A stretch of 64,000 nucleotides of DNA, taken from IMG/VR virus record IMGVR_UViG_3300034082_003579; one strand, written 5' to 3'. The translations under genes and the position numbers were made by a program. This DNA is from a virus (Duplodnaviria; Heunggongvirae; Uroviricota; Caudoviricetes). Below, in pieces: positions 1-64,000 of the stretch. Below the pieces are notes generated by a model. The model did not search any database, had not been told where the DNA came from, and worked only from the letters and a program-made list of their open reading frames with translations. Within the stretch, counting starts at the first letter, position 1. Each line of letters starts with the position of its first letter.

Positions 1-222
1 TGATTGAATGTGTTGGATGATTTCTTGTGCTTGACTGAGATCTTCTAAGGGTGCCGAATCAAAATATTCAAACATGATCATCTGCAGCATGACATGTGCT
101 ATAGGCCGTACAGTAGAATCCAGTGTAGCGAACCACTCTGCAATTTCCTCTGTTGATTCTAAATTCCAAATTGTTTCACAAAGTTCTCGTTGTAGCGGGG
201 TAAGTCCAGTTAAAGAGATCAT
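1..222 (-). CDS. hypothetical protein, truncated by window edge
   Basis: Not in ORF track. ATG at 222 overlaps the upstream TGA (ATGA); open for 74 codons to position 1 (MISLTGLTPLQRELCETIWNLES...). Confidence 0.7.
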   Translation of the reverse strand, partial: MISLTGLTPLQRELCETIWNLESTEEIAEWFATLDSTVRPIAHVMLQMIMFEYFDSAPLEDLSQAQEIIQHIQS

Positions 223-374
223 GCGTTTTCCTTTTGTTGTCTGCGATATTCGCGTTTGAGCCAGTATTTAAATCGTTGAAAATATTCTACCCGAGAAAAT
301 TGAGCCTCAAGAAACTGCTCGCGTTCTTCACAATTGGCTTGCCATAGCCGTTCTACCCATGCTCGAAATTGCAT
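219..374 (-). CDS. small hypothetical protein
   Basis: ORF track 219..458; start more likely ATG 374 (MQFRAWVERLW), preceded by GGTGA and downstream of a sigma70 promoter. Confidence 0.6.
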   Translation of the reverse strand: MQFRAWVERLWQANCEEREQFLEAQFSRVEYFQRFKYWLKREYRRQQKENA

Positions 375-423
375 TGTCTTCACCGTGTGTATATTGTGGA
401 TGATGTACTGCATGCATAACTGT

Positions 424-452
424 ATTATATTAGAAACTGTGTTTGCGGTCAA
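424..452 (-). promoter_or_regulatory. sigma70-type promoter
   Basis: TTGACC-17 nt-TATAAT. Confidence 0.65.
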
Positions 453-500
453 TAACAAATAGTATGGTTTTTACAACAAAAAAGACTTTTATATATCGTT

Positions 501-863
501 TTATCGAACTACAGAACCGTTGAGCCATGCTGTGAGATCACCGTACATGGTGGCCATCATGGCTTCACGACTGCTGAAAAATATAATTTGTTTACCACGC
601 TTATCCAAGTAGAATGGAAATGCAATTTTGCGATCCATGTCCAAAAGAACACGTTTGGTTATGGCCTTGAGTTCAATTGGCAGTTTCCAATGTTCTAATT
701 CCAAGGTGTTTGATAACACACGAAACCCTTCGTTGGTAAGTCTGAATCCGCCGGAGTCTCTGATATTGACATACCAGTCAAACAAGGCCTGCTCTAGTGT
801 GGGAGATTCGCTGTTGGGCCAGTTGCGTCGTAGGTGTTCTGTGAGGTCACGCTTGCTTATCAT
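501..863 (-). CDS. hypothetical phage protein
   Basis: 120-aa ORF coupled to upstream gene. Confidence 0.75.
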   Translation of the reverse strand: MISKRDLTEHLRRNWPNSESPTLEQALFDWYVNIRDSGGFRLTNEGFRVLSNTLELEHWKLPIELKAITKRVLLDMDRKIAFPFYLDKRGKQIIFFSSREAMMATMYGDLTAWLNGSVVR

Positions 864-1149
864 TTGGAAACACCTGTTGCCCTTGCGTCAACAACACCAC
901 TGAAAATTTGTCAGTTTTAAATTGCACGTTCAATTTTTTAGCCAAGTTAACAGCATGTCCTTGATTGCTAAAGGATACCTTTTTATACTTAGGACCAGGA
1001 TACTGAACCAATAGATTGGATGTCTTGAGATTGATCGGCTTGCCATCAAAAAACACCGCCCAGATGCCTTGTGCTGCCAGCACCTGCTCGGTCTTGTATG
1101 TGTTGCGATCGGTAATCTCTACCAGTACGTTGGGTTTTGGACGACTCAT
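847..1149 (-). CDS. hypothetical phage protein (late promoter)
   Basis: 100-aa ORF, AGGAG SD 8 nt upstream. Confidence 0.8.
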   Translation of the reverse strand: MSRPKPNVLVEITDRNTYKTEQVLAAQGIWAVFFDGKPINLKTSNLLVQYPGPKYKKVSFSNQGHAVNLAKKLNVQFKTDKFSVVLLTQGQQVFPNDKQA

Positions 1150-1159
1150 TCATTAAACT

Positions 1160-1185
1160 CCTACATTTATTTATGATAATGTAGG
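1160..1185 (-). promoter_or_regulatory. late promoter inside RBS-sequestering hairpin
   Basis: CCTACATT-atcATAAATA-AATGTAGG: 8-bp stem, TAAATA in loop, 3' arm contains AGG of the SD. Confidence 0.7.
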
Positions 1186-1189
1186 TGCT

Positions 1190-1390
1190 TTAAAACGAGC
1201 CCCCGTCAAGTTCTAATTTCACTGGCTTGGTTTCGTCTGGCTGTTCATGCAATACATGAAGAGCCAACAGCAGTTTAGTAATGTCAGCATGTAGGTCTTT
1301 GGCATCACTTAGACTCATAGTGAGGTCTCGCTGAGCTCGAGCATCTGCTGCTTTGACTCGATCGATAAATCTATTGATATGCAAGCTCAT
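1190..1390 (-). CDS. hypothetical protein
   Basis: 66-aa ORF, TAATG-coupled. Confidence 0.7.
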   Translation of the reverse strand: MSLHINRFIDRVKAADARAQRDLTMSLSDAKDLHADITKLLLALHVLHEQPDETKPVKLELDGGSF

Positions 1391-1605
1391 TAGTCATTCC
1401 CGCAAATGTTTCGAGCCGTTGCAACATGTTTAAATTCCATGTGTGGAGCAATGTCATTGTCAAAAATCTGTGCCATGGTGTTCCAGAGATATGTGCGTTC
1501 CTCTTGAGTCATACCAGATGACAAGCCGCCAACTTCAGATTTTATTATACCGTAGTCGTGTCTGTAAGTGAAACACATGTTGGTGATGATATTTTCTCTG
1601 TTCAT
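1390..1605 (-). CDS. hypothetical protein
   Basis: 71-aa ORF filling the operon gap. Confidence 0.65.
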   Translation of the reverse strand: MNRENIITNMCFTYRHDYGIIKSEVGGLSSGMTQEERTYLWNTMAQIFDNDIAPHMEFKHVATARNICGND

Positions 1606-1607
1606 GA

Positions 1608-1973
1608 TTATTTTTCCAGGAAAGGTTCGAGATTCGGCGGAGTCCAGCCAACTGGCTTGAGTACTTTGCCATCTTCACGTTTGCGCACTTTGCCTGTTTC
1701 ACTGTCAATTTTGGCAAAGTTTGTTCGCATTACTTCTTTCCATGCACCTTCGGCATCTGCACCCATGGAATGAATAGCACCGATAGTGACAACCAAAATG
1801 TCAATCAAGGCATCCAGCTGTTCCAACATGTCGCCGTCATTTTCTGCAGCAATCAGTTCTTTGTATTCTTCCTCAATGAGATTTTTATACATCTCAAACT
1901 GCCGTTTATCAAACCTTTCAACTGATTGGTCGCAGGCTCGCATGAACTTTTCTTGGTCTCTAAACGGATTCAT
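1608..1973 (-). CDS. MazG-like / all-alpha NTP pyrophosphohydrolase
   Basis: LIEEEYKEL...LDALIDILVV metal-binding ExxE...D pattern, WKEVMRTNFAK and GKVLKP; start set at ATG 1973. Confidence 0.8.
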   Translation of the reverse strand: MNPFRDQEKFMRACDQSVERFDKRQFEMYKNLIEEEYKELIAAENDGDMLEQLDALIDILVVTIGAIHSMGADAEGAWKEVMRTNFAKIDSETGKVRKREDGKVLKPVGWTPPNLEPFLEK

Positions 1974-2406
1974 TGGCTTGATCCTCTGTGTGATATGGAC
2001 CGCGATAAGCATAGCGTTGCAAGGTAATCAATTTGGGACAGAATACAGTTTCCCATTCTCTCCCTTGTTTGATTTGATACCATCCGGCTGCATACCAGCT
2101 TTTAGATCTTAACTCGCGTGTCCACAGCGGTACTTGATGCTTGACATCATATATGGCATTAAATGCCCGACTACTAGTGCTGTATCCGTGTACTGAGTTG
2201 GATGAAACAGTTGGTTTTTTCTTTGATACTGTTTCAAAATCAATAGATACGTTTTGTTTAATTGTGTTTATGCTTTTAAAACTCTGCACTTGATTGTTGA
2301 TTTTTACTGAAAACCCACCTGGTCCTGCTTCGATGTTGCCAATTTTTTGATTGCCCTGTTTGAGAATCCAATACTGATTAGGTACTACTGTTTTCGCTAC
2401 GATCAT
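1960..2406 (-). CDS. hypothetical phage protein
   Basis: 148-aa ORF overlapping both neighbours. Confidence 0.75.
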   Translation of the reverse strand: MIVAKTVVPNQYWILKQGNQKIGNIEAGPGGFSVKINNQVQSFKSINTIKQNVSIDFETVSKKKPTVSSNSVHGYSTSSRAFNAIYDVKHQVPLWTRELRSKSWYAAGWYQIKQGREWETVFCPKLITLQRYAYRGPYHTEDQANESV

Positions 2407-3400
2407 CTAGCACTCCTTGATATGTTTTATTCAACCAGCGAGCATACTGCTCAGCCGATTCACTGGCCTTGACAAGCTCATATTTGCCACAAAATTTCAT
2501 AAATCTAATTCCCACTTGTCCAATGTCCTTGTGACTGATCTGAGAACAAATGCTTTCGTCTACTTGCTGTTTGATTTCTACTGGCTGTGCATTTAAATCA
2601 ATCAACAAGCGATTGCGTTCGTAGTCGTCTAGTACACGATGTTCTACTCCGTTGTGGTCAACCCAGCGTTGAAGCATGAGGTTATTCCACGCATATCCTT
2701 GTTTTTTTCGATCTTCAAATGCTTCAGTTAATCCTACTTTGTTTTTGGTGCCCTTGACACGCACACCCGGATATGCACTAAACACATTGTCACTGGTATC
2801 GCCTCGCATGCATTTTTCAAACAATAGCCATTCTGGATCGGGTATGACTTTGGGTAGTTTGGTTTTTTTATCTACTACAGGTCGGCCTTTGGCATCAAAT
2901 ATTCCACGTACAGTCAGTAATTCATCTGTTATACCGTTGTATTGATCAACATTTTCAGCCAGCAGTTGAACAAAGTCAGTATCGCTTGAAATAATTACAT
3001 GATGATCTTGTGGGTGTAGTGCAATCCAACGTGCAACAATATCGTCGGCCTCGGCATTTTCGTTTCTGATTACTGAACAGTTGGTACCGTCAGCCAGGTA
3101 TTTAGTCAAGTTGTCAAACGTCTCCCAAAACAGCTTGTCCTCGTCCTGTTCCCGGGGACTCTGCGCTGCTCGTGCATCTGCCCGGTTGCGCTTGTACGGA
3201 GCATAGATATCTTTGCGCCAACTACGCCCTTCTAGTGCAAAAACCACATGATCTGCTCCGAATTTTGTGACTACCTTGTTTACAGCACTGAGCGTGATGT
3301 GTAAAGCATAACCTACTTTCTCCCACTCGTCGCTGGCACGAAAAGCCACATGTCGGGCTCGGAAAAACATGTTGGCGGTGTCAATTAAAAGATATTTCAT
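2378..3400 (-). CDS. rnh: T4 RNase H-like 5'-3' exonuclease (FEN/Pol I N-terminal family)
   Basis: LLIDTAN, WRKDIYAPYKRNR, EADD, SSDTDFVQL, GDTSDNV motifs. Confidence 0.9.
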   Translation of the reverse strand: MKYLLIDTANMFFRARHVAFRASDEWEKVGYALHITLSAVNKVVTKFGADHVVFALEGRSWRKDIYAPYKRNRADARAAQSPREQDEDKLFWETFDNLTKYLADGTNCSVIRNENAEADDIVARWIALHPQDHHVIISSDTDFVQLLAENVDQYNGITDELLTVRGIFDAKGRPVVDKKTKLPKVIPDPEWLLFEKCMRGDTSDNVFSAYPGVRVKGTKNKVGLTEAFEDRKKQGYAWNNLMLQRWVDHNGVEHRVLDDYERNRLLIDLNAQPVEIKQQVDESICSQISHKDIGQVGIRFMKFCGKYELVKASESAEQYARWLNKTYQGVLDDRSENSST

Positions 3401-4109
3401 GTGATCCTAATAGATTGTTATCGTTAATGTATTTTAACACATGTTGCGCCCAAATGCAATGACTTTTGGCGTCGAAATGATAACTTGCAGGATTTGAGTA
3501 GCTTCCGCCGTTGTTTTTTAACCAATTGTGATAGGAATGATTTCGAGAATACGGTTCGATATAATTTTTACCCCAATCGTGTTTGTTTTGTATGTCACTA
3601 AAAGTGCTATGTCCACTGAAGAACAAATGTTTTATTTTTAGTTCTTTAAGGTATAAATGCATGTTCCAAATTTTATCATGGGCTTCGGGAGTTTTAACAT
3701 CCCAGTCCACATTGATTACATAGTTTTTATAACGTTCTTCCAACGCAGCAGGAACAGTATCTATTCCGCTAGCGTTGACTTGCCAATAACGATCTTGGTA
3801 AAACCATTCTTCTCTTTCCCAAGTAGTCCATTGAAGGATCATAAAAGTGTTCGGAAGTTGATCAAGATTGCTGTTGATCCACGCTTTTGTAGTGCGTATG
3901 ATACGGTCGTTGCTGCCGCCGGAACTGGCTTGACATATCAATTGTGAGTCTGTTGCATTGGCAATGTGCTGACCATAACTCACTGCTAGATTTGCTGGAT
4001 GCGGTTCGTCTCTGCATTGCCATAATTCTCCATCATCGCAGGCCCATGCATGTGGTACAGCGGCTTCGGCCGCTGCCGAATGACTACATCCATTTACGTA
4101 TAATATCAT
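3381..4109 (-). CDS. SGNH/GDSL-like hydrolase
   Basis: LYVNGCSHS block I, GGSNDRI block II, YHF near C-terminus; paralogous style to 44905..45561. Confidence 0.5.
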   Translation of the reverse strand: MILYVNGCSHSAAAEAAVPHAWACDDGELWQCRDEPHPANLAVSYGQHIANATDSQLICQASSGGSNDRIIRTTKAWINSNLDQLPNTFMILQWTTWEREEWFYQDRYWQVNASGIDTVPAALEERYKNYVINVDWDVKTPEAHDKIWNMHLYLKELKIKHLFFSGHSTFSDIQNKHDWGKNYIEPYSRNHSYHNWLKNNGGSYSNPASYHFDAKSHCIWAQHVLKYINDNNLLGSHEISFN

Positions 4110-4579
4110 TTTTTTAGATCTTTTTCAAGCTCGGCCTGCACTACACGTTTGCGAAGGCTACTGCTGCTGAATGAATGATCACGTTTGTTGAAGATCAATT
4201 CGATTCCGCGGGCGTAGCATTCGTGTGCACCTGTAAATTCTTTGTCGGCATATTCTACACCCAAGATTCTGACATCCACTGGCAAGATCAACAGCAAGTC
4301 TACCAAGTCCTGCTCGGTTTGGTATATCACTATTTCGTCTACAAATCTAGTGGCCGACAACTGTATCTGTCGTTCCACTATGCTCTGCACTGGAGGATTC
4401 TTTGTGTCAGGTCGATCAATTGTGGGATCAGTTTGCAAGCCAGCAATCAAGTAATCACAGTGATTTTTAGCTTCGGCCAACATAGCAATGTGTCCAGCAT
4501 GTAGCAAATCAAATGTACTGAAAGTGATACCGATCCTCAGTCCCTGCTGTTTTAGTTCTTTAATTTTGTTGAATATCAT
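4106..4579 (-). CDS. cytidylyltransferase (TagD-like, HIGH family)
   Basis: TFSTFDLLHAGH, GLQTDP, RDHSFSSSSLR. Confidence 0.85.
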   Translation of the reverse strand: MIFNKIKELKQQGLRIGITFSTFDLLHAGHIAMLAEAKNHCDYLIAGLQTDPTIDRPDTKNPPVQSIVERQIQLSATRFVDEIVIYQTEQDLVDLLLILPVDVRILGVEYADKEFTGAHECYARGIELIFNKRDHSFSSSSLRKRVVQAELEKDLKK

Positions 4580-4618
4580 TTTAGTTTTAGGGTTAGAAGT
4601 TTGAACTACAGTTTTTGA

Positions 4619-5029
4619 TCACGATACTTCCGTGCGTCCATTTCCAATGTCTCTGCTGCGTGTGAATCTAGTAGGGTTCATGGCCTGCTCTTGTTCCCAG
4701 GTTTCCATAACAACGTGACGACAAACGTTCTGGAACCATTGATCTACTACATCAGCATCGGTCTTCCCTACATATCCTGCACGGATCAAATTGGCCACAA
4801 ACTTTTCGTTCCAATCCAATTCAAAGGCACCTTGATGGATATTTTCAGGATCTACATCCATGCCGAGAATAGCAACGTAAGGTTCCCCACGTTCAGTAGC
4901 CAAGTCTTTTTCTGACTTTTGTGGCTCCACTTTTTTAGTGCGTTCTTTCTTAGCTGCCTTGACAGCTTCAGCCGGAATTGGCGTTAGTGGTTCCGGCGAT
5001 TTAAAAAAACTTTTTAATTTGTCAAACAT
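4619..5029 (-). CDS. hypothetical phage protein
   Basis: 136-aa ORF with AGGA SD. Confidence 0.75.
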   Translation of the reverse strand: MFDKLKSFFKSPEPLTPIPAEAVKAAKKERTKKVEPQKSEKDLATERGEPYVAILGMDVDPENIHQGAFELDWNEKFVANLIRAGYVGKTDADVVDQWFQNVCRHVVMETWEQEQAMNPTRFTRSRDIGNGRTEVS

Positions 5030-5030
5030 A

Positions 5031-5498
5031 TCATTTGTCCTTTACTTCTATCCATGTGTGGTCACCCAACCACTTGACTGCCACAATGTATTCATACCAT
5101 GCAGGTGGATCTGCCGACCAACCGTCAGGTCCCATGCCGCACAATATGATTTCATTTTGTCTATGATCCTGCACTAACCAATAGACCTGTCCGTGTGCAA
5201 TTTGAAAATCGTATCGGGCAGCATGCACCATGTCAGTCAGGTCAAGCCTGCGTTTGATTTCATCAGCTTGCTTTTGTAGTACTGATACCAACTCCATGAT
5301 GCGATTATATTCTTGCTCGGCATGCATGCGAGCAACATTCAGCATGATGTCTTTTTGTCTAGTAACAGGAACTAGATCAAATGCAGGTGCACCAGCTTCT
5401 GTAGGATAAGGAGTGACATTGCGGTTAAAAAAAGGCACAACTACATTACCAACATTGACATCGAAACTGTTGCGACCTTTTGCGCTGTTGTCACTCAC
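5031..5498 (-). CDS. hypothetical protein, DUF2452-like
   Basis: YPTEAGAPAF motif, coiled-coil middle, DHTW end; GTG start. Confidence 0.55.
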   Translation of the reverse strand: MSDNSAKGRNSFDVNVGNVVVPFFNRNVTPYPTEAGAPAFDLVPVTRQKDIMLNVARMHAEQEYNRIMELVSVLQKQADEIKRRLDLTDMVHAARYDFQIAHGQVYWLVQDHRQNEIILCGMGPDGWSADPPAWYEYIVAVKWLGDHTWIEVKDK

Positions 5499-5501
5499 TG
5501 A

Positions 5502-6386
5502 TCAAGTACCCCAAGCATTACGCCACAAGTCTACCTGCAATCTTGGGCTGTAACGATATCCTCGCTCCATGGACATGTTTGCTACCTGCTGTGTGTTGAC
5601 GTTGTAGACGTCAGCAACACCGCCAATGGGCATCAAGTACACAGGACCCGAGAATCCAGCCTCGCGATAAAGAGCCACTGCACGATCCACATCGTTGAGA
5701 TCTTCTCTAGTGGCAACCACAAACTTCAAGTAAGTCACTCCAATGTCTTGATAGCTTTTAACAATTGCAGGCTTGATGGCATCTGTCCATTTCTCACCGG
5801 AACTGGGCAGCTTGGCTGACACACTGAAAGTTAGATTGTCGCGGTCTCTGCCAAATCGTGTAAACTCTTGAAACAGATATTCGTGAACTTCGGGATACAA
5901 TTCTTGAGTACCGTTGGTTTCAATGGTGACATTGCGTAGCCCGTGGCCTCGACATTTTTCAATCATTTCTGGATACAGTTGTTGATAAGCCAACAAGGGT
6001 TCTCCGCCTGTTATGACCAGGTGTATGTCGTCACTGGTTCTACTCCATGCCCATTGATTGCCAGGAATCATTCCGTGCATCTCGTCAATGATTTCGTCTA
6101 CGTTTTTATGATTGCTGAATTTCTTGAATTCAGGATAGATCGAAGCATACGAATCGCATCCGGTTGATACCAATGGTAGATCCTTAAAGCTTTTGTATTG
6201 ACTGAGATTTTCTATAACCACTGCTACTTCTGGGTTGGCTCCTGCAATCTCTTCGTTGCGATCACGCCCAAACTTCTTGCAGCGAAAGTTACATCCGTAT
6301 GTTCTAAAGAACACGCTGGGCACTCCAGCCCAGCGTCCTTCGCCTTGTAAACTGTAAAAGATTTCTGTGTAGTGTATTTTTTCCAT
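5502..6386 (-). CDS. queE: 7-carboxy-7-deazaguanine synthase (radical SAM)
   Basis: EIFYSLQGEG, RTYGCNFRC...CDS split Cys triad, ITGGEPL, IETNGT, SPRLQVDLW. Confidence 0.9.
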   Translation of the reverse strand: MEKIHYTEIFYSLQGEGRWAGVPSVFFRTYGCNFRCKKFGRDRNEEIAGANPEVAVVIENLSQYKSFKDLPLVSTGCDSYASIYPEFKKFSNHKNVDEIIDEMHGMIPGNQWAWSRTSDDIHLVITGGEPLLAYQQLYPEMIEKCRGHGLRNVTIETNGTQELYPEVHEYLFQEFTRFGRDRDNLTFSVSAKLPSSGEKWTDAIKPAIVKSYQDIGVTYLKFVVATREDLNDVDRAVALYREAGFSGPVYLMPIGGVADVYNVNTQQVANMSMERGYRYSPRLQVDLWRNAWGT

Positions 6387-6422
6387 GGTATATCCGCTGA
6401 GTTATTGATTAATTGTACTGTT

Positions 6423-6429
6423 TATTTAG
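6423..6429 (-). promoter_or_regulatory. T4 late-type promoter for queE
   Basis: CTAAATA in the only intergenic gap upstream of queE. Confidence 0.55.
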
Positions 6430-6436
6430 GTCAGTG

Positions 6437-6970
6437 TCAACCTGCGTGGTGACTTCCATCAGAATTCCGGTGCCACCACCATTCTTCCCAAGGGAAAACA
6501 ATCCATTGCGGATCATCTAGTTTGTTGATGGTTTCAGCAGCGTAAGACGGAACCAATTGGCTTTGACTTGCTTGATTGTCGTATAGAGTGGCTACACGAG
6601 TACTCTTACCCCAAACAAAGTCCCATTGTTCGTCATGTTCAAAGCAGTTGCCTTCCCAATCTCGTTTGATCCAGTTTAATGTGGTTCCCGAATCATTGAT
6701 ATCATCTACAATCAAAATGTTTTTGCCGTTGAACGCATCTTCGGCCATCCAAAAGTTGCTTTCGCATTCGTCGGCAGCACCGTCACGTAGTCTGACTTTC
6801 AGTGTTTCCATAGGACAATCAAGGTACTGACTGATCAAGTTGGCCGGTGTTAAGCCACCTCGTGTGATACCCACTACATAGTCTGGTGTCCATTTGTCCA
6901 AACACATTTGTCGAATTAGTTCCTGCACCTGTTGCTGTACATCGTGCCAGCTTACATATACTTTTTTCAT
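6437..6970 (-). CDS. type I phosphoribosyltransferase (Gpt-like)
   Basis: VVGITRGG, ILIVDDINDSGTT PRPP motif, WIVFPWE. Confidence 0.88.
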   Translation of the reverse strand: MKKVYVSWHDVQQQVQELIRQMCLDKWTPDYVVGITRGGLTPANLISQYLDCPMETLKVRLRDGAADECESNFWMAEDAFNGKNILIVDDINDSGTTLNWIKRDWEGNCFEHDEQWDFVWGKSTRVATLYDNQASQSQLVPSYAAETINKLDDPQWIVFPWEEWWWHRNSDGSHHAG

Positions 6971-7692
6971 TTAGTTGCCTCTCTAATTTCTTTCATAAGA
7001 TTTAATTTAATAGCACTGTTTCTGCTGCCGTGGACGTGAACAATATGCGCTTGGGACATAGCAATTCCATTCCATTCGTCTTGAGCCTGTTGAGATATAA
7101 AAGGCAGTCTTGGAGCCTGGTATGCAATTTCAGGATGTAGGACCTGTTCTAATGTAACCTTTTGTCGCCATAGCATGGCATTTAAAATAAGCTGTTCCGT
7201 ATCATAAGTTGAATGATCCCACTTTGTAGCCAAGGTATTACCCAGCCCCCATAATTTTCGATCCATTACGGCTGGAAAATATCTCACGCCAGCGTTGAAA
7301 AAATTTTCAAAATAACAACCATATGGATTGGGTTGATCGAATGTCCTAGGTTCAGTATAATTGAACATCATGAATTTGTCAAACTTATTGAATATATCTG
7401 TTGGTTTTTGACACACTGTGTCAGGATCGGTGTACAGTATGTTGCAATTTCCTTGATGCCAATATTTAGAAATCATCCAATGGGTATATTCGAATGCCTG
7501 ATTGATATTCTCAAATTCACCTGTGATAAATTTCAATTCCCAGTCGCCTTGCAAATACTGATCAAAACTGGCACAACTGATGTCGTGCATTTGTAGATAG
7601 TTTTCATGCAGATCAACTTCGTAACTACGATCCAGCACTTGCCAGTTTTTGTTTTTTATATGATAAAGACTTTTGATTAGATAATTTTTCAT
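6967..7692 (-). CDS. GT-A fold glycosyltransferase-like protein
   Basis: ILYTDPD DxD, FFNAGV, EQLILN, IVHVHG resemble GT8-like enzymes. Confidence 0.55.
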   Translation of the reverse strand: MKNYLIKSLYHIKNKNWQVLDRSYEVDLHENYLQMHDISCASFDQYLQGDWELKFITGEFENINQAFEYTHWMISKYWHQGNCNILYTDPDTVCQKPTDIFNKFDKFMMFNYTEPRTFDQPNPYGCYFENFFNAGVRYFPAVMDRKLWGLGNTLATKWDHSTYDTEQLILNAMLWRQKVTLEQVLHPEIAYQAPRLPFISQQAQDEWNGIAMSQAHIVHVHGSRNSAIKLNLMKEIREATK

Positions 7693-8405
7693 TGTTTATA
7701 TACAGCTATAGCAGTGTCATTATGATGCTGAACTTGATAGCCAAGTTCAACAAGCCAATCTTGCAACAGTTTGGCTTCGTTGTTCCACCAAGTATTATAA
7801 CTCCATCGTTCATAGATGATGGGAGGAAAATCATGCACACGCAAGGTTTCAACAGCCCCTTTTAAAACCGACAACTCGTACCCTTCTACATCCAATTTGA
7901 TACAACAGATGGGATCATAAAATATCATAGAATCCAATGGTTTTATTTCTATCGTGATTTCTTTACCGTGCCCTACACTAATATCACTGTTTCCCCACAC
8001 AGCAGGATTGAGACTGAAAGCACCAATGTTTGCAGCTTGGTCGTACAGCGGTTCCTGTATTTGCATAACTCCGTACGAATCGCCCAGTGCATGGTTGTAT
8101 GTTTGAATATTAGTAATGTTATTCAGTTGAATATTTTGCAACAATATTTCTTGCATAGCCGGCAGCGGCTCAAATGCTGCAACCGTGTAGTTGGGTAATT
8201 GCTGTGCAACTGGCAAACACACTGTACCCATGTTGGATCCTATATCTAAAATTACGCCAGGTCCTCGTAGTCGTGCCTGTTCGACCACTAGATCAACTAC
8301 GTACCATTCATACTCGCCTTTTGATAACAGGGCTTGACTGATAAAATCTTGTGGATAACGAATAGCCATTTTGCCATGACGAGTTTGAATTATATGCACG
8401 ATCAT
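7689..8405 (-). CDS. FkbM-family methyltransferase
   Basis: ILDIGSNMG, AFEP, IKLDVEGYE. Confidence 0.88.
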   Translation of the reverse strand: MIVHIIQTRHGKMAIRYPQDFISQALLSKGEYEWYVVDLVVEQARLRGPGVILDIGSNMGTVCLPVAQQLPNYTVAAFEPLPAMQEILLQNIQLNNITNIQTYNHALGDSYGVMQIQEPLYDQAANIGAFSLNPAVWGNSDISVGHGKEITIEIKPLDSMIFYDPICCIKLDVEGYELSVLKGAVETLRVHDFPPIIYERWSYNTWWNNEAKLLQDWLVELGYQVQHHNDTAIAVYKQ

Positions 8406-9217
8406 GTTTGGTACTGCTTCAAGTGGCCATTAACATCGGCTGCCATCATTTTATCCCATGGTCCATTGGTTTTATTCTGTATACCTTGCCAGTGTGTTAA
8501 CTCATATCCCTGTTGCTTGAGATATTCTGCCAGTTTAACGGTTTCTTCAACACGAGCCCGACGATGCGTAATGTAATTGAAATCTCTTGGATCATCTGGG
8601 TTGCCTTCGAAAATTTGCCTACGTTTAAATGTGTTGTCGTTGTTTTTTCCACTTAGATCAAAACGTTCGTGTTCAACATTGACATCGATTTTGACCACAA
8701 TGTCTAGTAGCCAGGCAATCTGACTTAGCCAAGCATCAGTCAACTGGTGCTGACTCAAGTGACCAATTATCTCAAACCAGGTTCTTGGTACTATGGGAAA
8801 AATACTGTAAGGATGAAAATTATGCGTATTAAAGGCCTGCAAACAAAATCGTCCGTTGTGGCTGTTGATCACCGTGTCCCAGCCTGCAGTATTCATCACA
8901 GCATCATCGTTCCAAAATACAAACCAACTACCTGTGGCTTTTTTGGCCAATGCATTGATATAGAAATGTAAGTTTTCGTATCCCACTGGTTCAAATTGCA
9001 AACAGGTATACAGTGCATCAGAGGATTTTATTTTAGGTAACACATGTTTGGCAAACCAGGTATAGCTGTCGGCATCGTCGCTGTCGAATGCAAACAACCA
9101 TTCAAGTGCTGCAGGATCATCGGCCGAATCAATTAGACTAGAAACGCTGCGATCTAATTGTTCAGTGCGGCCTCGAGTAGGCAACAGTATACTAATCTTC
9201 GAGATATTGTTGGACAT
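8402..9217 (-). CDS. GT2-like glycosyltransferase
   Basis: ISILLPTRGR N-terminus, FWNDD motif. Confidence 0.65.
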   Translation of the reverse strand: MSNNISKISILLPTRGRTEQLDRSVSSLIDSADDPAALEWLFAFDSDDADSYTWFAKHVLPKIKSSDALYTCLQFEPVGYENLHFYINALAKKATGSWFVFWNDDAVMNTAGWDTVINSHNGRFCLQAFNTHNFHPYSIFPIVPRTWFEIIGHLSQHQLTDAWLSQIAWLLDIVVKIDVNVEHERFDLSGKNNDNTFKRRQIFEGNPDDPRDFNYITHRRARVEETVKLAEYLKQQGYELTHWQGIQNKTNGPWDKMMAADVNGHLKQYQT

Positions 9218-10028
9218 TTTGATGTAAAAAATTTAGCTGTGTTATCAAGCGTTCTAGGTCCGGTAGCGGCACCATGTTGGGACCATCGCTGGGTGCTGAA
9301 TCGGGATCTTCATGTGTTTCGATAAACACTGCCGCTACTGATCCGGTTGCTATTGCCGCCCGGGCCAATGGGGCGGCCATCCGTCGATCGCCGCCTGAGC
9401 TTGAGCCAAATGCTCCAGGCTGTTGGACACTATGTGTAGCGTCATAAACCACGGGATACCCAGTATCAGCCATAATGGGTAAGCTACGCATATCCACAAC
9501 CAAATTATTATATCCATGAGTATATCCTCTTTCACATAACATAATTCTTTCATTACCAGTAGAAGCAATTTTTTCAGCAACATTTTTCATGTCATGCGGT
9601 GCTAAAAATTGTCCTTTCTTTACATTGATCACACACCCAGTCCGACCGGCTGCTATCAACAGATCAGTCTGACGACAAAGAAATGCTGGAATTTGCAACA
9701 CATCGACGCCAGCATCGGCGCACACTTGAGCTTGATAGCTTTCGTGAATGTCGGTCAATACTGGAATACCGTAACGATGCTTGATACCGTTGAGAATTTT
9801 CAAACCCTCATCTATACCGACACCACGGGGTGTGACAGCACTACTTCTATTGGCCTTGTCAAAGCTACTTTTGTAAATAAGAGGAATACCTAATTTGCGA
9901 GTGATATCAAGAATTGATCCTGCCATGTGTTGAGCATGTGTTTCGCTTTCGATTTGGCACGGACCAGCAATGAGAACCAGGGGGCTGTCGCCGCCAATGG
10001 TCATGCGATTGATCTGGATCGTTTTCAT
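9192..10028 (-). CDS. kdsA: KDO 8-phosphate synthase
   Basis: IAGPCQIES, KSSFDKANRSS, LQIPAFLCRQTDL, NVKKGQF, CERG, DATHSVQQPG, ETHEDPDSAPSDG. Confidence 0.95.
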   Translation of the reverse strand: MKTIQINRMTIGGDSPLVLIAGPCQIESETHAQHMAGSILDITRKLGIPLIYKSSFDKANRSSAVTPRGVGIDEGLKILNGIKHRYGIPVLTDIHESYQAQVCADAGVDVLQIPAFLCRQTDLLIAAGRTGCVINVKKGQFLAPHDMKNVAEKIASTGNERIMLCERGYTHGYNNLVVDMRSLPIMADTGYPVVYDATHSVQQPGAFGSSSGGDRRMAAPLARAAIATGSVAAVFIETHEDPDSAPSDGPNMVPLPDLERLITQLNFLHQNVQQYLED

Positions 10029-10031
10029 TGA

Positions 10032-10517
10032 TTAATCCGCAAACTCGTTGTCTTCCCTATGTCCTGACCGTCCAGCCATATTGCTGTCAGTTTCTCGAAC
10101 TTCTACTCGGCAGCACCAAACTCGTTTGGCTTCTTCTGCACCGCAATTGGGCAAATAAATGGTATTGATATATTCATACAAGAAATCTGCTAGTCCTTCG
10201 CATCCAGTACGTTCAACTTCGGTAATCTTGGCCAAGCCCAGCTTTCCTAGGTTCAGCAAGTGTTCACGTTGTGGATCATCCTGTGCCACTAGCAAAGTAT
10301 GGTCAAACCATTCTTCTAGTTTGTCTTTTAGTTCTCTTAATCCACCAAAGTCAGTCACCCAGTTACGAGCATCTAGTGTGTCGGCTTCGAACTCAAAGTG
10401 AAAGCTCATGGCATATCCGTGAATTAAGTTGCAATGACTGTCAGCACGCCATTGACGATAAGCGACAGGACCAATTTGTCTGTAAGTTTTTGTTGAAAAG
10501 AATTTTTTATTTGACAT
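10032..10517 (-). CDS. queD: 6-carboxy-tetrahydropterin synthase
   Basis: HCNLIHGY, DFGGL, FDHTLL, EGLA, VRET; start set at ATG 10517. Confidence 0.9.
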   Translation of the reverse strand: MSNKKFFSTKTYRQIGPVAYRQWRADSHCNLIHGYAMSFHFEFEADTLDARNWVTDFGGLRELKDKLEEWFDHTLLVAQDDPQREHLLNLGKLGLAKITEVERTGCEGLADFLYEYINTIYLPNCGAEEAKRVWCCRVEVRETDSNMAGRSGHREDNEFAD

Positions 10518-10519
10518 GA

Positions 10520-10861
10520 TTAATGATTCCTTGATCCGTCGAATACACAATTGAATACGAGATCGATCTCGTGGGTGTTGATGACACGATGAAACGCACC
10601 GTCAGGAATGATTACTACGTCCCCGGTAGTGACTGCAAATGCATCGGAATCTTCGTCGCCTACAATCATCTGTCCTGTGCCAGCAATGAAGAAATATATT
10701 TCTTCTTGCCCAGCATGTCTATGCCCACGAGTCTGCCGATGAGCATGCAATCGTGTTTGACTCAAGGTCAAGTTTTTTAACTGTTGATTGTCGATGATCT
10801 GATAGGTTTCGTCATCTTTGACAATGTCTCCACCTATGTTGTAGTTTGTCAGATTTGCCAT
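10520..10861 (-). CDS. cupin domain protein
   Basis: HRHAGQEEIYFF...IPDGAFHRVIN metal-binding cupin motifs. Confidence 0.82.
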   Translation of the reverse strand: MANLTNYNIGGDIVKDDETYQIIDNQQLKNLTLSQTRLHAHRQTRGHRHAGQEEIYFFIAGTGQMIVGDEDSDAFAVTTGDVVIIPDGAFHRVINTHEIDLVFNCVFDGSRNH

Positions 10862-10867
10862 TATTGA

Positions 10868-10910
10868 TCTCCTATGATATATTATAGCATAGGCTTGCAG
10901 AATTTGTAAA
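10868..10910 (-). promoter_or_regulatory. sigma70 promoter with -10 inside an SD-overlapping hairpin
   Basis: TTTACA-18-(TGc)TATAAT; CCTATG/CATAGG arms flank the -10, 3' arm overlaps AGGAG. Confidence 0.6.
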
Positions 10911-10954
10911 GCGGGATGAATGCCAGAAAAAGGCCGCTACAGTGCTTTTTAAAA

Positions 10955-12034
10955 TTAAACATTTAACTTTATGAGGTGTTTGCTTAAGAATTCTTTTAAT
11001 CTTTCTAATCGATACTTATGGTCGCAGACATGTTGGTGATTATAATCCAACACAGTTTGTGCTGTTTTGTAAACGTCTACATGATTAGATTTAGATAATT
11101 TTATCACTTGATCAAATGCCATAGACCACCGGGCATTGTGATCGGGTTCTTGGTCATAACTTTCATCAATAATTCCATGAAAGGTTTGATAGCCCATACT
11201 TTGTAAGTGTGCCAGTGATCCTTGTGGACCAAACATTACAAATATTTTTTTTTCAAACAACGGTTTGGCTGTTTTTTCTGAGAGAAAATTTGAAAACCAT
11301 GGATTGGTTTCGGCCACTATAGAATACCAACTGTTTTGATAAATTTTAAAAGGAATACTGTGGCTTACCCCAATGCCGTTGGCCAACCCAGGAAGTCCCC
11401 GCATGCTGTTTTTGCGGGCATCCTCAGTGATTATTGGATCATCATATTCAATTAGATCTGGACTGGTGTAGTTTACACTGCCATGTATGTTGAGAAAAGT
11501 TTGATTCAATAGATCCGCTTCGATTAATTTTTCATATACAAGTATTCTGTGCTCTTTTGCAATTCCCAGCAAAGCGTCAAATATTTTGGGTTTGCTTGTG
11601 GTCTGATCCCAAGACTGATATTTACATACATCAACTATTTTTGAAAAAAAATGTCCCAGATGATCAAACACCAAATCATCTGGGTAATGATCCATTACAA
11701 ATCTCCCGTTGGCAACACAAATCAAATTTTTATTATTAAAGTGCTCAGAAGTCATGTCATAATACGATTCCCATGGACCGATGATCAATTCGCTGGTGTA
11801 GCAAATAAGCAAATTGGCCCAACTGAGATCCTGCGGAGGCTGGTTTCCTCCGCCCCATGACCACCAATCCCTAACAACAACTTTTTTTCTATGGTCATTT
11901 TTAATTTGCTGGGGGTCAATATCGCTTACAATCTCTGCATTACCAAACAGTTCAATACCTAATCGATTAGCAAGATTCAATTCATACGTGTGATCTGGAT
12001 CCCAAATCAAAACATTTTTTAAATCAATAGTCAT
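10955..12034 (-). CDS. hypothetical protein, possibly GT-B/exostosin-like
   Basis: 359 aa; YSIVAET...FLSEKTAKP resembles the ENS...TEK segment of the GT10-like gene at 60.7 kb. Confidence 0.45.
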   Translation of the reverse strand: MTIDLKNVLIWDPDHTYELNLANRLGIELFGNAEIVSDIDPQQIKNDHRKKVVVRDWWSWGGGNQPPQDLSWANLLICYTSELIIGPWESYYDMTSEHFNNKNLICVANGRFVMDHYPDDLVFDHLGHFFSKIVDVCKYQSWDQTTSKPKIFDALLGIAKEHRILVYEKLIEADLLNQTFLNIHGSVNYTSPDLIEYDDPIITEDARKNSMRGLPGLANGIGVSHSIPFKIYQNSWYSIVAETNPWFSNFLSEKTAKPLFEKKIFVMFGPQGSLAHLQSMGYQTFHGIIDESYDQEPDHNARWSMAFDQVIKLSKSNHVDVYKTAQTVLDYNHQHVCDHKYRLERLKEFLSKHLIKLNV

Positions 12035-12051
12035 TATTTTTTGTAGTTATC

Positions 12052-12843
12052 TTAACGTGGAGCAAACTCTTGTTGTAGTTTGATATTGTCAAAAAACTCT
12101 TTCTTGGTGCCAGGATCGGACAAGAATGCCCCGCGAAGCACTGTGGTCTGTGTCAAACTTGAGTGTGCCATAATACCGCGATTCTCACAGCAGCCGTGTG
12201 TGGCTTGAATATACACACCCACATTCTCACTGTCTGTAGCCCGCATTATTTCTCTTGCAATGTCGTTGCAAAGTTCTTCCTGCAAAGTACCACGGCGGCT
12301 GCACCACTGAGCAATCCTAGTATACTTAGATAGCCCGATAAGTTTATTTGCGGCAATGATTCCAATGTAGGCAACACCGCTAACAGGCTGATGATGGTGA
12401 CTGCACATACTGCGCAACTCACTGCGCACAACCAACATACCTTCATATCTATCCTTTGAATCATTCGGAAACGCTGTTGCGTCTGGTGCCGGTTCATATC
12501 GCCCAGACATAATTTCGTACACATACATCTTGGCCAATCTGCGTGCTGTACCGCGACTGTTAGGATCTGTGACTGTGTCAATTACCAAACTTTGTAACAC
12601 GTCTTCAAATTTGACTGTGAGTTCGTCTACTAGTTGAGTTTTTTCCTCTTCTGTGATGTGTGCTGAAATGTTGTCACCGGCCCAATATCTGACCTTGCCT
12701 GCTTCTAAACGTTGCCGAATTACTTGTGATAAATGTTTTTCTTTATAGTTTTTATCGTCGTCACCTTGTTGTTGTGCGCCTGCAAGTGAGTTTCTTATTT
12801 CTTGGTCTCTTTTTAAGAGTTCTGGTGGTGTTGGATTGCCCAT
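12052..12843 (-). CDS. folE: GTP cyclohydrolase I
   Basis: TARRLAKMY, SMCSHHHQP, GLSKYTR, LQEEL, HGCCENRG. Confidence 0.95.
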   Translation of the reverse strand: MGNPTPPELLKRDQEIRNSLAGAQQQGDDDKNYKEKHLSQVIRQRLEAGKVRYWAGDNISAHITEEEKTQLVDELTVKFEDVLQSLVIDTVTDPNSRGTARRLAKMYVYEIMSGRYEPAPDATAFPNDSKDRYEGMLVVRSELRSMCSHHHQPVSGVAYIGIIAANKLIGLSKYTRIAQWCSRRGTLQEELCNDIAREIMRATDSENVGVYIQATHGCCENRGIMAHSSLTQTTVLRGAFLSDPGTKKEFFDNIKLQQEFAPR

Positions 12844-12892
12844 TTATTTCTCCGAGTTATTTGTTGTGGTCGAGGATGACCAATCATAATGT

Positions 12893-12921
12893 AGTATACA
12901 GTTTATTTAGATCTAAGTCAA
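12893..12921 (-). promoter_or_regulatory. nested sigma70 and late promoters for folE
   Basis: TTGACT-17-TATACT with CTAAATA (12904-12910) in the spacer. Confidence 0.65.
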
Positions 12922-12938
12922 TCAATTATTATTTTTTT

Positions 12939-13715
12939 TTAATAACGTGTTATCCAATATTCGTGCAATACTTTTAATTTTTCGTAGTCTACAGTAGATC
13001 CAATGGAATTTGCAATTTCTTTTAGAAAAAAATAAATTTTTTGAAAATCTAACAAATCATGCATTACTATATCAGGATTTGATATAGTAAAATTAACCCT
13101 TGTGTCATTTTCGACTACCCAATCTATCCATTCTTCTTTAGAAGAAAATGGACCATGCTTCCATTTATTTTTAAAAAACGCTGCGTTCTGATATTTTTGC
13201 TCTGGCATAGGTTTATCCATCATAGTATGGCCCATTTTTGTCACTTCGTCCCAGATATAAATCTTTTTGAGCAATCTTTTTTTGAAGCCCGGGTCATTGA
13301 TGTTTGCATCTAATTTAATAATTTTTGATTGTTTCCACCAATCTGGAACTACTTTTTTGTTTAAAAAATCCAAAATTATCTTGTCAGATTCCCATATCTC
13401 TTTAAAATATTGGCTACTTTGAATTTGGCACAAATCATCAAATTCCGATAATGATAATTCTTCTCCTCTTGGCATAGTTCTACTAAAAAATGTCAAATCC
13501 CAACAAGTAATAGGTTCAGATGCCAACCAGAGTTCTTTATTGTCTGGATTCCAGAGATTTTTTATATAATTTTCCCAAGATAAATTTTGAAATTCAACAT
13601 CGGGATTCCAGTGTGCAATTTTCTCAATGGTTGTTAATGCTAAACACAAAAACTTTCCGCCTGTTCCAGGTCGATAATTAACAATCATCCATTTGTTGGG
13701 ATTAAGATAAGTCAT
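12939..13715 (-). CDS. hypothetical protein (AT-rich island)
   Basis: 258 aa; N-terminal PGTGGKFL loop, possibly sulfotransferase/P-loop-like. Confidence 0.5.
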   Translation of the reverse strand: MTYLNPNKWMIVNYRPGTGGKFLCLALTTIEKIAHWNPDVEFQNLSWENYIKNLWNPDNKELWLASEPITCWDLTFFSRTMPRGEELSLSEFDDLCQIQSSQYFKEIWESDKIILDFLNKKVVPDWWKQSKIIKLDANINDPGFKKRLLKKIYIWDEVTKMGHTMMDKPMPEQKYQNAAFFKNKWKHGPFSSKEEWIDWVVENDTRVNFTISNPDIVMHDLLDFQKIYFFLKEIANSIGSTVDYEKLKVLHEYWITRY

Positions 13716-14343
13716 TGACTATTTTCATTGTTGAGCAATCGGGATACTTTAAAAACATACTATCAGTCTGAGAAATCAATGATTGGGAACTTAATAGATT
13801 CATTCCAACAATGCATTCTTCAGGCCTTAAATAATAGTGAAATCCAGGTTCAAAAATTTCTTGATCTATCCAATTTTTATATTTAAAAATATCTCTACCG
13901 TCGTATCTCATTCTATTAGCACGCTCAGCCAATATTGGATCATCAGTTAATATTGCACCGCCCTTGCCTATTGATAATGGTTTTTCTCTATTAAAACTTA
14001 TGCATTGCACTTGATTTTTTTCATACATATTTTTTTTAAAATATCTTGCACAATCCCAGATGTGAGTGCTTGTAAAATTATATTTTTTGTCTGCAAACCA
14101 ATTAACTTCATTGAATTGATAGTTAATATTTAATTTATGCATTAACATTACAACACTAAGATATGTTCTACATGGAAAACTTGTTTTTTTTGGAAGATTA
14201 ATTCGTAGAGCTATTTCAATAGCATGGGTGCAGGAATCAGTTACGATAGCATATGGAGCACCGGTATATTGTTGCAACATGCATTCGAATTCTTTTACCG
14301 CATCAAATGGATTACTATATTGATCTAGAGATTTAATTTGCAT
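13702..14343 (-). CDS. short DegT/DnrJ/EryC1/StrS PLP aminotransferase
   Basis: FECMLQQYTGAPYAIVTDSCTHA, SFNREKPLSIGKGGAILTDD (PLP lysine). Confidence 0.8.
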   Translation of the reverse strand: MQIKSLDQYSNPFDAVKEFECMLQQYTGAPYAIVTDSCTHAIEIALRINLPKKTSFPCRTYLSVVMLMHKLNINYQFNEVNWFADKKYNFTSTHIWDCARYFKKNMYEKNQVQCISFNREKPLSIGKGGAILTDDPILAERANRMRYDGRDIFKYKNWIDQEIFEPGFHYYLRPEECIVGMNLLSSQSLISQTDSMFLKYPDCSTMKIVNDLS

Positions 14344-14849
14344 TATAAATGCCCTGTTATTTGAACAGTGTAACGAGGCTGAACACCAAAATTACCAGCG
14401 AAATGCGGAACATCATGATTCCAATGTACATAATCTCCGGCTTTCCACGGCATCAATGGTTTACCGTCAATTTCGAAATAATGTCCGCTGCACCAATTTT
14501 CGAGAAAAACCACTGCGCGACAAACATCTATAGATTCCACTCCGAATCGTTTTGTGTATGATGTATAACTGTCTGAGTGCATTGGTAAAGCATCACACGT
14601 ATTCATTTTGTAAAAAGCAATACTGACATTTTTCCAAGGGAACAACATAAAAAATTTGTTTGCCAACTCCGGCATCGGATTAGGCATACTGTACAATTCT
14701 CCGTTAAGATTTAAATGATGATAACCTTCGTTAATCCACCGAACTAAATCATGTGTATTTTTTAACGGATAGTATTGATAATTGAGATTCTTAAAACTTA
14801 AATCCCACCATGGGTCTATGTGTCCAGTTTCCCATTTATTCGCTGACAT
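14343..14849 (-). CDS. 2OG-Fe(II)/cupin-type oxygenase
   Basis: LPMHSD HxD, WNHDVPH, RYTVQITG; start set at ATG 14849. Confidence 0.7.
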   Translation of the reverse strand: MSANKWETGHIDPWWDLSFKNLNYQYYPLKNTHDLVRWINEGYHHLNLNGELYSMPNPMPELANKFFMLFPWKNVSIAFYKMNTCDALPMHSDSYTSYTKRFGVESIDVCRAVVFLENWCSGHYFEIDGKPLMPWKAGDYVHWNHDVPHFAGNFGVQPRYTVQITGHL

Positions 14850-15201
14850 GATTTTTTTTGATTTCACGCACTGTGTCCTTGTTTAAAATATCGGCAATTT
14901 TGTTTTTAGTTTTAATTCGAATATTGTTCCAATTTCTGATTTCTATTGCACGTCTTCCGATTTCTTCTAAACTTATCATATTTTCATGCCCACTCTTTAA
15001 TTCGCTTTCTAACATCCATATTTTTTCGTGAATTGACATTAGCTCTTGAATTTCGTTTTTTATCCGTTCGACGGAAATATTATCAATTTGTTTTTTATAA
15101 AACTCAAGTTCATCTTTGTTTAATCCATTGGTTTTTTTAAATTTAATACAAGCAATGCTGTACCTGTCAATGAGTTCAATGATCGGAAATATAATGTTCA
15201 T
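14836..15201 (-). CDS. hypothetical helical protein
   Basis: 121-aa ORF coupled to both neighbours. Confidence 0.7.
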   Translation of the reverse strand: MNIIFPIIELIDRYSIACIKFKKTNGLNKDELEFYKKQIDNISVERIKNEIQELMSIHEKIWMLESELKSGHENMISLEEIGRRAIEIRNWNNIRIKTKNKIADILNKDTVREIKKNHVSE

Positions 15202-16226
15202 ACGTATAAATTTTCTATTTTCTCAGGGTCGTTGATAATATCTTGTATGGTGTTATTGGTTGCATTTGGTCTACACGGCGAGCATAATCCCACATTGGTA
15301 TGGTTGTATATGTCATGATGTCGCTGTGACATCCACAAATCTCTAAAATCATTCTCGTCCCATCTACCTAGGCTAAAGTTAGGGTTACCTTTGTTGTCAC
15401 AACAGACATAAATGTATCCGTCGGCACAAAACACAGGAAAATGATACATCTGATGACAACGTTTATATTTTCTAGGTTGTGTTTTATTTTCATTGATCCA
15501 ATATCGAATACCTGTTCTTTTTGACGCTTGTTCAATCCACAGTTTAAGTTGTTCGGTGATAGTGTGTGCTATATTATTATAGATAACTGGTCTGAAATAT
15601 AACTTTCTGCCATTGATCGATTTTACATAATCAAATAAATTGTCAATAGCTTCTTGATTATCGTTGTAAGGATTAATCAGACATTTAAAATCGACATTAA
15701 CTCCAATTTTAATCAGTTCTTTGGCATTTTCGGTTACTCTAGGAAAAAGACTTTTTGCTGTTAGGCTTCGGCGTATTTTTTCGTATAGATCCTCGGTTCC
15801 GGCATCAACGTCGATTCCGATCCAGGCTATTTTTTTTAATTTTTCAATTGGAACACTGTCAAGTAATCGATCGAGTTTGGATCCATTGGTGGTAATTGAC
15901 GTTAAAAATCCCAAGTCTATGGTATGCTCGATAACATGCTCGTATCCATTCAATACTGTGGGTTCTCCCCCACCGGGATAGGTAATAGTATGAGTAGTTC
16001 CAAAGCTATTAGGAGAATGTGATCTCCAAGTTGATAGTTTATCCAATAATCCAATATATTCTTTATAATTTTTTTGTACTGGTGCCATCTTTCGATGAAC
16101 CGCGGAATTGCAATAGTAACAATCTTGATTGCAAATATTAGTCAAGTCGATATCTACCTGCGCTGGCAGTAGAATTTTATGGTCTTGATTTTGCATCCAA
16201 TGTACTAACTCGGCCTCTCGATACAT
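15198..16226 (-). CDS. radical SAM protein with SPASM/twitch domain
   Basis: CNQDCYYC, GGGEPT, C-terminal C...DGYIYVCC...CSPC. Confidence 0.88.
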   Translation of the reverse strand: MYREAELVHWMQNQDHKILLPAQVDIDLTNICNQDCYYCNSAVHRKMAPVQKNYKEYIGLLDKLSTWRSHSPNSFGTTHTITYPGGGEPTVLNGYEHVIEHTIDLGFLTSITTNGSKLDRLLDSVPIEKLKKIAWIGIDVDAGTEDLYEKIRRSLTAKSLFPRVTENAKELIKIGVNVDFKCLINPYNDNQEAIDNLFDYVKSINGRKLYFRPVIYNNIAHTITEQLKLWIEQASKRTGIRYWINENKTQPRKYKRCHQMYHFPVFCADGYIYVCCDNKGNPNFSLGRWDENDFRDLWMSQRHHDIYNHTNVGLCSPCRPNATNNTIQDIINDPEKIENLYV

Positions 16227-16271
16227 AAGCTTTAATCTTTGAGTGAATAATTGCGTGGTAATATTTTTGTT

Positions 16272-16278
16272 TATTTAG
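16272..16278 (-). promoter_or_regulatory. late-type promoter for the AT-rich island
   Basis: CTAAATA in the 94-nt gap after galE. Confidence 0.5.
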
Positions 16279-16320
16279 TAATCTACGTAGTAAAGTTTCT
16301 TGCCAGAACCGGATGCATAA

Positions 16321-17268
16321 TCATCGATTATACCAAGTCCAGGCATGCTGAACTATATCTTGTAATGCAAAAGCAGGTTGCCAACCGGTGGCATTTGACC
16401 ATCTAGCAGGTGATGCTGTCAACTGTGCTGGATCACCTGTACGTCGAGGACCTGTGCTGACAGCAACCTTGCGACCGATAACAGACCTGGCCATGTCAAT
16501 AATTTCCATGTTGCTGTGTCCTTGATCTGTTCCTAGATTAAAGATACCTGTTACATCTTGCTGTACTGCTAGAACATGTGCTTGGGCCAAATCTTCTACG
16601 TGAACATAATCACGTATGCAAGTGCCGTCGGCAGTGTCGAAGTCAGTTCCATTCAGTACAAACTCTTGATTGTCTCTCGCACTTTCTAGTACTCTGGCAA
16701 TGATGTGTGTGGCTCCAGGTGCTTGTCCGTGTCGAGCCTGGGGGTCAGCTCCACAGGCATTGAAATATCTAAATGCAGTGTACTTGAGATTGTAAGCACG
16801 GTGATAGGCCTGTAGCATAAATTCCACCATCAGCTTGCTTTCGCCGTAGGGACTGATGGGCATGGGAGGATCTTCTTCACTGCATGGTAACATGATAGGT
16901 TCACCATAGACCGCAGCACTGCTACTGAATATCAATTTGATATCGGTTAACTTGTTAGCTACTAGATAATCCAGCATGCATTTGGTTTTGACAAAATTAT
17001 TTTCATAATATGTGCTGGGATCCAATATGCTGGGACCAACTAAACTGGTCCCAGCACAATGAACAATAGCAACAGGTTGCGCACGAGCTATCAAGTGCAA
17101 ACAATTGGTTTCAGAAAAGTCCGAAACTAAAAAATCATCCACTACCGATTGAATAGCAGTGCCGGGCGTGTGTTGATCCACACCAATGACCTGATATCCA
17201 GCCGCTGACAATGCCAGCACAGTTTGTCCGCCGATATAGCCGGCTGCTCCAGTTACAATTACATTCAT
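16321..17268 (-). CDS. galE: UDP-glucose 4-epimerase
   Basis: TGAAGYIG, SSSAAVYG, YGESK, RYFNACGA, RDYVHVEDLA. Confidence 0.93.
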   Translation of the reverse strand: MNVIVTGAAGYIGGQTVLALSAAGYQVIGVDQHTPGTAIQSVVDDFLVSDFSETNCLHLIARAQPVAIVHCAGTSLVGPSILDPSTYYENNFVKTKCMLDYLVANKLTDIKLIFSSSAAVYGEPIMLPCSEEDPPMPISPYGESKLMVEFMLQAYHRAYNLKYTAFRYFNACGADPQARHGQAPGATHIIARVLESARDNQEFVLNGTDFDTADGTCIRDYVHVEDLAQAHVLAVQQDVTGIFNLGTDQGHSNMEIIDMARSVIGRKVAVSTGPRRTGDPAQLTASPARWSNATGWQPAFALQDIVQHAWTWYNR

Positions 17269-18470
17269 TCTTCTATCTTCCGTACATGATATTTAGGTTG
17301 ACTCACATGATCTCTGTAGCGATTTCCAGCACGATTCCATTGCTCACCGTTGCCTTCCAATATGTCCACAATGCGATCAACAGTGCTGTTGGTCCAATCA
17401 CTGATGAGACCCATGTTGTGATGTGGTTCACGCAAGAGATTCTGCATCTTGTGATAAGCATCGTCAATAGACCAAGGTACGTACAATCGGTTGGGATCAT
17501 CGGCAAAGGTTTCAGGGAAACTGCGATAAGCAGGATACAACACATTGCAACCCACTGTGTCTGCTTCACTCACTGTGTTGCTAACCCAGTCTTGCAAGGC
17601 ACAGTTAAACAACACACGAGTATCGTTGAGCAAGGCATAGTAATCATTCTTGCTTAGATTTTCATAAATTGCAAGACGTCCTTGTTGTTGCATTTGTCTT
17701 GCACGAGCAACATATTCCGGATTGTTACTACGCAACGGACCTCCAGACATGATAGCAAACTCGCATGGTTCAGTGGTTAACTGAGCATACATGTCAATGA
17801 GATCCATGAAGAATCCCGGCTGTTTCTCCTGATCAAATCTGGCAGCAAATGCCACACGTCTGGGTCTTTCTGCAAAAGGTTTGACGTTTGCCAAACCACC
17901 GATGCGTTCTAACACTTCGTCTTTGCCGAATGCTAGTCCTGAGATGTTGTAGATAGGAGCTGTCCACCCAGCAATACGCATGTGAGCAACCATTTCTTCA
18001 TTGGTGGCCAATACGTGAACATTGGGAACCTGATTTACCATGCGTTCATAAGTTGACATCCAGCCGGCCATGCCCCAGACATGCACAAAGTCGTCGGGAT
18101 CAATTGCCTGTGCCAAACAACGAACATAGATTTGTGGTTGAAGATTCGTTGGAACCTGATCCATGATATAGGGCAAGCTCTCAATACCAGGCGAAAACAT
18201 GTCCTCAAAATACACAACGTCATCGCTAGTAACTTCGCCATTTCGCATCATCTTGACAAGATTCATCATCTGACTCATGGCAAAGTAACTGCGTCCGTGT
18301 GCGTCTAACACTTGTCCTACTGAGATGGCACCTGAATTGTCAAGTGTTTCACCAGGAACATACACTACATCAAGTCCTCGACGTTCAAACACACGCCGAT
18401 TCCATTCAGTCAGTTGCAGAGTGTATCTTGATTCGTACGACTCTAGTGCCATGTAAAATAATTTACGCAT
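17265..18470 (-). CDS. GT-B fold glycosyltransferase
   Basis: AARFDQEKQP, QDWVSNTVSEA acceptor/donor motifs; start set at ATG 18470 (MRKLFYM). Confidence 0.7.
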   Translation of the reverse strand: MRKLFYMALESYESRYTLQLTEWNRRVFERRGLDVVYVPGETLDNSGAISVGQVLDAHGRSYFAMSQMMNLVKMMRNGEVTSDDVVYFEDMFSPGIESLPYIMDQVPTNLQPQIYVRCLAQAIDPDDFVHVWGMAGWMSTYERMVNQVPNVHVLATNEEMVAHMRIAGWTAPIYNISGLAFGKDEVLERIGGLANVKPFAERPRRVAFAARFDQEKQPGFFMDLIDMYAQLTTEPCEFAIMSGGPLRSNNPEYVARARQMQQQGRLAIYENLSKNDYYALLNDTRVLFNCALQDWVSNTVSEADTVGCNVLYPAYRSFPETFADDPNRLYVPWSIDDAYHKMQNLLREPHHNMGLISDWTNSTVDRIVDILEGNGEQWNRAGNRYRDHVSQPKYHVRKIEE

Positions 18471-18472
18471 GA

Positions 18473-18685
18473 TTAACGCACCCGTGGTGCATCTTGCATC
18501 CACATGTCTTTGACATGCTTGCCCTGCACACGTTTGTTGAATTGTTGGTAAGCATAGCTTTTCCAATTGTATAGATCTGCTTCGTTAAATTTATATCCAT
18601 AGTCGCGACAAAATTCAAGAAACTGTTCGAGGTCGTCGAAAATTTGTGTTACTTTAGGATTAGATTTGATTGATGGCTTGGCCAT
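18473..18685 (-). CDS. small hypothetical protein
   Basis: 70 aa, AAGGA SD. Confidence 0.75.
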   Translation of the reverse strand: MAKPSIKSNPKVTQIFDDLEQFLEFCRDYGYKFNEADLYNWKSYAYQQFNKRVQGKHVKDMWMQDAPRVR

Positions 18686-18694
18686 TGTGTTTCC

Positions 18695-19159
18695 TTAGAT
18701 TACTATGTGTTGATAAGGGCGGTGAGTGTTATATTTAATCAAGCAGCCGTTCTCACCATCTTCGGCTACTTCTATCCAGACACTACGTCCAGGATATCTT
18801 GCGGCAATCTGTACGTACAGATCGTCGGCAATCATTTCGCATGATTTATAATCTAAACTTAAAACGGTATTCGTATTATGGTTATTGGGGGAACGGTAAA
18901 GGTTTTCCAACCAGCGTTTGAATTGGATAAACTCAATGTCCCGATCGTTGTGCCAGACGTCAATCCACACCCTGAAGTGAAAGATGTGACGATGAGGATA
19001 GCCAAGAAACGATACATCATATTCATCTCCAGTGGCCAATGCAGGATCTGTCAAGGCCGCAGGATATTTATGGATACCTTCTTTTTGGAAGGTTACCCAT
19101 ATTTGTCTCTGTGCTGCTTCTTTAATGCGTTCTATTTGTTCGCGTTCTGCTTGAATCAT
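18695..19159 (-). CDS. dpdL: QueD-like T-fold protein, DpdL (CDG decarboxylase) candidate
   Basis: LGYPHRHIF fits LxxxHRHxF; DRDIEFI, SCEMIA and VAEDGENG follow the T-fold layout. Confidence 0.7.
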   Translation of the reverse strand: MIQAEREQIERIKEAAQRQIWVTFQKEGIHKYPAALTDPALATGDEYDVSFLGYPHRHIFHFRVWIDVWHNDRDIEFIQFKRWLENLYRSPNNHNTNTVLSLDYKSCEMIADDLYVQIAARYPGRSVWIEVAEDGENGCLIKYNTHRPYQHIVI

Positions 19160-19163
19160 TTTT

Positions 19164-19730
19164 TTACTCGAAAAATTTGTTATAGGTCGATTTTGAAGTA
19201 TTTTCTAATTTTTTCATGGCATTGTTGCTGATTCTAAATTCATATGACCTTGATCCTTTTACTGTTTGTTCCAGATAACCCCATGCAGTCCCGTATATAT
19301 AGGGATCATCATTGCCGTTTATTAATTTTTTTCTTGCAGCTTCGTATGCTTCTTCAATTAAATCTTGAATATACTTAGGTGAAAAATCATATACTTCTCC
19401 TGATATAATCAGTTGATCTTTTGTTTTAACTCGATACTGTTGTTGCATTTTTTCAAACACAATAGATTGGCAATAAGGAGTAACCTTGATATACTCCGGC
19501 GACATTTTACACACACCCTGTGCTGAAGTTGCGTCGACATCACGTGATTTCACTTCTAACGGATTATATCCAGGATGTTTAATATCAGCCCCGGCTGCAG
19601 TAGAATCGATAGGTATACCTTGGTCTATCAGTATTTGTTCTATAGCTCTTCCTGCATGCCCAAATTCTTTGTTGGGTACCGACATACCGACTATATTTAC
19701 ATTTAGTCCGGTTATTTTTATCTGTGACAT
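19164..19730 (-). CDS. PD-(D/E)xK endonuclease, MutH/Sau3AI-like
   Basis: GHAGRAIE...ADIKHPGYNPLEVKS catalytic pattern; start set at ATG 19730 (TAATG coupling); AT-richer than flanks. Confidence 0.6.
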   Translation of the reverse strand: MSQIKITGLNVNIVGMSVPNKEFGHAGRAIEQILIDQGIPIDSTAAGADIKHPGYNPLEVKSRDVDATSAQGVCKMSPEYIKVTPYCQSIVFEKMQQQYRVKTKDQLIISGEVYDFSPKYIQDLIEEAYEAARKKLINGNDDPYIYGTAWGYLEQTVKGSRSYEFRISNNAMKKLENTSKSTYNKFFE

Positions 19731-20095
19731 TAGCTGGGTCTCCGTAAAAATTCCCAAGACACAATTCGAGCAATAGCAGCAGCTTTGTCATCAGTTTCGT
19801 CAGGAATGATATGATGTTTGGTGATGCTGCGATCGTTTTTACTATCGTATGTTTGTACTTCTACAATCATACCACCTTCGGCTGCTGCCACTTTGAAACG
19901 GATAGGACGCTCTAAGTCAATGCTGTCGCTGGTGCTGCAAATAACAGAGTCTCTTTCCATTGGTGGTTCAATGTAGTTATTTTTGATCTTCTTGTCCAAG
20001 TAATCCTGTTCGGCTTTGAGTTCAGGGTATACAACACCTGCACGATGCCAGCACCAACGTGCTTTACGATAAAACCATCGATCAAAAAATTTCAT
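19730..20095 (-). CDS. hypothetical protein
   Basis: Start ATG 20095 by ATGA coupling (MKFFDRWFYRK). Confidence 0.7.
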   Translation of the reverse strand: MKFFDRWFYRKARWCWHRAGVVYPELKAEQDYLDKKIKNNYIEPPMERDSVICSTSDSIDLERPIRFKVAAAEGGMIVEVQTYDSKNDRSITKHHIIPDETDDKAAAIARIVSWEFLRRPS

Positions 20096-20613
20096 TTGAT
20101 TACTTTGTCCTTTGTGTATTGAGACCACGGTGTGAACACCGCACGATTTTGTAATGCATGTAAGCTGTGACACCACACTCCGGGATTGGTTGCTGCAAAG
20201 TCTCGATCATCCAGTTTGATAGTGGCGCTGTATCCCAACTGACTCATGTAAGGTAACTTGACACTTATCATGGGAATAAAGTTATGATATTCTGTTAGCC
20301 CCGATTCGCACAGCCCTTCAACACTGGTGCTGTCGATATCAAGTGTACACAGTAAACCAGTTTTCAACAATGGTTTAATCATGTCTTCCCATAATGTCCA
20401 AGTATGGAAATCATTTACAGGAGGATTAGGAAAACTCATGTTGGCACCAAAGTAGATGTGATTGGTTTCGTAAGTTGAACATGCCAGCGCATGTTTGATG
20501 TCTTCTACTGATTGCACACCTACTACAAACAGAGTATCCATATCATACGCCGGAGTGTGTTCAACTTCCTTGCCAAAGAAAAATCTTACGTTGTCGTGCC
20601 CTTCTCGTTTCAT
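20092..20613 (-). CDS. hypothetical protein coupled to dpdA
   Basis: 173 aa, ATGA overlap with the TGT-like gene. Confidence 0.8.
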   Translation of the reverse strand: MKREGHDNVRFFFGKEVEHTPAYDMDTLFVVGVQSVEDIKHALACSTYETNHIYFGANMSFPNPPVNDFHTWTLWEDMIKPLLKTGLLCTLDIDSTSVEGLCESGLTEYHNFIPMISVKLPYMSQLGYSATIKLDDRDFAATNPGVWCHSLHALQNRAVFTPWSQYTKDKVIK

Positions 20614-22307
20614 ATGCTTTGTTCCAGTTTGTCTAGTTTGCCAATGTCAAGGTCATCAACTGCGATATCCTCTTCTCTGGTATCATATAGTGTTTTGTAT
20701 TGACTTTGTGCGTTGACTGCACGTTTTCCGGTGGCACCGCGTGTTCCTACAACCCGTTCCCATACTTTAGCATGATCTACAATAATTTGCAAGCTCTTTT
20801 GGCGGTCGCGGGCAGAGAAAATACGATCAATGACCTTGTCTATGTCATAGTCAGGGTTATACGGATGTACCATCATGTCTGGGCATACACCCGAATCAAA
20901 CATACGATTGGCACGCTGTACAGCTTCGATGTGTGTCCAGACATTATGACTCATAAGCAAGGCATAGCTGAAACTATCCCACGACGTTTTACCTTCCTTG
21001 CCAATCTTATTCAAGTCGCCTGGCTTGTAATAACACACATCCGAAATCTTCATACGGCTCGTAATAGGTGAATCTTCAAAATTAGGATGTATTGCTTCGT
21101 CATCCTTGGGATTTCTTTTATCTTGCCTGACAGCATCACCAAATGATCTTGAGTCTACAGCATACTTCTTATCGTCCACCGTAGGACTCATGTTATAACT
21201 CCACTTCTTGCGATTTTCAGTAGTGATGTTGTGATACAGTTGTCCATTAGCAGTTGCCAGGAATGGACTAGCACAATCAAAGCTGATAGTAAAGGTTGGA
21301 TTATGATACTTCCTCACACTACGCTGAATGGCAGTGAGCAGCACTGCCCATTCCAGTTTTGATGTACCCAAGAAGTGCATCCAGTCGTGTATGCCGGATT
21401 CCAGCAACCCGTCATGTATTAAATGTACCAGTCGTTTGAGAACCAGTTGTACATCACACATGTTCTGCCCTCCCATGCCCCATCCGTTAAAGTGGCGCCC
21501 AGGATACTTAACTGGATCACAGTAGTCTTTCATGTCATTGTACCAATCGTCGGCTTCGTCGTGGGTGCCTCCTTGCAAGACATTTAGAATCTTAGTGTCA
21601 CCGTAGCGATTGTTAATCCAGTACTCGTTGTTATACTTGGTTGCATTTACAGCATCAATGTAGCTGGCAATACCAGATGCAGCAGATGCTTTGGGATCGC
21701 GAAACGTCCAAGTTGGAATATCCAATGTCATGCCGTACGTGGCAATACCCATTTGCCATTTAAGTACAACTTCACGCATTTTTTGTGCAGCATTCAATTT
21801 ATTTTGATACTCTTTAATAAGATCAACTTTTATAGTCTTAGGGTTACCATGTTTGTCTAATTTAGGTTTGCCTGCCTTATCAAGTACCGGTCGGATTTCA
21901 GTTTTACGAGTAATGCAATCTGTCATCTTAGCAGATACTTCTGCACTAGTAGGGTCGCGCCACTCGCCTTCCCACACACCCTTGGCAATCTGGAACCCAC
22001 CTGAGTCAGCCAACATGATAGTGTCGGCTTCTCTGTTGCGAACCATATCCTCTTTGGCCACAAACTTGGACAAGTCCAAGTCGGCATGACCTGCTGAATA
22101 CAAACTGTACTTGTAAGGAAACAGACCTTTTTGCGAATTTAACCAGTTGAGTTGTTCCATGTCAGGAATACCTGCTGGCATACGTGCGGCGTCGATGTAA
22201 TTTTCAGTACGTTGACGACCCACATAGTTGGCATAGAAACTGCTGATGGCTGGAAGAAATACAGCGTAGTCATTCTGATTTGCTGTAAAATTGTGTTGTT
22301 CGATCAT
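20610..22307 (-). CDS. dpdA: TGT-fold guanine transglycosylase (DpdA-like, DNA modification)
   Basis: LADSGGFQ, TLDIP, NVLQGG, GWGMGG, HFLG, SFDCASP and MSHN map onto the TGT catalytic motifs; lies with folE/queD/queE. Confidence 0.8.
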   Translation of the reverse strand: MIEQHNFTANQNDYAVFLPAISSFYANYVGRQRTENYIDAARMPAGIPDMEQLNWLNSQKGLFPYKYSLYSAGHADLDLSKFVAKEDMVRNREADTIMLADSGGFQIAKGVWEGEWRDPTSAEVSAKMTDCITRKTEIRPVLDKAGKPKLDKHGNPKTIKVDLIKEYQNKLNAAQKMREVVLKWQMGIATYGMTLDIPTWTFRDPKASAASGIASYIDAVNATKYNNEYWINNRYGDTKILNVLQGGTHDEADDWYNDMKDYCDPVKYPGRHFNGWGMGGQNMCDVQLVLKRLVHLIHDGLLESGIHDWMHFLGTSKLEWAVLLTAIQRSVRKYHNPTFTISFDCASPFLATANGQLYHNITTENRKKWSYNMSPTVDDKKYAVDSRSFGDAVRQDKRNPKDDEAIHPNFEDSPITSRMKISDVCYYKPGDLNKIGKEGKTSWDSFSYALLMSHNVWTHIEAVQRANRMFDSGVCPDMMVHPYNPDYDIDKVIDRIFSARDRQKSLQIIVDHAKVWERVVGTRGATGKRAVNAQSQYKTLYDTREEDIAVDDLDIGKLDKLEQSI

Positions 22308-23035
22308 TTTTGCTGTGCAGGCAAGATGTAATTGTATTCAGCAATGCCGGAGTTTATAGTAATTCTCGCTGCGCCATCATCGCTAATGCGTACTGTCTTA
22401 TCGCCAGTGAGATCCAGTATGCTGATAAATTGTTTGACTGGATATGACCAAGCACGTTTTAGCGAACCTGAGATATCAGACTGAAATACAAACTCACCTG
22501 CGTGTGTTGAATGATCACCAAAGTAAAACTTCAAGTCCGTGCCTTCTGTTTTGACTTTAAAATTAAGTTCTTCTGAGTTGGCTGATGCCTGCATCTTCAA
22601 ACGCATGACGTTGGCTACTTGTGGCTCAAACTCAATATGCCATGTGACTCCCTTGAACTTAGGAGTCTTGAGTTTTTCTTCCACAATTTCTGCAGTCATA
22701 AAGCGATAGTCATTCTTAAAGTCTTTGGCTGCATTTTGAAAATGCAAGCCCACGGGCTGCTGAATACCGCCGCGGTCCTGACGAACTACTGCAATTTGAG
22801 CATTTTCCTTATACTCTCCCAAGTTCAATAGAACCTTGAGTTTAGATAAGTTAGGCATACCAAATACGCCAACAAAATCTGCTACTGGAACTAAAAAATT
22901 GCCGCTGATCACAACCGAACGGTCTTCTGCTGCACCGCTGATTGCGGTTTCGTTAGCATCGCCGGTAATCTTGACAGTGTCGATACAGCCCAGTTCAAAT
23001 GTGTGTTCTACTAAGTCTAACAAGTGGTCTCTCAT
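22304..23035 (-). CDS. DNA polymerase sliding clamp (gp45-like)
   Basis: 243 aa, beta-rich, ends YNYILPA; replisome context; GGAG SD before ATG 23035. Confidence 0.7.
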   Translation of the reverse strand: MRDHLLDLVEHTFELGCIDTVKITGDANETAISGAAEDRSVVISGNFLVPVADFVGVFGMPNLSKLKVLLNLGEYKENAQIAVVRQDRGGIQQPVGLHFQNAAKDFKNDYRFMTAEIVEEKLKTPKFKGVTWHIEFEPQVANVMRLKMQASANSEELNFKVKTEGTDLKFYFGDHSTHAGEFVFQSDISGSLKRAWSYPVKQFISILDLTGDKTVRISDDGAARITINSGIAEYNYILPAQQK

Positions 23036-23055
23036 GTGTTCTCCAATATGATGAT

Positions 23056-23113
23056 TATTTAGATCGTAATTCAATAATGTATTAATTTTACGTGATTAAT
23101 TGACAATAGTCAA
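23056..23113 (-). promoter_or_regulatory. tandem sigma70 and late promoters for the clamp-dpdA operon
   Basis: TTGACT-17-TAAAAT (23113-23085) followed by CTAAATA (23062-23056). Confidence 0.65.
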
Positions 23114-23125
23114 TGCCAGTTTAAC

Positions 23126-24067
23126 CTATATGCGAGAAAATACCTGTGCCAAGGCTTGACCGCCACGCAATGATGTTAGTTCGCCAGGACGTTTAAATTC
23201 TAACCAAGTGCTGGCAGCATCGATGTGAAAACTTTGAATCAATTCAAATCCCAGCAGTTGGCAGTGTTCTACAATTGCCTGTTTAGGTGTATAGCATTTA
23301 AAACCTGATTCTGCCAGTTTAACAGCACCAGCTCGGTTGCAGTCATTGATAGTCAGGGCAATGACACCGCCTGGTTTGAGTTTGTGAAACAACTCGCGTA
23401 GATATGCATTTACTATTTCCAACGGTTTAAAGTTAAAAAAGTTATAGATCAAACAAAATGCAAACTGTCCAGACGGTAATTGTGTTAGGATGGGATCGTG
23501 CGCACTTTCTGTCACTGCATAGGTTCGCAATCGCCGTTGGTATTGATCATTAAATCTCAGCAATGCAGGATCCAATAACTCTTGATCTGTGTCAACAAGA
23601 TACAACGGATCACATCCCACTAAGAAATTAATCCAATCTTCTCGTCCGGGCCGAATGATCATGCCAGCGTGGTGCCAATCGCCATATCGTTGTAGTCTAG
23701 CAATGATTAATTCTTTTACTGTAGCAGTCAACGACTGTCGACGATCTAGGATATATTCATTGCTGTCATACTGCATCATTTGCCGATATAACTCGGTACT
23801 ATTTTCGTAGTAGACTGACTCGTGCTGCTGAATCAGCAGCTCAATTTGACTTTTAATTTGGTCAGCAGTCTGATCAAAATTGTCTAATTTTTTTAAAATG
23901 TCTTGGTAGTTGGCTTCCAGTTGTTCAGTTAAATGTGTAAATTGTATTTCATTTGATTGAACAGTGTACAACACCGGTGCCAGCTTGTCGTGAGCCAATG
24001 GCACAGTATCAAGGGGAATCATATCCTCTAGAAGACTTTTATAAGAAATTAACGAACTCAGTTTCAT
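23126..24067 (-). CDS. coiled-coil plus class I SAM methyltransferase-like protein
   Basis: GMIIRPG, LYLVD, FAFCLIYNFF, LKPGGVIAL. Confidence 0.6.
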   Translation of the reverse strand: MKLSSLISYKSLLEDMIPLDTVPLAHDKLAPVLYTVQSNEIQFTHLTEQLEANYQDILKKLDNFDQTADQIKSQIELLIQQHESVYYENSTELYRQMMQYDSNEYILDRRQSLTATVKELIIARLQRYGDWHHAGMIIRPGREDWINFLVGCDPLYLVDTDQELLDPALLRFNDQYQRRLRTYAVTESAHDPILTQLPSGQFAFCLIYNFFNFKPLEIVNAYLRELFHKLKPGGVIALTINDCNRAGAVKLAESGFKCYTPKQAIVEHCQLLGFELIQSFHIDAASTWLEFKRPGELTSLRGGQALAQVFSRI

Positions 24068-26733
24068 TAAAACTCAAACAATGATTGAAATGTGTTATCT
24101 GTGTTGGTTGCGCCAGCCAAATCCCAGTCCAGTACTCCCAACAAATTATCGACCTTGCCATCAACTACAGTAGATTCCATTTCGGCATCGTCAAATGGCA
24201 GTTCACAAAACCACCTGGGTAAATGTTGCTCGTCGGTGGGATAAGCAATACTAGTCCAACCTAAAGGATTGCTACGTAATTTGCAAACAATAACTTTCAT
24301 ACCATCCACCACTTGTAAAGAATAATTATCGCTGTTCATTCTGCGCAGATTATTCCAGTTGATAGCAGCGCGAACATGTCCTGGCATGTTGGTCTTGCCT
24401 TCTTTGATTTCTTTGTTGCCGTACATGGTCAAGTTGTTGACACGCTTTGGGCTGCCTTTTTCCCAAGCTGGTCGTTCCTTGAATTGATATTTGAACTCAC
24501 GTATTTTTTCAATAATAGGTTCTTTCTCCGATCCATTGAGAACATCGTTAAGAATGTCGCTAAGAAATTCTTGGATAATCTTAGGAGTATCTGACCGCTT
24601 GAGATCTAGGCCCATGGCTTTGACCTTGCCAGGCTTGCCGCCTACGTCATACCGCTTGCCGTCCTTGTCGTAGAACAACACAGCATATCGTTTCTTGGTG
24701 ATAAACAGACCCTTGATAGCAACAATTTCTCGACCACCTTGAATGATAGAACCCATGTCTCTGGGACAATGAAAAGCCTGTTCCATAAAGCCTGGGAAAC
24801 TGAGATTGACCTGTTCTGCAATGCTGTCATACAAGGCCACTGCAACATCCTTGTTCCATTCCATACGCCCTTGCGCAATTTCTTCTCGAAGTACAGGATA
24901 AGCAGAAAAGTAGCAAGAGTCTGTGTCACCGTATATAATGGCATTGCCCACATGATCGTACCGGCCTGTTATACACTCGTTGACATAGGCATCCATGTGC
25001 CGGGCAATGGTTCTACCTACCAAGGTTGTTGATTGTCCAATGCGTTTGTCAAAGAATCTACAACCTGGATTTAGAATAGCACCATACAAGCTATTCAAGT
25101 TGATTTTCTTGACCAACTGACGCTTGTCCCAGTATTCTTCTTGTTCATGATTGCCTTCGTCTTTTACTCGTGTCAATGTGGCCTGCATTTCTTTACGTTC
25201 GGCATACCATCGAGCCAACAAGCCGGGAATGATACCTTCTTTGTCATAGGTAAAGATAGTGCCGTTGGCACTGAGCACCCATGGTTTGTTGCTGTCAAAA
25301 ATCACATGCCAAAATTCTGCAGCTGACATGACATTGGTGGTACCATCTTCCCAGTCCACTGTCAATTCAAATCCGCGATTCTGTTCCATGACCGCTGTGT
25401 ATTCCAAAGTACCAAACAGTCCTTCCCATGCTGCAGCAAAACTCATGTTCCGGCCGATACGATCATTTATGTATTGGTCTGTGGCAATGGGTCTCAGTTG
25501 TCCCACAATAGTTTCCGGACCCATATTTAGGGCACGAATTGCTGACGGATACAAACTGTTGATGTCGATTGATCCAATATAGTCGTGCAAACCTTTTTTA
25601 GGATAAGCAACATAAGCGCCGGCTGCCTGCGTGTCCTGATTGTCACCGTACTGCTTGCGATTTGGGACCACCATGCCATGTGCATGTGCTTCGTTGATAA
25701 TGGCCTGTTCGGTCACAGCCACAGCACCAGTTGTGGTCGGCAACAGCACAGTATTTTCATGCGCAATTGAATTTGCCAAATCTAGAAACTTTAATTTTTT
25801 ATCAATCTTGTTGACAAGCACCACGTCTTGTCTGTTGTATTCAATGAAAGTTCGAAAATTTAGATTGTACAGCTGATCCAGTGTACCTTCGAACGCTGTT
25901 TTGCTACCCAGATCTTCGTATTCACCAATGGCATCCAAGCTGTAGCTGTGTCGTTCTTCATAGGTGTATTTGCGATACAACTGCATATAGTCCATGTGGA
26001 CTCGACCCACAAGATCAAATGTAAGACTTTCTTTTCCGAAGCGTTCAAATGTACGTGCCTTGGGCATTTGCCCCCACAGGCAAAATCTGCGTGTATCGTC
26101 CTTGCTCAGTATGCGAGTGACTCGATTCACTGTGTAAGGAATATCATAACCTTCGCTGTTCCATCCCGACAATACGTCTGCATCGTCAATTAGATGCAAG
26201 AATGAATCCAACAAGTCTGCTTCACGTTCAAACATAAATGTGTTGTCAAAGTCAGCAGCAATTTCTCTAGCAGTTTCCATGCTCATGCTCTTGGGAGGAA
26301 TAGCCAAGGTAACCAACTGGTCCAGCCAATCCAAGTAGACTGTGATGGCTGTGATGGGATTGAACGCTTCCTCAGTGCTGCTAAAGCCGCGCACTGGATC
26401 AAAGTCTGTTTCAATGTCAAAGAAAGCTGTGTGTAATTTTGGAGCATCTGCGCCTAGATAGTTTTCAGCCAAGCATCGAAATACAGGATTGATATCACTT
26501 TCATAGACAGTTTTACCCGAATGCATGCGCAGCTCTTTGCGAAACTCCTTGTTGTTTCTGCTGCTGAATCTAGCCACTGGTGTACCAAAAATACTGCGAA
26601 ACTTTCCTCTAGGATCGTCGTAGTAAAAAATGTATGTGGCTGGAAATTCTTGATATTTGCGAACGCCATTAATGCGTTCAACTATGTGAATTCGATCTTT
26701 GTCTCGATCAAACAGTGCGTCGACGTATGATAT
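24067..26733 (-). CDS. family B DNA polymerase (gp43-like), ATA start
   Basis: FFDIE (ExoI), WNSEGYD, YNRQD, DINSLYPS, KINLNSLYG, YGDTDS, KKRY. Frame open from ATA 26733 (I-S-Y-V-D-A-L-F) with AGGAG 7 nt upstream. Confidence 0.95.
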   Translation of the reverse strand: MSYVDALFDRDKDRIHIVERINGVRKYQEFPATYIFYYDDPRGKFRSIFGTPVARFSSRNNKEFRKELRMHSGKTVYESDINPVFRCLAENYLGADAPKLHTAFFDIETDFDPVRGFSSTEEAFNPITAITVYLDWLDQLVTLAIPPKSMSMETAREIAADFDNTFMFEREADLLDSFLHLIDDADVLSGWNSEGYDIPYTVNRVTRILSKDDTRRFCLWGQMPKARTFERFGKESLTFDLVGRVHMDYMQLYRKYTYEERHSYSLDAIGEYEDLGSKTAFEGTLDQLYNLNFRTFIEYNRQDVVLVNKIDKKLKFLDLANSIAHENTVLLPTTTGAVAVTEQAIINEAHAHGMVVPNRKQYGDNQDTQAAGAYVAYPKKGLHDYIGSIDINSLYPSAIRALNMGPETIVGQLRPIATDQYINDRIGRNMSFAAAWEGLFGTLEYTAVMEQNRGFELTVDWEDGTTNVMSAAEFWHVIFDSNKPWVLSANGTIFTYDKEGIIPGLLARWYAERKEMQATLTRVKDEGNHEQEEYWDKRQLVKKINLNSLYGAILNPGCRFFDKRIGQSTTLVGRTIARHMDAYVNECITGRYDHVGNAIIYGDTDSCYFSAYPVLREEIAQGRMEWNKDVAVALYDSIAEQVNLSFPGFMEQAFHCPRDMGSIIQGGREIVAIKGLFITKKRYAVLFYDKDGKRYDVGGKPGKVKAMGLDLKRSDTPKIIQEFLSDILNDVLNGSEKEPIIEKIREFKYQFKERPAWEKGSPKRVNNLTMYGNKEIKEGKTNMPGHVRAAINWNNLRRMNSDNYSLQVVDGMKVIVCKLRSNPLGWTSIAYPTDEQHLPRWFCELPFDDAEMESTVVDGKVDNLLGVLDWDLAGATNTDNTFQSLFEF

Positions 26734-26740
26734 GATAATT

Positions 26741-26763
26741 CTCCTAGTGACTTGTGGCTCACT
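26741..26763 (-). promoter_or_regulatory. translational operator hairpin abutting the polymerase SD
   Basis: AGTGA-GCCACAAG-TCACT-AGGAG: 5-bp stem, 8-nt loop. Confidence 0.6.
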
Positions 26764-26797
26764 GTTGCCGTGTACATGCCCGTTAGGCGAGCGAATC

Positions 26798-27097
26798 CTA
26801 CAGCGTGATCAATCTAATCAATGCTGCTATATCGATACTTATTAACAAAATATAATTGCCCAACATTCCGAGACTTTGCCGAGTCCATGCCGCCCAGGCA
26901 AATACAGCACACTGAGCAATGAACATGGGATACAGCAACAAGAACGGTGGATGTGGTAAAGTAAACGCCATGATTGTGGAACAAGCAATGCTAGTGACCC
27001 AGGCTGCCACTTCCAACACAAATCTCGCAGGCCATATTCGATAGTCCTTTTCTGCCCAGTCAATAATGTCGTATACAATGCCGCGAACATCAATCAT
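26798..27097 (-). CDS. small membrane protein
   Basis: About three hydrophobic segments in 99 aa. Confidence 0.75.
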   Translation of the reverse strand: MIDVRGIVYDIIDWAEKDYRIWPARFVLEVAAWVTSIACSTIMAFTLPHPPFLLLYPMFIAQCAVFAWAAWTRQSLGMLGNYILLISIDIAALIRLITL

Positions 27098-27357
27098 TAT
27101 AGAGTTTTACCCACTGTGGTCAGGATAGTTTCCAACAGTTCATGATCCTGCTGCTCACGACCAAATTCGGCCTTGTGTGCCAACTTGATTGCTTTTTTGA
27201 GAATAGCTGGTTTGATTTCCATTTCTTCGGCCACTGCTTTGATAGTGTCGTTTAGGCCGCCGTTGAGTGTTTCAACTTCGTGCATGATCTGCATGCCTTC
27301 GTTGATGATCTGTGTGAGTTTGGCTTTTTGTTCAGTACTGAATGCGCGATCTGACAT
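27097..27357 (-). CDS. dsDNA-binding protein, T4 DsbA/GapR-like
   Basis: 86 aa helical; IKAVAEEMEIKPAILKKAIKLAHK pattern. Confidence 0.6.
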   Translation of the reverse strand: MSDRAFSTEQKAKLTQIINEGMQIMHEVETLNGGLNDTIKAVAEEMEIKPAILKKAIKLAHKAEFGREQQDHELLETILTTVGKTL

Positions 27358-27362
27358 GTATG

Positions 27363-27408
27363 TCTCCTAGTGAAAATACAATTATACACTAGTTATTACA
27401 GAAAGCAA
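27363..27408 (-). promoter_or_regulatory. sigma70 promoter with -10 inside an SD-overlapping hairpin
   Basis: TTGCTT-16-TATAAT; CTAGTG/CACTAG arms, 3' arm runs into AGGAG. Confidence 0.6.
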
Positions 27409-27425
27409 GCCACAAACGAATAAAT

Positions 27426-27516
27426 CCCCCAGTTTATATCCGACGGTAGCGAATCATTAGATAACGGTTGGGGGCACCGGACGCCTTAGGCACAGTGAAC
27501 TGTGACGGTCCTAAGG
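27426..27516. ncRNA. candidate structured RNA/DNA element (two stem-loops)
   Basis: CCCCCAG...TTGGGGG stem; CCTTAGG/CCTAAGG stem enclosing CACAG-TGAA-CTGTG; GC-rich and non-coding. Confidence 0.4.
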
Positions 27517-27521
27517 GTATG

Positions 27522-27713
27522 CTATTTTCCTGCGGCCTGTAATGCTGCGCCTTTGTTGAAACTGGGACTGCGACTATTGGGCACTGTTCCCTTGCGTTTA
27601 CTCCAAGCATAACCTGCACGATGCCCAGAACAATCTTTAGTGCATTGGCTTCCTAAGAAATCAAGCTCGTTAACTTTTTTCCTATGTTTTCTAACAAATT
27701 CTGTTGCTCTCAT
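27522..27713 (-). CDS. small probable head-internal protein
   Basis: MRATEFV N-terminus, VNE site, CTKDCSGH motif. Confidence 0.7.
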   Translation of the reverse strand: MRATEFVRKHRKKVNELDFLGSQCTKDCSGHRAGYAWSKRKGTVPNSRSPSFNKGAALQAAGK

Positions 27714-27937
27714 CTTGCGCCTTTAAACCATAGCTGAAACCAAGCTTCGGTTCCCGGCTTGATATTTTGTTGGCGTTGTATTGCACCGCGGTTGGTGCTG
27801 TCAATGTTGGGCAGACTCATACGTTCAGCTTCACGTGCTGCTAAATTGTTGTATATGGGATCATCTGGAGGCATTATACAATCAGGAGCCGGAGAATGAT
27901 TTAAATCAACAGTTGAAAAATTTATGCGGTCAATCAT
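27710..27937 (-). CDS. small hypothetical protein
   Basis: 75 aa, ATGA coupling, NIKPGTEAWFQLWF end. Confidence 0.7.
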   Translation of the reverse strand: MIDRINFSTVDLNHSPAPDCIMPPDDPIYNNLAAREAERMSLPNIDSTNRGAIQRQQNIKPGTEAWFQLWFKGAR

Positions 27938-27938
27938 G

Positions 27939-28346
27939 TTAATCCTTTATAGGTCCACCTTCAACCCAAGCGTCGCAAGTGCGCTTGGCCGCACACTTAA
28001 ATTTTAAAAACTTGCAATAGCCCAGTGTACCAGCATCAATGGTACTGGCAGGATCTGATCCAGGTTCGCTGCCAATGCCTTTGGCAATGCACGACAGCAT
28101 GTCGTCGGTTTCGTCAAATGCAGCACAGTTACCGCACAAGGCTGACTTGGCATCGTCGGGGTTGTCCATGTTCCATTCTTCGGCCTTTGCAGCCCAAAAT
28201 TCTTCATTAGGTGCATTGGGATCTAAGGGACCGTAGCCATATTCATCTATGGCCTTTTGACGATTCTCAAGATTCAGCTTGATGCTTTGTGTGGCTGGAG
28301 GACATCCTTTCTCAATTGCTTCGAACAAATTTAATAGGTCTCTCAT
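27939..28346 (-). CDS. Cys-rich probable head-internal protein
   Basis: MRDLLNLFE N-terminus; CGNC...YC...C...TCDAW. Confidence 0.75.
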   Translation of the reverse strand: MRDLLNLFEAIEKGCPPATQSIKLNLENRQKAIDEYGYGPLDPNAPNEEFWAAKAEEWNMDNPDDAKSALCGNCAAFDETDDMLSCIAKGIGSEPGSDPASTIDAGTLGYCKFLKFKCAAKRTCDAWVEGGPIKD

Positions 28347-28348
28347 AA

Positions 28349-28420
28349 TTACACCGGTGAGTAAGGGTTACGCTTCCAGTCGCTATCTTGAGGATGTTCA
28401 GGATACACTGGATAGTCCAT
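28349..28420 (-). CDS. 23-aa micro-ORF MDYPVYPEHPQDSDWKRNPYSPV
   Basis: Not in ORF track. TAATG-coupled to the upstream stop; ends 2 nt before the next ATG. Confidence 0.55.
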   Translation of the reverse strand: MDYPVYPEHPQDSDWKRNPYSPV

Positions 28421-28647
28421 TATCTACAGACCCTGACATTGCGATTCACACGATATTGTGGATCCCAACGCTGCACCCAATAACAACGAGGTGGAGGTGG
28501 CGGAGGTGGTCGATAATACACAGGAGGAGGAATGTACACTGGGCGAGGTTGTACATAAACTGGCTGTGGTTGTATATAATAGGGATCTGTTACTACACAA
28601 CCTGTTAGGGCTGTGGCTGCTGCCAAAATGAGTATGATTCGTTTCAT
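28420..28647 (-). CDS. Pro-rich lipoprotein
   Basis: Signal peptide with lipobox LTG-C, QPxPVY repeats, poly-Pro; AAGGA SD. Confidence 0.75.
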   Translation of the reverse strand: MKRIILILAAATALTGCVVTDPYYIQPQPVYVQPRPVYIPPPVYYRPPPPPPPRCYWVQRWDPQYRVNRNVRVCR

Positions 28648-28668
28648 CAGTTTATCCTTAGATTTCCC

Positions 28669-28697
28669 AGTGTAGCATCAATTTAGGTTGTGGTCAA
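28669..28697 (-). promoter_or_regulatory. sigma70-type promoter for the lipoprotein
   Basis: TTGACC-17-TACACT. Confidence 0.6.
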
Positions 28698-28703
28698 GTT
28701 GCA

Positions 28704-30317
28704 TTATGCCTCATTTACATAGTCAGCATTTTTAGTTTTTGCACGACGGTGTGCGCAATACATTTCGCAGGCCATTACAGCTTCATCTAAGTTCTTAAAT
28801 TTACTAGCTGCGGGTTTATTCTTGATTGAGATACGGAATCCATCATCTTCGTTTCCGTGAATTGAGATTTCGTGCCCGTCGTCTGTGGTCACAGTTTTAA
28901 CTGGTGGACCCATTTGATCACCAGCAGGTTTGGCTGCTAACTTGTTAATAAGGTCGGGATCTTTACGAATCTCCTGGCCGATATCGCTCAAGTAATCGCC
29001 TAACCGGGCTTTTAGTTTAGTAATGATATCTTCTTTGGTTATAGATTCAACAGCAACCACAGGTTTACCTTGCGGTTTTGATCCACGGCCGGTACGACTT
29101 GCTCTTGCACCATCACCGCCACCACCGATGTGTTTGCTACCAAGACTTAGGCCTGGATTGCGTGGGCCGCGATTGGGTTTGACCTGTGTAATTTTTCCGC
29201 CACGTGCTAGGAAATCCGCTACGTCATCTTCTTTGACTGGTTTCTGGCCACGTGCAGCAATACGCTTGCCCAAGGCTGCTAACTGTTCTTTTGACCACTT
29301 CTCGCCTTTATGGCGTTCGGCCATCTTGGCCAGTGCAGCTTGTACAGCAGCGGTATCCATTTCATTACGCTCGGCTTCTGCTACACTTTCGTTAGGCACA
29401 CAGTTATTAACACGAACTCCGCCTTTGACTTTGGTTTTTGGAGTACCGATGTGTTTGCCTTTCCAGCACTTGGGATCTAGACGTTGTTTAACTGCTTCGG
29501 CTTCGTCCACTGATCGGGGTTTCTTACCTGCTTTCTTCATGGCAATAGCAATGGCGGCCTGCTGTGCTGAACTACTGGCTTCTGCAACACCTTGCTCTCT
29601 GATTTTTAATTTGCTGGTCAGTTCTGAAGAACTGCCACCAAACATACTACCAAAAGCATCACGGGATTGTTGTTTAGTATCCGCTTTTTGTTGTTTTGCT
29701 ACTGCTTTTTTACCAGTGATGCCTTTGAGCATCTTGTCAAATTTGGGGTCACCAGTTGCTTCCGCCACACCTTGCTCGGCAATACCATCATCTCTAGTAG
29801 CACCTTCTCCATCAGCGTCAAATGCTACCATTTCTATTTGGGGCCATACACGTGCCGGTGCGTACATAACGCCTGACGTTTCATCATGATCAATTACATC
29901 ACCAAACCGCTTCATTACAGCCGTGTACGCTGCTTCTGTGTTGACAGAAAAACCAACTGTGTCAGTATCGTCGACTCCGGCACGGCCTTCGTCATAATGA
30001 CGTGGTTGTGATTCGGCTTCGGCATATCCATCGTCCCATTGCTGGGCTTCTTTACTACCTGCTGGATAAGGATTTGATTCATTATGGCGAAAACCAGCAC
30101 GCCATCCTTTTTCCCAAGGATCGTTGCGGTCGGGCCCTATACTTTTCTTACCTGGCTCTGCACTTTCGTCAGCACCAACCATGTAACCTGCAAACGGATG
30201 CTTGGGATCAGTCTTGGCACCCAGCACGCTGATGTGCCGGGCCTTGGCCTGCGCTGGCAATTGAGGCACTGAACGTTGCTGTGCGTTTAAGCCTTCAACT
30301 AAGTTCTTTATTCTCAT
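28704..30317 (-). CDS. modular head-internal polyprotein
   Basis: Start ATG 30317 (MRIKNLVE); at least 10 (L/I/V)xE sites including two EQGVAEA linkers. Confidence 0.7.
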   Translation of the reverse strand: MRIKNLVEGLNAQQRSVPQLPAQAKARHISVLGAKTDPKHPFAGYMVGADESAEPGKKSIGPDRNDPWEKGWRAGFRHNESNPYPAGSKEAQQWDDGYAEAESQPRHYDEGRAGVDDTDTVGFSVNTEAAYTAVMKRFGDVIDHDETSGVMYAPARVWPQIEMVAFDADGEGATRDDGIAEQGVAEATGDPKFDKMLKGITGKKAVAKQQKADTKQQSRDAFGSMFGGSSSELTSKLKIREQGVAEASSSAQQAAIAIAMKKAGKKPRSVDEAEAVKQRLDPKCWKGKHIGTPKTKVKGGVRVNNCVPNESVAEAERNEMDTAAVQAALAKMAERHKGEKWSKEQLAALGKRIAARGQKPVKEDDVADFLARGGKITQVKPNRGPRNPGLSLGSKHIGGGGDGARASRTGRGSKPQGKPVVAVESITKEDIITKLKARLGDYLSDIGQEIRKDPDLINKLAAKPAGDQMGPPVKTVTTDDGHEISIHGNEDDGFRISIKNKPAASKFKNLDEAVMACEMYCAHRRAKTKNADYVNEA

Positions 30318-30757
30318 GCTCTGTTGTCCTTTAAGAAGGCTTTTAACATCCATTGATGTTTGCCATGTGCATCCAAGCGTTCGGCAACAAAGTTGGCAAT
30401 GCCCTGTTGATTTTCTTGTTCAGCAGAACCGAAACATTGATTCAGCAAATCCAACATGGTTTGATTGTCAGCCAATAACTCTTCGATCATGAGTCGAGCA
30501 CGTGGCACTTTGATCTGTCCCGGAATCAAGCTCAGGTTACCAAAGCGTTCAAAACTACCCGGAGCGTATTCGTCTAAGGTACGGATGTATTCGGCTGTGC
30601 GATCAATGGCGTTATCGTTGATTTCTGCGTAGAAGTCGCCAAAGAACTCGTGCAGTTGTGCAAAGTCTGGGCCCTCTACGTTCCAATGAAAGAACTGTGC
30701 TTTCACTGCCATGGCATATTCTGTTGCCAATAAAGTTTTTAAATCATCTGCGAGCAT
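30314..30757 (-). CDS. dps: Dps/ferritin-like protein
   Basis: FHWNVEGPDFAQLHEFF, DRTAEYIR, HGKHQWML. Confidence 0.9.
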   Translation of the reverse strand: MLADDLKTLLATEYAMAVKAQFFHWNVEGPDFAQLHEFFGDFYAEINDNAIDRTAEYIRTLDEYAPGSFERFGNLSLIPGQIKVPRARLMIEELLADNQTMLDLLNQCFGSAEQENQQGIANFVAERLDAHGKHQWMLKAFLKDNRA

Positions 30758-30914
30758 TTTGTTTGTTCCGTATTAAACTGTTTTTATATTTACCAGGTTT
30801 GCGGGTTTGTGTGCGAGTAATTACTGCCCCCATTGGCTGTGCTATTGCAGCAACACTGCCGCTGCTAGTAGCACCAGCAGATGCGTTTTCTTTTATAAAT
30901 TCACGTGCTCGCAT
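30744..30914 (-). CDS. 56-aa probable head-internal protein
   Basis: Not in ORF track. MRAREFIKE-NASAGATSSG...; fills the gap between neighbours. Confidence 0.7.
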   Translation of the reverse strand: MRAREFIKENASAGATSSGSVAAIAQPMGAVITRTQTRKPGKYKNSLIRNKQNARR

Positions 30915-31197
30915 GTGTTATCTCCAGCGTTTCGTCGTCAATCCAACTACCCGGCCCAGTTTCAATTTTGCGATTTCTCACTTTGAATTTGGTCTTGACA
31001 GGCCCAGCAGATTTGACTCGTATTTTATATTGCCCTGGTGGCGCTTGAATCTGCAGCATTTCTACCAGAAACACGTCGTGCCAAATATAGGTACGCTCTG
31101 TAAATAATTCGTCGTTGACAAATACTCGATAGATCGGAGGAGTTCCTTCCCAGTCGCAGAATATATCAAATGTTACCTTTACAAATTCGGTGTGCAT
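30901..31197 (-). CDS. hypothetical protein (late)
   Basis: 98 aa; CTAAATA 4 nt upstream of ATG. Confidence 0.75.
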   Translation of the reverse strand: MHTEFVKVTFDIFCDWEGTPPIYRVFVNDELFTERTYIWHDVFLVEMLQIQAPPGQYKIRVKSAGPVKTKFKVRNRKIETGPGSWIDDETLEITHAST

Positions 31198-31272
31198 TTG
31201 ATATTTAGCAAAAATGTATCTATATATTTGTACCTGATCACACTTATATAAGTATTCAGCAAAGGATACATT

Positions 31273-32148
31273 ATGGCTGAACGCATACTTATAGATCGAC
31301 TAGAATTTTATATTACAAATGTCTGTAACTTGACTTGCAGCGGGTGCAATCGTTACAATAATTATAAATTTTCTGGTCATTGGCGCTGGGCAGATGCTGA
31401 ACCTATACTGACACAGTGGGCAGAAAAGATTGAAATAAGACATCCGGTAATACTGGGAGGTGAACCCTTGTTGAATCCTGACATTGTAGATTGGATTACT
31501 GGCCTTAGACGCTTGTGGCCCCGTCTCAGTGGAGTACAGGTTCAAAGCAACGGTACTAGATTGGATCTAGTACCTGGGCTGTACGATGCAATAAATCATG
31601 ACAACTGGATTGGGATTAGTCTACACTCTGTAGAACACAAAGAAACGTTGTTTACTCGTATACGCAATTTTTTAAAACATCCAATAGCAGAAACAGAAAA
31701 TCCCAACCATCCTGTCGGTAGCCGATATCAATTTATTGATGCCGATCAAAAATATATTCATGTTTGGGTCAACAATATTTTTTCTCAAAGCAACATTATT
31801 GAACAGGCCAACGGACGTTTTGGATTGTACAATAGCAATCCAGAAATAGCACATGAAGTCTGTGCTTATCGCAAATTTAAAAACTATCACATGATTCGGG
31901 GGCGTATATACAAGTGTGGACCTGTAGCACTGATGCCAGAATTCGACGACCAGTATCAGTTCGATTTATCAGATGAAGATCGCGTAATCATGAGAGGCTA
32001 TCAAGGTTTAGGAGTAGACGAGTTTGATCAGCGTGGTCAAGAGTTTATGGACAACATTGATTCTGTGGTCCCACAATGTAAATTTTGTCCCGAAAGTTAT
32101 GATTACAAACCCATTGTTTTTACCAATCTAAAACCTAACAAGATTTAG
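31273..32148 (+). CDS. radical SAM protein
   Basis: CNLTCSGC, LGGEPLL, QSNG, YKCG...CKFC; AAGGA SD. Confidence 0.85.
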   Translation: MAERILIDRLEFYITNVCNLTCSGCNRYNNYKFSGHWRWADAEPILTQWAEKIEIRHPVILGGEPLLNPDIVDWITGLRRLWPRLSGVQVQSNGTRLDLVPGLYDAINHDNWIGISLHSVEHKETLFTRIRNFLKHPIAETENPNHPVGSRYQFIDADQKYIHVWVNNIFSQSNIIEQANGRFGLYNSNPEIAHEVCAYRKFKNYHMIRGRIYKCGPVALMPEFDDQYQFDLSDEDRVIMRGYQGLGVDEFDQRGQEFMDNIDSVVPQCKFCPESYDYKPIVFTNLKPNKI

Positions 32149-32174
32149 GTATTTGTTGATAGCCTAACAATTGT

Positions 32175-32384
32175 TTATCGTAGTTTGATTTCTCGAGGTT
32201 GCCCCATCAGTATGCCGGGTACATTGTATTGTACTTGCACTATCTTGCGAGCCATTTGTGGATTTAAAGCCATTACAGTGGTAAAGGTATTGGTCATGCC
32301 GCCGCCGAGGATTGGAATCTTAATACGTATCTCATAAGTCTTGAGCTTGGATTTCTTGGGTTGGGCAATTTCTATTAGTCGCAT
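32175..32384 (-). CDS. small basic probable head-internal protein
   Basis: MRLIE N-terminus; GTAAATA 5 nt upstream. Confidence 0.7.
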   Translation of the reverse strand: MRLIEIAQPKKSKLKTYEIRIKIPILGGGMTNTFTTVMALNPQMARKIVQVQYNVPGILMGQPREIKLR

Positions 32385-32388
32385 GGTG

Positions 32389-32946
32389 TTATTTACCAGA
32401 CTTCATGTTGGCACACCAATGGTACATCTTTGCACGTTCTCCGGATGCTGCTTTGGCTCGTTTGCGTAGACTAGTAACTGATCCGTTGCAGCTGGCACCG
32501 GCACGTTTGACACGCCCAGGACGGCTTTTACCTTTAACTTTGCCATCTGCAAAGTTTTCATTCAACGAAGTGTTTAAGAACTGTTCGCCTGCGCCTGTGA
32601 CATACCAATAACCATCATCATCTACAATGTAGCCATTGCTGCTTAAACTGTCTAACACGTTATCGTAAGCAGTAGTTCGCGATTCATCTTCTTGAAAATC
32701 CATTCCTAATTGTGCTGCTGTATAAATGGCATGCAGCACTAGAATTTTACCTAGTCCTTGACTACGAAATTCTGGGTCAATCTCTGCAATGCTACGGCCG
32801 GTGGCAGCATTGTATTGATACACTCCAACTGGTTCCCCATTCACTGTCATTTCTGTAGCAAAATTATTGCGACTTTTTTTAACTCGAAAGGCAATCTTTT
32901 TATTGCCATCTGCAAAGTTTTCGATTATGAATTCGCTAGCTCTCAT
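32389..32946 (-). CDS. head-internal protein with GNAT-like domain
   Basis: MRASEFIIE; IDPEFRSQGLGKIL acetyl-CoA motif A; basic C-terminal module with two Cys. Confidence 0.7.
   Translation of the reverse strand: MRASEFIIENFADGNKKIAFRVKKSRNNFATEMTVNGEPVGVYQYNAATGRSIAEIDPEFRSQGLGKILVLHAIYTAAQLGMDFQEDESRTTAYDNVLDSLSSNGYIVDDDGYWYVTGAGEQFLNTSLNENFADGKVKGKSRPGRVKRAGASCNGSVTSLRKRAKAASGERAKMYHWCANMKSGK
32540..32922. repeat. 20-nt perfect direct repeat pair (32540-32559, 32903-32922)
   Basis: ttgccatctgcaaagttttc twice, encoding ENFADG and flanking the GNAT domain. Confidence 0.9.
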
Positions 32947-32949
32947 GTG

Positions 32950-35900
32950 TTATCTCATTACCGGATATACTTCCAGGTTCCCATCAAATCCGGTACGTTG
33001 GGCCCACTCACGTGCTACTCGGTTGGCATCACTTTGACTGTTACCAACACCGCTGAATCTATAAACTTCTCGGTTCAGTCCATCCACTACTTTCCATTCA
33101 CCGGAGAACTCACCACCAGTCTGTTGTGCTGCCGGAAAATTCTGAGGTTCTGTCTGGATCGGTGGAAAGTTCTGTGCTATGTCAAGTGGCACTTCAGGGA
33201 TAGAATTGGACCGTGGCTCAGTAAATGCTGGACGAGGTTCGCCTATTGTGGCCCTAATAGGTGCAGCATTTAGTATCTCGGGTGGTACACCCGATATATG
33301 ATCCAACCACACAGTACGACGCTCTATACCCTGAGCAGTGGTCCATTCACGTGCTGCTTCTATCGCTGCCCTGTTGTTTGGAGCCGAAAATCTGTGCAAC
33401 ACTGCTCCTCTGCCTTCGGCGCCTTCTCTTTGTCGCAACACATAGTTGCCACGAGGATCATCTGCCACTGGAGCATTGAGTTGATCTGTCTGTGGAGTCT
33501 GTGTAGGAGGTGCAGTAGGTGCTGTGGCTAAAATCTCTGCTGGTACATTTTCGACGTGAGCCAGATGCACGGATGATTTCTCAATCCCACGTGCCTCTAT
33601 CCATTGTTTTGCTTGTTCTATGGCAGCACTGGTACCAGTGGCACTAAATCTATGTAGTACAGAACCTTGGGGTTTTCCTTCAGAATCTTTACTACGTATC
33701 ACATAATTGCCGTCGGGATCGTAATCTGTTGAAACTTTTCCGCTGGCTTTTTGTCGTGCCACGTCACGACTGTACTGTATCTTTTTAATAAAGCCTTTGA
33801 GTTCTGACTTGGGCAACTCACCTGCTACAAAACGACTGAATACGGCAATGGCATCATTGTCAAGGCCGGGCACAACTTCTGTACGTTTTGTACCGGTCCG
33901 AGGATCCGTAATCTCTTGTGTTTTGACATCAGTCAGCATCTTGTACAGCTTCTTGGCATATTCTGGCTTGTCAGCTGCAGGATTCATAGCAATGTCCATG
34001 GCACGAGCATAACGCATCAAGGTATTTTGGATTTTATCCATGTCTTCGAAATAGTTGCTGCCGCCAGCTGATCGGAATTCGATGTATTTGCTCTTGGGAT
34101 TGATACTGGTGTATTTGCCAAAGCCTGAAGGACTGGCTAAAGCACGTGAAGCAAACTGATCTAAATGCTTGCGCATGGCAGACATAACAGTCTCGGCATC
34201 AACCTTGCCTTTCTTGTCACGAATCTTGCTGATGGCACTCTTGGCGTAAGTGTTGGCTTCACGTCCAAACTGCTTCAACACATACTCGTCGCCCAAGAAC
34301 AAGGCCAGTTTTGTGTAATCCAGCATGTTTCCTTCGTGCTCGGGCATGCTGACACTCATGTGGAAACCAGTAGAGCTATTGGCATAAGCACCATTTTCTT
34401 CAGCCCACTCAAAAAACTTGGGCAGGATTTCCAGAGTTTTTGCTAGTGGCATAGGTGGACTCACAATCTCCACTGGCATGTTGGCATCATCGTCGGCATC
34501 TAAGCTGCCGTCGGGTTCAAAAATCCAAGTACTTGTGTCACGAGTAGCACCGTGATAACCTGTGCTGACAGTGGTTGTAACATCTAACTTATCTGCCAAG
34601 TCATCAGCTAACCGTTGTGCTGCGTCTTCGTTGAATCCACCTTCGGAGCTGCCACCCGTCATGGTCATGTGTGGCCATGTGACGTCAAAGTTGTAGGCTA
34701 TATCACTCATGCTGCGCCAACCTCGATCACGCAACCAGTCGCTTTCGGACCGGTCCCAGTTTTCTCTAAATTCGTCCAAGGCACTTTCAAAGTCGCTGTT
34801 CTGTTCTGCTATGGCCATCTCTACACGTTCATCCAGCTGTCGTTCGACTTCTTGTTCGGCACCCACATATTCTTCTACCAAGTCAGCATCAGCGGCAGTA
34901 CCAGTGCCTTTAACCCGTCGTTCCATGGCTGCCAGTATCTCTTTCACACGGTCTTCTCTGTATTCATCATCTAACGCACGTTCAATAAGGTCTTCTTCGT
35001 CCCAGTCATTGTCTTGAATCCATTCACGTACAGCAACAGGTGCATCAAACTCATCATACAGGGTCTGGTCATACCATTCCATATAGTCTTGCTCTAATGC
35101 CGCTTTTGTTTGGCGTGTCATGCCCTCAGCAAAATCGCCTGAGTCAAAAAAGTCTTCAATGTTCTCAAGGCTGTAGGCACGGGGATCATAGCTGTAGTCA
35201 GCTTCCCATTCGCCTTCTTCTTCGTCGCCGCCGATGCCAGTAAACACTAACTCAGCTTCAAAGCCGGCTTTCATGCCTGCAGCGGCTTCACTGTTGGCAA
35301 AGGACCGCAGGGCACTGGGACTCATGGCCACTTCTTCCAGCTCTTGTTCTTGTTCACTGACCAAAGGAAATCCTAAACCTTCTTTGACTAATTGTAACTT
35401 GCGTGTGAGTTCTTCAACAAGGCCATTGGTCCGGGCAGTAGGTGGTGTACCGGCAGCAGTAGTCTTCCAACCCAGCTTGGCAGCTTGACGTTTGGGTTCA
35501 CCAGGTTTGATATCAACTGTGACAGCCATGCTGTAGCGTGGATCGCGAGCTTCTTTATCGTTGACAGGAATATAACCCGAAGCTTCTGCTACAACCTGTT
35601 GGCCATAATGTTCTCCGCGTATGGCTCGGTCAACATAATCATCACTGACCGGTTGTTCTAAATCTACCTGAACTCCCAATTGTTTTGCCAATTTTAATAT
35701 TTGAGATCGTGTTGAACGATCTTTGTATATTGCAGCCAAACTGCACTGACCTTCGCTGTATTCACTTTGATCTTGCAACAATGGTATTACACCTGGAATC
35801 TGTTGTAGTCCAAGATGCATTTGTTTTTGTAACTCAGGATCTGTAGCGTCAGGAAATTCAGGGTTGGCACATACAAATTCTATTTCTTTGTAGTCACTTT

Positions 35901-37353
35901 TGCCCGAGCCCTCTGCCAAGGCTTTCTTGTCAAACATGCCAGGATTCTGTTCACCATAACTACGCATCAACACACCAGCTTTAGCATTGGCTTCATTTTC
36001 CCATTCACTGCCAGTGTCGCCAGCATGATACGGCATGGGTTCAATTTCGTCTTGACGGCGATGCACTAACTCATGTGCTAGTGTACGCATGATATCCATG
36101 GGATGACGATTGGCCACAGATAATACTAATGTTTTAATCTCAGGGATATAACGCCCAAATGTAGCATTACGCTTTGACCATTCTGGATCTCGCTTTAATT
36201 GAATCTTAGGAGGATTCTCTATGCCTAATTTCTCACTGCAAAATGCAGCAAACTTTTCTAACTGTGCTTGTATATTGTCAGCACCTTCGTTTACTTTAAA
36301 TTCTGTTTCGCGATCCAGTTTCTTGCCAGCTGGGTCAATATCGTGTGTCTTTAGTCCTAGTCTTTCTAACTTCTTGATATACTTGTGTTCTAAAGGTTCG
36401 CTGCCAAAATTTATGATAGTCTGTGGTGCGCCTTGACCGTACATCTTGGGATTAGCATGATCCAGGTCACTGATGTCTTGACCCAGCTTGTACCAGTCGT
36501 ATGTGTCCGACACATCGACTAGCACAGTGCCTGCTGGCATTGTCGGCTTGGACTCAGGACCAGGCGGCTCTTCATTGGGATGCCAGTCTTCCATAGGATT
36601 AAGGTCTTTGAAACCAAACTTGAATGGTTTCTTTTCCTGGGTTTCGTCTACACTGAGTTCTCGATCTTTGGCAGCTAATCGTGCTGCCCGCAATTGATCT
36701 AGGGTGCCATTGCTGCGCAGTATTTTAAAGGCCAAATTCTCAGGCCCAAACTCACCTGTTTGATCTAGACCAGCCTGTCTGAATTCGCGTACTTTTTTAC
36801 TGAGTGTTTCTAGATGTCGGGTATCGCCGGATTTGATAGCAGCTTCGATACGTTGGCCTAGGTCTTCGTATTTGCTCTTTACTGAAATGTCGTCTACTTC
36901 AGGTTTACGTCTCTTGGGTACACTAATCCATTCGTTGTTGAGAACCGAATAAATGCCTTGACTCTTTGGATCTTCGTTGGCGTTTTGTACATAAAGCTCT
37001 ACATCATATCCGCCAATTTTGAAATTGTGTTGATCATTGTACTGATATTTTTTGGCATCAAACAGTTCGCGATAAACTTCGCTGGCATCTGCCCGGGGCA
37101 AGTCTGCCACTAGATGTAAATCAATGTCGCTGTGATCTGTGTAGGTGTAAGCTGCGTTACTGCCACTAATAGTGATGTCTTTGACTTCTAAGTCTAGACC
37201 CAGAAACTCTTTGAAGTCTTCGGCAATGGCCAATAGTTTTTGGCGAACCTCGGGCAGGAGGTGCTCGTCTGATCCCCAAATACGTGGGTTAAGAGAGTTG
37301 TGAAATTTAATAGCATCGCTAAGGCGATAATCTTGTAGCTCTTTGATGTCCAT
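32950..37353 (-). CDS. 1467-aa polyprotein: pol-beta NTase, zincin, amidoligase, 3 C-terminal repeats
   Basis: SGSN...SDIDLH; TLAHELVH...ENEANA; GFEAEL...EPDGSL...EIVSP...STGFH...YIEFR; domains separated by VDE/VNE/LAE/VAE/LEE sites. Confidence 0.8.
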   Translation of the reverse strand: MDIKELQDYRLSDAIKFHNSLNPRIWGSDEHLLPEVRQKLLAIAEDFKEFLGLDLEVKDITISGSNAAYTYTDHSDIDLHLVADLPRADASEVYRELFDAKKYQYNDQHNFKIGGYDVELYVQNANEDPKSQGIYSVLNNEWISVPKRRKPEVDDISVKSKYEDLGQRIEAAIKSGDTRHLETLSKKVREFRQAGLDQTGEFGPENLAFKILRSNGTLDQLRAARLAAKDRELSVDETQEKKPFKFGFKDLNPMEDWHPNEEPPGPESKPTMPAGTVLVDVSDTYDWYKLGQDISDLDHANPKMYGQGAPQTIINFGSEPLEHKYIKKLERLGLKTHDIDPAGKKLDRETEFKVNEGADNIQAQLEKFAAFCSEKLGIENPPKIQLKRDPEWSKRNATFGRYIPEIKTLVLSVANRHPMDIMRTLAHELVHRRQDEIEPMPYHAGDTGSEWENEANAKAGVLMRSYGEQNPGMFDKKALAEGSGKSDYKEIEFVCANPEFPDATDPELQKQMHLGLQQIPGVIPLLQDQSEYSEGQCSLAAIYKDRSTRSQILKLAKQLGVQVDLEQPVSDDYVDRAIRGEHYGQQVVAEASGYIPVNDKEARDPRYSMAVTVDIKPGEPKRQAAKLGWKTTAAGTPPTARTNGLVEELTRKLQLVKEGLGFPLVSEQEQELEEVAMSPSALRSFANSEAAAGMKAGFEAELVFTGIGGDEEEGEWEADYSYDPRAYSLENIEDFFDSGDFAEGMTRQTKAALEQDYMEWYDQTLYDEFDAPVAVREWIQDNDWDEEDLIERALDDEYREDRVKEILAAMERRVKGTGTAADADLVEEYVGAEQEVERQLDERVEMAIAEQNSDFESALDEFRENWDRSESDWLRDRGWRSMSDIAYNFDVTWPHMTMTGGSSEGGFNEDAAQRLADDLADKLDVTTTVSTGYHGATRDTSTWIFEPDGSLDADDDANMPVEIVSPPMPLAKTLEILPKFFEWAEENGAYANSSTGFHMSVSMPEHEGNMLDYTKLALFLGDEYVLKQFGREANTYAKSAISKIRDKKGKVDAETVMSAMRKHLDQFASRALASPSGFGKYTSINPKSKYIEFRSAGGSNYFEDMDKIQNTLMRYARAMDIAMNPAADKPEYAKKLYKMLTDVKTQEITDPRTGTKRTEVVPGLDNDAIAVFSRFVAGELPKSELKGFIKKIQYSRDVARQKASGKVSTDYDPDGNYVIRSKDSEGKPQGSVLHRFSATGTSAAIEQAKQWIEARGIEKSSVHLAHVENVPAEILATAPTAPPTQTPQTDQLNAPVADDPRGNYVLRQREGAEGRGAVLHRFSAPNNRAAIEAAREWTTAQGIERRTVWLDHISGVPPEILNAAPIRATIGEPRPAFTEPRSNSIPEVPLDIAQNFPPIQTEPQNFPAAQQTGGEFSGEWKVVDGLNREVYRFSGVGNSQSDANRVAREWAQRTGFDGNLEVYPVMR

Positions 37354-37934
37354 TATGTATTTATTCGAAAAGGTTTTGCAGTGGTAGATGGACCACGTCG
37401 CGAGTTAAGTTCAACCAAATTCCAATCCCAGTGCTGCCAATGTACAAACTGTGTCCCTATACACTTGTCACTGGGTTTGACTTCTGTTGCTTGAATACCT
37501 GCAATCAGCGCAGCAGCCTGTTGAGGATTTAGCGCATAGGCATGTGCACCTTTGCTCCAAGTTCCTGTGGTGCCTGTTTTAGTACCGCGATCTTGGTGAA
37601 ATTTTTGTATACCTAGTGATAAATCTAACTGGGGCATAGGGCCTCTTACAACAGCATCAGTTTCCAATACAACAATGGGTTCATTTAACTCTATACATCT
37701 GTGCCATAATCGCCAATGGCTAAAAAAACAGCCTTGGGCTCCAGGACGTTGATATATTTTGGTATTGGGATTAAGATAAAGCCCTGCACGTTTATAGTCC
37801 GGGGCTGTTACAGCAGTGCCTAATGTGGCTGGGAATGGCTCTGCTGACCATCCCCATTTTTGACAACTGGAGATGCAGTCTTGTAATAATTTTTTACTGT
37901 GATCAGTATCTAAAGTTATTATATAAGACCGCAT
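37353..37934 (-). CDS. GT25-family glycosyltransferase
   Basis: YIITL, GCFFSHWRLW, IVVLETDA. Confidence 0.75.
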   Translation of the reverse strand: MRSYIITLDTDHSKKLLQDCISSCQKWGWSAEPFPATLGTAVTAPDYKRAGLYLNPNTKIYQRPGAQGCFFSHWRLWHRCIELNEPIVVLETDAVVRGPMPQLDLSLGIQKFHQDRGTKTGTTGTWSKGAHAYALNPQQAAALIAGIQATEVKPSDKCIGTQFVHWQHWDWNLVELNSRRGPSTTAKPFRINT

Positions 37935-37942
37935 CAATTGGC

Positions 37943-38758
37943 TTATTGCGCAGGGCTGTCTTCGTTAGATGCCAACACAACCGGCTCAGGCATCACAGCT
38001 GGTTCTGCAGCTGGTATTTTGTCTACCACTGGTTTAGCTTGCTGCAAGGCTTCGAACAGTTTTTCTTGTGCTGCAAAATCAAACACATAAGATCCCACGT
38101 GTCGTAACAATACTCTGGTATCTACCCAAATTTTGCCACCAAGATCACGCCAATTTTCGCAGAATGTCCAGTCTTCGCTGTAATATCGATTTTCGCGAAC
38201 TGCAGTGTCATAGTAAGTGCGCAAGTGTTGATCTAACTCTTTGGGCAAGCCAATGTCATTGTTAAAAGGCTTAACTGCAGGATGTGCATTGAGTTTTTCA
38301 AACACATGACGTTTGACCAACATGAACCCTGTACCGGTCTTTGAAACTTCTTGTAAATTGTCCGGTCCAGTTTCGGCTCCTTCGAATCCATTTACTACCC
38401 ATTTAATGGGCAGAGTCTTCATGGGATATAGGCCGCCGATCACATCAACATCACGATTTAACAAGGCCAATAAATGCCAAGGTTCCCAGCCAATGTCAGC
38501 ATCAACAAACATCAAGTGAGTTGAATCAGGATTATTGAGGAATTTGGCTACCAGAGTATTTCTGGCTCTGCTAATCAAACTTTCATTTGTCATGGTTTCT
38601 ATAGTCCAATCAATGCCTAGTTGACGGCAAGTGTTGGCCCATTTGATATAGCTCATGAAAGTTTGTTCTGTCAACATGCCAGAGTAGCATGGCATACAAA
38701 TATGAACTCGGGTAGTGCGTAAGTAATCTACATTTACTGTGATTTGCTGGTCAGACAT
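37943..38758 (-). CDS. GT-A glycosyltransferase-like protein
   Basis: ICMPCY, SLISRARN, FVDAD, GTGFMLV, SEDWTFC. Confidence 0.7.
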   Translation of the reverse strand: MSDQQITVNVDYLRTTRVHICMPCYSGMLTEQTFMSYIKWANTCRQLGIDWTIETMTNESLISRARNTLVAKFLNNPDSTHLMFVDADIGWEPWHLLALLNRDVDVIGGLYPMKTLPIKWVVNGFEGAETGPDNLQEVSKTGTGFMLVKRHVFEKLNAHPAVKPFNNDIGLPKELDQHLRTYYDTAVRENRYYSEDWTFCENWRDLGGKIWVDTRVLLRHVGSYVFDFAAQEKLFEALQQAKPVVDKIPAAEPAVMPEPVVLASNEDSPAQ

Positions 38759-38796
38759 AACATCCTCTTAAATTATGTGAGTATTTAATGGAGATG

Positions 38797-39636
38797 TTAG
38801 TAGCTGATAGATTTCTCTTCTATGTAATCAGATTCCAATGATACCGGATCTTTTGCTGTTGCAGGATCAGATCCTGCCAACTGGTTCAATATATCACGAA
38901 TTTCGTTGTTGACCAACGCTTGTGCTTGAGAAAAATCTTTGTGTTTGATGCTGGACACCAGGCTTGACAAGTGTGTGGTCAAGTCTGTCACCAAGGAACG
39001 CTCAGAATCCGTACTGAAAATACTGTCGGGTCCAATTGCTTCCACTGTGGTTTTGATTTCTAATACACTGTCAAAAATTTCAATCAGCTTGTTGGCAGCA
39101 GATGGATTGCCGGCAGCCGCAGGATAAATGGTCTTGATCAAGTTGCTTTTTTGTGACGGTGTCATTTCAGGCCATTTGGCACGAATTTCAGTGGCACTGG
39201 TCATTCCAGGTCCAAACTGTGCCACAGGCAAGTAGGCCATGTATCCGTGCTGACTCATGGGTGCAAGTCCGGTACGTTTGTATGGCTGCAGATAAGCAGG
39301 TTCGCCATTCTTTTTAACGCCGCCGGCTCGTGGCTGTTGATCAGTATCCTTTTCACTGCGAACAAAGATCAGTTGAGTGTCAGCAGGATCGTAAATCTGT
39401 GTGATTTCTTCGGCTTTAAACGGGCTCTTGACTTGAATAAATCTGTTGGCAGGTACACCAGCAGCTTGTGCCAGCATTTTTTTAAGATTAAACGGAAAAG
39501 GTCTAGAAGCAGTATCGGCCGTAGCAGCAACAAAAACATCCGCCGACGGAAATGCTGCTTCAGCAGCATGATACAATGCAGTATGTCCTGCATGCCAGGG
39601 ATGGAATCCGCCGGGCATAATAACCAATTTTTTCAT
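38797..39636 (-). CDS. HIGH-family nucleotidyltransferase-like protein, probably virion-associated
   Basis: PGGFHPWHAGH, SATEIR; TVE/IEE sites in tail; late promoter upstream. Confidence 0.7.
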   Translation of the reverse strand: MKKLVIMPGGFHPWHAGHTALYHAAEAAFPSADVFVAATADTASRPFPFNLKKMLAQAAGVPANRFIQVKSPFKAEEITQIYDPADTQLIFVRSEKDTDQQPRAGGVKKNGEPAYLQPYKRTGLAPMSQHGYMAYLPVAQFGPGMTSATEIRAKWPEMTPSQKSNLIKTIYPAAAGNPSAANKLIEIFDSVLEIKTTVEAIGPDSIFSTDSERSLVTDLTTHLSSLVSSIKHKDFSQAQALVNNEIRDILNQLAGSDPATAKDPVSLESDYIEEKSISY

Positions 39637-39672
39637 TTCGTGAAGCCTGTTTTGATCTTGTATTTATTATTA

Positions 39673-40110
39673 CTACATGTTTTCTAACATCCAAATATAC
39701 AGCGGTGCAGAAAATTCAAATTTCACAATACCGTTGCAACCCATGTTGCCAAAAAATTTGTCAACAACAGGTGCCTGAGATCCGTTAAAATCGTGAGTAT
39801 ATTTACAATTATCAGTAAACAAATGCACCAGTGCAATTTCGTCTAGAGAAAACTCAGAAATCTCAATCGTGCAATCTTCAACAATGTTTCCTTGATCGTC
39901 GATCGCAGTGTGTTCTGGTAGCTTGCCAGACATCTCAATTTCCACAGTGTACTTTTCTTCATCAACAGCTGAAAAGGTATGTTGTACTTTGATTTCGTTT
40001 TGAGACAATATTTGATCAAAAAATACATGACCGTTTAGTCTTGCAGTTAGTCTTAGATCATTTCCGGTGGATTTGGCCGTAAAAGCCAGAGTACTAGTAT
40101 CTTGCGTCAT
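39673..40110 (-). CDS. hypothetical protein
   Basis: 145-aa ORF. Confidence 0.75.
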   Translation of the reverse strand: MTQDTSTLAFTAKSTGNDLRLTARLNGHVFFDQILSQNEIKVQHTFSAVDEEKYTVEIEMSGKLPEHTAIDDQGNIVEDCTIEISEFSLDEIALVHLFTDNCKYTHDFNGSQAPVVDKFFGNMGCNGIVKFEFSAPLYIWMLENM

Positions 40111-40128
40111 GCAATAGCCTCAAATAGA

Positions 40129-40497
40129 TCAGTAACTCAACATGACCTTGGTAATTGTGCCAGTTTCGAAATCCTCAACTCTGGCTCGAATCCAGGTGAA
40201 ATTTCCAGTTATGTTTTGGGAAAAATTTTCTGTTGTGGTTTCAGCGGTTGAATCAAAGTCATAAACTTGAAACCATTCTTCGTCAACAACAGGAGTACTG
40301 GCCAAGGTAGCTTGAATTCGAATACGTCCCTGAAACGCATTCAGAAAAAATGCCACTGTTTGTAACCCACCAAATCCACCATAGTAATTGGCTGCTTGTT
40401 GCTCTACTCCATTCCAGTCTGCACTACTGCCGTCATAATTTCCTGACGGTGTTCCGTAGGTGGTAGTGGGCAGAAGTTGAAGGGTAGTGGTTTTCAT
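40129..40497 (-). CDS. hypothetical, beta-rich probable structural protein
   Basis: 122 aa, ATGA-coupled. Confidence 0.75.
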   Translation of the reverse strand: MKTTTLQLLPTTTYGTPSGNYDGSSADWNGVEQQAANYYGGFGGLQTVAFFLNAFQGRIRIQATLASTPVVDEEWFQVYDFDSTAETTTENFSQNITGNFTWIRARVEDFETGTITKVMLSY

Positions 40498-40661
40498 TGT
40501 GCAGATTCAACTTCGACAACAACACCAGCGCCTGCCAACTCTTCAGCTACTTGAGCTAGAGCCGACACAATATCAGCAGTGGCGATAGTAGCACCCGAGT
40601 CTGATTCTTTAACCAGTTTGCTAAATGTAATTACAACAGATTCTGTGTGTATTTTGGCCAT
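40494..40661 (-). CDS. 55-aa hypothetical protein
   Basis: Not in ORF track. MAKIHTESVVITFSKLVKE...; AAGGA SD; ATGA overlap downstream. Confidence 0.75.
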   Translation of the reverse strand: MAKIHTESVVITFSKLVKESDSGATIATADIVSALAQVAEELAGAGVVVEVESAQ

Positions 40662-40680
40662 GTTAATTCCTTATATACCA

Positions 40681-41391
40681 TCACTTATTTACCTCCACCA
40701 CGGGCATGGTCTTCTGTAAAATACCCGGAGTGATCAAGTTCAGCATCACGACTTCGGACTCGATATTGTGATCAACAAAATAGGATCGGCTCATCACCAT
40801 GGGAGAAAATTTAGTTAAGCGTTTTAACAAAGCCTTACTTACACGCCATTCAGTTTGATTTTGTAAGAATGTCAACAACTGCTGTTTTTCAGTTTGATTT
40901 ATGGATTTTTCTCGAAAATATGTACGGTATTGATGCGGACTATTGCGCAACGATACTGTGTTTTTTGGACGCACAATGCAAGCGTAACGCAAATGCTGGA
41001 CATGCTGAGGAAAATTTGATATCACGGACAATAGCAACACAACGTTGTTTGTGTAGACATACCCGTAACTGCCCGACACCACCAATTTGATTTCCGTCCG
41101 ATGGGTATTCAGCAATTCTGCCAGTTTGTATAGCAACTCCAGTTTTTCATGATCGATTGCGATTTGTTTTTCACGATCGCAATATGGATAAGACCATTGA
41201 TATTTTTGATGATATCGTCGTGTTATTTCTTTGCAATAATCAGCAGGCAACTTGTCAAGACTACGCATGCAGGATATATCTGTCATACGAAGATCAATTC
41301 CGTAATGATACTGATCGTAAAACAACCGATCAGTATCCTTGCGTTTGACTTTAACCTCGGGGTTTAAATCGATCAATGACGATAAATCCAT
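40681..41391 (-). CDS. hypothetical protein
   Basis: ORF track 40681..41415; start set at ATG 41391. Confidence 0.65.
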   Translation of the reverse strand: MDLSSLIDLNPEVKVKRKDTDRLFYDQYHYGIDLRMTDISCMRSLDKLPADYCKEITRRYHQKYQWSYPYCDREKQIAIDHEKLELLYKLAELLNTHRTEIKLVVSGSYGYVYTNNVVLLLSVISNFPQHVQHLRYACIVRPKNTVSLRNSPHQYRTYFREKSINQTEKQQLLTFLQNQTEWRVSKALLKRLTKFSPMVMSRSYFVDHNIESEVVMLNLITPGILQKTMPVVEVNK

Positions 41392-43642
41392 TGTTATCCA
41401 CAGTTGGTAAATCACTAGGTGTAATACCTAATACATCACTGACCAGTTTGAGTTCGCCGTCAACAACATCAACTGATACTATGCAATCATGCAATTGATC
41501 AAACAGGATCTTTTTGCTAAGAGGTACACGAATCAATTGATCAATCTTGCGGCTCAAAGGTCTAGCACCCATTTTGTTATCGTAACCTTGTTCTGCCAGT
41601 AACTCAACAGCAGCTTCGGTCAAATTCAGCTTGATTTTTTTGTCAGACAAGCTTTGTCGCAATTCGTCTACAAACTTGACAACAATTTTCTTGATCGAAA
41701 GAGAATCCAATTTGTTAAACTTACAAATCATATCAATACGATTACGCAGTTCAGGCTTGAAGAAATCTTTCACAGCACGATCTTCGCTGCCGGTGCGTTC
41801 AAGCTCTTGTCCAAATCCGATATTGTTGTTTTCGTTATCTCTAGCACCCAAATTTGATGTCATGATCACAATGGTATTTTTGCAATTTACAGTTTTTCCG
41901 TTGCTGGAAGTAATTCTTGCTTCGTCCAACAACTGCAGCAAAATATTTGTAACATCCGGGTGTGCTTTTTCAATTTCATCAAACAACAAGATACTAAAAG
42001 GATTTTTGCTAATGTCACTGATCAATTTGCCGCCGCCTAGATTGCCATCTTCGAATCCCACATAGCCCGGAGGTGCGCCAATCAAGCTGGAAACAGTATG
42101 CCTTTCTTGATACTCGCTCATGTCGTATTTCAACAACGGCATGTCCAAGTTGGCAGACAACAGTTTAGCAAGTTCAGTCTTTCCAGTGCCAGTTGGTCCC
42201 AAAAATAAGAAGCTGCTCATGGGTCGCTTTTCGTTGCCAATACCAGCAAAGCTGATATACACACGCTCCAACACCTGATCCACCACAGTGTCTTGTCCGT
42301 ATAATTTTTCTTTGATGTTGGATTCTAGATCAACAATGCGTTGATTGCTCTTGGAATTTTCCAAACGATCAATTGGAATCCCGGCAATTCTACTCAGCTG
42401 CTCCATGACATGTGCAGCGGTAACCGAAACAGTGCCGGCGTCCTTTACACGTTCCCGAGCACAGGCAGCATCAATTAGATCGATACTCTTATCAGGATTC
42501 TTTTTGTCTGTCATAAATCTGCCACTGAGATCTACAGCACTCACTATAGCATCTGTTTCGATCAAGACATTGTGAAATTTTTCCAGCCTTGGACTTAATC
42601 CGATCAAGATCTTTTCAGTGGTTTCTGCATCAGGTTCGTCTACTGAAAGTCTATGGAATCTACGCATCAGTGCGCGGTCTTTTTCAAACGATTCGTAGTA
42701 CTCTTCCCAGGTGGTGCTTGCTACCACTTTGAGATTGCCTTTTGTGATTGCTGGCTTCAGCATGTTGGCAAAATCTAAACTGGATTGACCATTTGCGCCT
42801 GCACCCCGCATGGTATGCGCTTCGTCAATAAACAGTACACAGTTCTTTTTGGTTTCGAGAGCTTGCAAAATCTGCTTGATTTTGTCTTCGAATTCTCCGC
42901 GATACTTTGATCCAGCCAACAAACTGCCAATTTCCAAGGTCCATACTTCGTGTCCTTTAAGGAAATCAGGAACTTGGTTCCGAGCAATGCGCTGACTGAG
43001 ACCGTCAATGATGGCAGTCTTGCCCACGCCAGGATCGCCCACCATTAACACATTGGCCTTGAAGCGGCGAGCCAACACCGTGACCATTTCTTCAATTTCC
43101 TTATCACGGCCAATAACTGGTTCTAATCGATCTTCGGCTGCCAACTTGGTCAAATTGGTGCAGTGTTCTTCCAGTACTTCGTTGGCCTGTTCGGTGCTGA
43201 TCTCGTAAGTGTTTTGTCCTTGATTTTGTTCCCAGAAGCGAATAAACTCTGTGCGTGTGACTCCGTGCTTGAGAAAAAAGTACTGAGCGTGACTGTTTGT
43301 TTCGCTCATGATGGCCAGATACAGATCTGCAGTGGTCACTGCTCTGCGTCCTGTAAACAGGACCTGTGTAAGTGCCCGATTGAACACACGTTCAAGAGCA
43401 TTGGTCTTGCGAGGTTGATTGTCAGTTGTTGTTTTCTTTGACGGCAGCGCATCTAGATAGGTCTGCACATCATGTTCAAAGGCAGCAACATCGGTTCCAA
43501 ATTTTTGCAACACTGATCGAAATGGATTGTGCCGAATCAACGATAATACCAGATGTTCTGTTAGCACATATTCATGTCGTTTACTGGCAGCAATTCGAAC
43601 TGCTTGTTCGATAATCTTTTCAATCTCTGGGTTGTTCTGCAT
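41351..43642 (-). CDS. clpA: ClpA-type Hsp100 AAA+ unfoldase
   Basis: [10 protein letters not shown]-domain, [47 protein letters not shown]. Confidence 0.92.
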
Positions 43643-44072
43643 TTTGTTCCTTGTATCGATCCCACATTGTAATACCATTTAAGTGATCTAGCTCGTGTTG
43701 AAAACATCTGCTAGCCAGCCCTATTAATTCTTCTATATGTTCTTTTTGATAAGCATCGTAATAGCGTACAGTTATTACATCTGGACGTTTTATTATACAC
43801 TGTTCGCCTTTAAAACTCAAGCATCCTTCTTGAAATTCCACCTGGTTGTTGCCAAATGCCAACACTTCTGGATTAAAACAGTCCCAATCACGGCCGTTGA
43901 CGTGCATTACAAAACAACGGTCTCGCAACCCAACTTGATTGGCTGCCAGGCCAATTGCGTCTTGTTGTGTCATTAATTCTCGCAGCCGCCGTGCCAGGTT
44001 CAAGTTGTTTGTTGTATTACTGACAACCATGGGTTTCAGTACCAGTTTTAGTGTTCTACGAGTAAGTTGCAT
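43620..44072 (-). CDS. def: peptide deformylase
   Basis: GLAANQVG, EGCLS, QHELDHLNG. Confidence 0.95.
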   Translation of the reverse strand: MQLTRRTLKLVLKPMVVSNTTNNLNLARRLRELMTQQDAIGLAANQVGLRDRCFVMHVNGRDWDCFNPEVLAFGNNQVEFQEGCLSFKGEQCIIKRPDVITVRYYDAYQKEHIEELIGLASRCFQHELDHLNGITMWDRYKEQNAEQPRD

Positions 44073-44081
44073 ATTGAATAT

Positions 44082-44873
44082 TTATTGACCTCGAGACTTG
44101 CGTATGGCATCCTTGATTGAGTTGTCAATGGGAGTAATTAATTTACCTTGTAATTTAACCAACAAATCGCCTGACGGATGTTTAGTAGCTGCACCCGGCA
44201 ATTGTCGAACCGGTAGGCCTCGTCCACGTGCTCGCAGCACTGTGCCAGGTTGAGTTTCGGGTGGTACAGTTATGGCCAGTTCATTGCCTAACACATCTGA
44301 AAATGTAATTTCGCAACCCAATATCAAATCCCATATATCAACCGAACGTTCGGACAACAAGTTGGTGCCTTCCACTCGCCAAACAGCATCGGGTCTAATG
44401 CGATAGTTGACCACTAGATCTTGCCCGCCTGGCGCCAGTCCCGGATATCGTAAACTGTCATTGTCGTTGACTCCAACAGGAATATGTATTTCAACATTGG
44501 TTATGGCAGATCCAACTTGAAGTGCAATAGTTCTAGGTCCTCCAGTCATTACATCAGCCAGTGATATCCAAATAGAAACTCTAGGTGGCGGCCTACGTGC
44601 AGAGCGTAAATCTGCGCCAAACATGTCAAATATAGCATCAAAATCAAAATGTGTGCTGCCTGCGCTGCCAAACCTACCGGCAGCAGGATTGTCATATGCT
44701 TGTTTTTTTGCAACATCCGAAAGCACTGCATAAGCTTCTTGTATTTCTTGAAATTTAGAAATATCTCCGCCGCGATCTGGATGATGTTTCATGGCCAGAC
44801 TGCGATATGCTCGTTTGATATCATCAGCAGAAGCTGTGCGTTCAACGCCTAAGGTGTTATAGTAATCTTTCAC
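44082..44873 (-). CDS. DnaJ-class co-chaperone (CbpA-like, no Zn finger)
   Basis: DYYNTLGV...HPDR J-domain and DnaJ C-terminal domain; GTG start. Confidence 0.9.
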
Positions 44874-44879
44874 AATTTA

Positions 44880-44908
44880 ATTATAGATGATTATCAACTG
44901 TGTGTCAA
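44880..44908 (-). promoter_or_regulatory. consensus sigma70 promoter giving a leaderless dnaJ mRNA
   Basis: TTGACA-17-TATAAT, 6 nt, then GTG. Confidence 0.7.
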
Positions 44909-45561
44909 GGCTGATCTAGTATTTTTTTTGCAACTGGCAATATAATATCAGCTGCTGCAGCATGAGCAGGATCCAATGGATGCCAACCGGCGCTGATGGG
45001 ATAATTGTGTGATCGGCTCCAATCTAAAAAAGTCTGGTTGTCAAACAAGTGCAAGTATGGTTGTACGTATTGTTGCAAGGACACAATTGCATCACTATGG
45101 TGCCAGGTTTGATCCAACATCAACGGGTCCATGTAAGTCATTAAAAAAGGTATGCGTTTTTGATTTAACACATCAATAGCTGTACGTATATGAATCAGTG
45201 TCGACAACTTGTCAACATATTCAGACTGTAATTTTCGATAATAAAATTCAGCTGCGGCAGAATCGTCAACCGGCAAAAGAGTTTGCCAACAATCTTGTTC
45301 TTGATAATCAAATCGATCAATCCAGGTCCAGCTGATGACAAAAAAGTCTTGAACAGCAGATTCGGCTTGGTTTAACACCTGTTCTAAAATTCGCAAGTTT
45401 CCGATACCAGGAAAGGCATGACAATCATAGCGTATTTTTAGTTGACGAGATAGTACAGCGGGCCAGGCCATTCTACTGTAAGGGGCACATCCACCGATTC
45501 GGCCCGAGTCAGGTAAATCACTACCCCAGATGAAGCTACACCCAAAACTTTTGAGAATCAT
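44905..45561 (-). CDS. SGNH-like hydrolase
   Basis: SFGCSF, GIGN, WHPLDPAH. Confidence 0.55.
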   Translation of the reverse strand: MILKSFGCSFIWGSDLPDSGRIGGCAPYSRMAWPAVLSRQLKIRYDCHAFPGIGNLRILEQVLNQAESAVQDFFVISWTWIDRFDYQEQDCWQTLLPVDDSAAAEFYYRKLQSEYVDKLSTLIHIRTAIDVLNQKRIPFLMTYMDPLMLDQTWHHSDAIVSLQQYVQPYLHLFDNQTFLDWSRSHNYPISAGWHPLDPAHAAAADIILPVAKKILDQP

Positions 45562-45587
45562 AATTTTGTAAATTCTATTGTGTAGTA

Positions 45588-46148
45588 TTATATACCGGCT
45601 GCTGCTTGTAACTGACGAATATCTTTTTCTCGTTCGTGAATTGCCACAGTATCTAGTCCGGCAGCAGATCTCATTTCATTTAGGTCTGATTCTTTTTGCT
45701 TGCGATAATCTTTGGGACTGAGCGGAACAGTGCGATCAAATACTTCGGAACTGAAGGGAATATCTTTGCCGTCGTAATGCATGTTCCAATCTGTAGAGTC
45801 GTATTCTGTAAGTGTGGATAAATCATCCACAGCTTCAGCCAAGTTTCGACCGGCTGCACTGCGGCGGCGCAATTCAATATAGACCAAAAATCTTCCGGGT
45901 TTGATTTCGCCTGGACTTACATCTGCATCCAGCACCCAATCATAGCCTTTCTCGAACCAATTCATCAAGTCAGTAGCAGCCGCCTTGCTGCGTACAAAAA
46001 AACTGACAACAATAATGTCATCGTCGTCGCCCATTTTAGACGAAAATTCGTCAATATGCATGGTAGGCTTCATCATGCCTACCAAGTCCTTGTATTCCAG
46101 TCCTTCAAACAGCTGGTTGGATTGACGGTTGAGCGGCTGGTTGTTCAT
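45588..46148 (-). CDS. hypothetical phage protein
   Basis: Start set at ATG 46148; LFE and LNE sites suggest head processing. Confidence 0.7.
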   Translation of the reverse strand: MNNQPLNRQSNQLFEGLEYKDLVGMMKPTMHIDEFSSKMGDDDDIIVVSFFVRSKAAATDLMNWFEKGYDWVLDADVSPGEIKPGRFLVYIELRRRSAAGRNLAEAVDDLSTLTEYDSTDWNMHYDGKDIPFSSEVFDRTVPLSPKDYRKQKESDLNEMRSAAGLDTVAIHEREKDIRQLQAAAGI

Positions 46149-46695
46149 TGGTTTCATCTTTTTTAAATTCCTGTTGATCAAGGTCTTCTTGGTATGCCGA
46201 ATCGAGATCCTCTAGATCAATCAACTGGTCTTCCATTTCTATAGACCCTGTACGTATATCGTTCATGAGTGCTTTGGGTATAACGATTTCCACCAACCAC
46301 ACTTTTTTCTCTACCAATCGAGCTTTGTGTGTGCCTGGAACAAAATCATCAGGTTCTTCGATCTTGATGGGAATTTTAATTGTGGTTTTTTTGTACTTTA
46401 TGGTACAATCAAACGGCAGCAGGCGTCTGGCACCGCGTGGGTCCGGCATAAGCTTTTCAGGCCACATAAAAATACAAGCAACCTTGTATTTTCTGACTTC
46501 GGGGCCGGCAACCAATTCTCCCAATTGCCAGTTTTTAAACGCATATAGATCTAGTTCATCTAGCACACGCTCAAAATCCAACAACGTCAACAGACTACCG
46601 TCTGACAGATAGAGATTTTTAATGTTGTCGGCAACCATCCAGTAATCAGCATGGTCTTTGAATATATCGGAATCGAGTTTTGAATTAAGTGACAT
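46105..46695 (-). CDS. hypothetical phage protein (late)
   Basis: 196 aa behind a perfect TATAAATA. Confidence 0.8.
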   Translation of the reverse strand: MSLNSKLDSDIFKDHADYWMVADNIKNLYLSDGSLLTLLDFERVLDELDLYAFKNWQLGELVAGPEVRKYKVACIFMWPEKLMPDPRGARRLLPFDCTIKYKKTTIKIPIKIEEPDDFVPGTHKARLVEKKVWLVEIVIPKALMNDIRTGSIEMEDQLIDLEDLDSAYQEDLDQQEFKKDETNEQPAAQPSIQPAV

Positions 46696-46700
46696 AATGT

Positions 46701-46708
46701 TATTTATA
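46701..46708 (-). promoter_or_regulatory. T4 late promoter consensus
   Basis: TATAAATA 5 nt before ATG. Confidence 0.75.
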
Positions 46709-46845
46709 ACAAAACTGCACTGTTGTATTTTTGAATTTGATGTAGCGTAGCCTAATACTTATGACCAAATACAATCAATAACACAGCATATTAAACTGAT
46801 TTGGTTCGGCAGTTAAATACTTTCATGTTCAGAGGAGAAACTGAT

Positions 46846-47583
46846 TTGAGCAGAGCACGCGGAGTTAAGGCGCAACGCCGGCAGCATGATACAGTAGTAG
46901 AAAACACCATAGATTTTGACAGAGCAAGACCCCGATCGAGAAATGTAGAAGTTGTTCCCAAAAGTAGGGGACAAGAAACTCTCGTGTTGGCGTTAAATGA
47001 CGAAAGCTTGCATATAACTATAGCAGTAGGTCCTGCCGGTACTGGCAAAACTTACTTGGCCATGCAAGCTGCAATACGTGCATTACGCACAGGTAAAATT
47101 GACAAGATCGTTCTAACTCGACCTGCAGTGGGAGTAGACGATGAAAAGCATGGTTTTCTGCCTGGTGACTTGAATCAGAAAATGGAACCATGGACCCGCC
47201 CTTTATTGGATGTCTTACATGAATACTATTCGCCTAAAGATGTTGCCAAAATGCTGGAGGATCAAATTATTGAAATATCGCCCTTGGCATTCATGCGGGG
47301 TCGTACCTTTAAACAAGCCTGGATCGTGGCCGACGAAATGCAGAACGCCACTCCAAACCAAATGAAAATGCTGTTGACTCGAATTGGTGAGGGCAGTAGA
47401 ATTGTAGTGACCGGTGACGTAGAACAGGCTGATCGTAAAAATCCCGACAATGGCTTGTTAGACATTGCTACCAGATTAGAACAGTCACCCACCGACGGAC
47501 TTAGAGTGTGTCGATTGGGCGCCAAAGATGTTCAAAGACACCCAATCATTACTAGTGTGCTAAAGATCTACGGCAGCGATTAA
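46846..47583 (+). CDS. phoH: PhoH-family ATPase
   Basis: GPAGTGKT, TRPAV, GFLPG, MRGRT, DEMQN, GDVEQ; TTG start 46846 after GGAG. Confidence 0.93.
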   Translation: MSRARGVKAQRRQHDTVVENTIDFDRARPRSRNVEVVPKSRGQETLVLALNDESLHITIAVGPAGTGKTYLAMQAAIRALRTGKIDKIVLTRPAVGVDDEKHGFLPGDLNQKMEPWTRPLLDVLHEYYSPKDVAKMLEDQIIEISPLAFMRGRTFKQAWIVADEMQNATPNQMKMLLTRIGEGSRIVVTGDVEQADRKNPDNGLLDIATRLEQSPTDGLRVCRLGAKDVQRHPIITSVLKIYGSD

Positions 47584-48194
47584 ACAGCAGTAACGATCTC
47601 GTAAATTTCCCGCCAGTTTCGAACTCGGGGAATTTCGGGATCTGTGTAATCCATGTTGTGACCGTGTTCCATTAGTAGGCTTTTCAAACCTAAGTCACGT
47701 CCCACTTGGCAATTTACAATTTTGTCTTCAATCCAGTAGCAACCGGTGCCTCGATAAGGTTCCAGTGCCGCATCTTTGTCAGCACCAGTGTCGAGATAAA
47801 CAAACTTTTCAAATGCTGTTTTTCCAAACAACTTCCGTAGGTTCATTGTGCGCAACTCACAGGCGTTGGGATCTTGGCTTAGACTTGTAATGGCATGAAA
47901 AACATATCCATGTTCTTCGTGCAGGCGTTTGACATAATACATGGCGTCACGCAAAGGCGGTAAGAAACCAATGTGTGCAGATTCGTTGAAAATCTTAATT
48001 AGTCGCTTGCCTTGCTCATTGGAGATATCGTAACGTGCGCCAATATTGTATTTTAACCCGCCGCCTTCTACACGGTTAAATCCATGCTGTTGCATGTAAA
48101 CGTCAAACGCATACTCCCAGTCCAAGATCACGCCATCGCAATCAACTAAGATTAGCTTCTGGTTCAGATTCTGCTGGTTTAAATTTAATTCCAT
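47580..48194 (-). CDS. HAD-family 5'(3')-deoxyribonucleotidase-like phosphatase
   Basis: LVDCDGV, AITS, WIEDK. Confidence 0.8.
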   Translation of the reverse strand: MELNLNQQNLNQKLILVDCDGVILDWEYAFDVYMQQHGFNRVEGGGLKYNIGARYDISNEQGKRLIKIFNESAHIGFLPPLRDAMYYVKRLHEEHGYVFHAITSLSQDPNACELRTMNLRKLFGKTAFEKFVYLDTGADKDAALEPYRGTGCYWIEDKIVNCQVGRDLGLKSLLMEHGHNMDYTDPEIPRVRNWREIYEIVTAV

Positions 48195-48435
48195 TTTCTT
48201 TGGCTAACCTATCAAATGTGGCAGCATAATGCTGATAATAGAATGACACAATTCTGTCCCAATCTTTGGGCACTGTAGTACCATTCATACTACATTGTAG
48301 CACACTCTGAGTACGGAAGTCAAGTATTACTGCAGCAGTCTGGCGATCGCGTGTTCGTAACGATCCTGCTACAGCCACAACTTCATCCATTTGACCGTTG
48401 GGTTTTTGGTAATAGCTAATCAAAAAGTATCTCAT
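48142..48435 (-). CDS. hypothetical protein
   Basis: 97-aa ORF. Confidence 0.7.
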   Translation of the reverse strand: MRYFLISYYQKPNGQMDEVVAVAGSLRTRDRQTAAVILDFRTQSVLQCSMNGTTVPKDWDRIVSFYYQHYAATFDRLAKENGIKFKPAESEPEANLS

Positions 48436-48438
48436 ATC

Positions 48439-49362
48439 TTATCTCAATTGAGCCAGTTCGCAAAGGCAAGCTGACAGGTTAATTTCTTGATCTGCAACCA
48501 GTGGAACATTTACCAATGCATTGCGTATAATGACAATTGCTAGATCTTGCTTTTCTGGTTCCGAACTCCATAATTCTAAATTATCGTACATCCATCGATA
48601 AACAGAATCCATATCTTCGCTAGTGGCTTGACTACAGATGGTCTTTCTTGCGTCTAGAATACGACCTTGCTTGAACAAATCAACAGCATGAAATCTCCAA
48701 TCTTGCGTGGACTGTGCTGAACCGCTTGGTTTGAGCAAAGTTCCGGAAATGCTGTTTTCTTGCAATAGATTCATGCATTTTCTCAAATCTGGATAGGTTG
48801 CTTTAACAAACAAATCTAATGTATCTAGATTAAACTCCACACTCTCGGCAACCAATACTGTGGCTGCTCTTGCAGTGAATTCAATTTGATCAGGTTTATC
48901 AATATGTACATTGGTGCATCGACTGTGTATTGCTGGCAAGATTTTGTTTGGATAGTTGCAGGTCAAAATAAATCTAACTGATTCGCTGTAGTCTTCCATC
49001 AAGGCTCGCAGGGCCGGCTGTACGCTGTTGGGATTCATGTAGTCAGCTTCATCGATCAGCACAACCTTGAATTCACCGAATGGCATGGTCTGACAAAAAT
49101 TGATCAGTTTATCTATCCATTCAATTTTACGTGCTTCCTTTGAACCGTTGGCATCCAAGACATCAAATTCATCCACACCCAACTCGTTGATTAAAACTCG
49201 AGCTAGAGTAGTTTTTCCTGTGCCGGGACTGCCACTCAACAGCAGTTGAGGAATAGATCGGTCTGCAATCCAATGCTCAACCAAGTGCTTTAAATTTTCA
49301 TCAGAGAAGGCATACTCAGACACTGTTTGAGGTCTATACTTGTCTTTCCATAATTGTTTCAT
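48439..49362 (-). CDS. clamp loader ATPase (gp44/RFC small subunit-like)
   Basis: WKDKYRPQT, GSPGTGKT, IDEAD, FILTCN, SRC, PDLRK. Confidence 0.92.
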   Translation of the reverse strand: MKQLWKDKYRPQTVSEYAFSDENLKHLVEHWIADRSIPQLLLSGSPGTGKTTLARVLINELGVDEFDVLDANGSKEARKIEWIDKLINFCQTMPFGEFKVVLIDEADYMNPNSVQPALRALMEDYSESVRFILTCNYPNKILPAIHSRCTNVHIDKPDQIEFTARAATVLVAESVEFNLDTLDLFVKATYPDLRKCMNLLQENSISGTLLKPSGSAQSTQDWRFHAVDLFKQGRILDARKTICSQATSEDMDSVYRWMYDNLELWSSEPEKQDLAIVIIRNALVNVPLVADQEINLSACLCELAQLR

Positions 49363-49529
49363 TGTTTGGTCTTAAAAAGTTGTTTGAAAAAGTTGATGAT
49401 ACCGTCGAGATGTGCAGGAAGGTGCGGACACCTTCCCTGCTGCCAATTGCAAGCAGGATCAATTGCTTGCTTGCAAGTTTGACATTTTACTGGCGCTTGA
49501 TTATGTCTACTAGACGTTGTTGTTCCCAT
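49359..49529 (-). CDS. 56-aa Cys-rich protein
   Basis: Not in ORF track. CQTC...C...GRCPH; ATGA overlap with the clamp loader. Confidence 0.6.
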   Translation of the reverse strand: MGTTTSSRHNQAPVKCQTCKQAIDPACNWQQGRCPHLPAHLDGIINFFKQLFKTKQ

Positions 49530-49714
49530 TTTTCTTCACCTAAAAAAGTTGGTAAATCTTGGTAGACATCATCTATAAAGCATTTTAACTGATATAAATC
49601 ATGTTTGCAACCGGAGGCTGTCCAACCGTCGTTACGACTGTCACATACCGCAGCGGATATTTTGTGAACCTCTCGATACAAAATATCAATGTCCCATCCT
49701 TTTTTAAATCCCAT
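49487..49714 (-). CDS. hypothetical protein
   Basis: 75-aa ORF abutting groES. Confidence 0.7.
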   Translation of the reverse strand: MGFKKGWDIDILYREVHKISAAVCDSRNDGWTASGCKHDLYQLKCFIDDVYQDLPTFLGEEKWEQQRLVDIIKRQ

Positions 49715-50092
49715 TTATCTTGATTGCGGACTGACTTGCACAGCTTCACTCATGGTACCATCGCTGGGCTGCTCATTTGACACCAACAGGATATCTTTTG
49801 GATCAATTTTACGAATGGTTTTGACACCGGTGGCATCTTCAATGTCGTGTCCTCGTGTCCAACGCCCGTGTGCTACACAGATCCATTGCCCGACAGTGAC
49901 ATCCTGCTGTTCTGGACCAGTTGCATATACTTGCCCCCAGCGTGGTCTAATGCCTGCAGTGGTGCCGTTATCATTCAACAGTACAATACCACTGGCTAAC
50001 TGGCGTCCGGTAAATTCCATGTCAGTGACCAATACCGAATCCTTGAGTGCTCGTAATTGATCAACCCGAGTTGCCGAAAATGCTGTTTTCAT
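49715..50092 (-). CDS. GroES-like co-chaperonin
   Basis: SGIVL mobile loop, GQVYATGP, DILLV. Confidence 0.8.
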   Translation of the reverse strand: MKTAFSATRVDQLRALKDSVLVTDMEFTGRQLASGIVLLNDNGTTAGIRPRWGQVYATGPEQQDVTVGQWICVAHGRWTRGHDIEDATGVKTIRKIDPKDILLVSNEQPSDGTMSEAVQVSPQSR

Positions 50093-50101
50093 TTGTGTTC
50101 C

Positions 50102-50503
50102 TTATTGAGATTTGACTTGGCGGGCTCGTGCAATTGCTGCTGCAAGACCGTCTTGAGCTGCTGCCTCCACTGGTGCTGCATTTTGTGCAGCAGGACGATC
50201 AAAATCATTTAATTTTTCAAATGTGTCATCAAAATCTTCGGGAGGTACTGGAATCTCTGCCGACTTAGCAACAGCAGCGCGGCTGCTGTGAACTGTGCCG
50301 CTGTCGGTGTTGGTCACTTGCTTTTTGTATTGACGGCCCACCTGATTGTTTCGCGAATCAATAGGACGGTTGTTACTGTCCAGCAAATCCCCGCGAGCGT
50401 TTACGTTCATGTTGCCAACTGCTCGTACATTTTCGTTTTTGAGTTGTAACGCACCCAGATCAACAATTTTTCCTTGAGCAGTACGATATGTTTTTTGTGT
50501 CAT
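50102..50503 (-). CDS. hypothetical protein
   Basis: 133 aa, AAGGA SD. Confidence 0.75.
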   Translation of the reverse strand: MTQKTYRTAQGKIVDLGALQLKNENVRAVGNMNVNARGDLLDSNNRPIDSRNNQVGRQYKKQVTNTDSGTVHSSRAAVAKSAEIPVPPEDFDDTFEKLNDFDRPAAQNAAPVEAAAQDGLAAAIARARQVKSQ

Positions 50504-50518
50504 AACTATTCCTTTATT

Positions 50519-51040
50519 TTAGCGTAAAAATTCTTTTGGGTCTAATTCATAATACATGCTGTCTATGCGGTGCACTCCCAGCAAGTATAAAACATAACTT
50601 GCCAAACTTGATCCGCGACCCACACCCCAAATTAGACGATTTTGTTGCATAACATCAACTAGATATTTAAGGTAACGTAATAAATCAAAAAGATTTCGCT
50701 CTTGATATAACAACAGTTCTTCACCTGCTCGCTGCAACTGTTCTGGCGTGTCGCAAAGATCCAAAATGTGCTTGGCAATATCCAACTGCTGATATTGGAC
50801 AGGCATGAACCAATTCTGTTGATTTCTATGATCAAACTCGGAAACAGTCAGTTGTTGTTCCGCCAATTTGTCGTATTGTATAAAAGTCGGCACATCTTCT
50901 AGTATTAGCGCAGCAGTTTCTAAATCCACAGGAGGGTCTACCACGACAGGTATTGTGCCAAACTCCTGGCCCTGCATGATCAAATCAAACACATCATCGT
51001 GATCGAGAATTATTTCTCCAAATTTATTTGTCTTTGTCAT
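50519..51040 (-). CDS. stand-alone DNA polymerase III alpha (DnaE) fragment
   Basis: WGVGRGSSLASYVLYLLGVHRID...EFLR matches DnaE GPGRGS...FLN; start set at ATG 51040. Confidence 0.75.
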   Translation of the reverse strand: MTKTNKFGEIILDHDDVFDLIMQGQEFGTIPVVVDPPVDLETAALILEDVPTFIQYDKLAEQQLTVSEFDHRNQQNWFMPVQYQQLDIAKHILDLCDTPEQLQRAGEELLLYQERNLFDLLRYLKYLVDVMQQNRLIWGVGRGSSLASYVLYLLGVHRIDSMYYELDPKEFLR

Positions 51041-51635
51041 TTTTAAACTCAGCAAATACCAAAATATTCTCCTGTGTCTCTATGCCTGTGTCGGTGTTCC
51101 ATTCAAGGCCAACTTCTCTCCATAGTTTCCCTACAGGCAAAATAACCAAGTTATCGGGCTCACCTTCTGCAGATTCTAATGCATGTGTGGGTTCGTGGTT
51201 GTTCCACCAGCCGGCGGTGTTTTCAAAAGGATGATTGTCCTCAGCAGAGTCATGTTCGTAGATGATGTCATCGCCGGCTTCACTGGAAAGCAAGATTGAT
51301 CTAACAAGCATGTTGCCTTCCATTATGGCATTGAATTTGGAAAATAATGCCATGCCAATGACCTGGTCAACTGGTTCTTCGGGTAGTACAGTTACTCCAA
51401 TGCCAGCTGCTTGTAATAGTTCAATTTGATCAGTTTCGCTGTCGCAGATAAAAACTGTATCAGTCAAACACTGTTCAACCAAGTACTTTACTCGATCCAG
51501 CGCAATGTTCTGATTGTTATGATCTGCAGTGATTGTCAGCAGTTTGAGAGTTGTGGTATAATTGTTCATTATCAAGTGACTGTTGAACCAGGCACCAGCA
51601 GTGAATCTTAATGTACAGCCAATTTTTACATTCAT
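51024..51635 (-). CDS. hypothetical protein
   Basis: 203 aa, ATGA-coupled. Confidence 0.75.
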   Translation of the reverse strand: MNVKIGCTLRFTAGAWFNSHLIMNNYTTTLKLLTITADHNNQNIALDRVKYLVEQCLTDTVFICDSETDQIELLQAAGIGVTVLPEEPVDQVIGMALFSKFNAIMEGNMLVRSILLSSEAGDDIIYEHDSAEDNHPFENTAGWWNNHEPTHALESAEGEPDNLVILPVGKLWREVGLEWNTDTGIETQENILVFAEFKNDKDK

Positions 51636-51871
51636 GATATGTTTATTTTGTCAGAGAAGTCGGGATCATTTCTGTTTTTAGAATCGTACATTTCTTTTGT
51701 CTTTTGTTGATAACGATTGGTAAATGTTTCAATTGCCATTCTGATTTGCCCGGCTAAATTTGCATTTCCGGATCGTTGAGCAAATGATAGCTTTTTATTG
51801 AGTTCGCTGATTTTTTCTTGCAATTGATCAATTGTAAGATTGTGAATGTCGTTTATTAAGGGATGTTCCAT
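51632..51871 (-). CDS. small coiled-coil protein
   Basis: 79-aa ORF. Confidence 0.7.
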   Translation of the reverse strand: MEHPLINDIHNLTIDQLQEKISELNKKLSFAQRSGNANLAGQIRMAIETFTNRYQQKTKEMYDSKNRNDPDFSDKINIS

Positions 51872-51878
51872 AAATTAT

Positions 51879-51924
51879 AGGCCTTTGATGTTGTATATTA
51901 ACATCAAAGGCCTGGGGTTGTCAA
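51879..51924 (-). promoter_or_regulatory. 14-bp perfect inverted repeat overlapping a sigma70 promoter
   Basis: aggcctttgatgtt-7 nt-aacatcaaaggcct (51879-51913); TTGACA-18-(TGt)TAATAT with the -10 essentially in the loop. Confidence 0.75.
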
Positions 51925-51933
51925 GCAATTAGA

Positions 51934-52815
51934 TCAAGCAAATGTAGCAGCATTGTTGCCGATACAAAACCATTTTGAATTGATGTACATGAGAGTACAG
52001 GCTTGCCCAACGGCAGTAAATGTAATGGTACCAGTACCAGATGTTTTCCATCCGGCATTGGTAACTGTGATCACCATGTCACCTGTGTCGGCGTACATGG
52101 CAAATACTTTGACCTGACCGGGCGATCCCGCTGCCAATGTTGCTGTTTCGGCTGCAGCGGTTGAAAAGTAACTGGTGGTTTTGGTAAGGCTTGCTGCAGC
52201 AGCATCAGCCAAATCTTCTGCACTTGGCAAATAGATCGGATCAAAGTTTTGATTGAGATCGAATACAGAAATAGTTGCACCACCGGTGCTGGTTTCAAAT
52301 TCGTATTCAAAAACTCCAGTGCGAGTAAATGTCAAAATATTGCTGTTCAAACCTTGAATGTTGCTGGTTCCTACAGAAACAGCCACAGGCAATGTCAGAG
52401 TGTATGACAAGTTGTTGACTGTGACCTGCAATCGACAACGTGCTGCTACGCCAGACGCCGGAAAGTTGGCAAAACTCAAGCTGACTGATCCGCCCAGTGT
52501 TAGTGTAAAATACGGACCGGCTTCGTAATTGAGAATTTGACTGCCAACTACAGATTGAAGAGCAACTTTGGTTTCGCTCATGTCTTGCAACTGAGCATTG
52601 CTCAAGACCGAGCCGCCCATGTCGTTGTTGAGAGTGGTTCCTGTTAGAGCCGATTTTAGCACTGCCTTGTTCTGCAGATCTGTGATTTCTGCTGCAGCAT
52701 AACTAAAATTAGTCTTAGTGTTGGTAAAGTTATCGCGGAATCCTTGGCTGTCGTTGTCTTGACCGGCTACAGGATATGCACCATCGATGTTGTTTGGGTT
52801 AATAGTTGACGCCAT
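51934..52815 (-). CDS. virion structural protein (tail/baseplate region)
   Basis: YPVAGQDNDSQGFRDNF N-terminus; T/A/S-rich beta composition. Confidence 0.65.
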   Translation of the reverse strand: MASTINPNNIDGAYPVAGQDNDSQGFRDNFTNTKTNFSYAAAEITDLQNKAVLKSALTGTTLNNDMGGSVLSNAQLQDMSETKVALQSVVGSQILNYEAGPYFTLTLGGSVSLSFANFPASGVAARCRLQVTVNNLSYTLTLPVAVSVGTSNIQGLNSNILTFTRTGVFEYEFETSTGGATISVFDLNQNFDPIYLPSAEDLADAAAASLTKTTSYFSTAAAETATLAAGSPGQVKVFAMYADTGDMVITVTNAGWKTSGTGTITFTAVGQACTLMYINSKWFCIGNNAATFA

Positions 52816-52818
52816 TTT

Positions 52819-55425
52819 TTATCCTAAAATATTGGTTCTGGGGTATAGAATATATTTATCAAAGTCGTCGGTGAATGCGTAGGTATTTGCCGGCGCGATA
52901 AAATCTGTGCTTCCCCCATCAAAGTATGTGCCCAGTAGATCAGTGGGAGTGATATCAAAAGTGGTAGCTGCAGCCGGGTCTGGGATCCAGCGTCCAGATT
53001 CAACACTGTCGTCGTATGGCTCCCAAGCATAGGTCATTCTGCGATCTATTTCGTAGCGATCAGCTTTGAAATCAATCTTGTTTAGCTGATTGGCAAATTT
53101 CTGTTGTATATTATAGACCACTTGTCCACCCAGGCCAGGCTTGACATAAGCTATTACCCAGGCCGGAGTAAATCCTGGAACACGACCATCGGCTTGCTTG
53201 GATATCATCCATGTGGGCAGCATCGGACTAATTTGTCCCACTGTGTCAACCACCTGATCACGCATGTTAATCAGGCTGTTAGGGTATACAACATCAACTG
53301 AAGTGCTGTCGTCCAGTTCTACTGCATAAGGCAAGGTTATTTCTTTGCTGACACTTTGTCCCTCGGCGTTGACCTGGTCGTCGATAATTCTACTGTACAC
53401 TGCTTCGTATATAACTTCTCCTGCAGCATTTCTCGCCTGGGCATATTCAACTGGGCCAAGAATGAGATTTTTCCAGTAATGATTGATTTCCAATGCTGCC
53501 ACATAGCTTTCTAAACTGGCAGCATTTAGACCAAATGCATGATCGTATACTACACTGCTTGCTACTCCAAAGTTTGGATCATCATTGCGATACACCATGT
53601 CCACTGGAATGATGTCTTGGTTAAGTATCAGCTGATCGATCAATGCACGGTCTGATTCTGACGGCATGGCCTTGATATACAAGCCCTGATAAGGCTCGTT
53701 AAACAAGCGTATTACTTCCAATTCGAAGCGTCGATTTACTGATACTACATTTTTAATGGTGGCAATGTCAATTATTGATCGTGCGGCGGCAGCAGTACCG
53801 CCGCCGCCTGTGATGGTTATTGTGGGAACACCAATATAACCTCTGCCCATTTCGTCGATGGCAATGGCAGTAATAACTCCGCCAATTATGGTGACTGCTC
53901 CTGCAGTGGCTTGCACTGCTCCAACCACTGTAGGTGGTGCTGATATAGTGACAGTGGGAGTTGATGTATATCCGCTACCGCCGGATTGAACAACAATTGC
54001 CGATACTTTATATCCTGGTTGCTCCGAAGCAGGAGCATAGGCATTCACTGTAAATCTAAAAACCATATCAAATGTAGTTTCTTTATTGATTGATCTGGTG
54101 CGTATGTTTTTATCGAAAGTGGTATAACCAGTGTCGACTGCAAAAGTGTTGAAACTGACACGCCCAACTAGGTTTCCAGTTGCAGTTAATCTTAGCCCCT
54201 GTGGTAATTTGCTATTGCTGCCCTGTACCAATCGGTACGACAGATCTCTACCAGCAGCATTGACAGCTTGCACACTTATGGTGCTTATCGCGCCATTGTT
54301 GATTGTGCCTAGATCAGGATCGGTTAACCAAACTACGTCGGTTTCCACTGCACCAATGATGGTTAGAGTAAACAGTTTGGTATCTGAAATAACAGTGACG
54401 TCAGCGGCTTTTCTAACACGCACACCAAATTGATAGGTGTTTTCTGTTGCGCCTTGATCTGGAATGTAGCCATAAAACCAACCGGTATTGATATTGAGCA
54501 CAAGGCCAGGCGGCAAACTAGATGACCCCACTGCAACAGAAACATATTCAATTGGATCACCGTCGAAGTCAATCCCTTCGAACTTGAATGCGTAAAAATT
54601 GTCAGATCTTACTTGTCCAAGATCTCCTGACTCTGTCAGTAATACAGGTGTTCTTGTTGGTGTTACATCAGCTGTAACAAATGTATTGTCCGCTGTGATA
54701 TTGGTATTGTCAGCCGACAATTCATTGACACTGTAAACATAGATTTCAAAAATTCTAACGTTGGAATTTTTACCGTCGGTGATTTCCACTGCAAATTGAT
54801 AGTTCTTGCTCAATGCCCGTGTTGAGAAATCAAATTCGTACTGATCAAACTCAGTGATGTCGTAACCGGCTGTTGCTGTACCCGGAGGTCCTGTCAGCGG
54901 TGCAATAGCACCTGATATCAATCCAGTAACTGGATTCAATACCAGCCCAGGTGGTAATGCACCCGACAGCACAGACAATCTTAGATTATCATCGACGTCG
55001 GCATCAGTAAACAAAAGTTGTATACTGGCTTCGGTACCGTCGTAGAAAGTACCGATATTTCCTGCAGGGGTTATAAACTCCGGAACATCTTGGCCAGTGA
55101 TGGTGAGTGTAAATGTTCTGTCATTCAATCGATCTACTAAAATTACACCATTGACTACCTTGGTAGTATAGGCACGTATGGCAAATTTGCTGACAACGTC
55201 TTGGTTGACTTCAGTGGGTACTCCCTGCACATTGATTATGTTTCTGGGTACACCTTCAATTATGCCGCTATTGGTAATTTGCACGCCGTTGGGTAATTCT
55301 CCGGCTATGACCTGATAAAAAACATCCTCAATGCCGGCTGTGGCTGTTACTTCGATGCTGTAAAAAACACCTTCTGGAATGGTTCCTAAACTGCCAGCAG
55401 GAGTAATCCACTGTGGTTGTGCCAT
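52819..55425 (-). CDS. baseplate wedge-like protein with Ig-like repeats
   Basis: Repeated GxLPxGLxL...GxIxG Ig motifs, SGGSGYTSTP repeat, DRY...TTFD C-terminus. Confidence 0.7.
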   Translation of the reverse strand: MAQPQWITPAGSLGTIPEGVFYSIEVTATAGIEDVFYQVIAGELPNGVQITNSGIIEGVPRNIINVQGVPTEVNQDVVSKFAIRAYTTKVVNGVILVDRLNDRTFTLTITGQDVPEFITPAGNIGTFYDGTEASIQLLFTDADVDDNLRLSVLSGALPPGLVLNPVTGLISGAIAPLTGPPGTATAGYDITEFDQYEFDFSTRALSKNYQFAVEITDGKNSNVRIFEIYVYSVNELSADNTNITADNTFVTADVTPTRTPVLLTESGDLGQVRSDNFYAFKFEGIDFDGDPIEYVSVAVGSSSLPPGLVLNINTGWFYGYIPDQGATENTYQFGVRVRKAADVTVISDTKLFTLTIIGAVETDVVWLTDPDLGTINNGAISTISVQAVNAAGRDLSYRLVQGSNSKLPQGLRLTATGNLVGRVSFNTFAVDTGYTTFDKNIRTRSINKETTFDMVFRFTVNAYAPASEQPGYKVSAIVVQSGGSGYTSTPTVTISAPPTVVGAVQATAGAVTIIGGVITAIAIDEMGRGYIGVPTITITGGGGTAAAARSIIDIATIKNVVSVNRRFELEVIRLFNEPYQGLYIKAMPSESDRALIDQLILNQDIIPVDMVYRNDDPNFGVASSVVYDHAFGLNAASLESYVAALEINHYWKNLILGPVEYAQARNAAGEVIYEAVYSRIIDDQVNAEGQSVSKEITLPYAVELDDSTSVDVVYPNSLINMRDQVVDTVGQISPMLPTWMISKQADGRVPGFTPAWVIAYVKPGLGGQVVYNIQQKFANQLNKIDFKADRYEIDRRMTYAWEPYDDSVESGRWIPDPAAATTFDITPTDLLGTYFDGGSTDFIAPANTYAFTDDFDKYILYPRTNILG

Positions 55426-55426
55426 G

Positions 55427-55687
55427 TTAGAATGATAATCCTAATACTCGTTTCCAGATATCGCTGGACCCGTCATAGTCGCCGTAGCAATAGTAAAAAT
55501 AATTGGTGTCATAGGCATACATTCCAGCGGTGTCACCGACGGTACCTAATGATGTGCTGGGAACAGTTTCTTGAGTGCGGCTGCTCAGCTCAGCAAAGTT
55601 TATGTTGCATTTTTGAAATGCAGTTCGGATTGGATCTCCTAATCCGTCGTTGGGTACTGCCCCTATATTAATTGTTTCAAGTGTCAT
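55427..55687 (-). CDS. small tail/baseplate-type protein
   Basis: INIGAVPNDGLGDPIRTAFQKCNINF is a gp9/gp10-like N-terminal motif. Confidence 0.7.
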   Translation of the reverse strand: MTLETINIGAVPNDGLGDPIRTAFQKCNINFAELSSRTQETVPSTSLGTVGDTAGMYAYDTNYFYYCYGDYDGSSDIWKRVLGLSF

Positions 55688-55867
55688 GAGTTACCTCTCT
55701 CTCTGAATGTATTTATGGAATTGTCTACACTACTCTAATTCCTTTATTTAAAAACCCTACATTTCTTGTCGTTATGGGTAAAAATCACGGGGTTTTGTAC
55801 TGGATTGCAAGTTAATTGTTAAATATTTGTCCGTGAATTAATGATTCACTTTTAAGGAGTCTATAAA

Positions 55868-56098
55868 ATGGACAAAGCGTTTGATATGGTAAGCGGTTTC
55901 TTGGGTCGTGTCTGTGACATTGGTGTCAAGTTGATCGCAGTTGGTGTTGTACTTCAAATTTTATTTGGAGCTGCAGTACCATTCTTAGGCATTGATGTTG
56001 TGGCTGGAGTTATTAAACTGGTTACTGCATTGGGTAGTCAAGGCCTAGTTGGCTTGGTTGCTGTTGCTGTGCTTTATTGGGCATTCAACAAAAAATAA
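55868..56098 (+). CDS. small membrane protein
   Basis: Strong TAAGGAG SD, hydrophobic helices, own late promoter (55820-55825) and terminator. Confidence 0.8.
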   Translation: MDKAFDMVSGFLGRVCDIGVKLIAVGVVLQILFGAAVPFLGIDVVAGVIKLVTALGSQGLVGLVAVAVLYWAFNKK

Positions 56099-56120
56099 TA
56101 GGCTCCGGTCTATATAACTC

Positions 56121-56145
56121 AAAGCTGCCTTCGGGCAGCTTTTTT
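56121..56145 (+). terminator. intrinsic terminator with UUCG loop
   Basis: AAAGCTGCC-TTCG-GGCAGCTTT followed by T tract. Confidence 0.9.
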
Positions 56146-56184
56146 ATTTGTATTCTACGATAGTATCGTGTACAGTTTTATGAT

Positions 56185-56778
56185 TTACCAAATTTTAAGA
56201 TTATATACAGTTTCGTGACGAGGGGTTAGATACCCTTTGATTATTGTGTAATTTAAAAAAGCGTCTGACAAATGCGGATTATTATCGTTATAATAGCAGA
56301 AGTTTTTAACATAGTATTGCACATCAAATTTCTGAGTTAAATCATTGAGATTGAAATTGGATTTATGTATTTCGTATGCATTTCCACCATAATCATCTTG
56401 AGCCATATTGTTAGGCCAACAAACTATTATCCATTTACATTTGTATAAAAAATAATCAAGATAATCCATGGCTTCGGATCTAAATAAATGTTCTAGTACA
56501 TCTCCGAATATTGCCACATCGTATTGAAATTTATATTCGGTTTTAATAAAGTCTTGTATAGAAACTGGAAATACGGTATTGTATATGTTGGATAGATTAA
56601 ATTCTTTTATGTATGATTCAGTTGGTTCGATTGCATCTAATATGCCAGTATATCCAGAGTTTTTAATTAAATTTCCATTTTTTCCAGAACCTACTCCTAC
56701 ATCTAAGATTCTAGAAGGCTTTAATCTACAAATGTGATCTACTAGAAAATTATCAAACGCTATCGATGAATACGGCAT
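56185..56778 (-). CDS. class I SAM methyltransferase (AT-rich)
   Basis: ILDVGVGSG, DVAIFGDVLEH. Confidence 0.8.
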   Translation of the reverse strand: MPYSSIAFDNFLVDHICRLKPSRILDVGVGSGKNGNLIKNSGYTGILDAIEPTESYIKEFNLSNIYNTVFPVSIQDFIKTEYKFQYDVAIFGDVLEHLFRSEAMDYLDYFLYKCKWIIVCWPNNMAQDDYGGNAYEIHKSNFNLNDLTQKFDVQYYVKNFCYYNDNNPHLSDAFLNYTIIKGYLTPRHETVYNLKIW

Positions 56779-56814
56779 ATTTGTCCATTGGTTAAATTGT
56801 ATTTTACAATCATT

Positions 56815-56843
56815 ATATTAACAAACTATTGATCTAACGTCAA
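56815..56843 (-). promoter_or_regulatory. sigma70-type promoter
   Basis: TTGACG-17-TAATAT. Confidence 0.6.
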
Positions 56844-56872
56844 TGATTTTGCATAGGTTTTGTATATATATT

Positions 56873-58906
56873 TCATTTCAGCAGATCGATCCAATGATGT
56901 ATTACATTTGACCAGTCATATTTTTGAGCATGAGTCTGTGTGCTGAGACATTTTTCTCTGTAGGCTTCGGGATTGGCCATGTAAAATTCCAACAGCTTGA
57001 GTGTTTCGTCCATAAATTCTGCTTCTTCCATGGGCACAGTATGTCCACTGTTGCCGCTCTTGGTAATCCATAAGCCCACAGATGTGCTGATCACCAACTT
57101 GCCAGCGGCACTGGCTTCTAGTGCCGGCAGTCCAGCACCTTCTTCTGTACTGGCAATGACTACAGCATCCACTGATGGATAGAATCCTGGCATGGTAGTA
57201 AAACTGTTGTTGTAGGTCTGGGCCACTTTGAACTCCAGGCCAGTCCGTCGGCACAGTTCTTCTACCAACCAACCACGTTTGATACTACAGTGAGCTCTAG
57301 CAAGAAAAGCACCTGCAAAGCCAATGGTTTTGAGTTCCTGTGAAGGCTCGGCCACAAACTGTTGATAGTTGATGCCAATAGGAGTAAGATCTGGCGTTCT
57401 TTGTATGCCCATGGCTGCACTTTGTTCCACTAACCATTCACTGACCACGCTGTACCGGTGCAGGCGTTGTAGTGTTTCTTGTGAGTAGTCTTGTAGGTGT
57501 GTGAGATCCAGGATGGCATGCACCACGGCCACACACTTTTCTGGAGGAATACCATAGGTGTTCAATAGATATCCCAGACCATGCGGAGTGCTCACAAACA
57601 GATCCACGTGAGCACTGAGTTCTTGTAGTTCCTGCACAGTATAAGGCTTGTTCCAAGGCACCACAGTGGCATTGACACCGGCGGCAAACAAGTACTTGAC
57701 CAATTCATAGTGTATGGCGCCAAAGGCCCATTCTGGTTCAATAAAGAACATGATATTCTTTTTGACTGGATGAGCAATCAAGGGATAATCTTTTTTGAGC
57801 CAATCAATGTTTTCTCTTTCAGGATGTGGTTCATACCAACCTTTGCCTTTATAAACGTCCATCACACTCTGGAAATATTCTTCATACATGGGTGCCACCT
57901 GATCTAGGGTAAAATTTTCAGCCCAGGTTCTGCAATCTTGAGGACGTATAAGGTCGATGTTTTCGGCGGCCCACACAAACTGATCAAAGGTTCTACAACG
58001 ATATCCTGTGACTCCGTGTATGTTGTTTTCTGTAAAACTGCCCCAGTCAGTGGTAATAGTGGGTGTGCCACTCATCAACAATTCAATCTGCACACCGCCA
58101 AACGGCTCCACATATTGGCTGGCCACAAATGCAGCCCGGGCATTGCTCATGAGTTCCCGGCGTTTAGCCACATCGGCATAACCTACAAATTCCACGTGCG
58201 GAGGAAAGGTTCTGTTTTCCGGATTCTGTCCGGCAATGACCAATCTGGCACCAATTTTTTCTGTGACTTGAACAGCTATGTCTACACCTTTACCTGCATA
58301 TACTCGACCTAAAAATAAAAAATAATCTTGTTTTTTCTCATTGTATTCAAAATCCTCTGGATCAAAGTAGTTGGGTATCACACAGTCATACCAGTCTTGT
58401 TTGCAAGTGCCCACGGCTTCGAGTCCATAGTAGGCATGATATATGGCATAGCTTTCAAAGATCTTCCACCGTGCCCAATGTCCGCCGGCATATCCAATGC
58501 CAGGCTCGACCACAATCATGTCTGAGTGGGCATCGCATACCGGGCGAGTTCCTGCTCCCCAAAAGGGCAGTATGAAGTCATTGGGTTGTTTGCGTAGTCC
58601 AACTTCGTGAATAGCATTCTTAAAGAAAGTTTGATACGCATGATCCGCCATGTCATATGTAAAGAAATTCTTACGCCAATCGTAATTACCGTAGGCTATT
58701 TTAAAGTCTTCGTTTGTAAGCACCGATACATGCTCAGTACATACCAAATCACTATCTTCGTGCCCATAGTGAATAACAGTATGACCTCGTTCGGTCATCA
58801 TCTTGCCAAACTTGACCACTTTTTGCGTGTAAGCACAAGCATTGTATTCTTTACTGCTGACTGTGTGTGGAAGACCCAAGATATGAAAACGAAACTTATT
58901 ACTCAT
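56873..58906 (-). CDS. tandem GT4 (GT-B) glycosyltransferase fusion
   Basis: Two donor motifs: EPFGGVQIE and EGAGLPALE. Confidence 0.8.
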
Positions 58907-58941
58907 CGAATAACCCTTTAAATGTTTATAAAATTAAATTA

Positions 58942-59526
58942 TTACAGATTAAACACCACACTGGTTCTAGGTTCTGTACTTTGATTAGGTGGAACTTCGT
59001 GATACAACCAAGCTGGCCATAACAGCATCAGTCCTGGATAAGGTTTATATTGTGTTTTTTGCAAACTGTACCAATTGGGAGTTTCTTTGAGCATGAACAT
59101 GTAGTCAAAAAAATCCTTAAAAGGTTGATTTGGATAAAATATAATTTCGCTTGACCCAGGAGGTGTCTTTAGATAATATATACCACTAATGGTGCAGCCG
59201 CTGTGCAAATGTTTGGGATGCGAACTGCCGTTGAGAAAACTGTTGGCAAAAAAATAAGGGCGCCACGGCACACGGCCGGCGTCAAATCCCTGCATCTCTA
59301 AGAAATCATAAGCCTTTTGTTTGGCAAAATCAATAAAAGGTGTAAACGCCGGATCATCCACTAGGCTTTTGGTACCATAGGTGGTTTCGCCATTGTAGTA
59401 AAAATTAGAATTGACATTTTTATCTGCCACGTTGAATATTTGATCCAACAAGGTATTCATTGGATCAATCCACTCGGGATGCTCGGACCGACCGATAACA
59501 CTAGGAAACCAAAGATCAAGATGCAT
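58942..59526 (-). CDS. 2OG-Fe(II) oxygenase (TIGR02466-like)
   Basis: HPKHLH, ISGIYY, WPAWLYHEV, RTSVVFN. Confidence 0.8.
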   Translation of the reverse strand: MHLDLWFPSVIGRSEHPEWIDPMNTLLDQIFNVADKNVNSNFYYNGETTYGTKSLVDDPAFTPFIDFAKQKAYDFLEMQGFDAGRVPWRPYFFANSFLNGSSHPKHLHSGCTISGIYYLKTPPGSSEIIFYPNQPFKDFFDYMFMLKETPNWYSLQKTQYKPYPGLMLLWPAWLYHEVPPNQSTEPRTSVVFNL

Positions 59527-59529
59527 GTG

Positions 59530-60051
59530 TTATTTGGTAAAAAATAGTTGAATACTCAGACGAGGAAATTCAGCTGCTAAAGTAATCATACTGGTGCTGT
59601 GCCACACAGGCGGCCGAAACCAGACCATTAAATTGGGATGCGGATAAACCCACCCTTGTCCTAAGTGCTGGTCGTCGTAGATAAAAAATCCGCCCCAATT
59701 CCAGTTCCATGCCTCGTTGATGTAGATAGTGCTGCTGAGTCGGTTGTAGGAATCATCGCTGTCGTGATGCCAATTGATTTGACTACCCGGCAGCCACACA
59801 TGCATGAAACAGACTACATTGTTGAATTCAGCAAATACAGGATCAACTGTTTTGTATCGATTGATAAAATAATCAGCATATTCATCCAATTTCAATACCA
59901 AAACAGGTGCATAGCTGCCAGCTTCCAAGCCCTTGCCCCACCGACCCATGTGATTTATTTCAAATACACCTTGTCCGTGTGCATCCTCAAACTTTTTTCT
60001 AAGTGCCAACAGCATGTTTTGATCTAAAAAATTAGGAACCTGATTAATCAT
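59530..60051 (-). CDS. 2OG-Fe(II) prolyl-hydroxylase-like oxygenase
   Basis: WHHD, WGG, WHST, RLSIQ. Confidence 0.85.
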   Translation of the reverse strand: MINQVPNFLDQNMLLALRKKFEDAHGQGVFEINHMGRWGKGLEAGSYAPVLVLKLDEYADYFINRYKTVDPVFAEFNNVVCFMHVWLPGSQINWHHDSDDSYNRLSSTIYINEAWNWNWGGFFIYDDQHLGQGWVYPHPNLMVWFRPPVWHSTSMITLAAEFPRLSIQLFFTK

Positions 60052-60061
60052 TTGATTTTTC

Positions 60062-60613
60062 TCAATATTGTGTAGTCAAAAAGAACAGTTGAAACAATCG
60101 TCCGTTTTGTAGGTCGGATCCAAAATAGTCAAGACTAGTGTGGAATAAATCGCTGCGGTACATGGCCAACCGGTTGTATCGATTGCCAATACGGTCAATC
60201 AGATCCCACTTGGTCATGTCCTGCGATTCGTAGGATTCCAACTGATGCGACATGGTTGCGCCAGTTGCTTTGTGCCTAAAAAGCCCAGTTCCGCCTGTGT
60301 AAGGAGCGTCTGGTGTAAGATAACAAACCCCGGCCCAGGTGTTATAATGGTCAGTGTGTATCCAACTGCGATCAGCTGCTGTGGCTATTTCAAAACTGCC
60401 GGACAGGGCATCGGCTTGATTCCAATCGGTTACTTCACCTGCCACATTCCATAGTATGCTCTGCACAGCATCTTTGACATCTTGATTCAGGAAACTTTGT
60501 GTTCTTGAACCCGGAAAGTTTCCGCGAACCTTAAACTCCTGCTGCAAGGCAAAAGACCTGACACTGTCAGGATTGCTGTAAAAATCGTCGGTTATAATTG
60601 TGTTGGTTCTCAT
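60062..60613 (-). CDS. 2OG-Fe(II) oxygenase (DUF6445-like)
   Basis: DDFYSNPD, WIHTD, FHTS, RLFQLFF. Confidence 0.8.
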   Translation of the reverse strand: MRTNTIITDDFYSNPDSVRSFALQQEFKVRGNFPGSRTQSFLNQDVKDAVQSILWNVAGEVTDWNQADALSGSFEIATAADRSWIHTDHYNTWAGVCYLTPDAPYTGGTGLFRHKATGATMSHQLESYESQDMTKWDLIDRIGNRYNRLAMYRSDLFHTSLDYFGSDLQNGRLFQLFFLTTQY

Positions 60614-60618
60614 AGTGA

Positions 60619-60626
60619 TATTTATA
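60619..60626 (-). promoter_or_regulatory. T4 late promoter consensus
   Basis: TATAAATA 5 nt before ATG. Confidence 0.75.
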
Positions 60627-60678
60627 TGTGGGTATATTATAGATTTATAAAATTCATAGGATCTATCGCAAACGATCG

Positions 60679-61467
60679 TTAAATTACATCGGACAAGACT
60701 TGCTCAATGCGTTGATACACCGAATACTGCCAATAATGGCTGGCCAGGCGATAATTTTCTTCAACATAAGGCAGCATACGGTTGTAGTCAGCTGGAGTGA
60801 TTGTGGACAGTATATCTGCCAACTGTTCGATAGAATAGAACTGCAGTACACCGCGAACATCAAAGTACTTGCTCAAGTTGGTACAACCAAAATAAATTGG
60901 TACTGTTTTGGTTTTAAAACAATCAAGAATTTTTTCTGTAAACATGTTTGGCAAAATTTGATTTTCACATGCAATATTAAACTTAGCATTGGTAAAAAAG
61001 TCGTTCTTGGATGGTACACGAGGCGGACTACGATGCATGAGAAATTCAAATTCCCCGATGTTTTTGTAATGACTGTAGCGTCGCATGATCATAAATCGCA
61101 TGCGATGAGCATTGGTAAACACCTTGCTACTCATTAGATAGGATATCTGATTGTACTTGTTGATAACAACATCGTCGGCAATCCAGGAGCCCACTGGACA
61201 AAATTCTCGAGCATTGGGTAATTTCAGCAGGCGTTCATCGTAGGTCAGTATCAAATCAAAGTGTTGATAGTTGTCCTGCACCATGCCTGCAAATCTATAA
61301 TACAGCTCAGGAGGCTCGCATTGAACCAAGACATTGAAATCAGCACCGGGATCATATTGAACAGTATCAAAACTCACACTGATTTTTTTTTCAAATCGTT
61401 GTGAGAATTGATATGTGCTATCAACACCATATCCCGGCAGATATCCAATGGTCTTAATACTATTCAT
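60679..61467 (-). CDS. GT10-like (fucosyltransferase-type) glycosyltransferase
   Basis: FNIACEN...FTEKILDCF...VPIYFG; start set at ATG 61467. Confidence 0.75.
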   Translation of the reverse strand: MNSIKTIGYLPGYGVDSTYQFSQRFEKKISVSFDTVQYDPGADFNVLVQCEPPELYYRFAGMVQDNYQHFDLILTYDERLLKLPNAREFCPVGSWIADDVVINKYNQISYLMSSKVFTNAHRMRFMIMRRYSHYKNIGEFEFLMHRSPPRVPSKNDFFTNAKFNIACENQILPNMFTEKILDCFKTKTVPIYFGCTNLSKYFDVRGVLQFYSIEQLADILSTITPADYNRMLPYVEENYRLASHYWQYSVYQRIEQVLSDVI

Positions 61468-62320
61468 CACCCACACGTATGATCTTTTCAAACGAATCGC
61501 TGAACACAATTGCCATGTTGGAAAAATTGCTTTCCCTGCATATCAAAGCTCCGCAACGACTCAATACCATGCAATCTCTAAAAGACTCTTGCCAGAATTT
61601 CTTTTGATAGAACCAATCGTATTCTGGTAAACATTCGTCGATGTGTTTAAAGGACTCGTTTTCAAATCTTGTGAAATTTTCATGCGAGATAACATTCACA
61701 CCAAAGTACTTTTTTAACTTTACAATTGACTCGTGATTGTCTGATGCCACAAACATGTTGGAGTATTGACCACTGTCAAATTCTTTTTTGATAGTATCTA
61801 TGTAATCATCGCAGGTGATTTGTTGATACAAGTCGTGATGCAACATGTTCATGGTGGTGAGTCTCACATGAACACCCAGAGTGTTGGCGCCAATATAATT
61901 TTCTCGAACAAATTCATTCACATGATTGTGTATGTCTTGCTGTATGCGCAATTTGCTGAGCACTCGCTTGTAATCTTGGAATCTAGTGCTTTGTTCTATG
62001 GGATTTTTCTTGCTGTACAAAGTGCCTTGTGGCAGGTATCCGCCGTACTGAAATGATTCGTCGTAGTACTGATCCAATGCATATCCTGTGATATGTAGGT
62101 ACGGATTAAGCACCCCGTACTTTTCCATGTCACGGAGATTGTTGCAACAAATTTCATAAGCCTGACGACAAAAATCATCATTGGGATTGTCGGCTTCGGC
62201 AAATCCTACCACCTGTAAACACACTTTATCGAATTCTATATCAGCCAATGGTATAATACCAAACTGTAATAGTCTACTAAAGATACCGCCGCCTGGAACT
62301 ATAAGATAGTAATTTTTCAT
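61460..62320 (-). CDS. O-fucosyltransferase/NodZ-like glycosyltransferase
   Basis: LGVHVR, FVASD, SNFS motifs. Confidence 0.65.
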   Translation of the reverse strand: MKNYYLIVPGGGIFSRLLQFGIIPLADIEFDKVCLQVVGFAEADNPNDDFCRQAYEICCNNLRDMEKYGVLNPYLHITGYALDQYYDESFQYGGYLPQGTLYSKKNPIEQSTRFQDYKRVLSKLRIQQDIHNHVNEFVRENYIGANTLGVHVRLTTMNMLHHDLYQQITCDDYIDTIKKEFDSGQYSNMFVASDNHESIVKLKKYFGVNVISHENFTRFENESFKHIDECLPEYDWFYQKKFWQESFRDCMVLSRCGALICRESNFSNMAIVFSDSFEKIIRVGDE

Positions 62321-63144
62321 ATGTAAAAAGTATTTGTAGTTGTTAAATAGGTCACTATAATATTTCTATAGTATTGTTTGCTTTCTGCATCCGTGTCAAA
62401 TTTAAATTTAAACACTTGTTGGGCTGTGTCAGCGTAGGGTAAATAATTTGCTGGCATCCAGAAATCAGACGTGTCTTCGGGGCATTTAATAGGATCCAAC
62501 CCAAGCCGTTGTAAAATTTGATTAGCCATATGAAATATCACTGGGTATGTTGGGTGACTTGGATAATTAAAAAGTTTAATTTTTTCAATATTTTTTTCTA
62601 TAAAATCTGATACAGTTATATCTGTAATAGATTCTTTGTCTTTGAGAATCTGCATAGTTGCTTTATGTCGAACTTGATATTTATAATCAATTTGATCACG
62701 ATCATATAAATCTAAAATATCGTCTACGGAAAGACCTTGTTCTACTAACGCATCAATTACTTCATGATTTTTAATAGTTGGAAGATATGTTAAATGAAAA
62801 TCATCACTTAAATCTGTAGTTCCGCCAGTAATCAGTGGCCAAAGACTTAAATTAACCACATAAGGGATACTGATTGCAATTGCATCTGGTTTTAAATAAG
62901 ATAACAAGTGATCTGTAGCATTATGACCATATGAATCATCTAGTGGCTGATATATAAACACATCTGCTTCTTTTAATTCTTGTGCATGATTCTCATATTC
63001 TAAAAACTTTCGACCAGTTCGAATTAATTCATAATTATGAATGTTACAATCTAAACTATAGGATTCTAAAAATTGTTCGGATCGACCTAGTGTTTCGTAT
63101 AGCATCACTCCCTGGCAGGTGGCATAGATTAAAACTTTTTTCAT
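62317..63144 (-). CDS. WcbI-like polysaccharide biosynthesis protein
   Basis: IYATCQ, DVFIYQP, SHPT; AT-rich. Confidence 0.55.
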   Translation of the reverse strand: MKKVLIYATCQGVMLYETLGRSEQFLESYSLDCNIHNYELIRTGRKFLEYENHAQELKEADVFIYQPLDDSYGHNATDHLLSYLKPDAIAISIPYVVNLSLWPLITGGTTDLSDDFHLTYLPTIKNHEVIDALVEQGLSVDDILDLYDRDQIDYKYQVRHKATMQILKDKESITDITVSDFIEKNIEKIKLFNYPSHPTYPVIFHMANQILQRLGLDPIKCPEDTSDFWMPANYLPYADTAQQVFKFKFDTDAESKQYYRNIIVTYLTTTNTFYI

Positions 63145-64000
63145 TATTGTTGTTGCTGCCAGTATTCAATCATTTCATCCAGCATGGTTTCAAACGTGTA
63201 CACGGGTTTCCAGCCTAGCACAGTCTTGATATCAGAACTGTCTCCGCACAGGTATTTTAATTCTTCGGGTCGCATGAACTTTTCATTTTGCACTACGTAA
63301 TCTTCGTAGTTCATGCCCAGGGACGAAAACACATATTTGCACAGCTCTCGCACACTGTGAGTTTCGCCTGTGGCCACTATCCAGTCTCTGGCTTCGGTGT
63401 GATTGATCATCATGTGCATGGCTCGTACATAATCTTTGCTGTGTCCCCAATCGCGATAACTGTCTAAGTTTCCCAACTCCAACTTGTCAAGACGACCTTT
63501 CTTGATATCCACTGCAGACTTGACCACTTTGTTGGTGACAAAGTTGATGCCGCGACGCGGACTTTCATGGTTAAACAAGATACCGTTGACCGCATACAAT
63601 TTGTAAGCATCTCTATAATGTCGTGTGAGATTGAATCCCATGACCTTGCTGACCCCGTAGGGACTGACTGGTGTCATGGCAGTTGTCAATCGCTGGTGCA
63701 GATCAGAATCGATACTGTTGCCAAACATTTCACTTGAGCTGGCCTGATAGAATTTCCCTTCTGGACATTCTTGTTTAAAACATTCCAGCATGCCAAGAAC
63801 ACCCAATGAGTTGGTTTTGATAGTGAAACTGGGCATGTCAAAGCTGATGCGCACATGACTCATAGCTGCCAAATTGTAAATCTCGTCTGGCTTTACTTGA
63901 CGTACCACAGTCATCAAACTGTATTCGTCTGTGAGATCTCCGTAGTGTCTGGTAATCTGATCGTTGATATGATGCAATCGACTGCTTTGATTTTCAGCAG
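63144..64000 (-). CDS. gmd: GDP-mannose 4,6-dehydratase, N-terminus outside window
   Basis: YNLAAMSHV, YQASSSEMFG, SPYGVSK, GILFNHESPRRG, RDWGH. Confidence 0.95.
   Translation of the reverse strand, partial: AENQSSRLHHINDQITRHYGDLTDEYSLMTVVRQVKPDEIYNLAAMSHVRISFDMPSFTIKTNSLGVLGMLECFKQECPEGKFYQASSSEMFGNSIDSDLHQRLTTAMTPVSPYGVSKVMGFNLTRHYRDAYKLYAVNGILFNHESPRRGINFVTNKVVKSAVDIKKGRLDKLELGNLDSYRDWGHSKDYVRAMHMMINHTEARDWIVATGETHSVRELCKYVFSSLGMNYEDYVVQNEKFMRPEELKYLCGDSSDIKTVLGWKPVYTFETMLDEMIEYWQQQQ

Follow-up and report, generated by a model that had tools for sequence, protein, structure and literature searches.

Internal head proteins and injected proteins in described phages

[quoted passage not shown] This sequence is MKTYQEFIAE in IPII and IPIII, and gp61.1 begins with MKTFKEFIKE. 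To our knowledge, gp61.1, a protein of 54 aa, has not been studied. Mutagenesis of the T4 leader indicated that targeting depends on residues 4 and 7, and processing on residues 8 and 10 (PMC9026906). The more than 30 variants of T-even internal proteins have only the capsid-targeting sequence as a common feature (PMC2839356, PMC3012670).

Three other systems bear on the locus described here. In the polyvalent proteins that phages and conjugative elements encode, a single polypeptide combines many unrelated effector-type domains, including zincin-like metallopeptidase, ParB-like, NUDIX and NTase-type modules, and their delivery with the DNA was proposed (Iyer, Burroughs, Anand, de Souza and Aravind 2017, PMC5512222); that paper mentions neither the capsid-targeting sequence nor amidoligase. 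In phiKZ, 201phi2-1 and SPN3US, many ejection or inner-body proteins are cut behind Glu by a gp21-related protease (gp175/gp245-type) and are ejected (PMC10052503, PMC7411985). Those phages belong to another virus lineage, and their proteins differ from the ones described here in having a site logo with a small P3 residue, long propeptides and no short common N-terminal tag. The third system, Atu_ph07 (gp53-62, gp381, gp408 and gp482; Attai et al. 2018, PMC6102473), is likewise a T4-like jumbo phage, and it encodes an S77 protease.

A block of tagged genes in a lake-water phage

The window, by which we mean the whole 64,000-nt stretch of DNA that was analysed, is from an uncultured freshwater (lake-water) T4-like jumbo phage. 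Its clade is distant, with a DNA polymerase about 50% identical to those of the nearest cultured relatives, and no cultured phage was matched by a nucleotide-level search or with the 185-aa protein described below as query. A 48-mer taken from the window had an exact match on a 1-kb metagenome contig only, and none in IMG/VR. A syntenic relative, G001, had 70–89% nucleotide identity to the window, and the differences between the two were cassette-level changes. The block at 27522–39636 is a variable region adjoining the DNA polymerase gene and lies outside the head module. It is flanked by a ClpA-like gene on one side and by dsbA-like and DNA polymerase genes on the other. No head genes were found within the 64,000-nt window, and the packaging or late genes expected as the context of polyvalent proteins were not found at the block. 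An arrow marks a candidate cleavage position in the following list of the genes at issue.

27522–27713, minus strand: 63-aa basic protein, pI 10.5, starting MRATEFVRK (strict MRAxEF tag)
27939–28346, minus strand: 135-aa acidic, Cys-rich protein starting MRDLLNLFE↓A (looser tag)
28704–30317, minus strand: 537-aa modular protein starting MRIKNLVE↓G
30744–30914, minus strand: 56-aa protein starting MRAREFIKE↓NASAGATSSGS..., with a basic tail, pI 11.9 (strict tag)
32175–32384, minus strand: 69-aa basic protein starting MRLIE↓IAQ (short looser tag)
32389–32946, minus strand: 185-aa protein with tag MRASEFIIE↓NFADG, an acidic GNAT-like domain, linker LNE↓NFADG and a basic tail
32950–37353, minus strand: 1467-aa multi-module polyvalent protein

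Every N-terminus quoted in the preliminary description was found, all on the minus strand and all within 27522–37353. Six neighbouring genes in 27522–32946 carry tags, three of them strict (MRAxEF) and three looser. The leaders are 5–9 residues long, and the strict form is M-R-A-x-E-F-[IV]-x-E. Strict tags occurred in 3 of 13 block genes vs. 3 of 658 control genes (Fisher 1e-4), and the looser pattern, M[RK]x1-5[LIVFM]xE, in 4 of 13 vs. 19 of 658 (6e-4). In a 95%-complete relative only about five tags were present among 412 genes. Beyond the block, the tag pattern was found in at least 120 IMG/VR contigs, and tag or linkers in thousands of metagenomic proteins. The domains in tag proteins (GNAT, GH19 with LysM, NTase, ParB_N, NUDIX and zincin) are like those of known injected proteins.

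Tagged genes make up 6–7 of the approximately 16 genes in 27522–39636, and none lies in 37353–39636. The tag was absent here from the genes for the HIGH-type transferase, both glycosyltransferases, the radical-SAM enzyme, the Dps-like protein and the lipoprotein. Having no tag, the leaderless genes in 37353–39636 and the radical-SAM, Dps-like and lipoprotein genes provided no support for the cargo status that had been given to the entire block, and we excluded the HIGH-type transferase from the window's cargo on the same grounds. As a separate observation, distant homologues of this transferase begin MLLRELFE or MYAHELYE.

The block genes had also been called late. The T4 late promoter, TATAAATA, was not enriched and was absent from the block. 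A second motif, NTAAATA, was 20–30-fold enriched upstream of genes, although several copies are coding coincidences; it precedes head genes and also replication genes. We rejected NTAAATA as a late-gene marker as it did not separate late and early genes, and the designation of these ORFs as late is thus unsupported.

Leaders resembling the capsid maturation site

A T4-type leader has about 10 residues, of which P4 is aromatic, P3 aliphatic and P1 Glu; MRAREFIKE and MRASEFIIE agree fully with this pattern. MRDLLNLFE, MRIKNLVE and MRLIE agree loosely, and MRATEF has no P1 Glu. The segment EFIxE is common to the tag, the T4 targeting sequence (PMC8442874) and T4 gp61.1. MDIKEL, which had been included among the tags, is instead the conserved start of a nucleotidyltransferase domain, M[ND]IxEL[DE]S, and no clear tag.

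The smaller genes showed how leaders and modules combine. The 63-aa protein has no Glu at position 9, its closest candidate site being VNE at aa 14–16; in its G001 counterpart an additional module separates tag and tail, and its C-terminal SPSFNKGA module recurs as the end of other tag proteins. The module of the 69-aa protein likewise terminates other tag proteins. The G001 counterpart of the 135-aa protein starts MRDLLNLLE↓A, and a family search with the 135-aa protein gave no match. For the 537-aa protein, MRIKNLVE is an internal start (30317) of ORF 28704–30353, and all homologues begin M[KR]IKNL. The basic tail of the 185-aa protein (56 aa, pI 10.8) stands alone directly behind the tag in other contigs; an Atlas search with this tail shows only that it also exists as small viral proteins.

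The head genes were read in relatives. In G001 they have the T4-type order of portal, 67-like, 68-like, S77 protease, scaffold and capsid protein. A T4 gp21-type (Peptidase_S77) prohead protease was present in G001 and eight other tag-bearing contigs; where further large tag-bearing contigs were checked, 5/5 had it. The 343-kb relative G002 has tags and no S77 gene, but its sequence is collinear with G003 and stops short of the head module, and we rejected it as a counter-example.

The major capsid protein of the relatives contains YLKE↓NASAG, aligned to T4 gp23 E65↓A66 (FLTE65↓AEIGG), and their protease has the N-terminus MALYLRE↓NLTF. The tag of ORF 30744–30914 ends in FIKE↓NASAG, whose NASAG site matches that of the capsid protein, and the tag of the 185-aa protein, FIIE↓NFADG, is comparable to both the capsid-protein site and the protease start YLRE↓NLTF. 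These two leaders end in a protease-type site of the phage's own head proteins, as those sites are read in relatives. The pattern [FY][LIV]xE[NT][AFLS][ATS] had 10 occurrences among 176,000 residues, and capsid protein, protease, tags and a polyprotein homologue together account for eight of them.

Judged by its sequence, ORF 30744–30914 is the counterpart of T4 gp61.1. It falls in the range of 50–70 aa and has a leader followed by similarity to the capsid maturation region; its residues 3–35 aligned with the N-termini of the capsid proteins of G013, G011 and G004 at 42–45% identity (E 4e-5 to 5e-4 per genome). Both proteins (54–56 aa) have a similar leader (MKTFKEFIKE in T4, MRAREFIKE here), then a mimic of their own capsid maturation region, and a charged tail. 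ORF 30744–30914 differs in having other neighbour genes and in tracking another capsid sequence, which is without the 11-residue T4 insertion.

The wider resemblance to the T4 internal proteins lies in the short leader with the order aromatic-aliphatic-x-Glu (EFIxE), the candidate cut behind Glu, the S77 protease in the lineage, the predicted products (basic small proteins and enzymes) and the variable loci. Two differences are the length of the leader, 10 residues in T4 and nine here, and the inclusion here of long multi-module chains with internal joints in the candidate cargo.

Module joints in the long proteins

The 1467-aa protein consists of a Pol-beta-type nucleotidyltransferase (aa 1 to ~245; motif GS..DIDLH and phrog_36119), an unknown module, a small zincin (HELVH, aa 427) matching minigluzincins, IrrE and Wss1, a ferredoxin-like module, a small basic module, Amidoligase_2 with an acidic insert (33.6 bits vs. 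a cut-off of 22) and three C-terminal repeats. A PDB sequence search with this protein as query found nothing. Several unrelated effector-type domains, often with a zincin-like metallopeptidase, characterize polyvalent proteins, and the 1467-aa protein has this composition. It differs in that a recurring prohead-protease-type motif separates its modules and in that putative capsid-targeting leaders head such modules here. Four joints were located.

36286–36294, minus strand: VNE(356)↓G, before the zincin module, in a pLDDT<50 linker (aa 343–357)
35911–35919, minus strand: LAE(481)↓G, in a 7-residue pLDDT<50 linker (aa 478–484)
35584–35592, minus strand: VAE(590)↓A, in a 7-residue pLDDT<50 linker (aa 587–593)
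35380–35388, minus strand: VKE(658)↓G, 2 residues ahead of a pLDDT<50 segment (aa 660–674)

In the predicted structure, three of the four joints lie in linkers of 7–15 residues with pLDDT<50, and the domains on either side have pLDDT 90–98. Stand-alone tag proteins of other contigs start exactly at joints: tag proteins abut at VNE(356)↓G, and P0064 and P0145 at LAE(481)↓G. HSP breaks cluster at 580–590, by VAE(590)↓A, and HSP ends at 635–660, by VKE(658)↓G. The motif was kept in 70%, 84%, 62% and 81% of spanning homologues at the four joints in the order listed (16 homologues at the last). This range of 62–84%, for [LIVFM]xE within a 12-residue window, compares with a background of 16–21% (about 18%), and 16–38% of homologues are without the motif at any given joint. 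The generic [LIV]xE motif showed no excess in tag-bearing proteins, at 10.1 per 1000 aa vs. 13.1 in controls (z 0.9 vs. shuffles). The enrichment of (L/I/V)xE proposed in the preliminary description thus held at module joints but not overall. The long ORFs are strings of modules with real joints at homology breakpoints and predicted interdomain linkers, but the motif by which they had been recognized is too short to bear out the claim on its own. An extended linker, EN[FLS]A[DE]G, occurred 12 times vs. none in 166,724 control residues. The internal linkers retain P3 and P1 and are without the P4 aromatic residue, which agrees with the T4 mutagenesis (PMC9026906).

The 537-aa protein has an RMF-like motif (30018–30122) and a SutA RNAP-binding-like motif (29172–29231). 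Its candidate joints are VAE↓A at 29760–29768, 29580–29588 and 29376–29384 and VDEAE↓A at 29496–29504, and stand-alone tag proteins abut at aa 274–277. The AlphaFold model of this protein is poor (pLDDT 53), and linker placement in it is not discriminating.

Tagged proteins in Atu_ph07 virions

Thirteen Atu_ph07 genes have a common 8-residue leader ending in L-x-E, which was not described by Attai et al. (PMC6102473). Genes starting M[RK]WxxLxE were 13/13 in the published virion mass spectrometry list (PMC6102473), for virions that were PEG-purified only and with a tag sequence that differs from the one here and 10 of the 13 genes being paralogues. In addition, Atu_ph07 gp53, of 87 kDa, peaks in the gel band of roughly 20-kDa proteins (PMC6102473 Table S5). 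The capsid-protein site of Atu_ph07 is LME↓NATAG, and gp53 holds an internal mimic of the capsid-protein site. The differences from the locus studied here are the leader itself, M[RK]WxQL[TN]E, and the cargo, most of which belongs to a single family of paralogues marked by a YRGM motif.

Proposed packaging and cleavage, and alternative explanations

These comparisons suggest that the tagged proteins and the module chains are probably packed in the head and injected with the DNA. The explanation that we favor, with moderate confidence, is that the leader is this lineage's version of the T4 capsid-targeting sequence, that the prohead protease cuts leader and linkers, and that the pieces are ejected. 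The leader would dock the protein in the prohead scaffolding core, and the gp21-type serine protease would cut [FY/LIV]-x-E sites behind Glu, in leader and major capsid protein alike. The same protease would cut the linkers E↓NFADG, GVAE↓A/G, VNE↓G and LAE↓G of the 185-, 537- and 1467-aa proteins, so that small enzymes and basic peptides would be set free within the head. The pieces would then accompany the DNA out of the head and act as infection begins. The DNA coding for linkers and leaders may double as a recombination joint for module swaps between phages. The capsid-targeting and prohead-protease reading of the preliminary description gained independent support from the S77 protease, the copy of the capsid site, the joints at linkers and Atu_ph07, whereas docking, packaging, cleavage, injection or ejection and the host targets in this phage are steps that we infer.

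Repeats in the DNA bear on the first alternative.

29571–29597, no strand: 27-nt direct repeat, 81% identical to 29751–29777, encoding the EQGVAEA linker twice
32540–32559, second copy 32903–32922, no strand: perfect 20-nt direct repeat that flanks the GNAT module and encodes ENFADG
32917–32956, no strand: 40-nt repeat, 83% identical to 30885–30924, spanning start codon, tag and 11 upstream bases in two tag genes

Because these perfect or near-perfect repeats lie at linkers, recombination alone could keep the linker sequences alike. Leader and linkers could then be only recombination joints or remnants of paralogy, with conserved DNA permitting cassette swaps as at the T-even internal-protein loci, and the proteins would act in the infected cell and never be packaged or cut. 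The repeat flanking the GNAT module, the extension of another upstream of two start codons, the cassette-level differences from G001 and the position in a variable region beside the DNA polymerase gene are all consistent with this. However, it leaves unexplained that the tag ending is the capsid protein's own maturation site, found also at the protease N-terminus, that Glu and the aliphatic P3 are kept at joints despite diverged DNA, and that tag-analogue proteins are in Atu_ph07 virions. Recombination and proteolysis are mutually compatible, and we consider recombination on its own an unlikely explanation.

It also seemed quite improbable that the zincin metallopeptidase within the polyprotein cuts the joints itself, either ahead of packaging or following injection, with the prohead protease uninvolved. 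The HExxH module is present, with a fold like those of minigluzincins, IrrE and Wss1, and autoprocessing of this sort was proposed by Iyer et al. (PMC5512222). Against this, the same linkers occur in the 185-aa and 537-aa proteins, which are without a zincin, cleavage after Glu with an aliphatic P3 is the gp21 signature (PMC9026906), and the identical site was found in the capsid protein and the protease.

Lastly, we rejected as extremely improbable the proposal that the tag is a recognition sequence for the neighboring radical-SAM enzyme (31273–32148), which would modify the tagged proteins: its gene is inside the block and related genes are near tag genes in G001 and G003, but homologues were found at only 4 of 80 tag-gene-centered loci and not at all in G002 with its tag genes, and the G003 gene is flanked by IscU- and IscA-like genes and not by substrates.

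Implications for the phage clade

The principle of targeted and processed head cargo is known from T4 and is here much expanded. Describing it as beyond T4 was an overstatement, as the more than 30 T-even internal-protein variants (PMC2839356, PMC3012670) and polyvalent injected proteins (PMC5512222) had already been described. More tentatively, and as a possibility rather than an expectation, we propose that this large uncultured freshwater T4-like jumbo clade has a sequence-predictable, combinatorial cargo system. A nine-residue tag copied from the capsid-protein maturation site may load the head, and a few linker cassettes (E↓NFADG, GVAE↓G) may be both protease cut sites and DNA recombination joints. 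Enzyme and peptide modules may be exchanged between genes that hold a single module and polyproteins, some as long as 1467 aa or more, and may then be released within the capsid as separate effectors.

If the RMF-like and SutA-like modules are cargo, modifiers of translation and transcription would be directly injected. If this reading is true, the T4 capsid-targeting and gp21 processing system would be joined with the "polyvalent proteins", which have been treated separately in the literature, through the idea that the head protease itself dismantles polyproteins. It would also provide natural tags and cleavable linkers for putting foreign proteins into large capsids. Should tag and linkers function in the T4 manner, the set of proteins injected by an abundant uncultured clade of lake phages would be readable from its genes, yielding a list of first-minute effectors that would include anti-defense enzymes, cell-wall hydrolases and possibly modifiers of the ribosome or RNA polymerase.

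Genomic Setting of the Candidate Cargo Block

The minus strand holds nearly all genes of the window. On one side the candidate cargo block is bordered by a ClpA-like gene, on the other by the dsbA-like and DNA polymerase genes. For the DNA polymerase (24067-26577), identity is 50% with the Sinorhizobium phage Phosso enzyme and 48% with the Agrobacterium phage Atu_ph07 enzyme, and the polymerases of Rak2-like and T4-like phages are more remotely akin; comparison of the window with cultured phages at the nucleotide level gave zero matches. The IMG/VR contig G001 (159.5 kb), syntenic with positions 166-46418 at 70-89% nucleotide identity, was used as a stand-in for the remainder of the phage genome.

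In the freshwater T4-like cyanophage DSL-LC02, a mini-ORF starting MKTFQDFLEE and a homologous nucleotidyltransferase occupy the same place upstream of the polymerase. This 57-aa ORF of the cultured Synechococcus phage (contig L133, 2331-2504, plus strand) is directly upstream of the nucleotidyltransferase homologue, and its start is nearly the T4 capsid-targeting sequence.

N-Terminal Tags

All of the N-termini quoted in the preliminary description are present in the window. The strict form of the tag is MRAxEF, and looser forms were also found:

27522-27713, minus strand, ORF starting with the strict tag
27939-28346, minus strand, ORF starting with the looser tag MRDLLNLFE
28704-30317, minus strand, 537-aa protein, looser tag MRIKNLVE at an internal start
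30744-30914, minus strand, 56-aa ORF starting with the strict tag
32175-32384, minus strand, ORF starting with the looser tag MRLIE
32389-32946, minus strand, 185-aa protein starting with the strict tag

The internal start of the 537-aa protein was confirmed, because about 80 homologues begin M[KR]IKNL. MDIKEL, originally counted with these leaders, was left out of the clear tags since 46 homologues show it to be the conserved start of a nucleotidyltransferase domain (M[ND]IxEL[DE]S). A scan of the 64-kb window showed the strict tag to be confined to the cargo block, where 3 of the 13 genes begin with it, as against 3 of 658 genes in the controls (Fisher 1e-4); a tag of middle stringency was found in 4 of the 13 versus 19 of the 658. 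The relative G003 (95% complete, 412 genes) has merely about five tags, which are dispersed.

Six genes of the block have no tag:

28420-28647, lipoprotein
30314-30757, minus strand, ferritin/Dps-like
31273-32148, plus strand, radical SAM
37353-37937, GT25
37943-38758, glycosyltransferase
38797-39636, minus strand, HIGH-type transferase (cytidylyltransferase-like)

The last three of these genes lie in 37353-39636, and the feature, first drawn at 27522-39636, therefore extends over 27522-37353. The HIGH-type enzyme is untagged in close relatives too, while its more distant homologues are multi-domain proteins with an 8-residue MxxxELFE-type leader, so that one family alternates between tagged and untagged forms. 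The ferritin/Dps-like gene (PF00210, E 1e-22) is inserted between two tag genes; starts and stops overlap there, and the arrangement is kept in G001. Elsewhere, tag genes of about 120-135 aa occur as tandem pairs, with starts 365-416 nt apart, in eight contigs (L140, L141, L157, L166, L170, L184, L185, and L212), and another pair at 306977-307719 of the related contig G002; these represent a widespread duplicated family of small tag proteins.

The radical-SAM gene is the sole plus-strand gene of the block. Recognition of the tag by this enzyme fails as an explanation, as homologues of the window's enzyme were present at 4 of 80 tag-centred loci and absent from G002. In G003 (62231-63859) IscU-like and IscA-like genes lie on either side of the radical-SAM orthologue, making up with it a small phage set for Fe-S assembly.

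Prohead Protease and the Capsid Protein Cleavage Site

The head genes of G001 are in T4 order: portal, 67-like, 68-like, Peptidase_S77 protease (96 bits; L084 1730-2353, minus strand), scaffold, and major capsid protein. S77 was also found in all five further large contigs (259-525 kb, four at least 98% complete), which had been selected solely for carrying the DNA pattern of the tag. G002 was considered as a counter-example without S77 and rejected, as it is collinear with G003 and the contig stops just before the head module.

The capsid proteins of five relatives (G001, G003, G011, G012, and G013) share the sequence TRKYLKE/NASAGST.SGNIATLNRV (a slash marks the predicted cut after Glu, P1), with YLSE/SATAG in G004 and LLAE/SS[AV]G in G007 and G010. 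By MAFFT alignment this Glu matches that of T4 gp23 FLTE/AEIGG, residue 65, and the gp23 propeptide is 65 residues long (PMC9026906). The tag of the 56-aa ORF ends FIKE/NASAGATSSGS, that of the 185-aa protein FIIE/NFADG, and the S77 protease itself begins MALYLRE/NLTF; T4 gp21 has LIE close to its own N-terminus (PMC9026906). The pattern [FY][LIV]xE[NT][AFLS][ATS] occurred ten times in the 176,000 residues of three proteomes. Two of these occurrences are in capsid proteins, one is in a protease, four are in tags, one is in the G003 homologue of the polyprotein, and two are elsewhere.

A search with the 56-aa ORF retrieved its small orthologues as well as the capsid protein N-termini of three genomes (E 4e-5 to 5e-4, 42-45% identity, residues 3-35). 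Its layout is a leader of the capsid-targeting type, then a copy of the maturation region of the capsid protein of its lineage, then a basic tail. Inspection of the T4 gene 61.1 product (MKTFKEFIKE/DMVAGDSGG...TTSGAV) revealed a like construction, each protein being modelled on the capsid protein of its own lineage. Gene 61.1, unstudied in T4, has its counterpart in the 56-aa ORF, whose product might serve as a protease decoy or as a capsid-internal anchor.

Candidate Cargo Modules

The 185-aa protein opens with the tag, after which come a GNAT-like acidic domain (a borderline match in the window, E 6.6e-4, and a clear one among homologues), a linker, and a 56-aa basic tail (pI 10.8) that is found elsewhere alone after a tag. 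The 1467-aa polyvalent protein (32950-37353, minus strand) starts with a Pol-beta-type nucleotidyltransferase (GS...DIDLH; phrog_36119; homologues annotated as nucleotidyltransferases), followed by an uncharacterised module, a small zincin (HELVH; Foldseek matches to abylysin, jannalysin, selecase, IrrE, and Wss1), a ferredoxin-like module, a small basic module, an Amidoligase_2 module (33.6 bits), and three C-terminal repeats. The 537-aa protein has a mostly low-confidence structure. One or both of two motifs occur in many of its homologues, and we regard these as leads only: an RMF-like motif (30018-30122, minus strand; homologues match PF04957 at about 25 bits, below cut-off) and a motif like the RNA-polymerase-binding SutA (29172-29231, minus strand; 27.1 bits, cut-off 29.3).

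In other contigs these modules and tags are joined to NUDIX, GH19+LysM, ParB_N, HTH, NMNAT-like, dCMP deaminase, NT5C, HicA, M48, and U49 domains. The repertoire is that of the "polyvalent proteins" (PMC5512222), a report in which the capsid-targeting sequence and the amidoligase are both unmentioned. Tag proteins of L028, L054, L059, L064, L068, and L078 have a low-complexity stretch, KKRKRKPRWAAYGPG.YGGYGY, ahead of GH19 (chitinase/lysozyme-like) and LysM, and are candidate head-packaged cell-wall hydrolases.

Linkers Between Modules

The modules had been described as joined at (L/I/V)xE linkers. This was borne out at module boundaries, where the motif is enriched, as the check put forward in the preliminary description required. 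It was not borne out for the bare motif overall, whose density per 1000 residues was 10.1 for tag-bearing proteins and 13.1 for controls (z 0.9 versus shuffles). Specificity resides instead in the extended linkers: EN[FLS]A[DE]G occurred 12 times in tag proteins and not once in 166,724 control residues, and GV[AT]E[GA] was enriched about 14-fold in tag proteins. The most frequent joint hexamers in three homologue sets were GVAE/NF, SLNE/NF, GVAE/G, and NVGE/NF.

In the 1467-aa protein, residues ~255, 356, 481, and 590 coincide exactly with the starts of stand-alone tag proteins from other contigs, as do residue ~274 in the 537-aa protein and residue 128 in the 185-aa protein; BLAST breakpoints bunch at the same positions. 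The AlphaFold model of aa 235-700 of the 1467-aa protein (mean pLDDT 73) resolves into three domains with pLDDT values of 90-98. Between them are segments of 7-15 residues with pLDDT <50 that hold VNE356/G, LAE481/G, and VAE590/A; VKE658/G is two residues ahead of the next such segment. At four joints of this protein, [LIVFM]xE was present within a 12-residue window in 70, 84, 62, and 81% of spanning homologues, against a background of 16-21%. The model of the 537-aa protein was too poor to inform on joints.

In the T4 IPIII leader, targeting depends on residues 4 and 7, and processing on residues 8 and 10 (PMC9026906). The N-terminal tags here retain the aromatic residue (Phe at P4) together with P3 and P1, and the internal linkers P3 and P1 only, a pattern as expected if tags were both targeting and cleavage signals and internal linkers cleavage signals only.

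The DNA of these regions is also repetitive. A perfect 20-nt repeat (32540-32559 and 32903-32922) flanks the GNAT module on both sides, a 40-nt repeat (83% identity) spans two tag starts and 11 bases upstream, and a 27-nt repeat encodes EQGVAEA twice. As the window and G001 also differ by whole cassettes within the block, linker and leader DNA is therefore a recombination substrate too, and such recombination has been described for the internal-protein loci of T-even phages (PMC2839356, PMC3012670). That recombination alone accounts for the linkers and leaders seems to us improbable, and we treat it as complementary to proteolysis. Self-processing of the polyprotein joints by the zincin module is less probable still: it leaves unexplained both the identical linkers in zincin-free proteins and the match to the capsid protein.

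Timing of Expression

Expression of the block had been called late. This is unproven, because TATAAATA was not found in the block and NTAAATA, although it shows a 15-30-fold enrichment in the 80 nt upstream of genes in the window and G001, precedes replication genes as well as head genes, with several copies being coding coincidences. Copies 12-13 nt before a start codon are such coincidences, belonging to the end of the preceding gene; those at ~26-38 nt may represent a promoter element akin to the -10 box of T4 late promoters.

Leader Proteins in Atu_ph07 Virions

The S77 protease of Atu_ph07 is gp204, and its capsid protein site is APLME/NATAGATSSGNVAV. A scan of the 490-kb genome found 13 genes starting M[RK]WxxLxE, of which gp53-62 form an array and the others are gp381, gp408, and gp482:

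NC_042013, Atu_ph07 leader genes: 39484-49507, 290373-290885, 304780-305556, and 349666-350502

All 13 are in the ESI-MS/MS virion list of Attai et al. 2018 (Table S5; PMC6102473), which covers an estimated ~145 of 714 gene products from virions that were PEG-purified only; ten of the 13 are paralogues. The leader was not described in that study, and its sequence differs from that of the window's tag. These proteins give experimental support from a relative, tempered by the PEG-only purification, the paralogy, and the differing leader. The abundance of gp53 (87 kDa) peaked in gel band 9, where proteins of 20-22 kDa peak, and that of gp482 (31.7 kDa) in band 12 (PMC6102473), a migration that fits processing. 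Near its C-terminus gp53 has ITE/TSSAGSTGAGNVAT, a mimic of the capsid protein site. Most of the 13 genes have a YRGM motif, which may be Alt-like.

Implications for Putative Head-Packaged Proteins

A short tag, clipping by gp21, and variable injected proteins constitute the textbook principle in T4. A literature search found no description of the tag family, of protease-type joints within polyproteins, or of a tag copying the capsid protein site; polyvalent injected proteins have already been described, and the T4-type principle is also known. On balance, we favor, with some reserve, a mechanism for the block in which a capsid-targeting tag is combined with clipping by the prohead protease.
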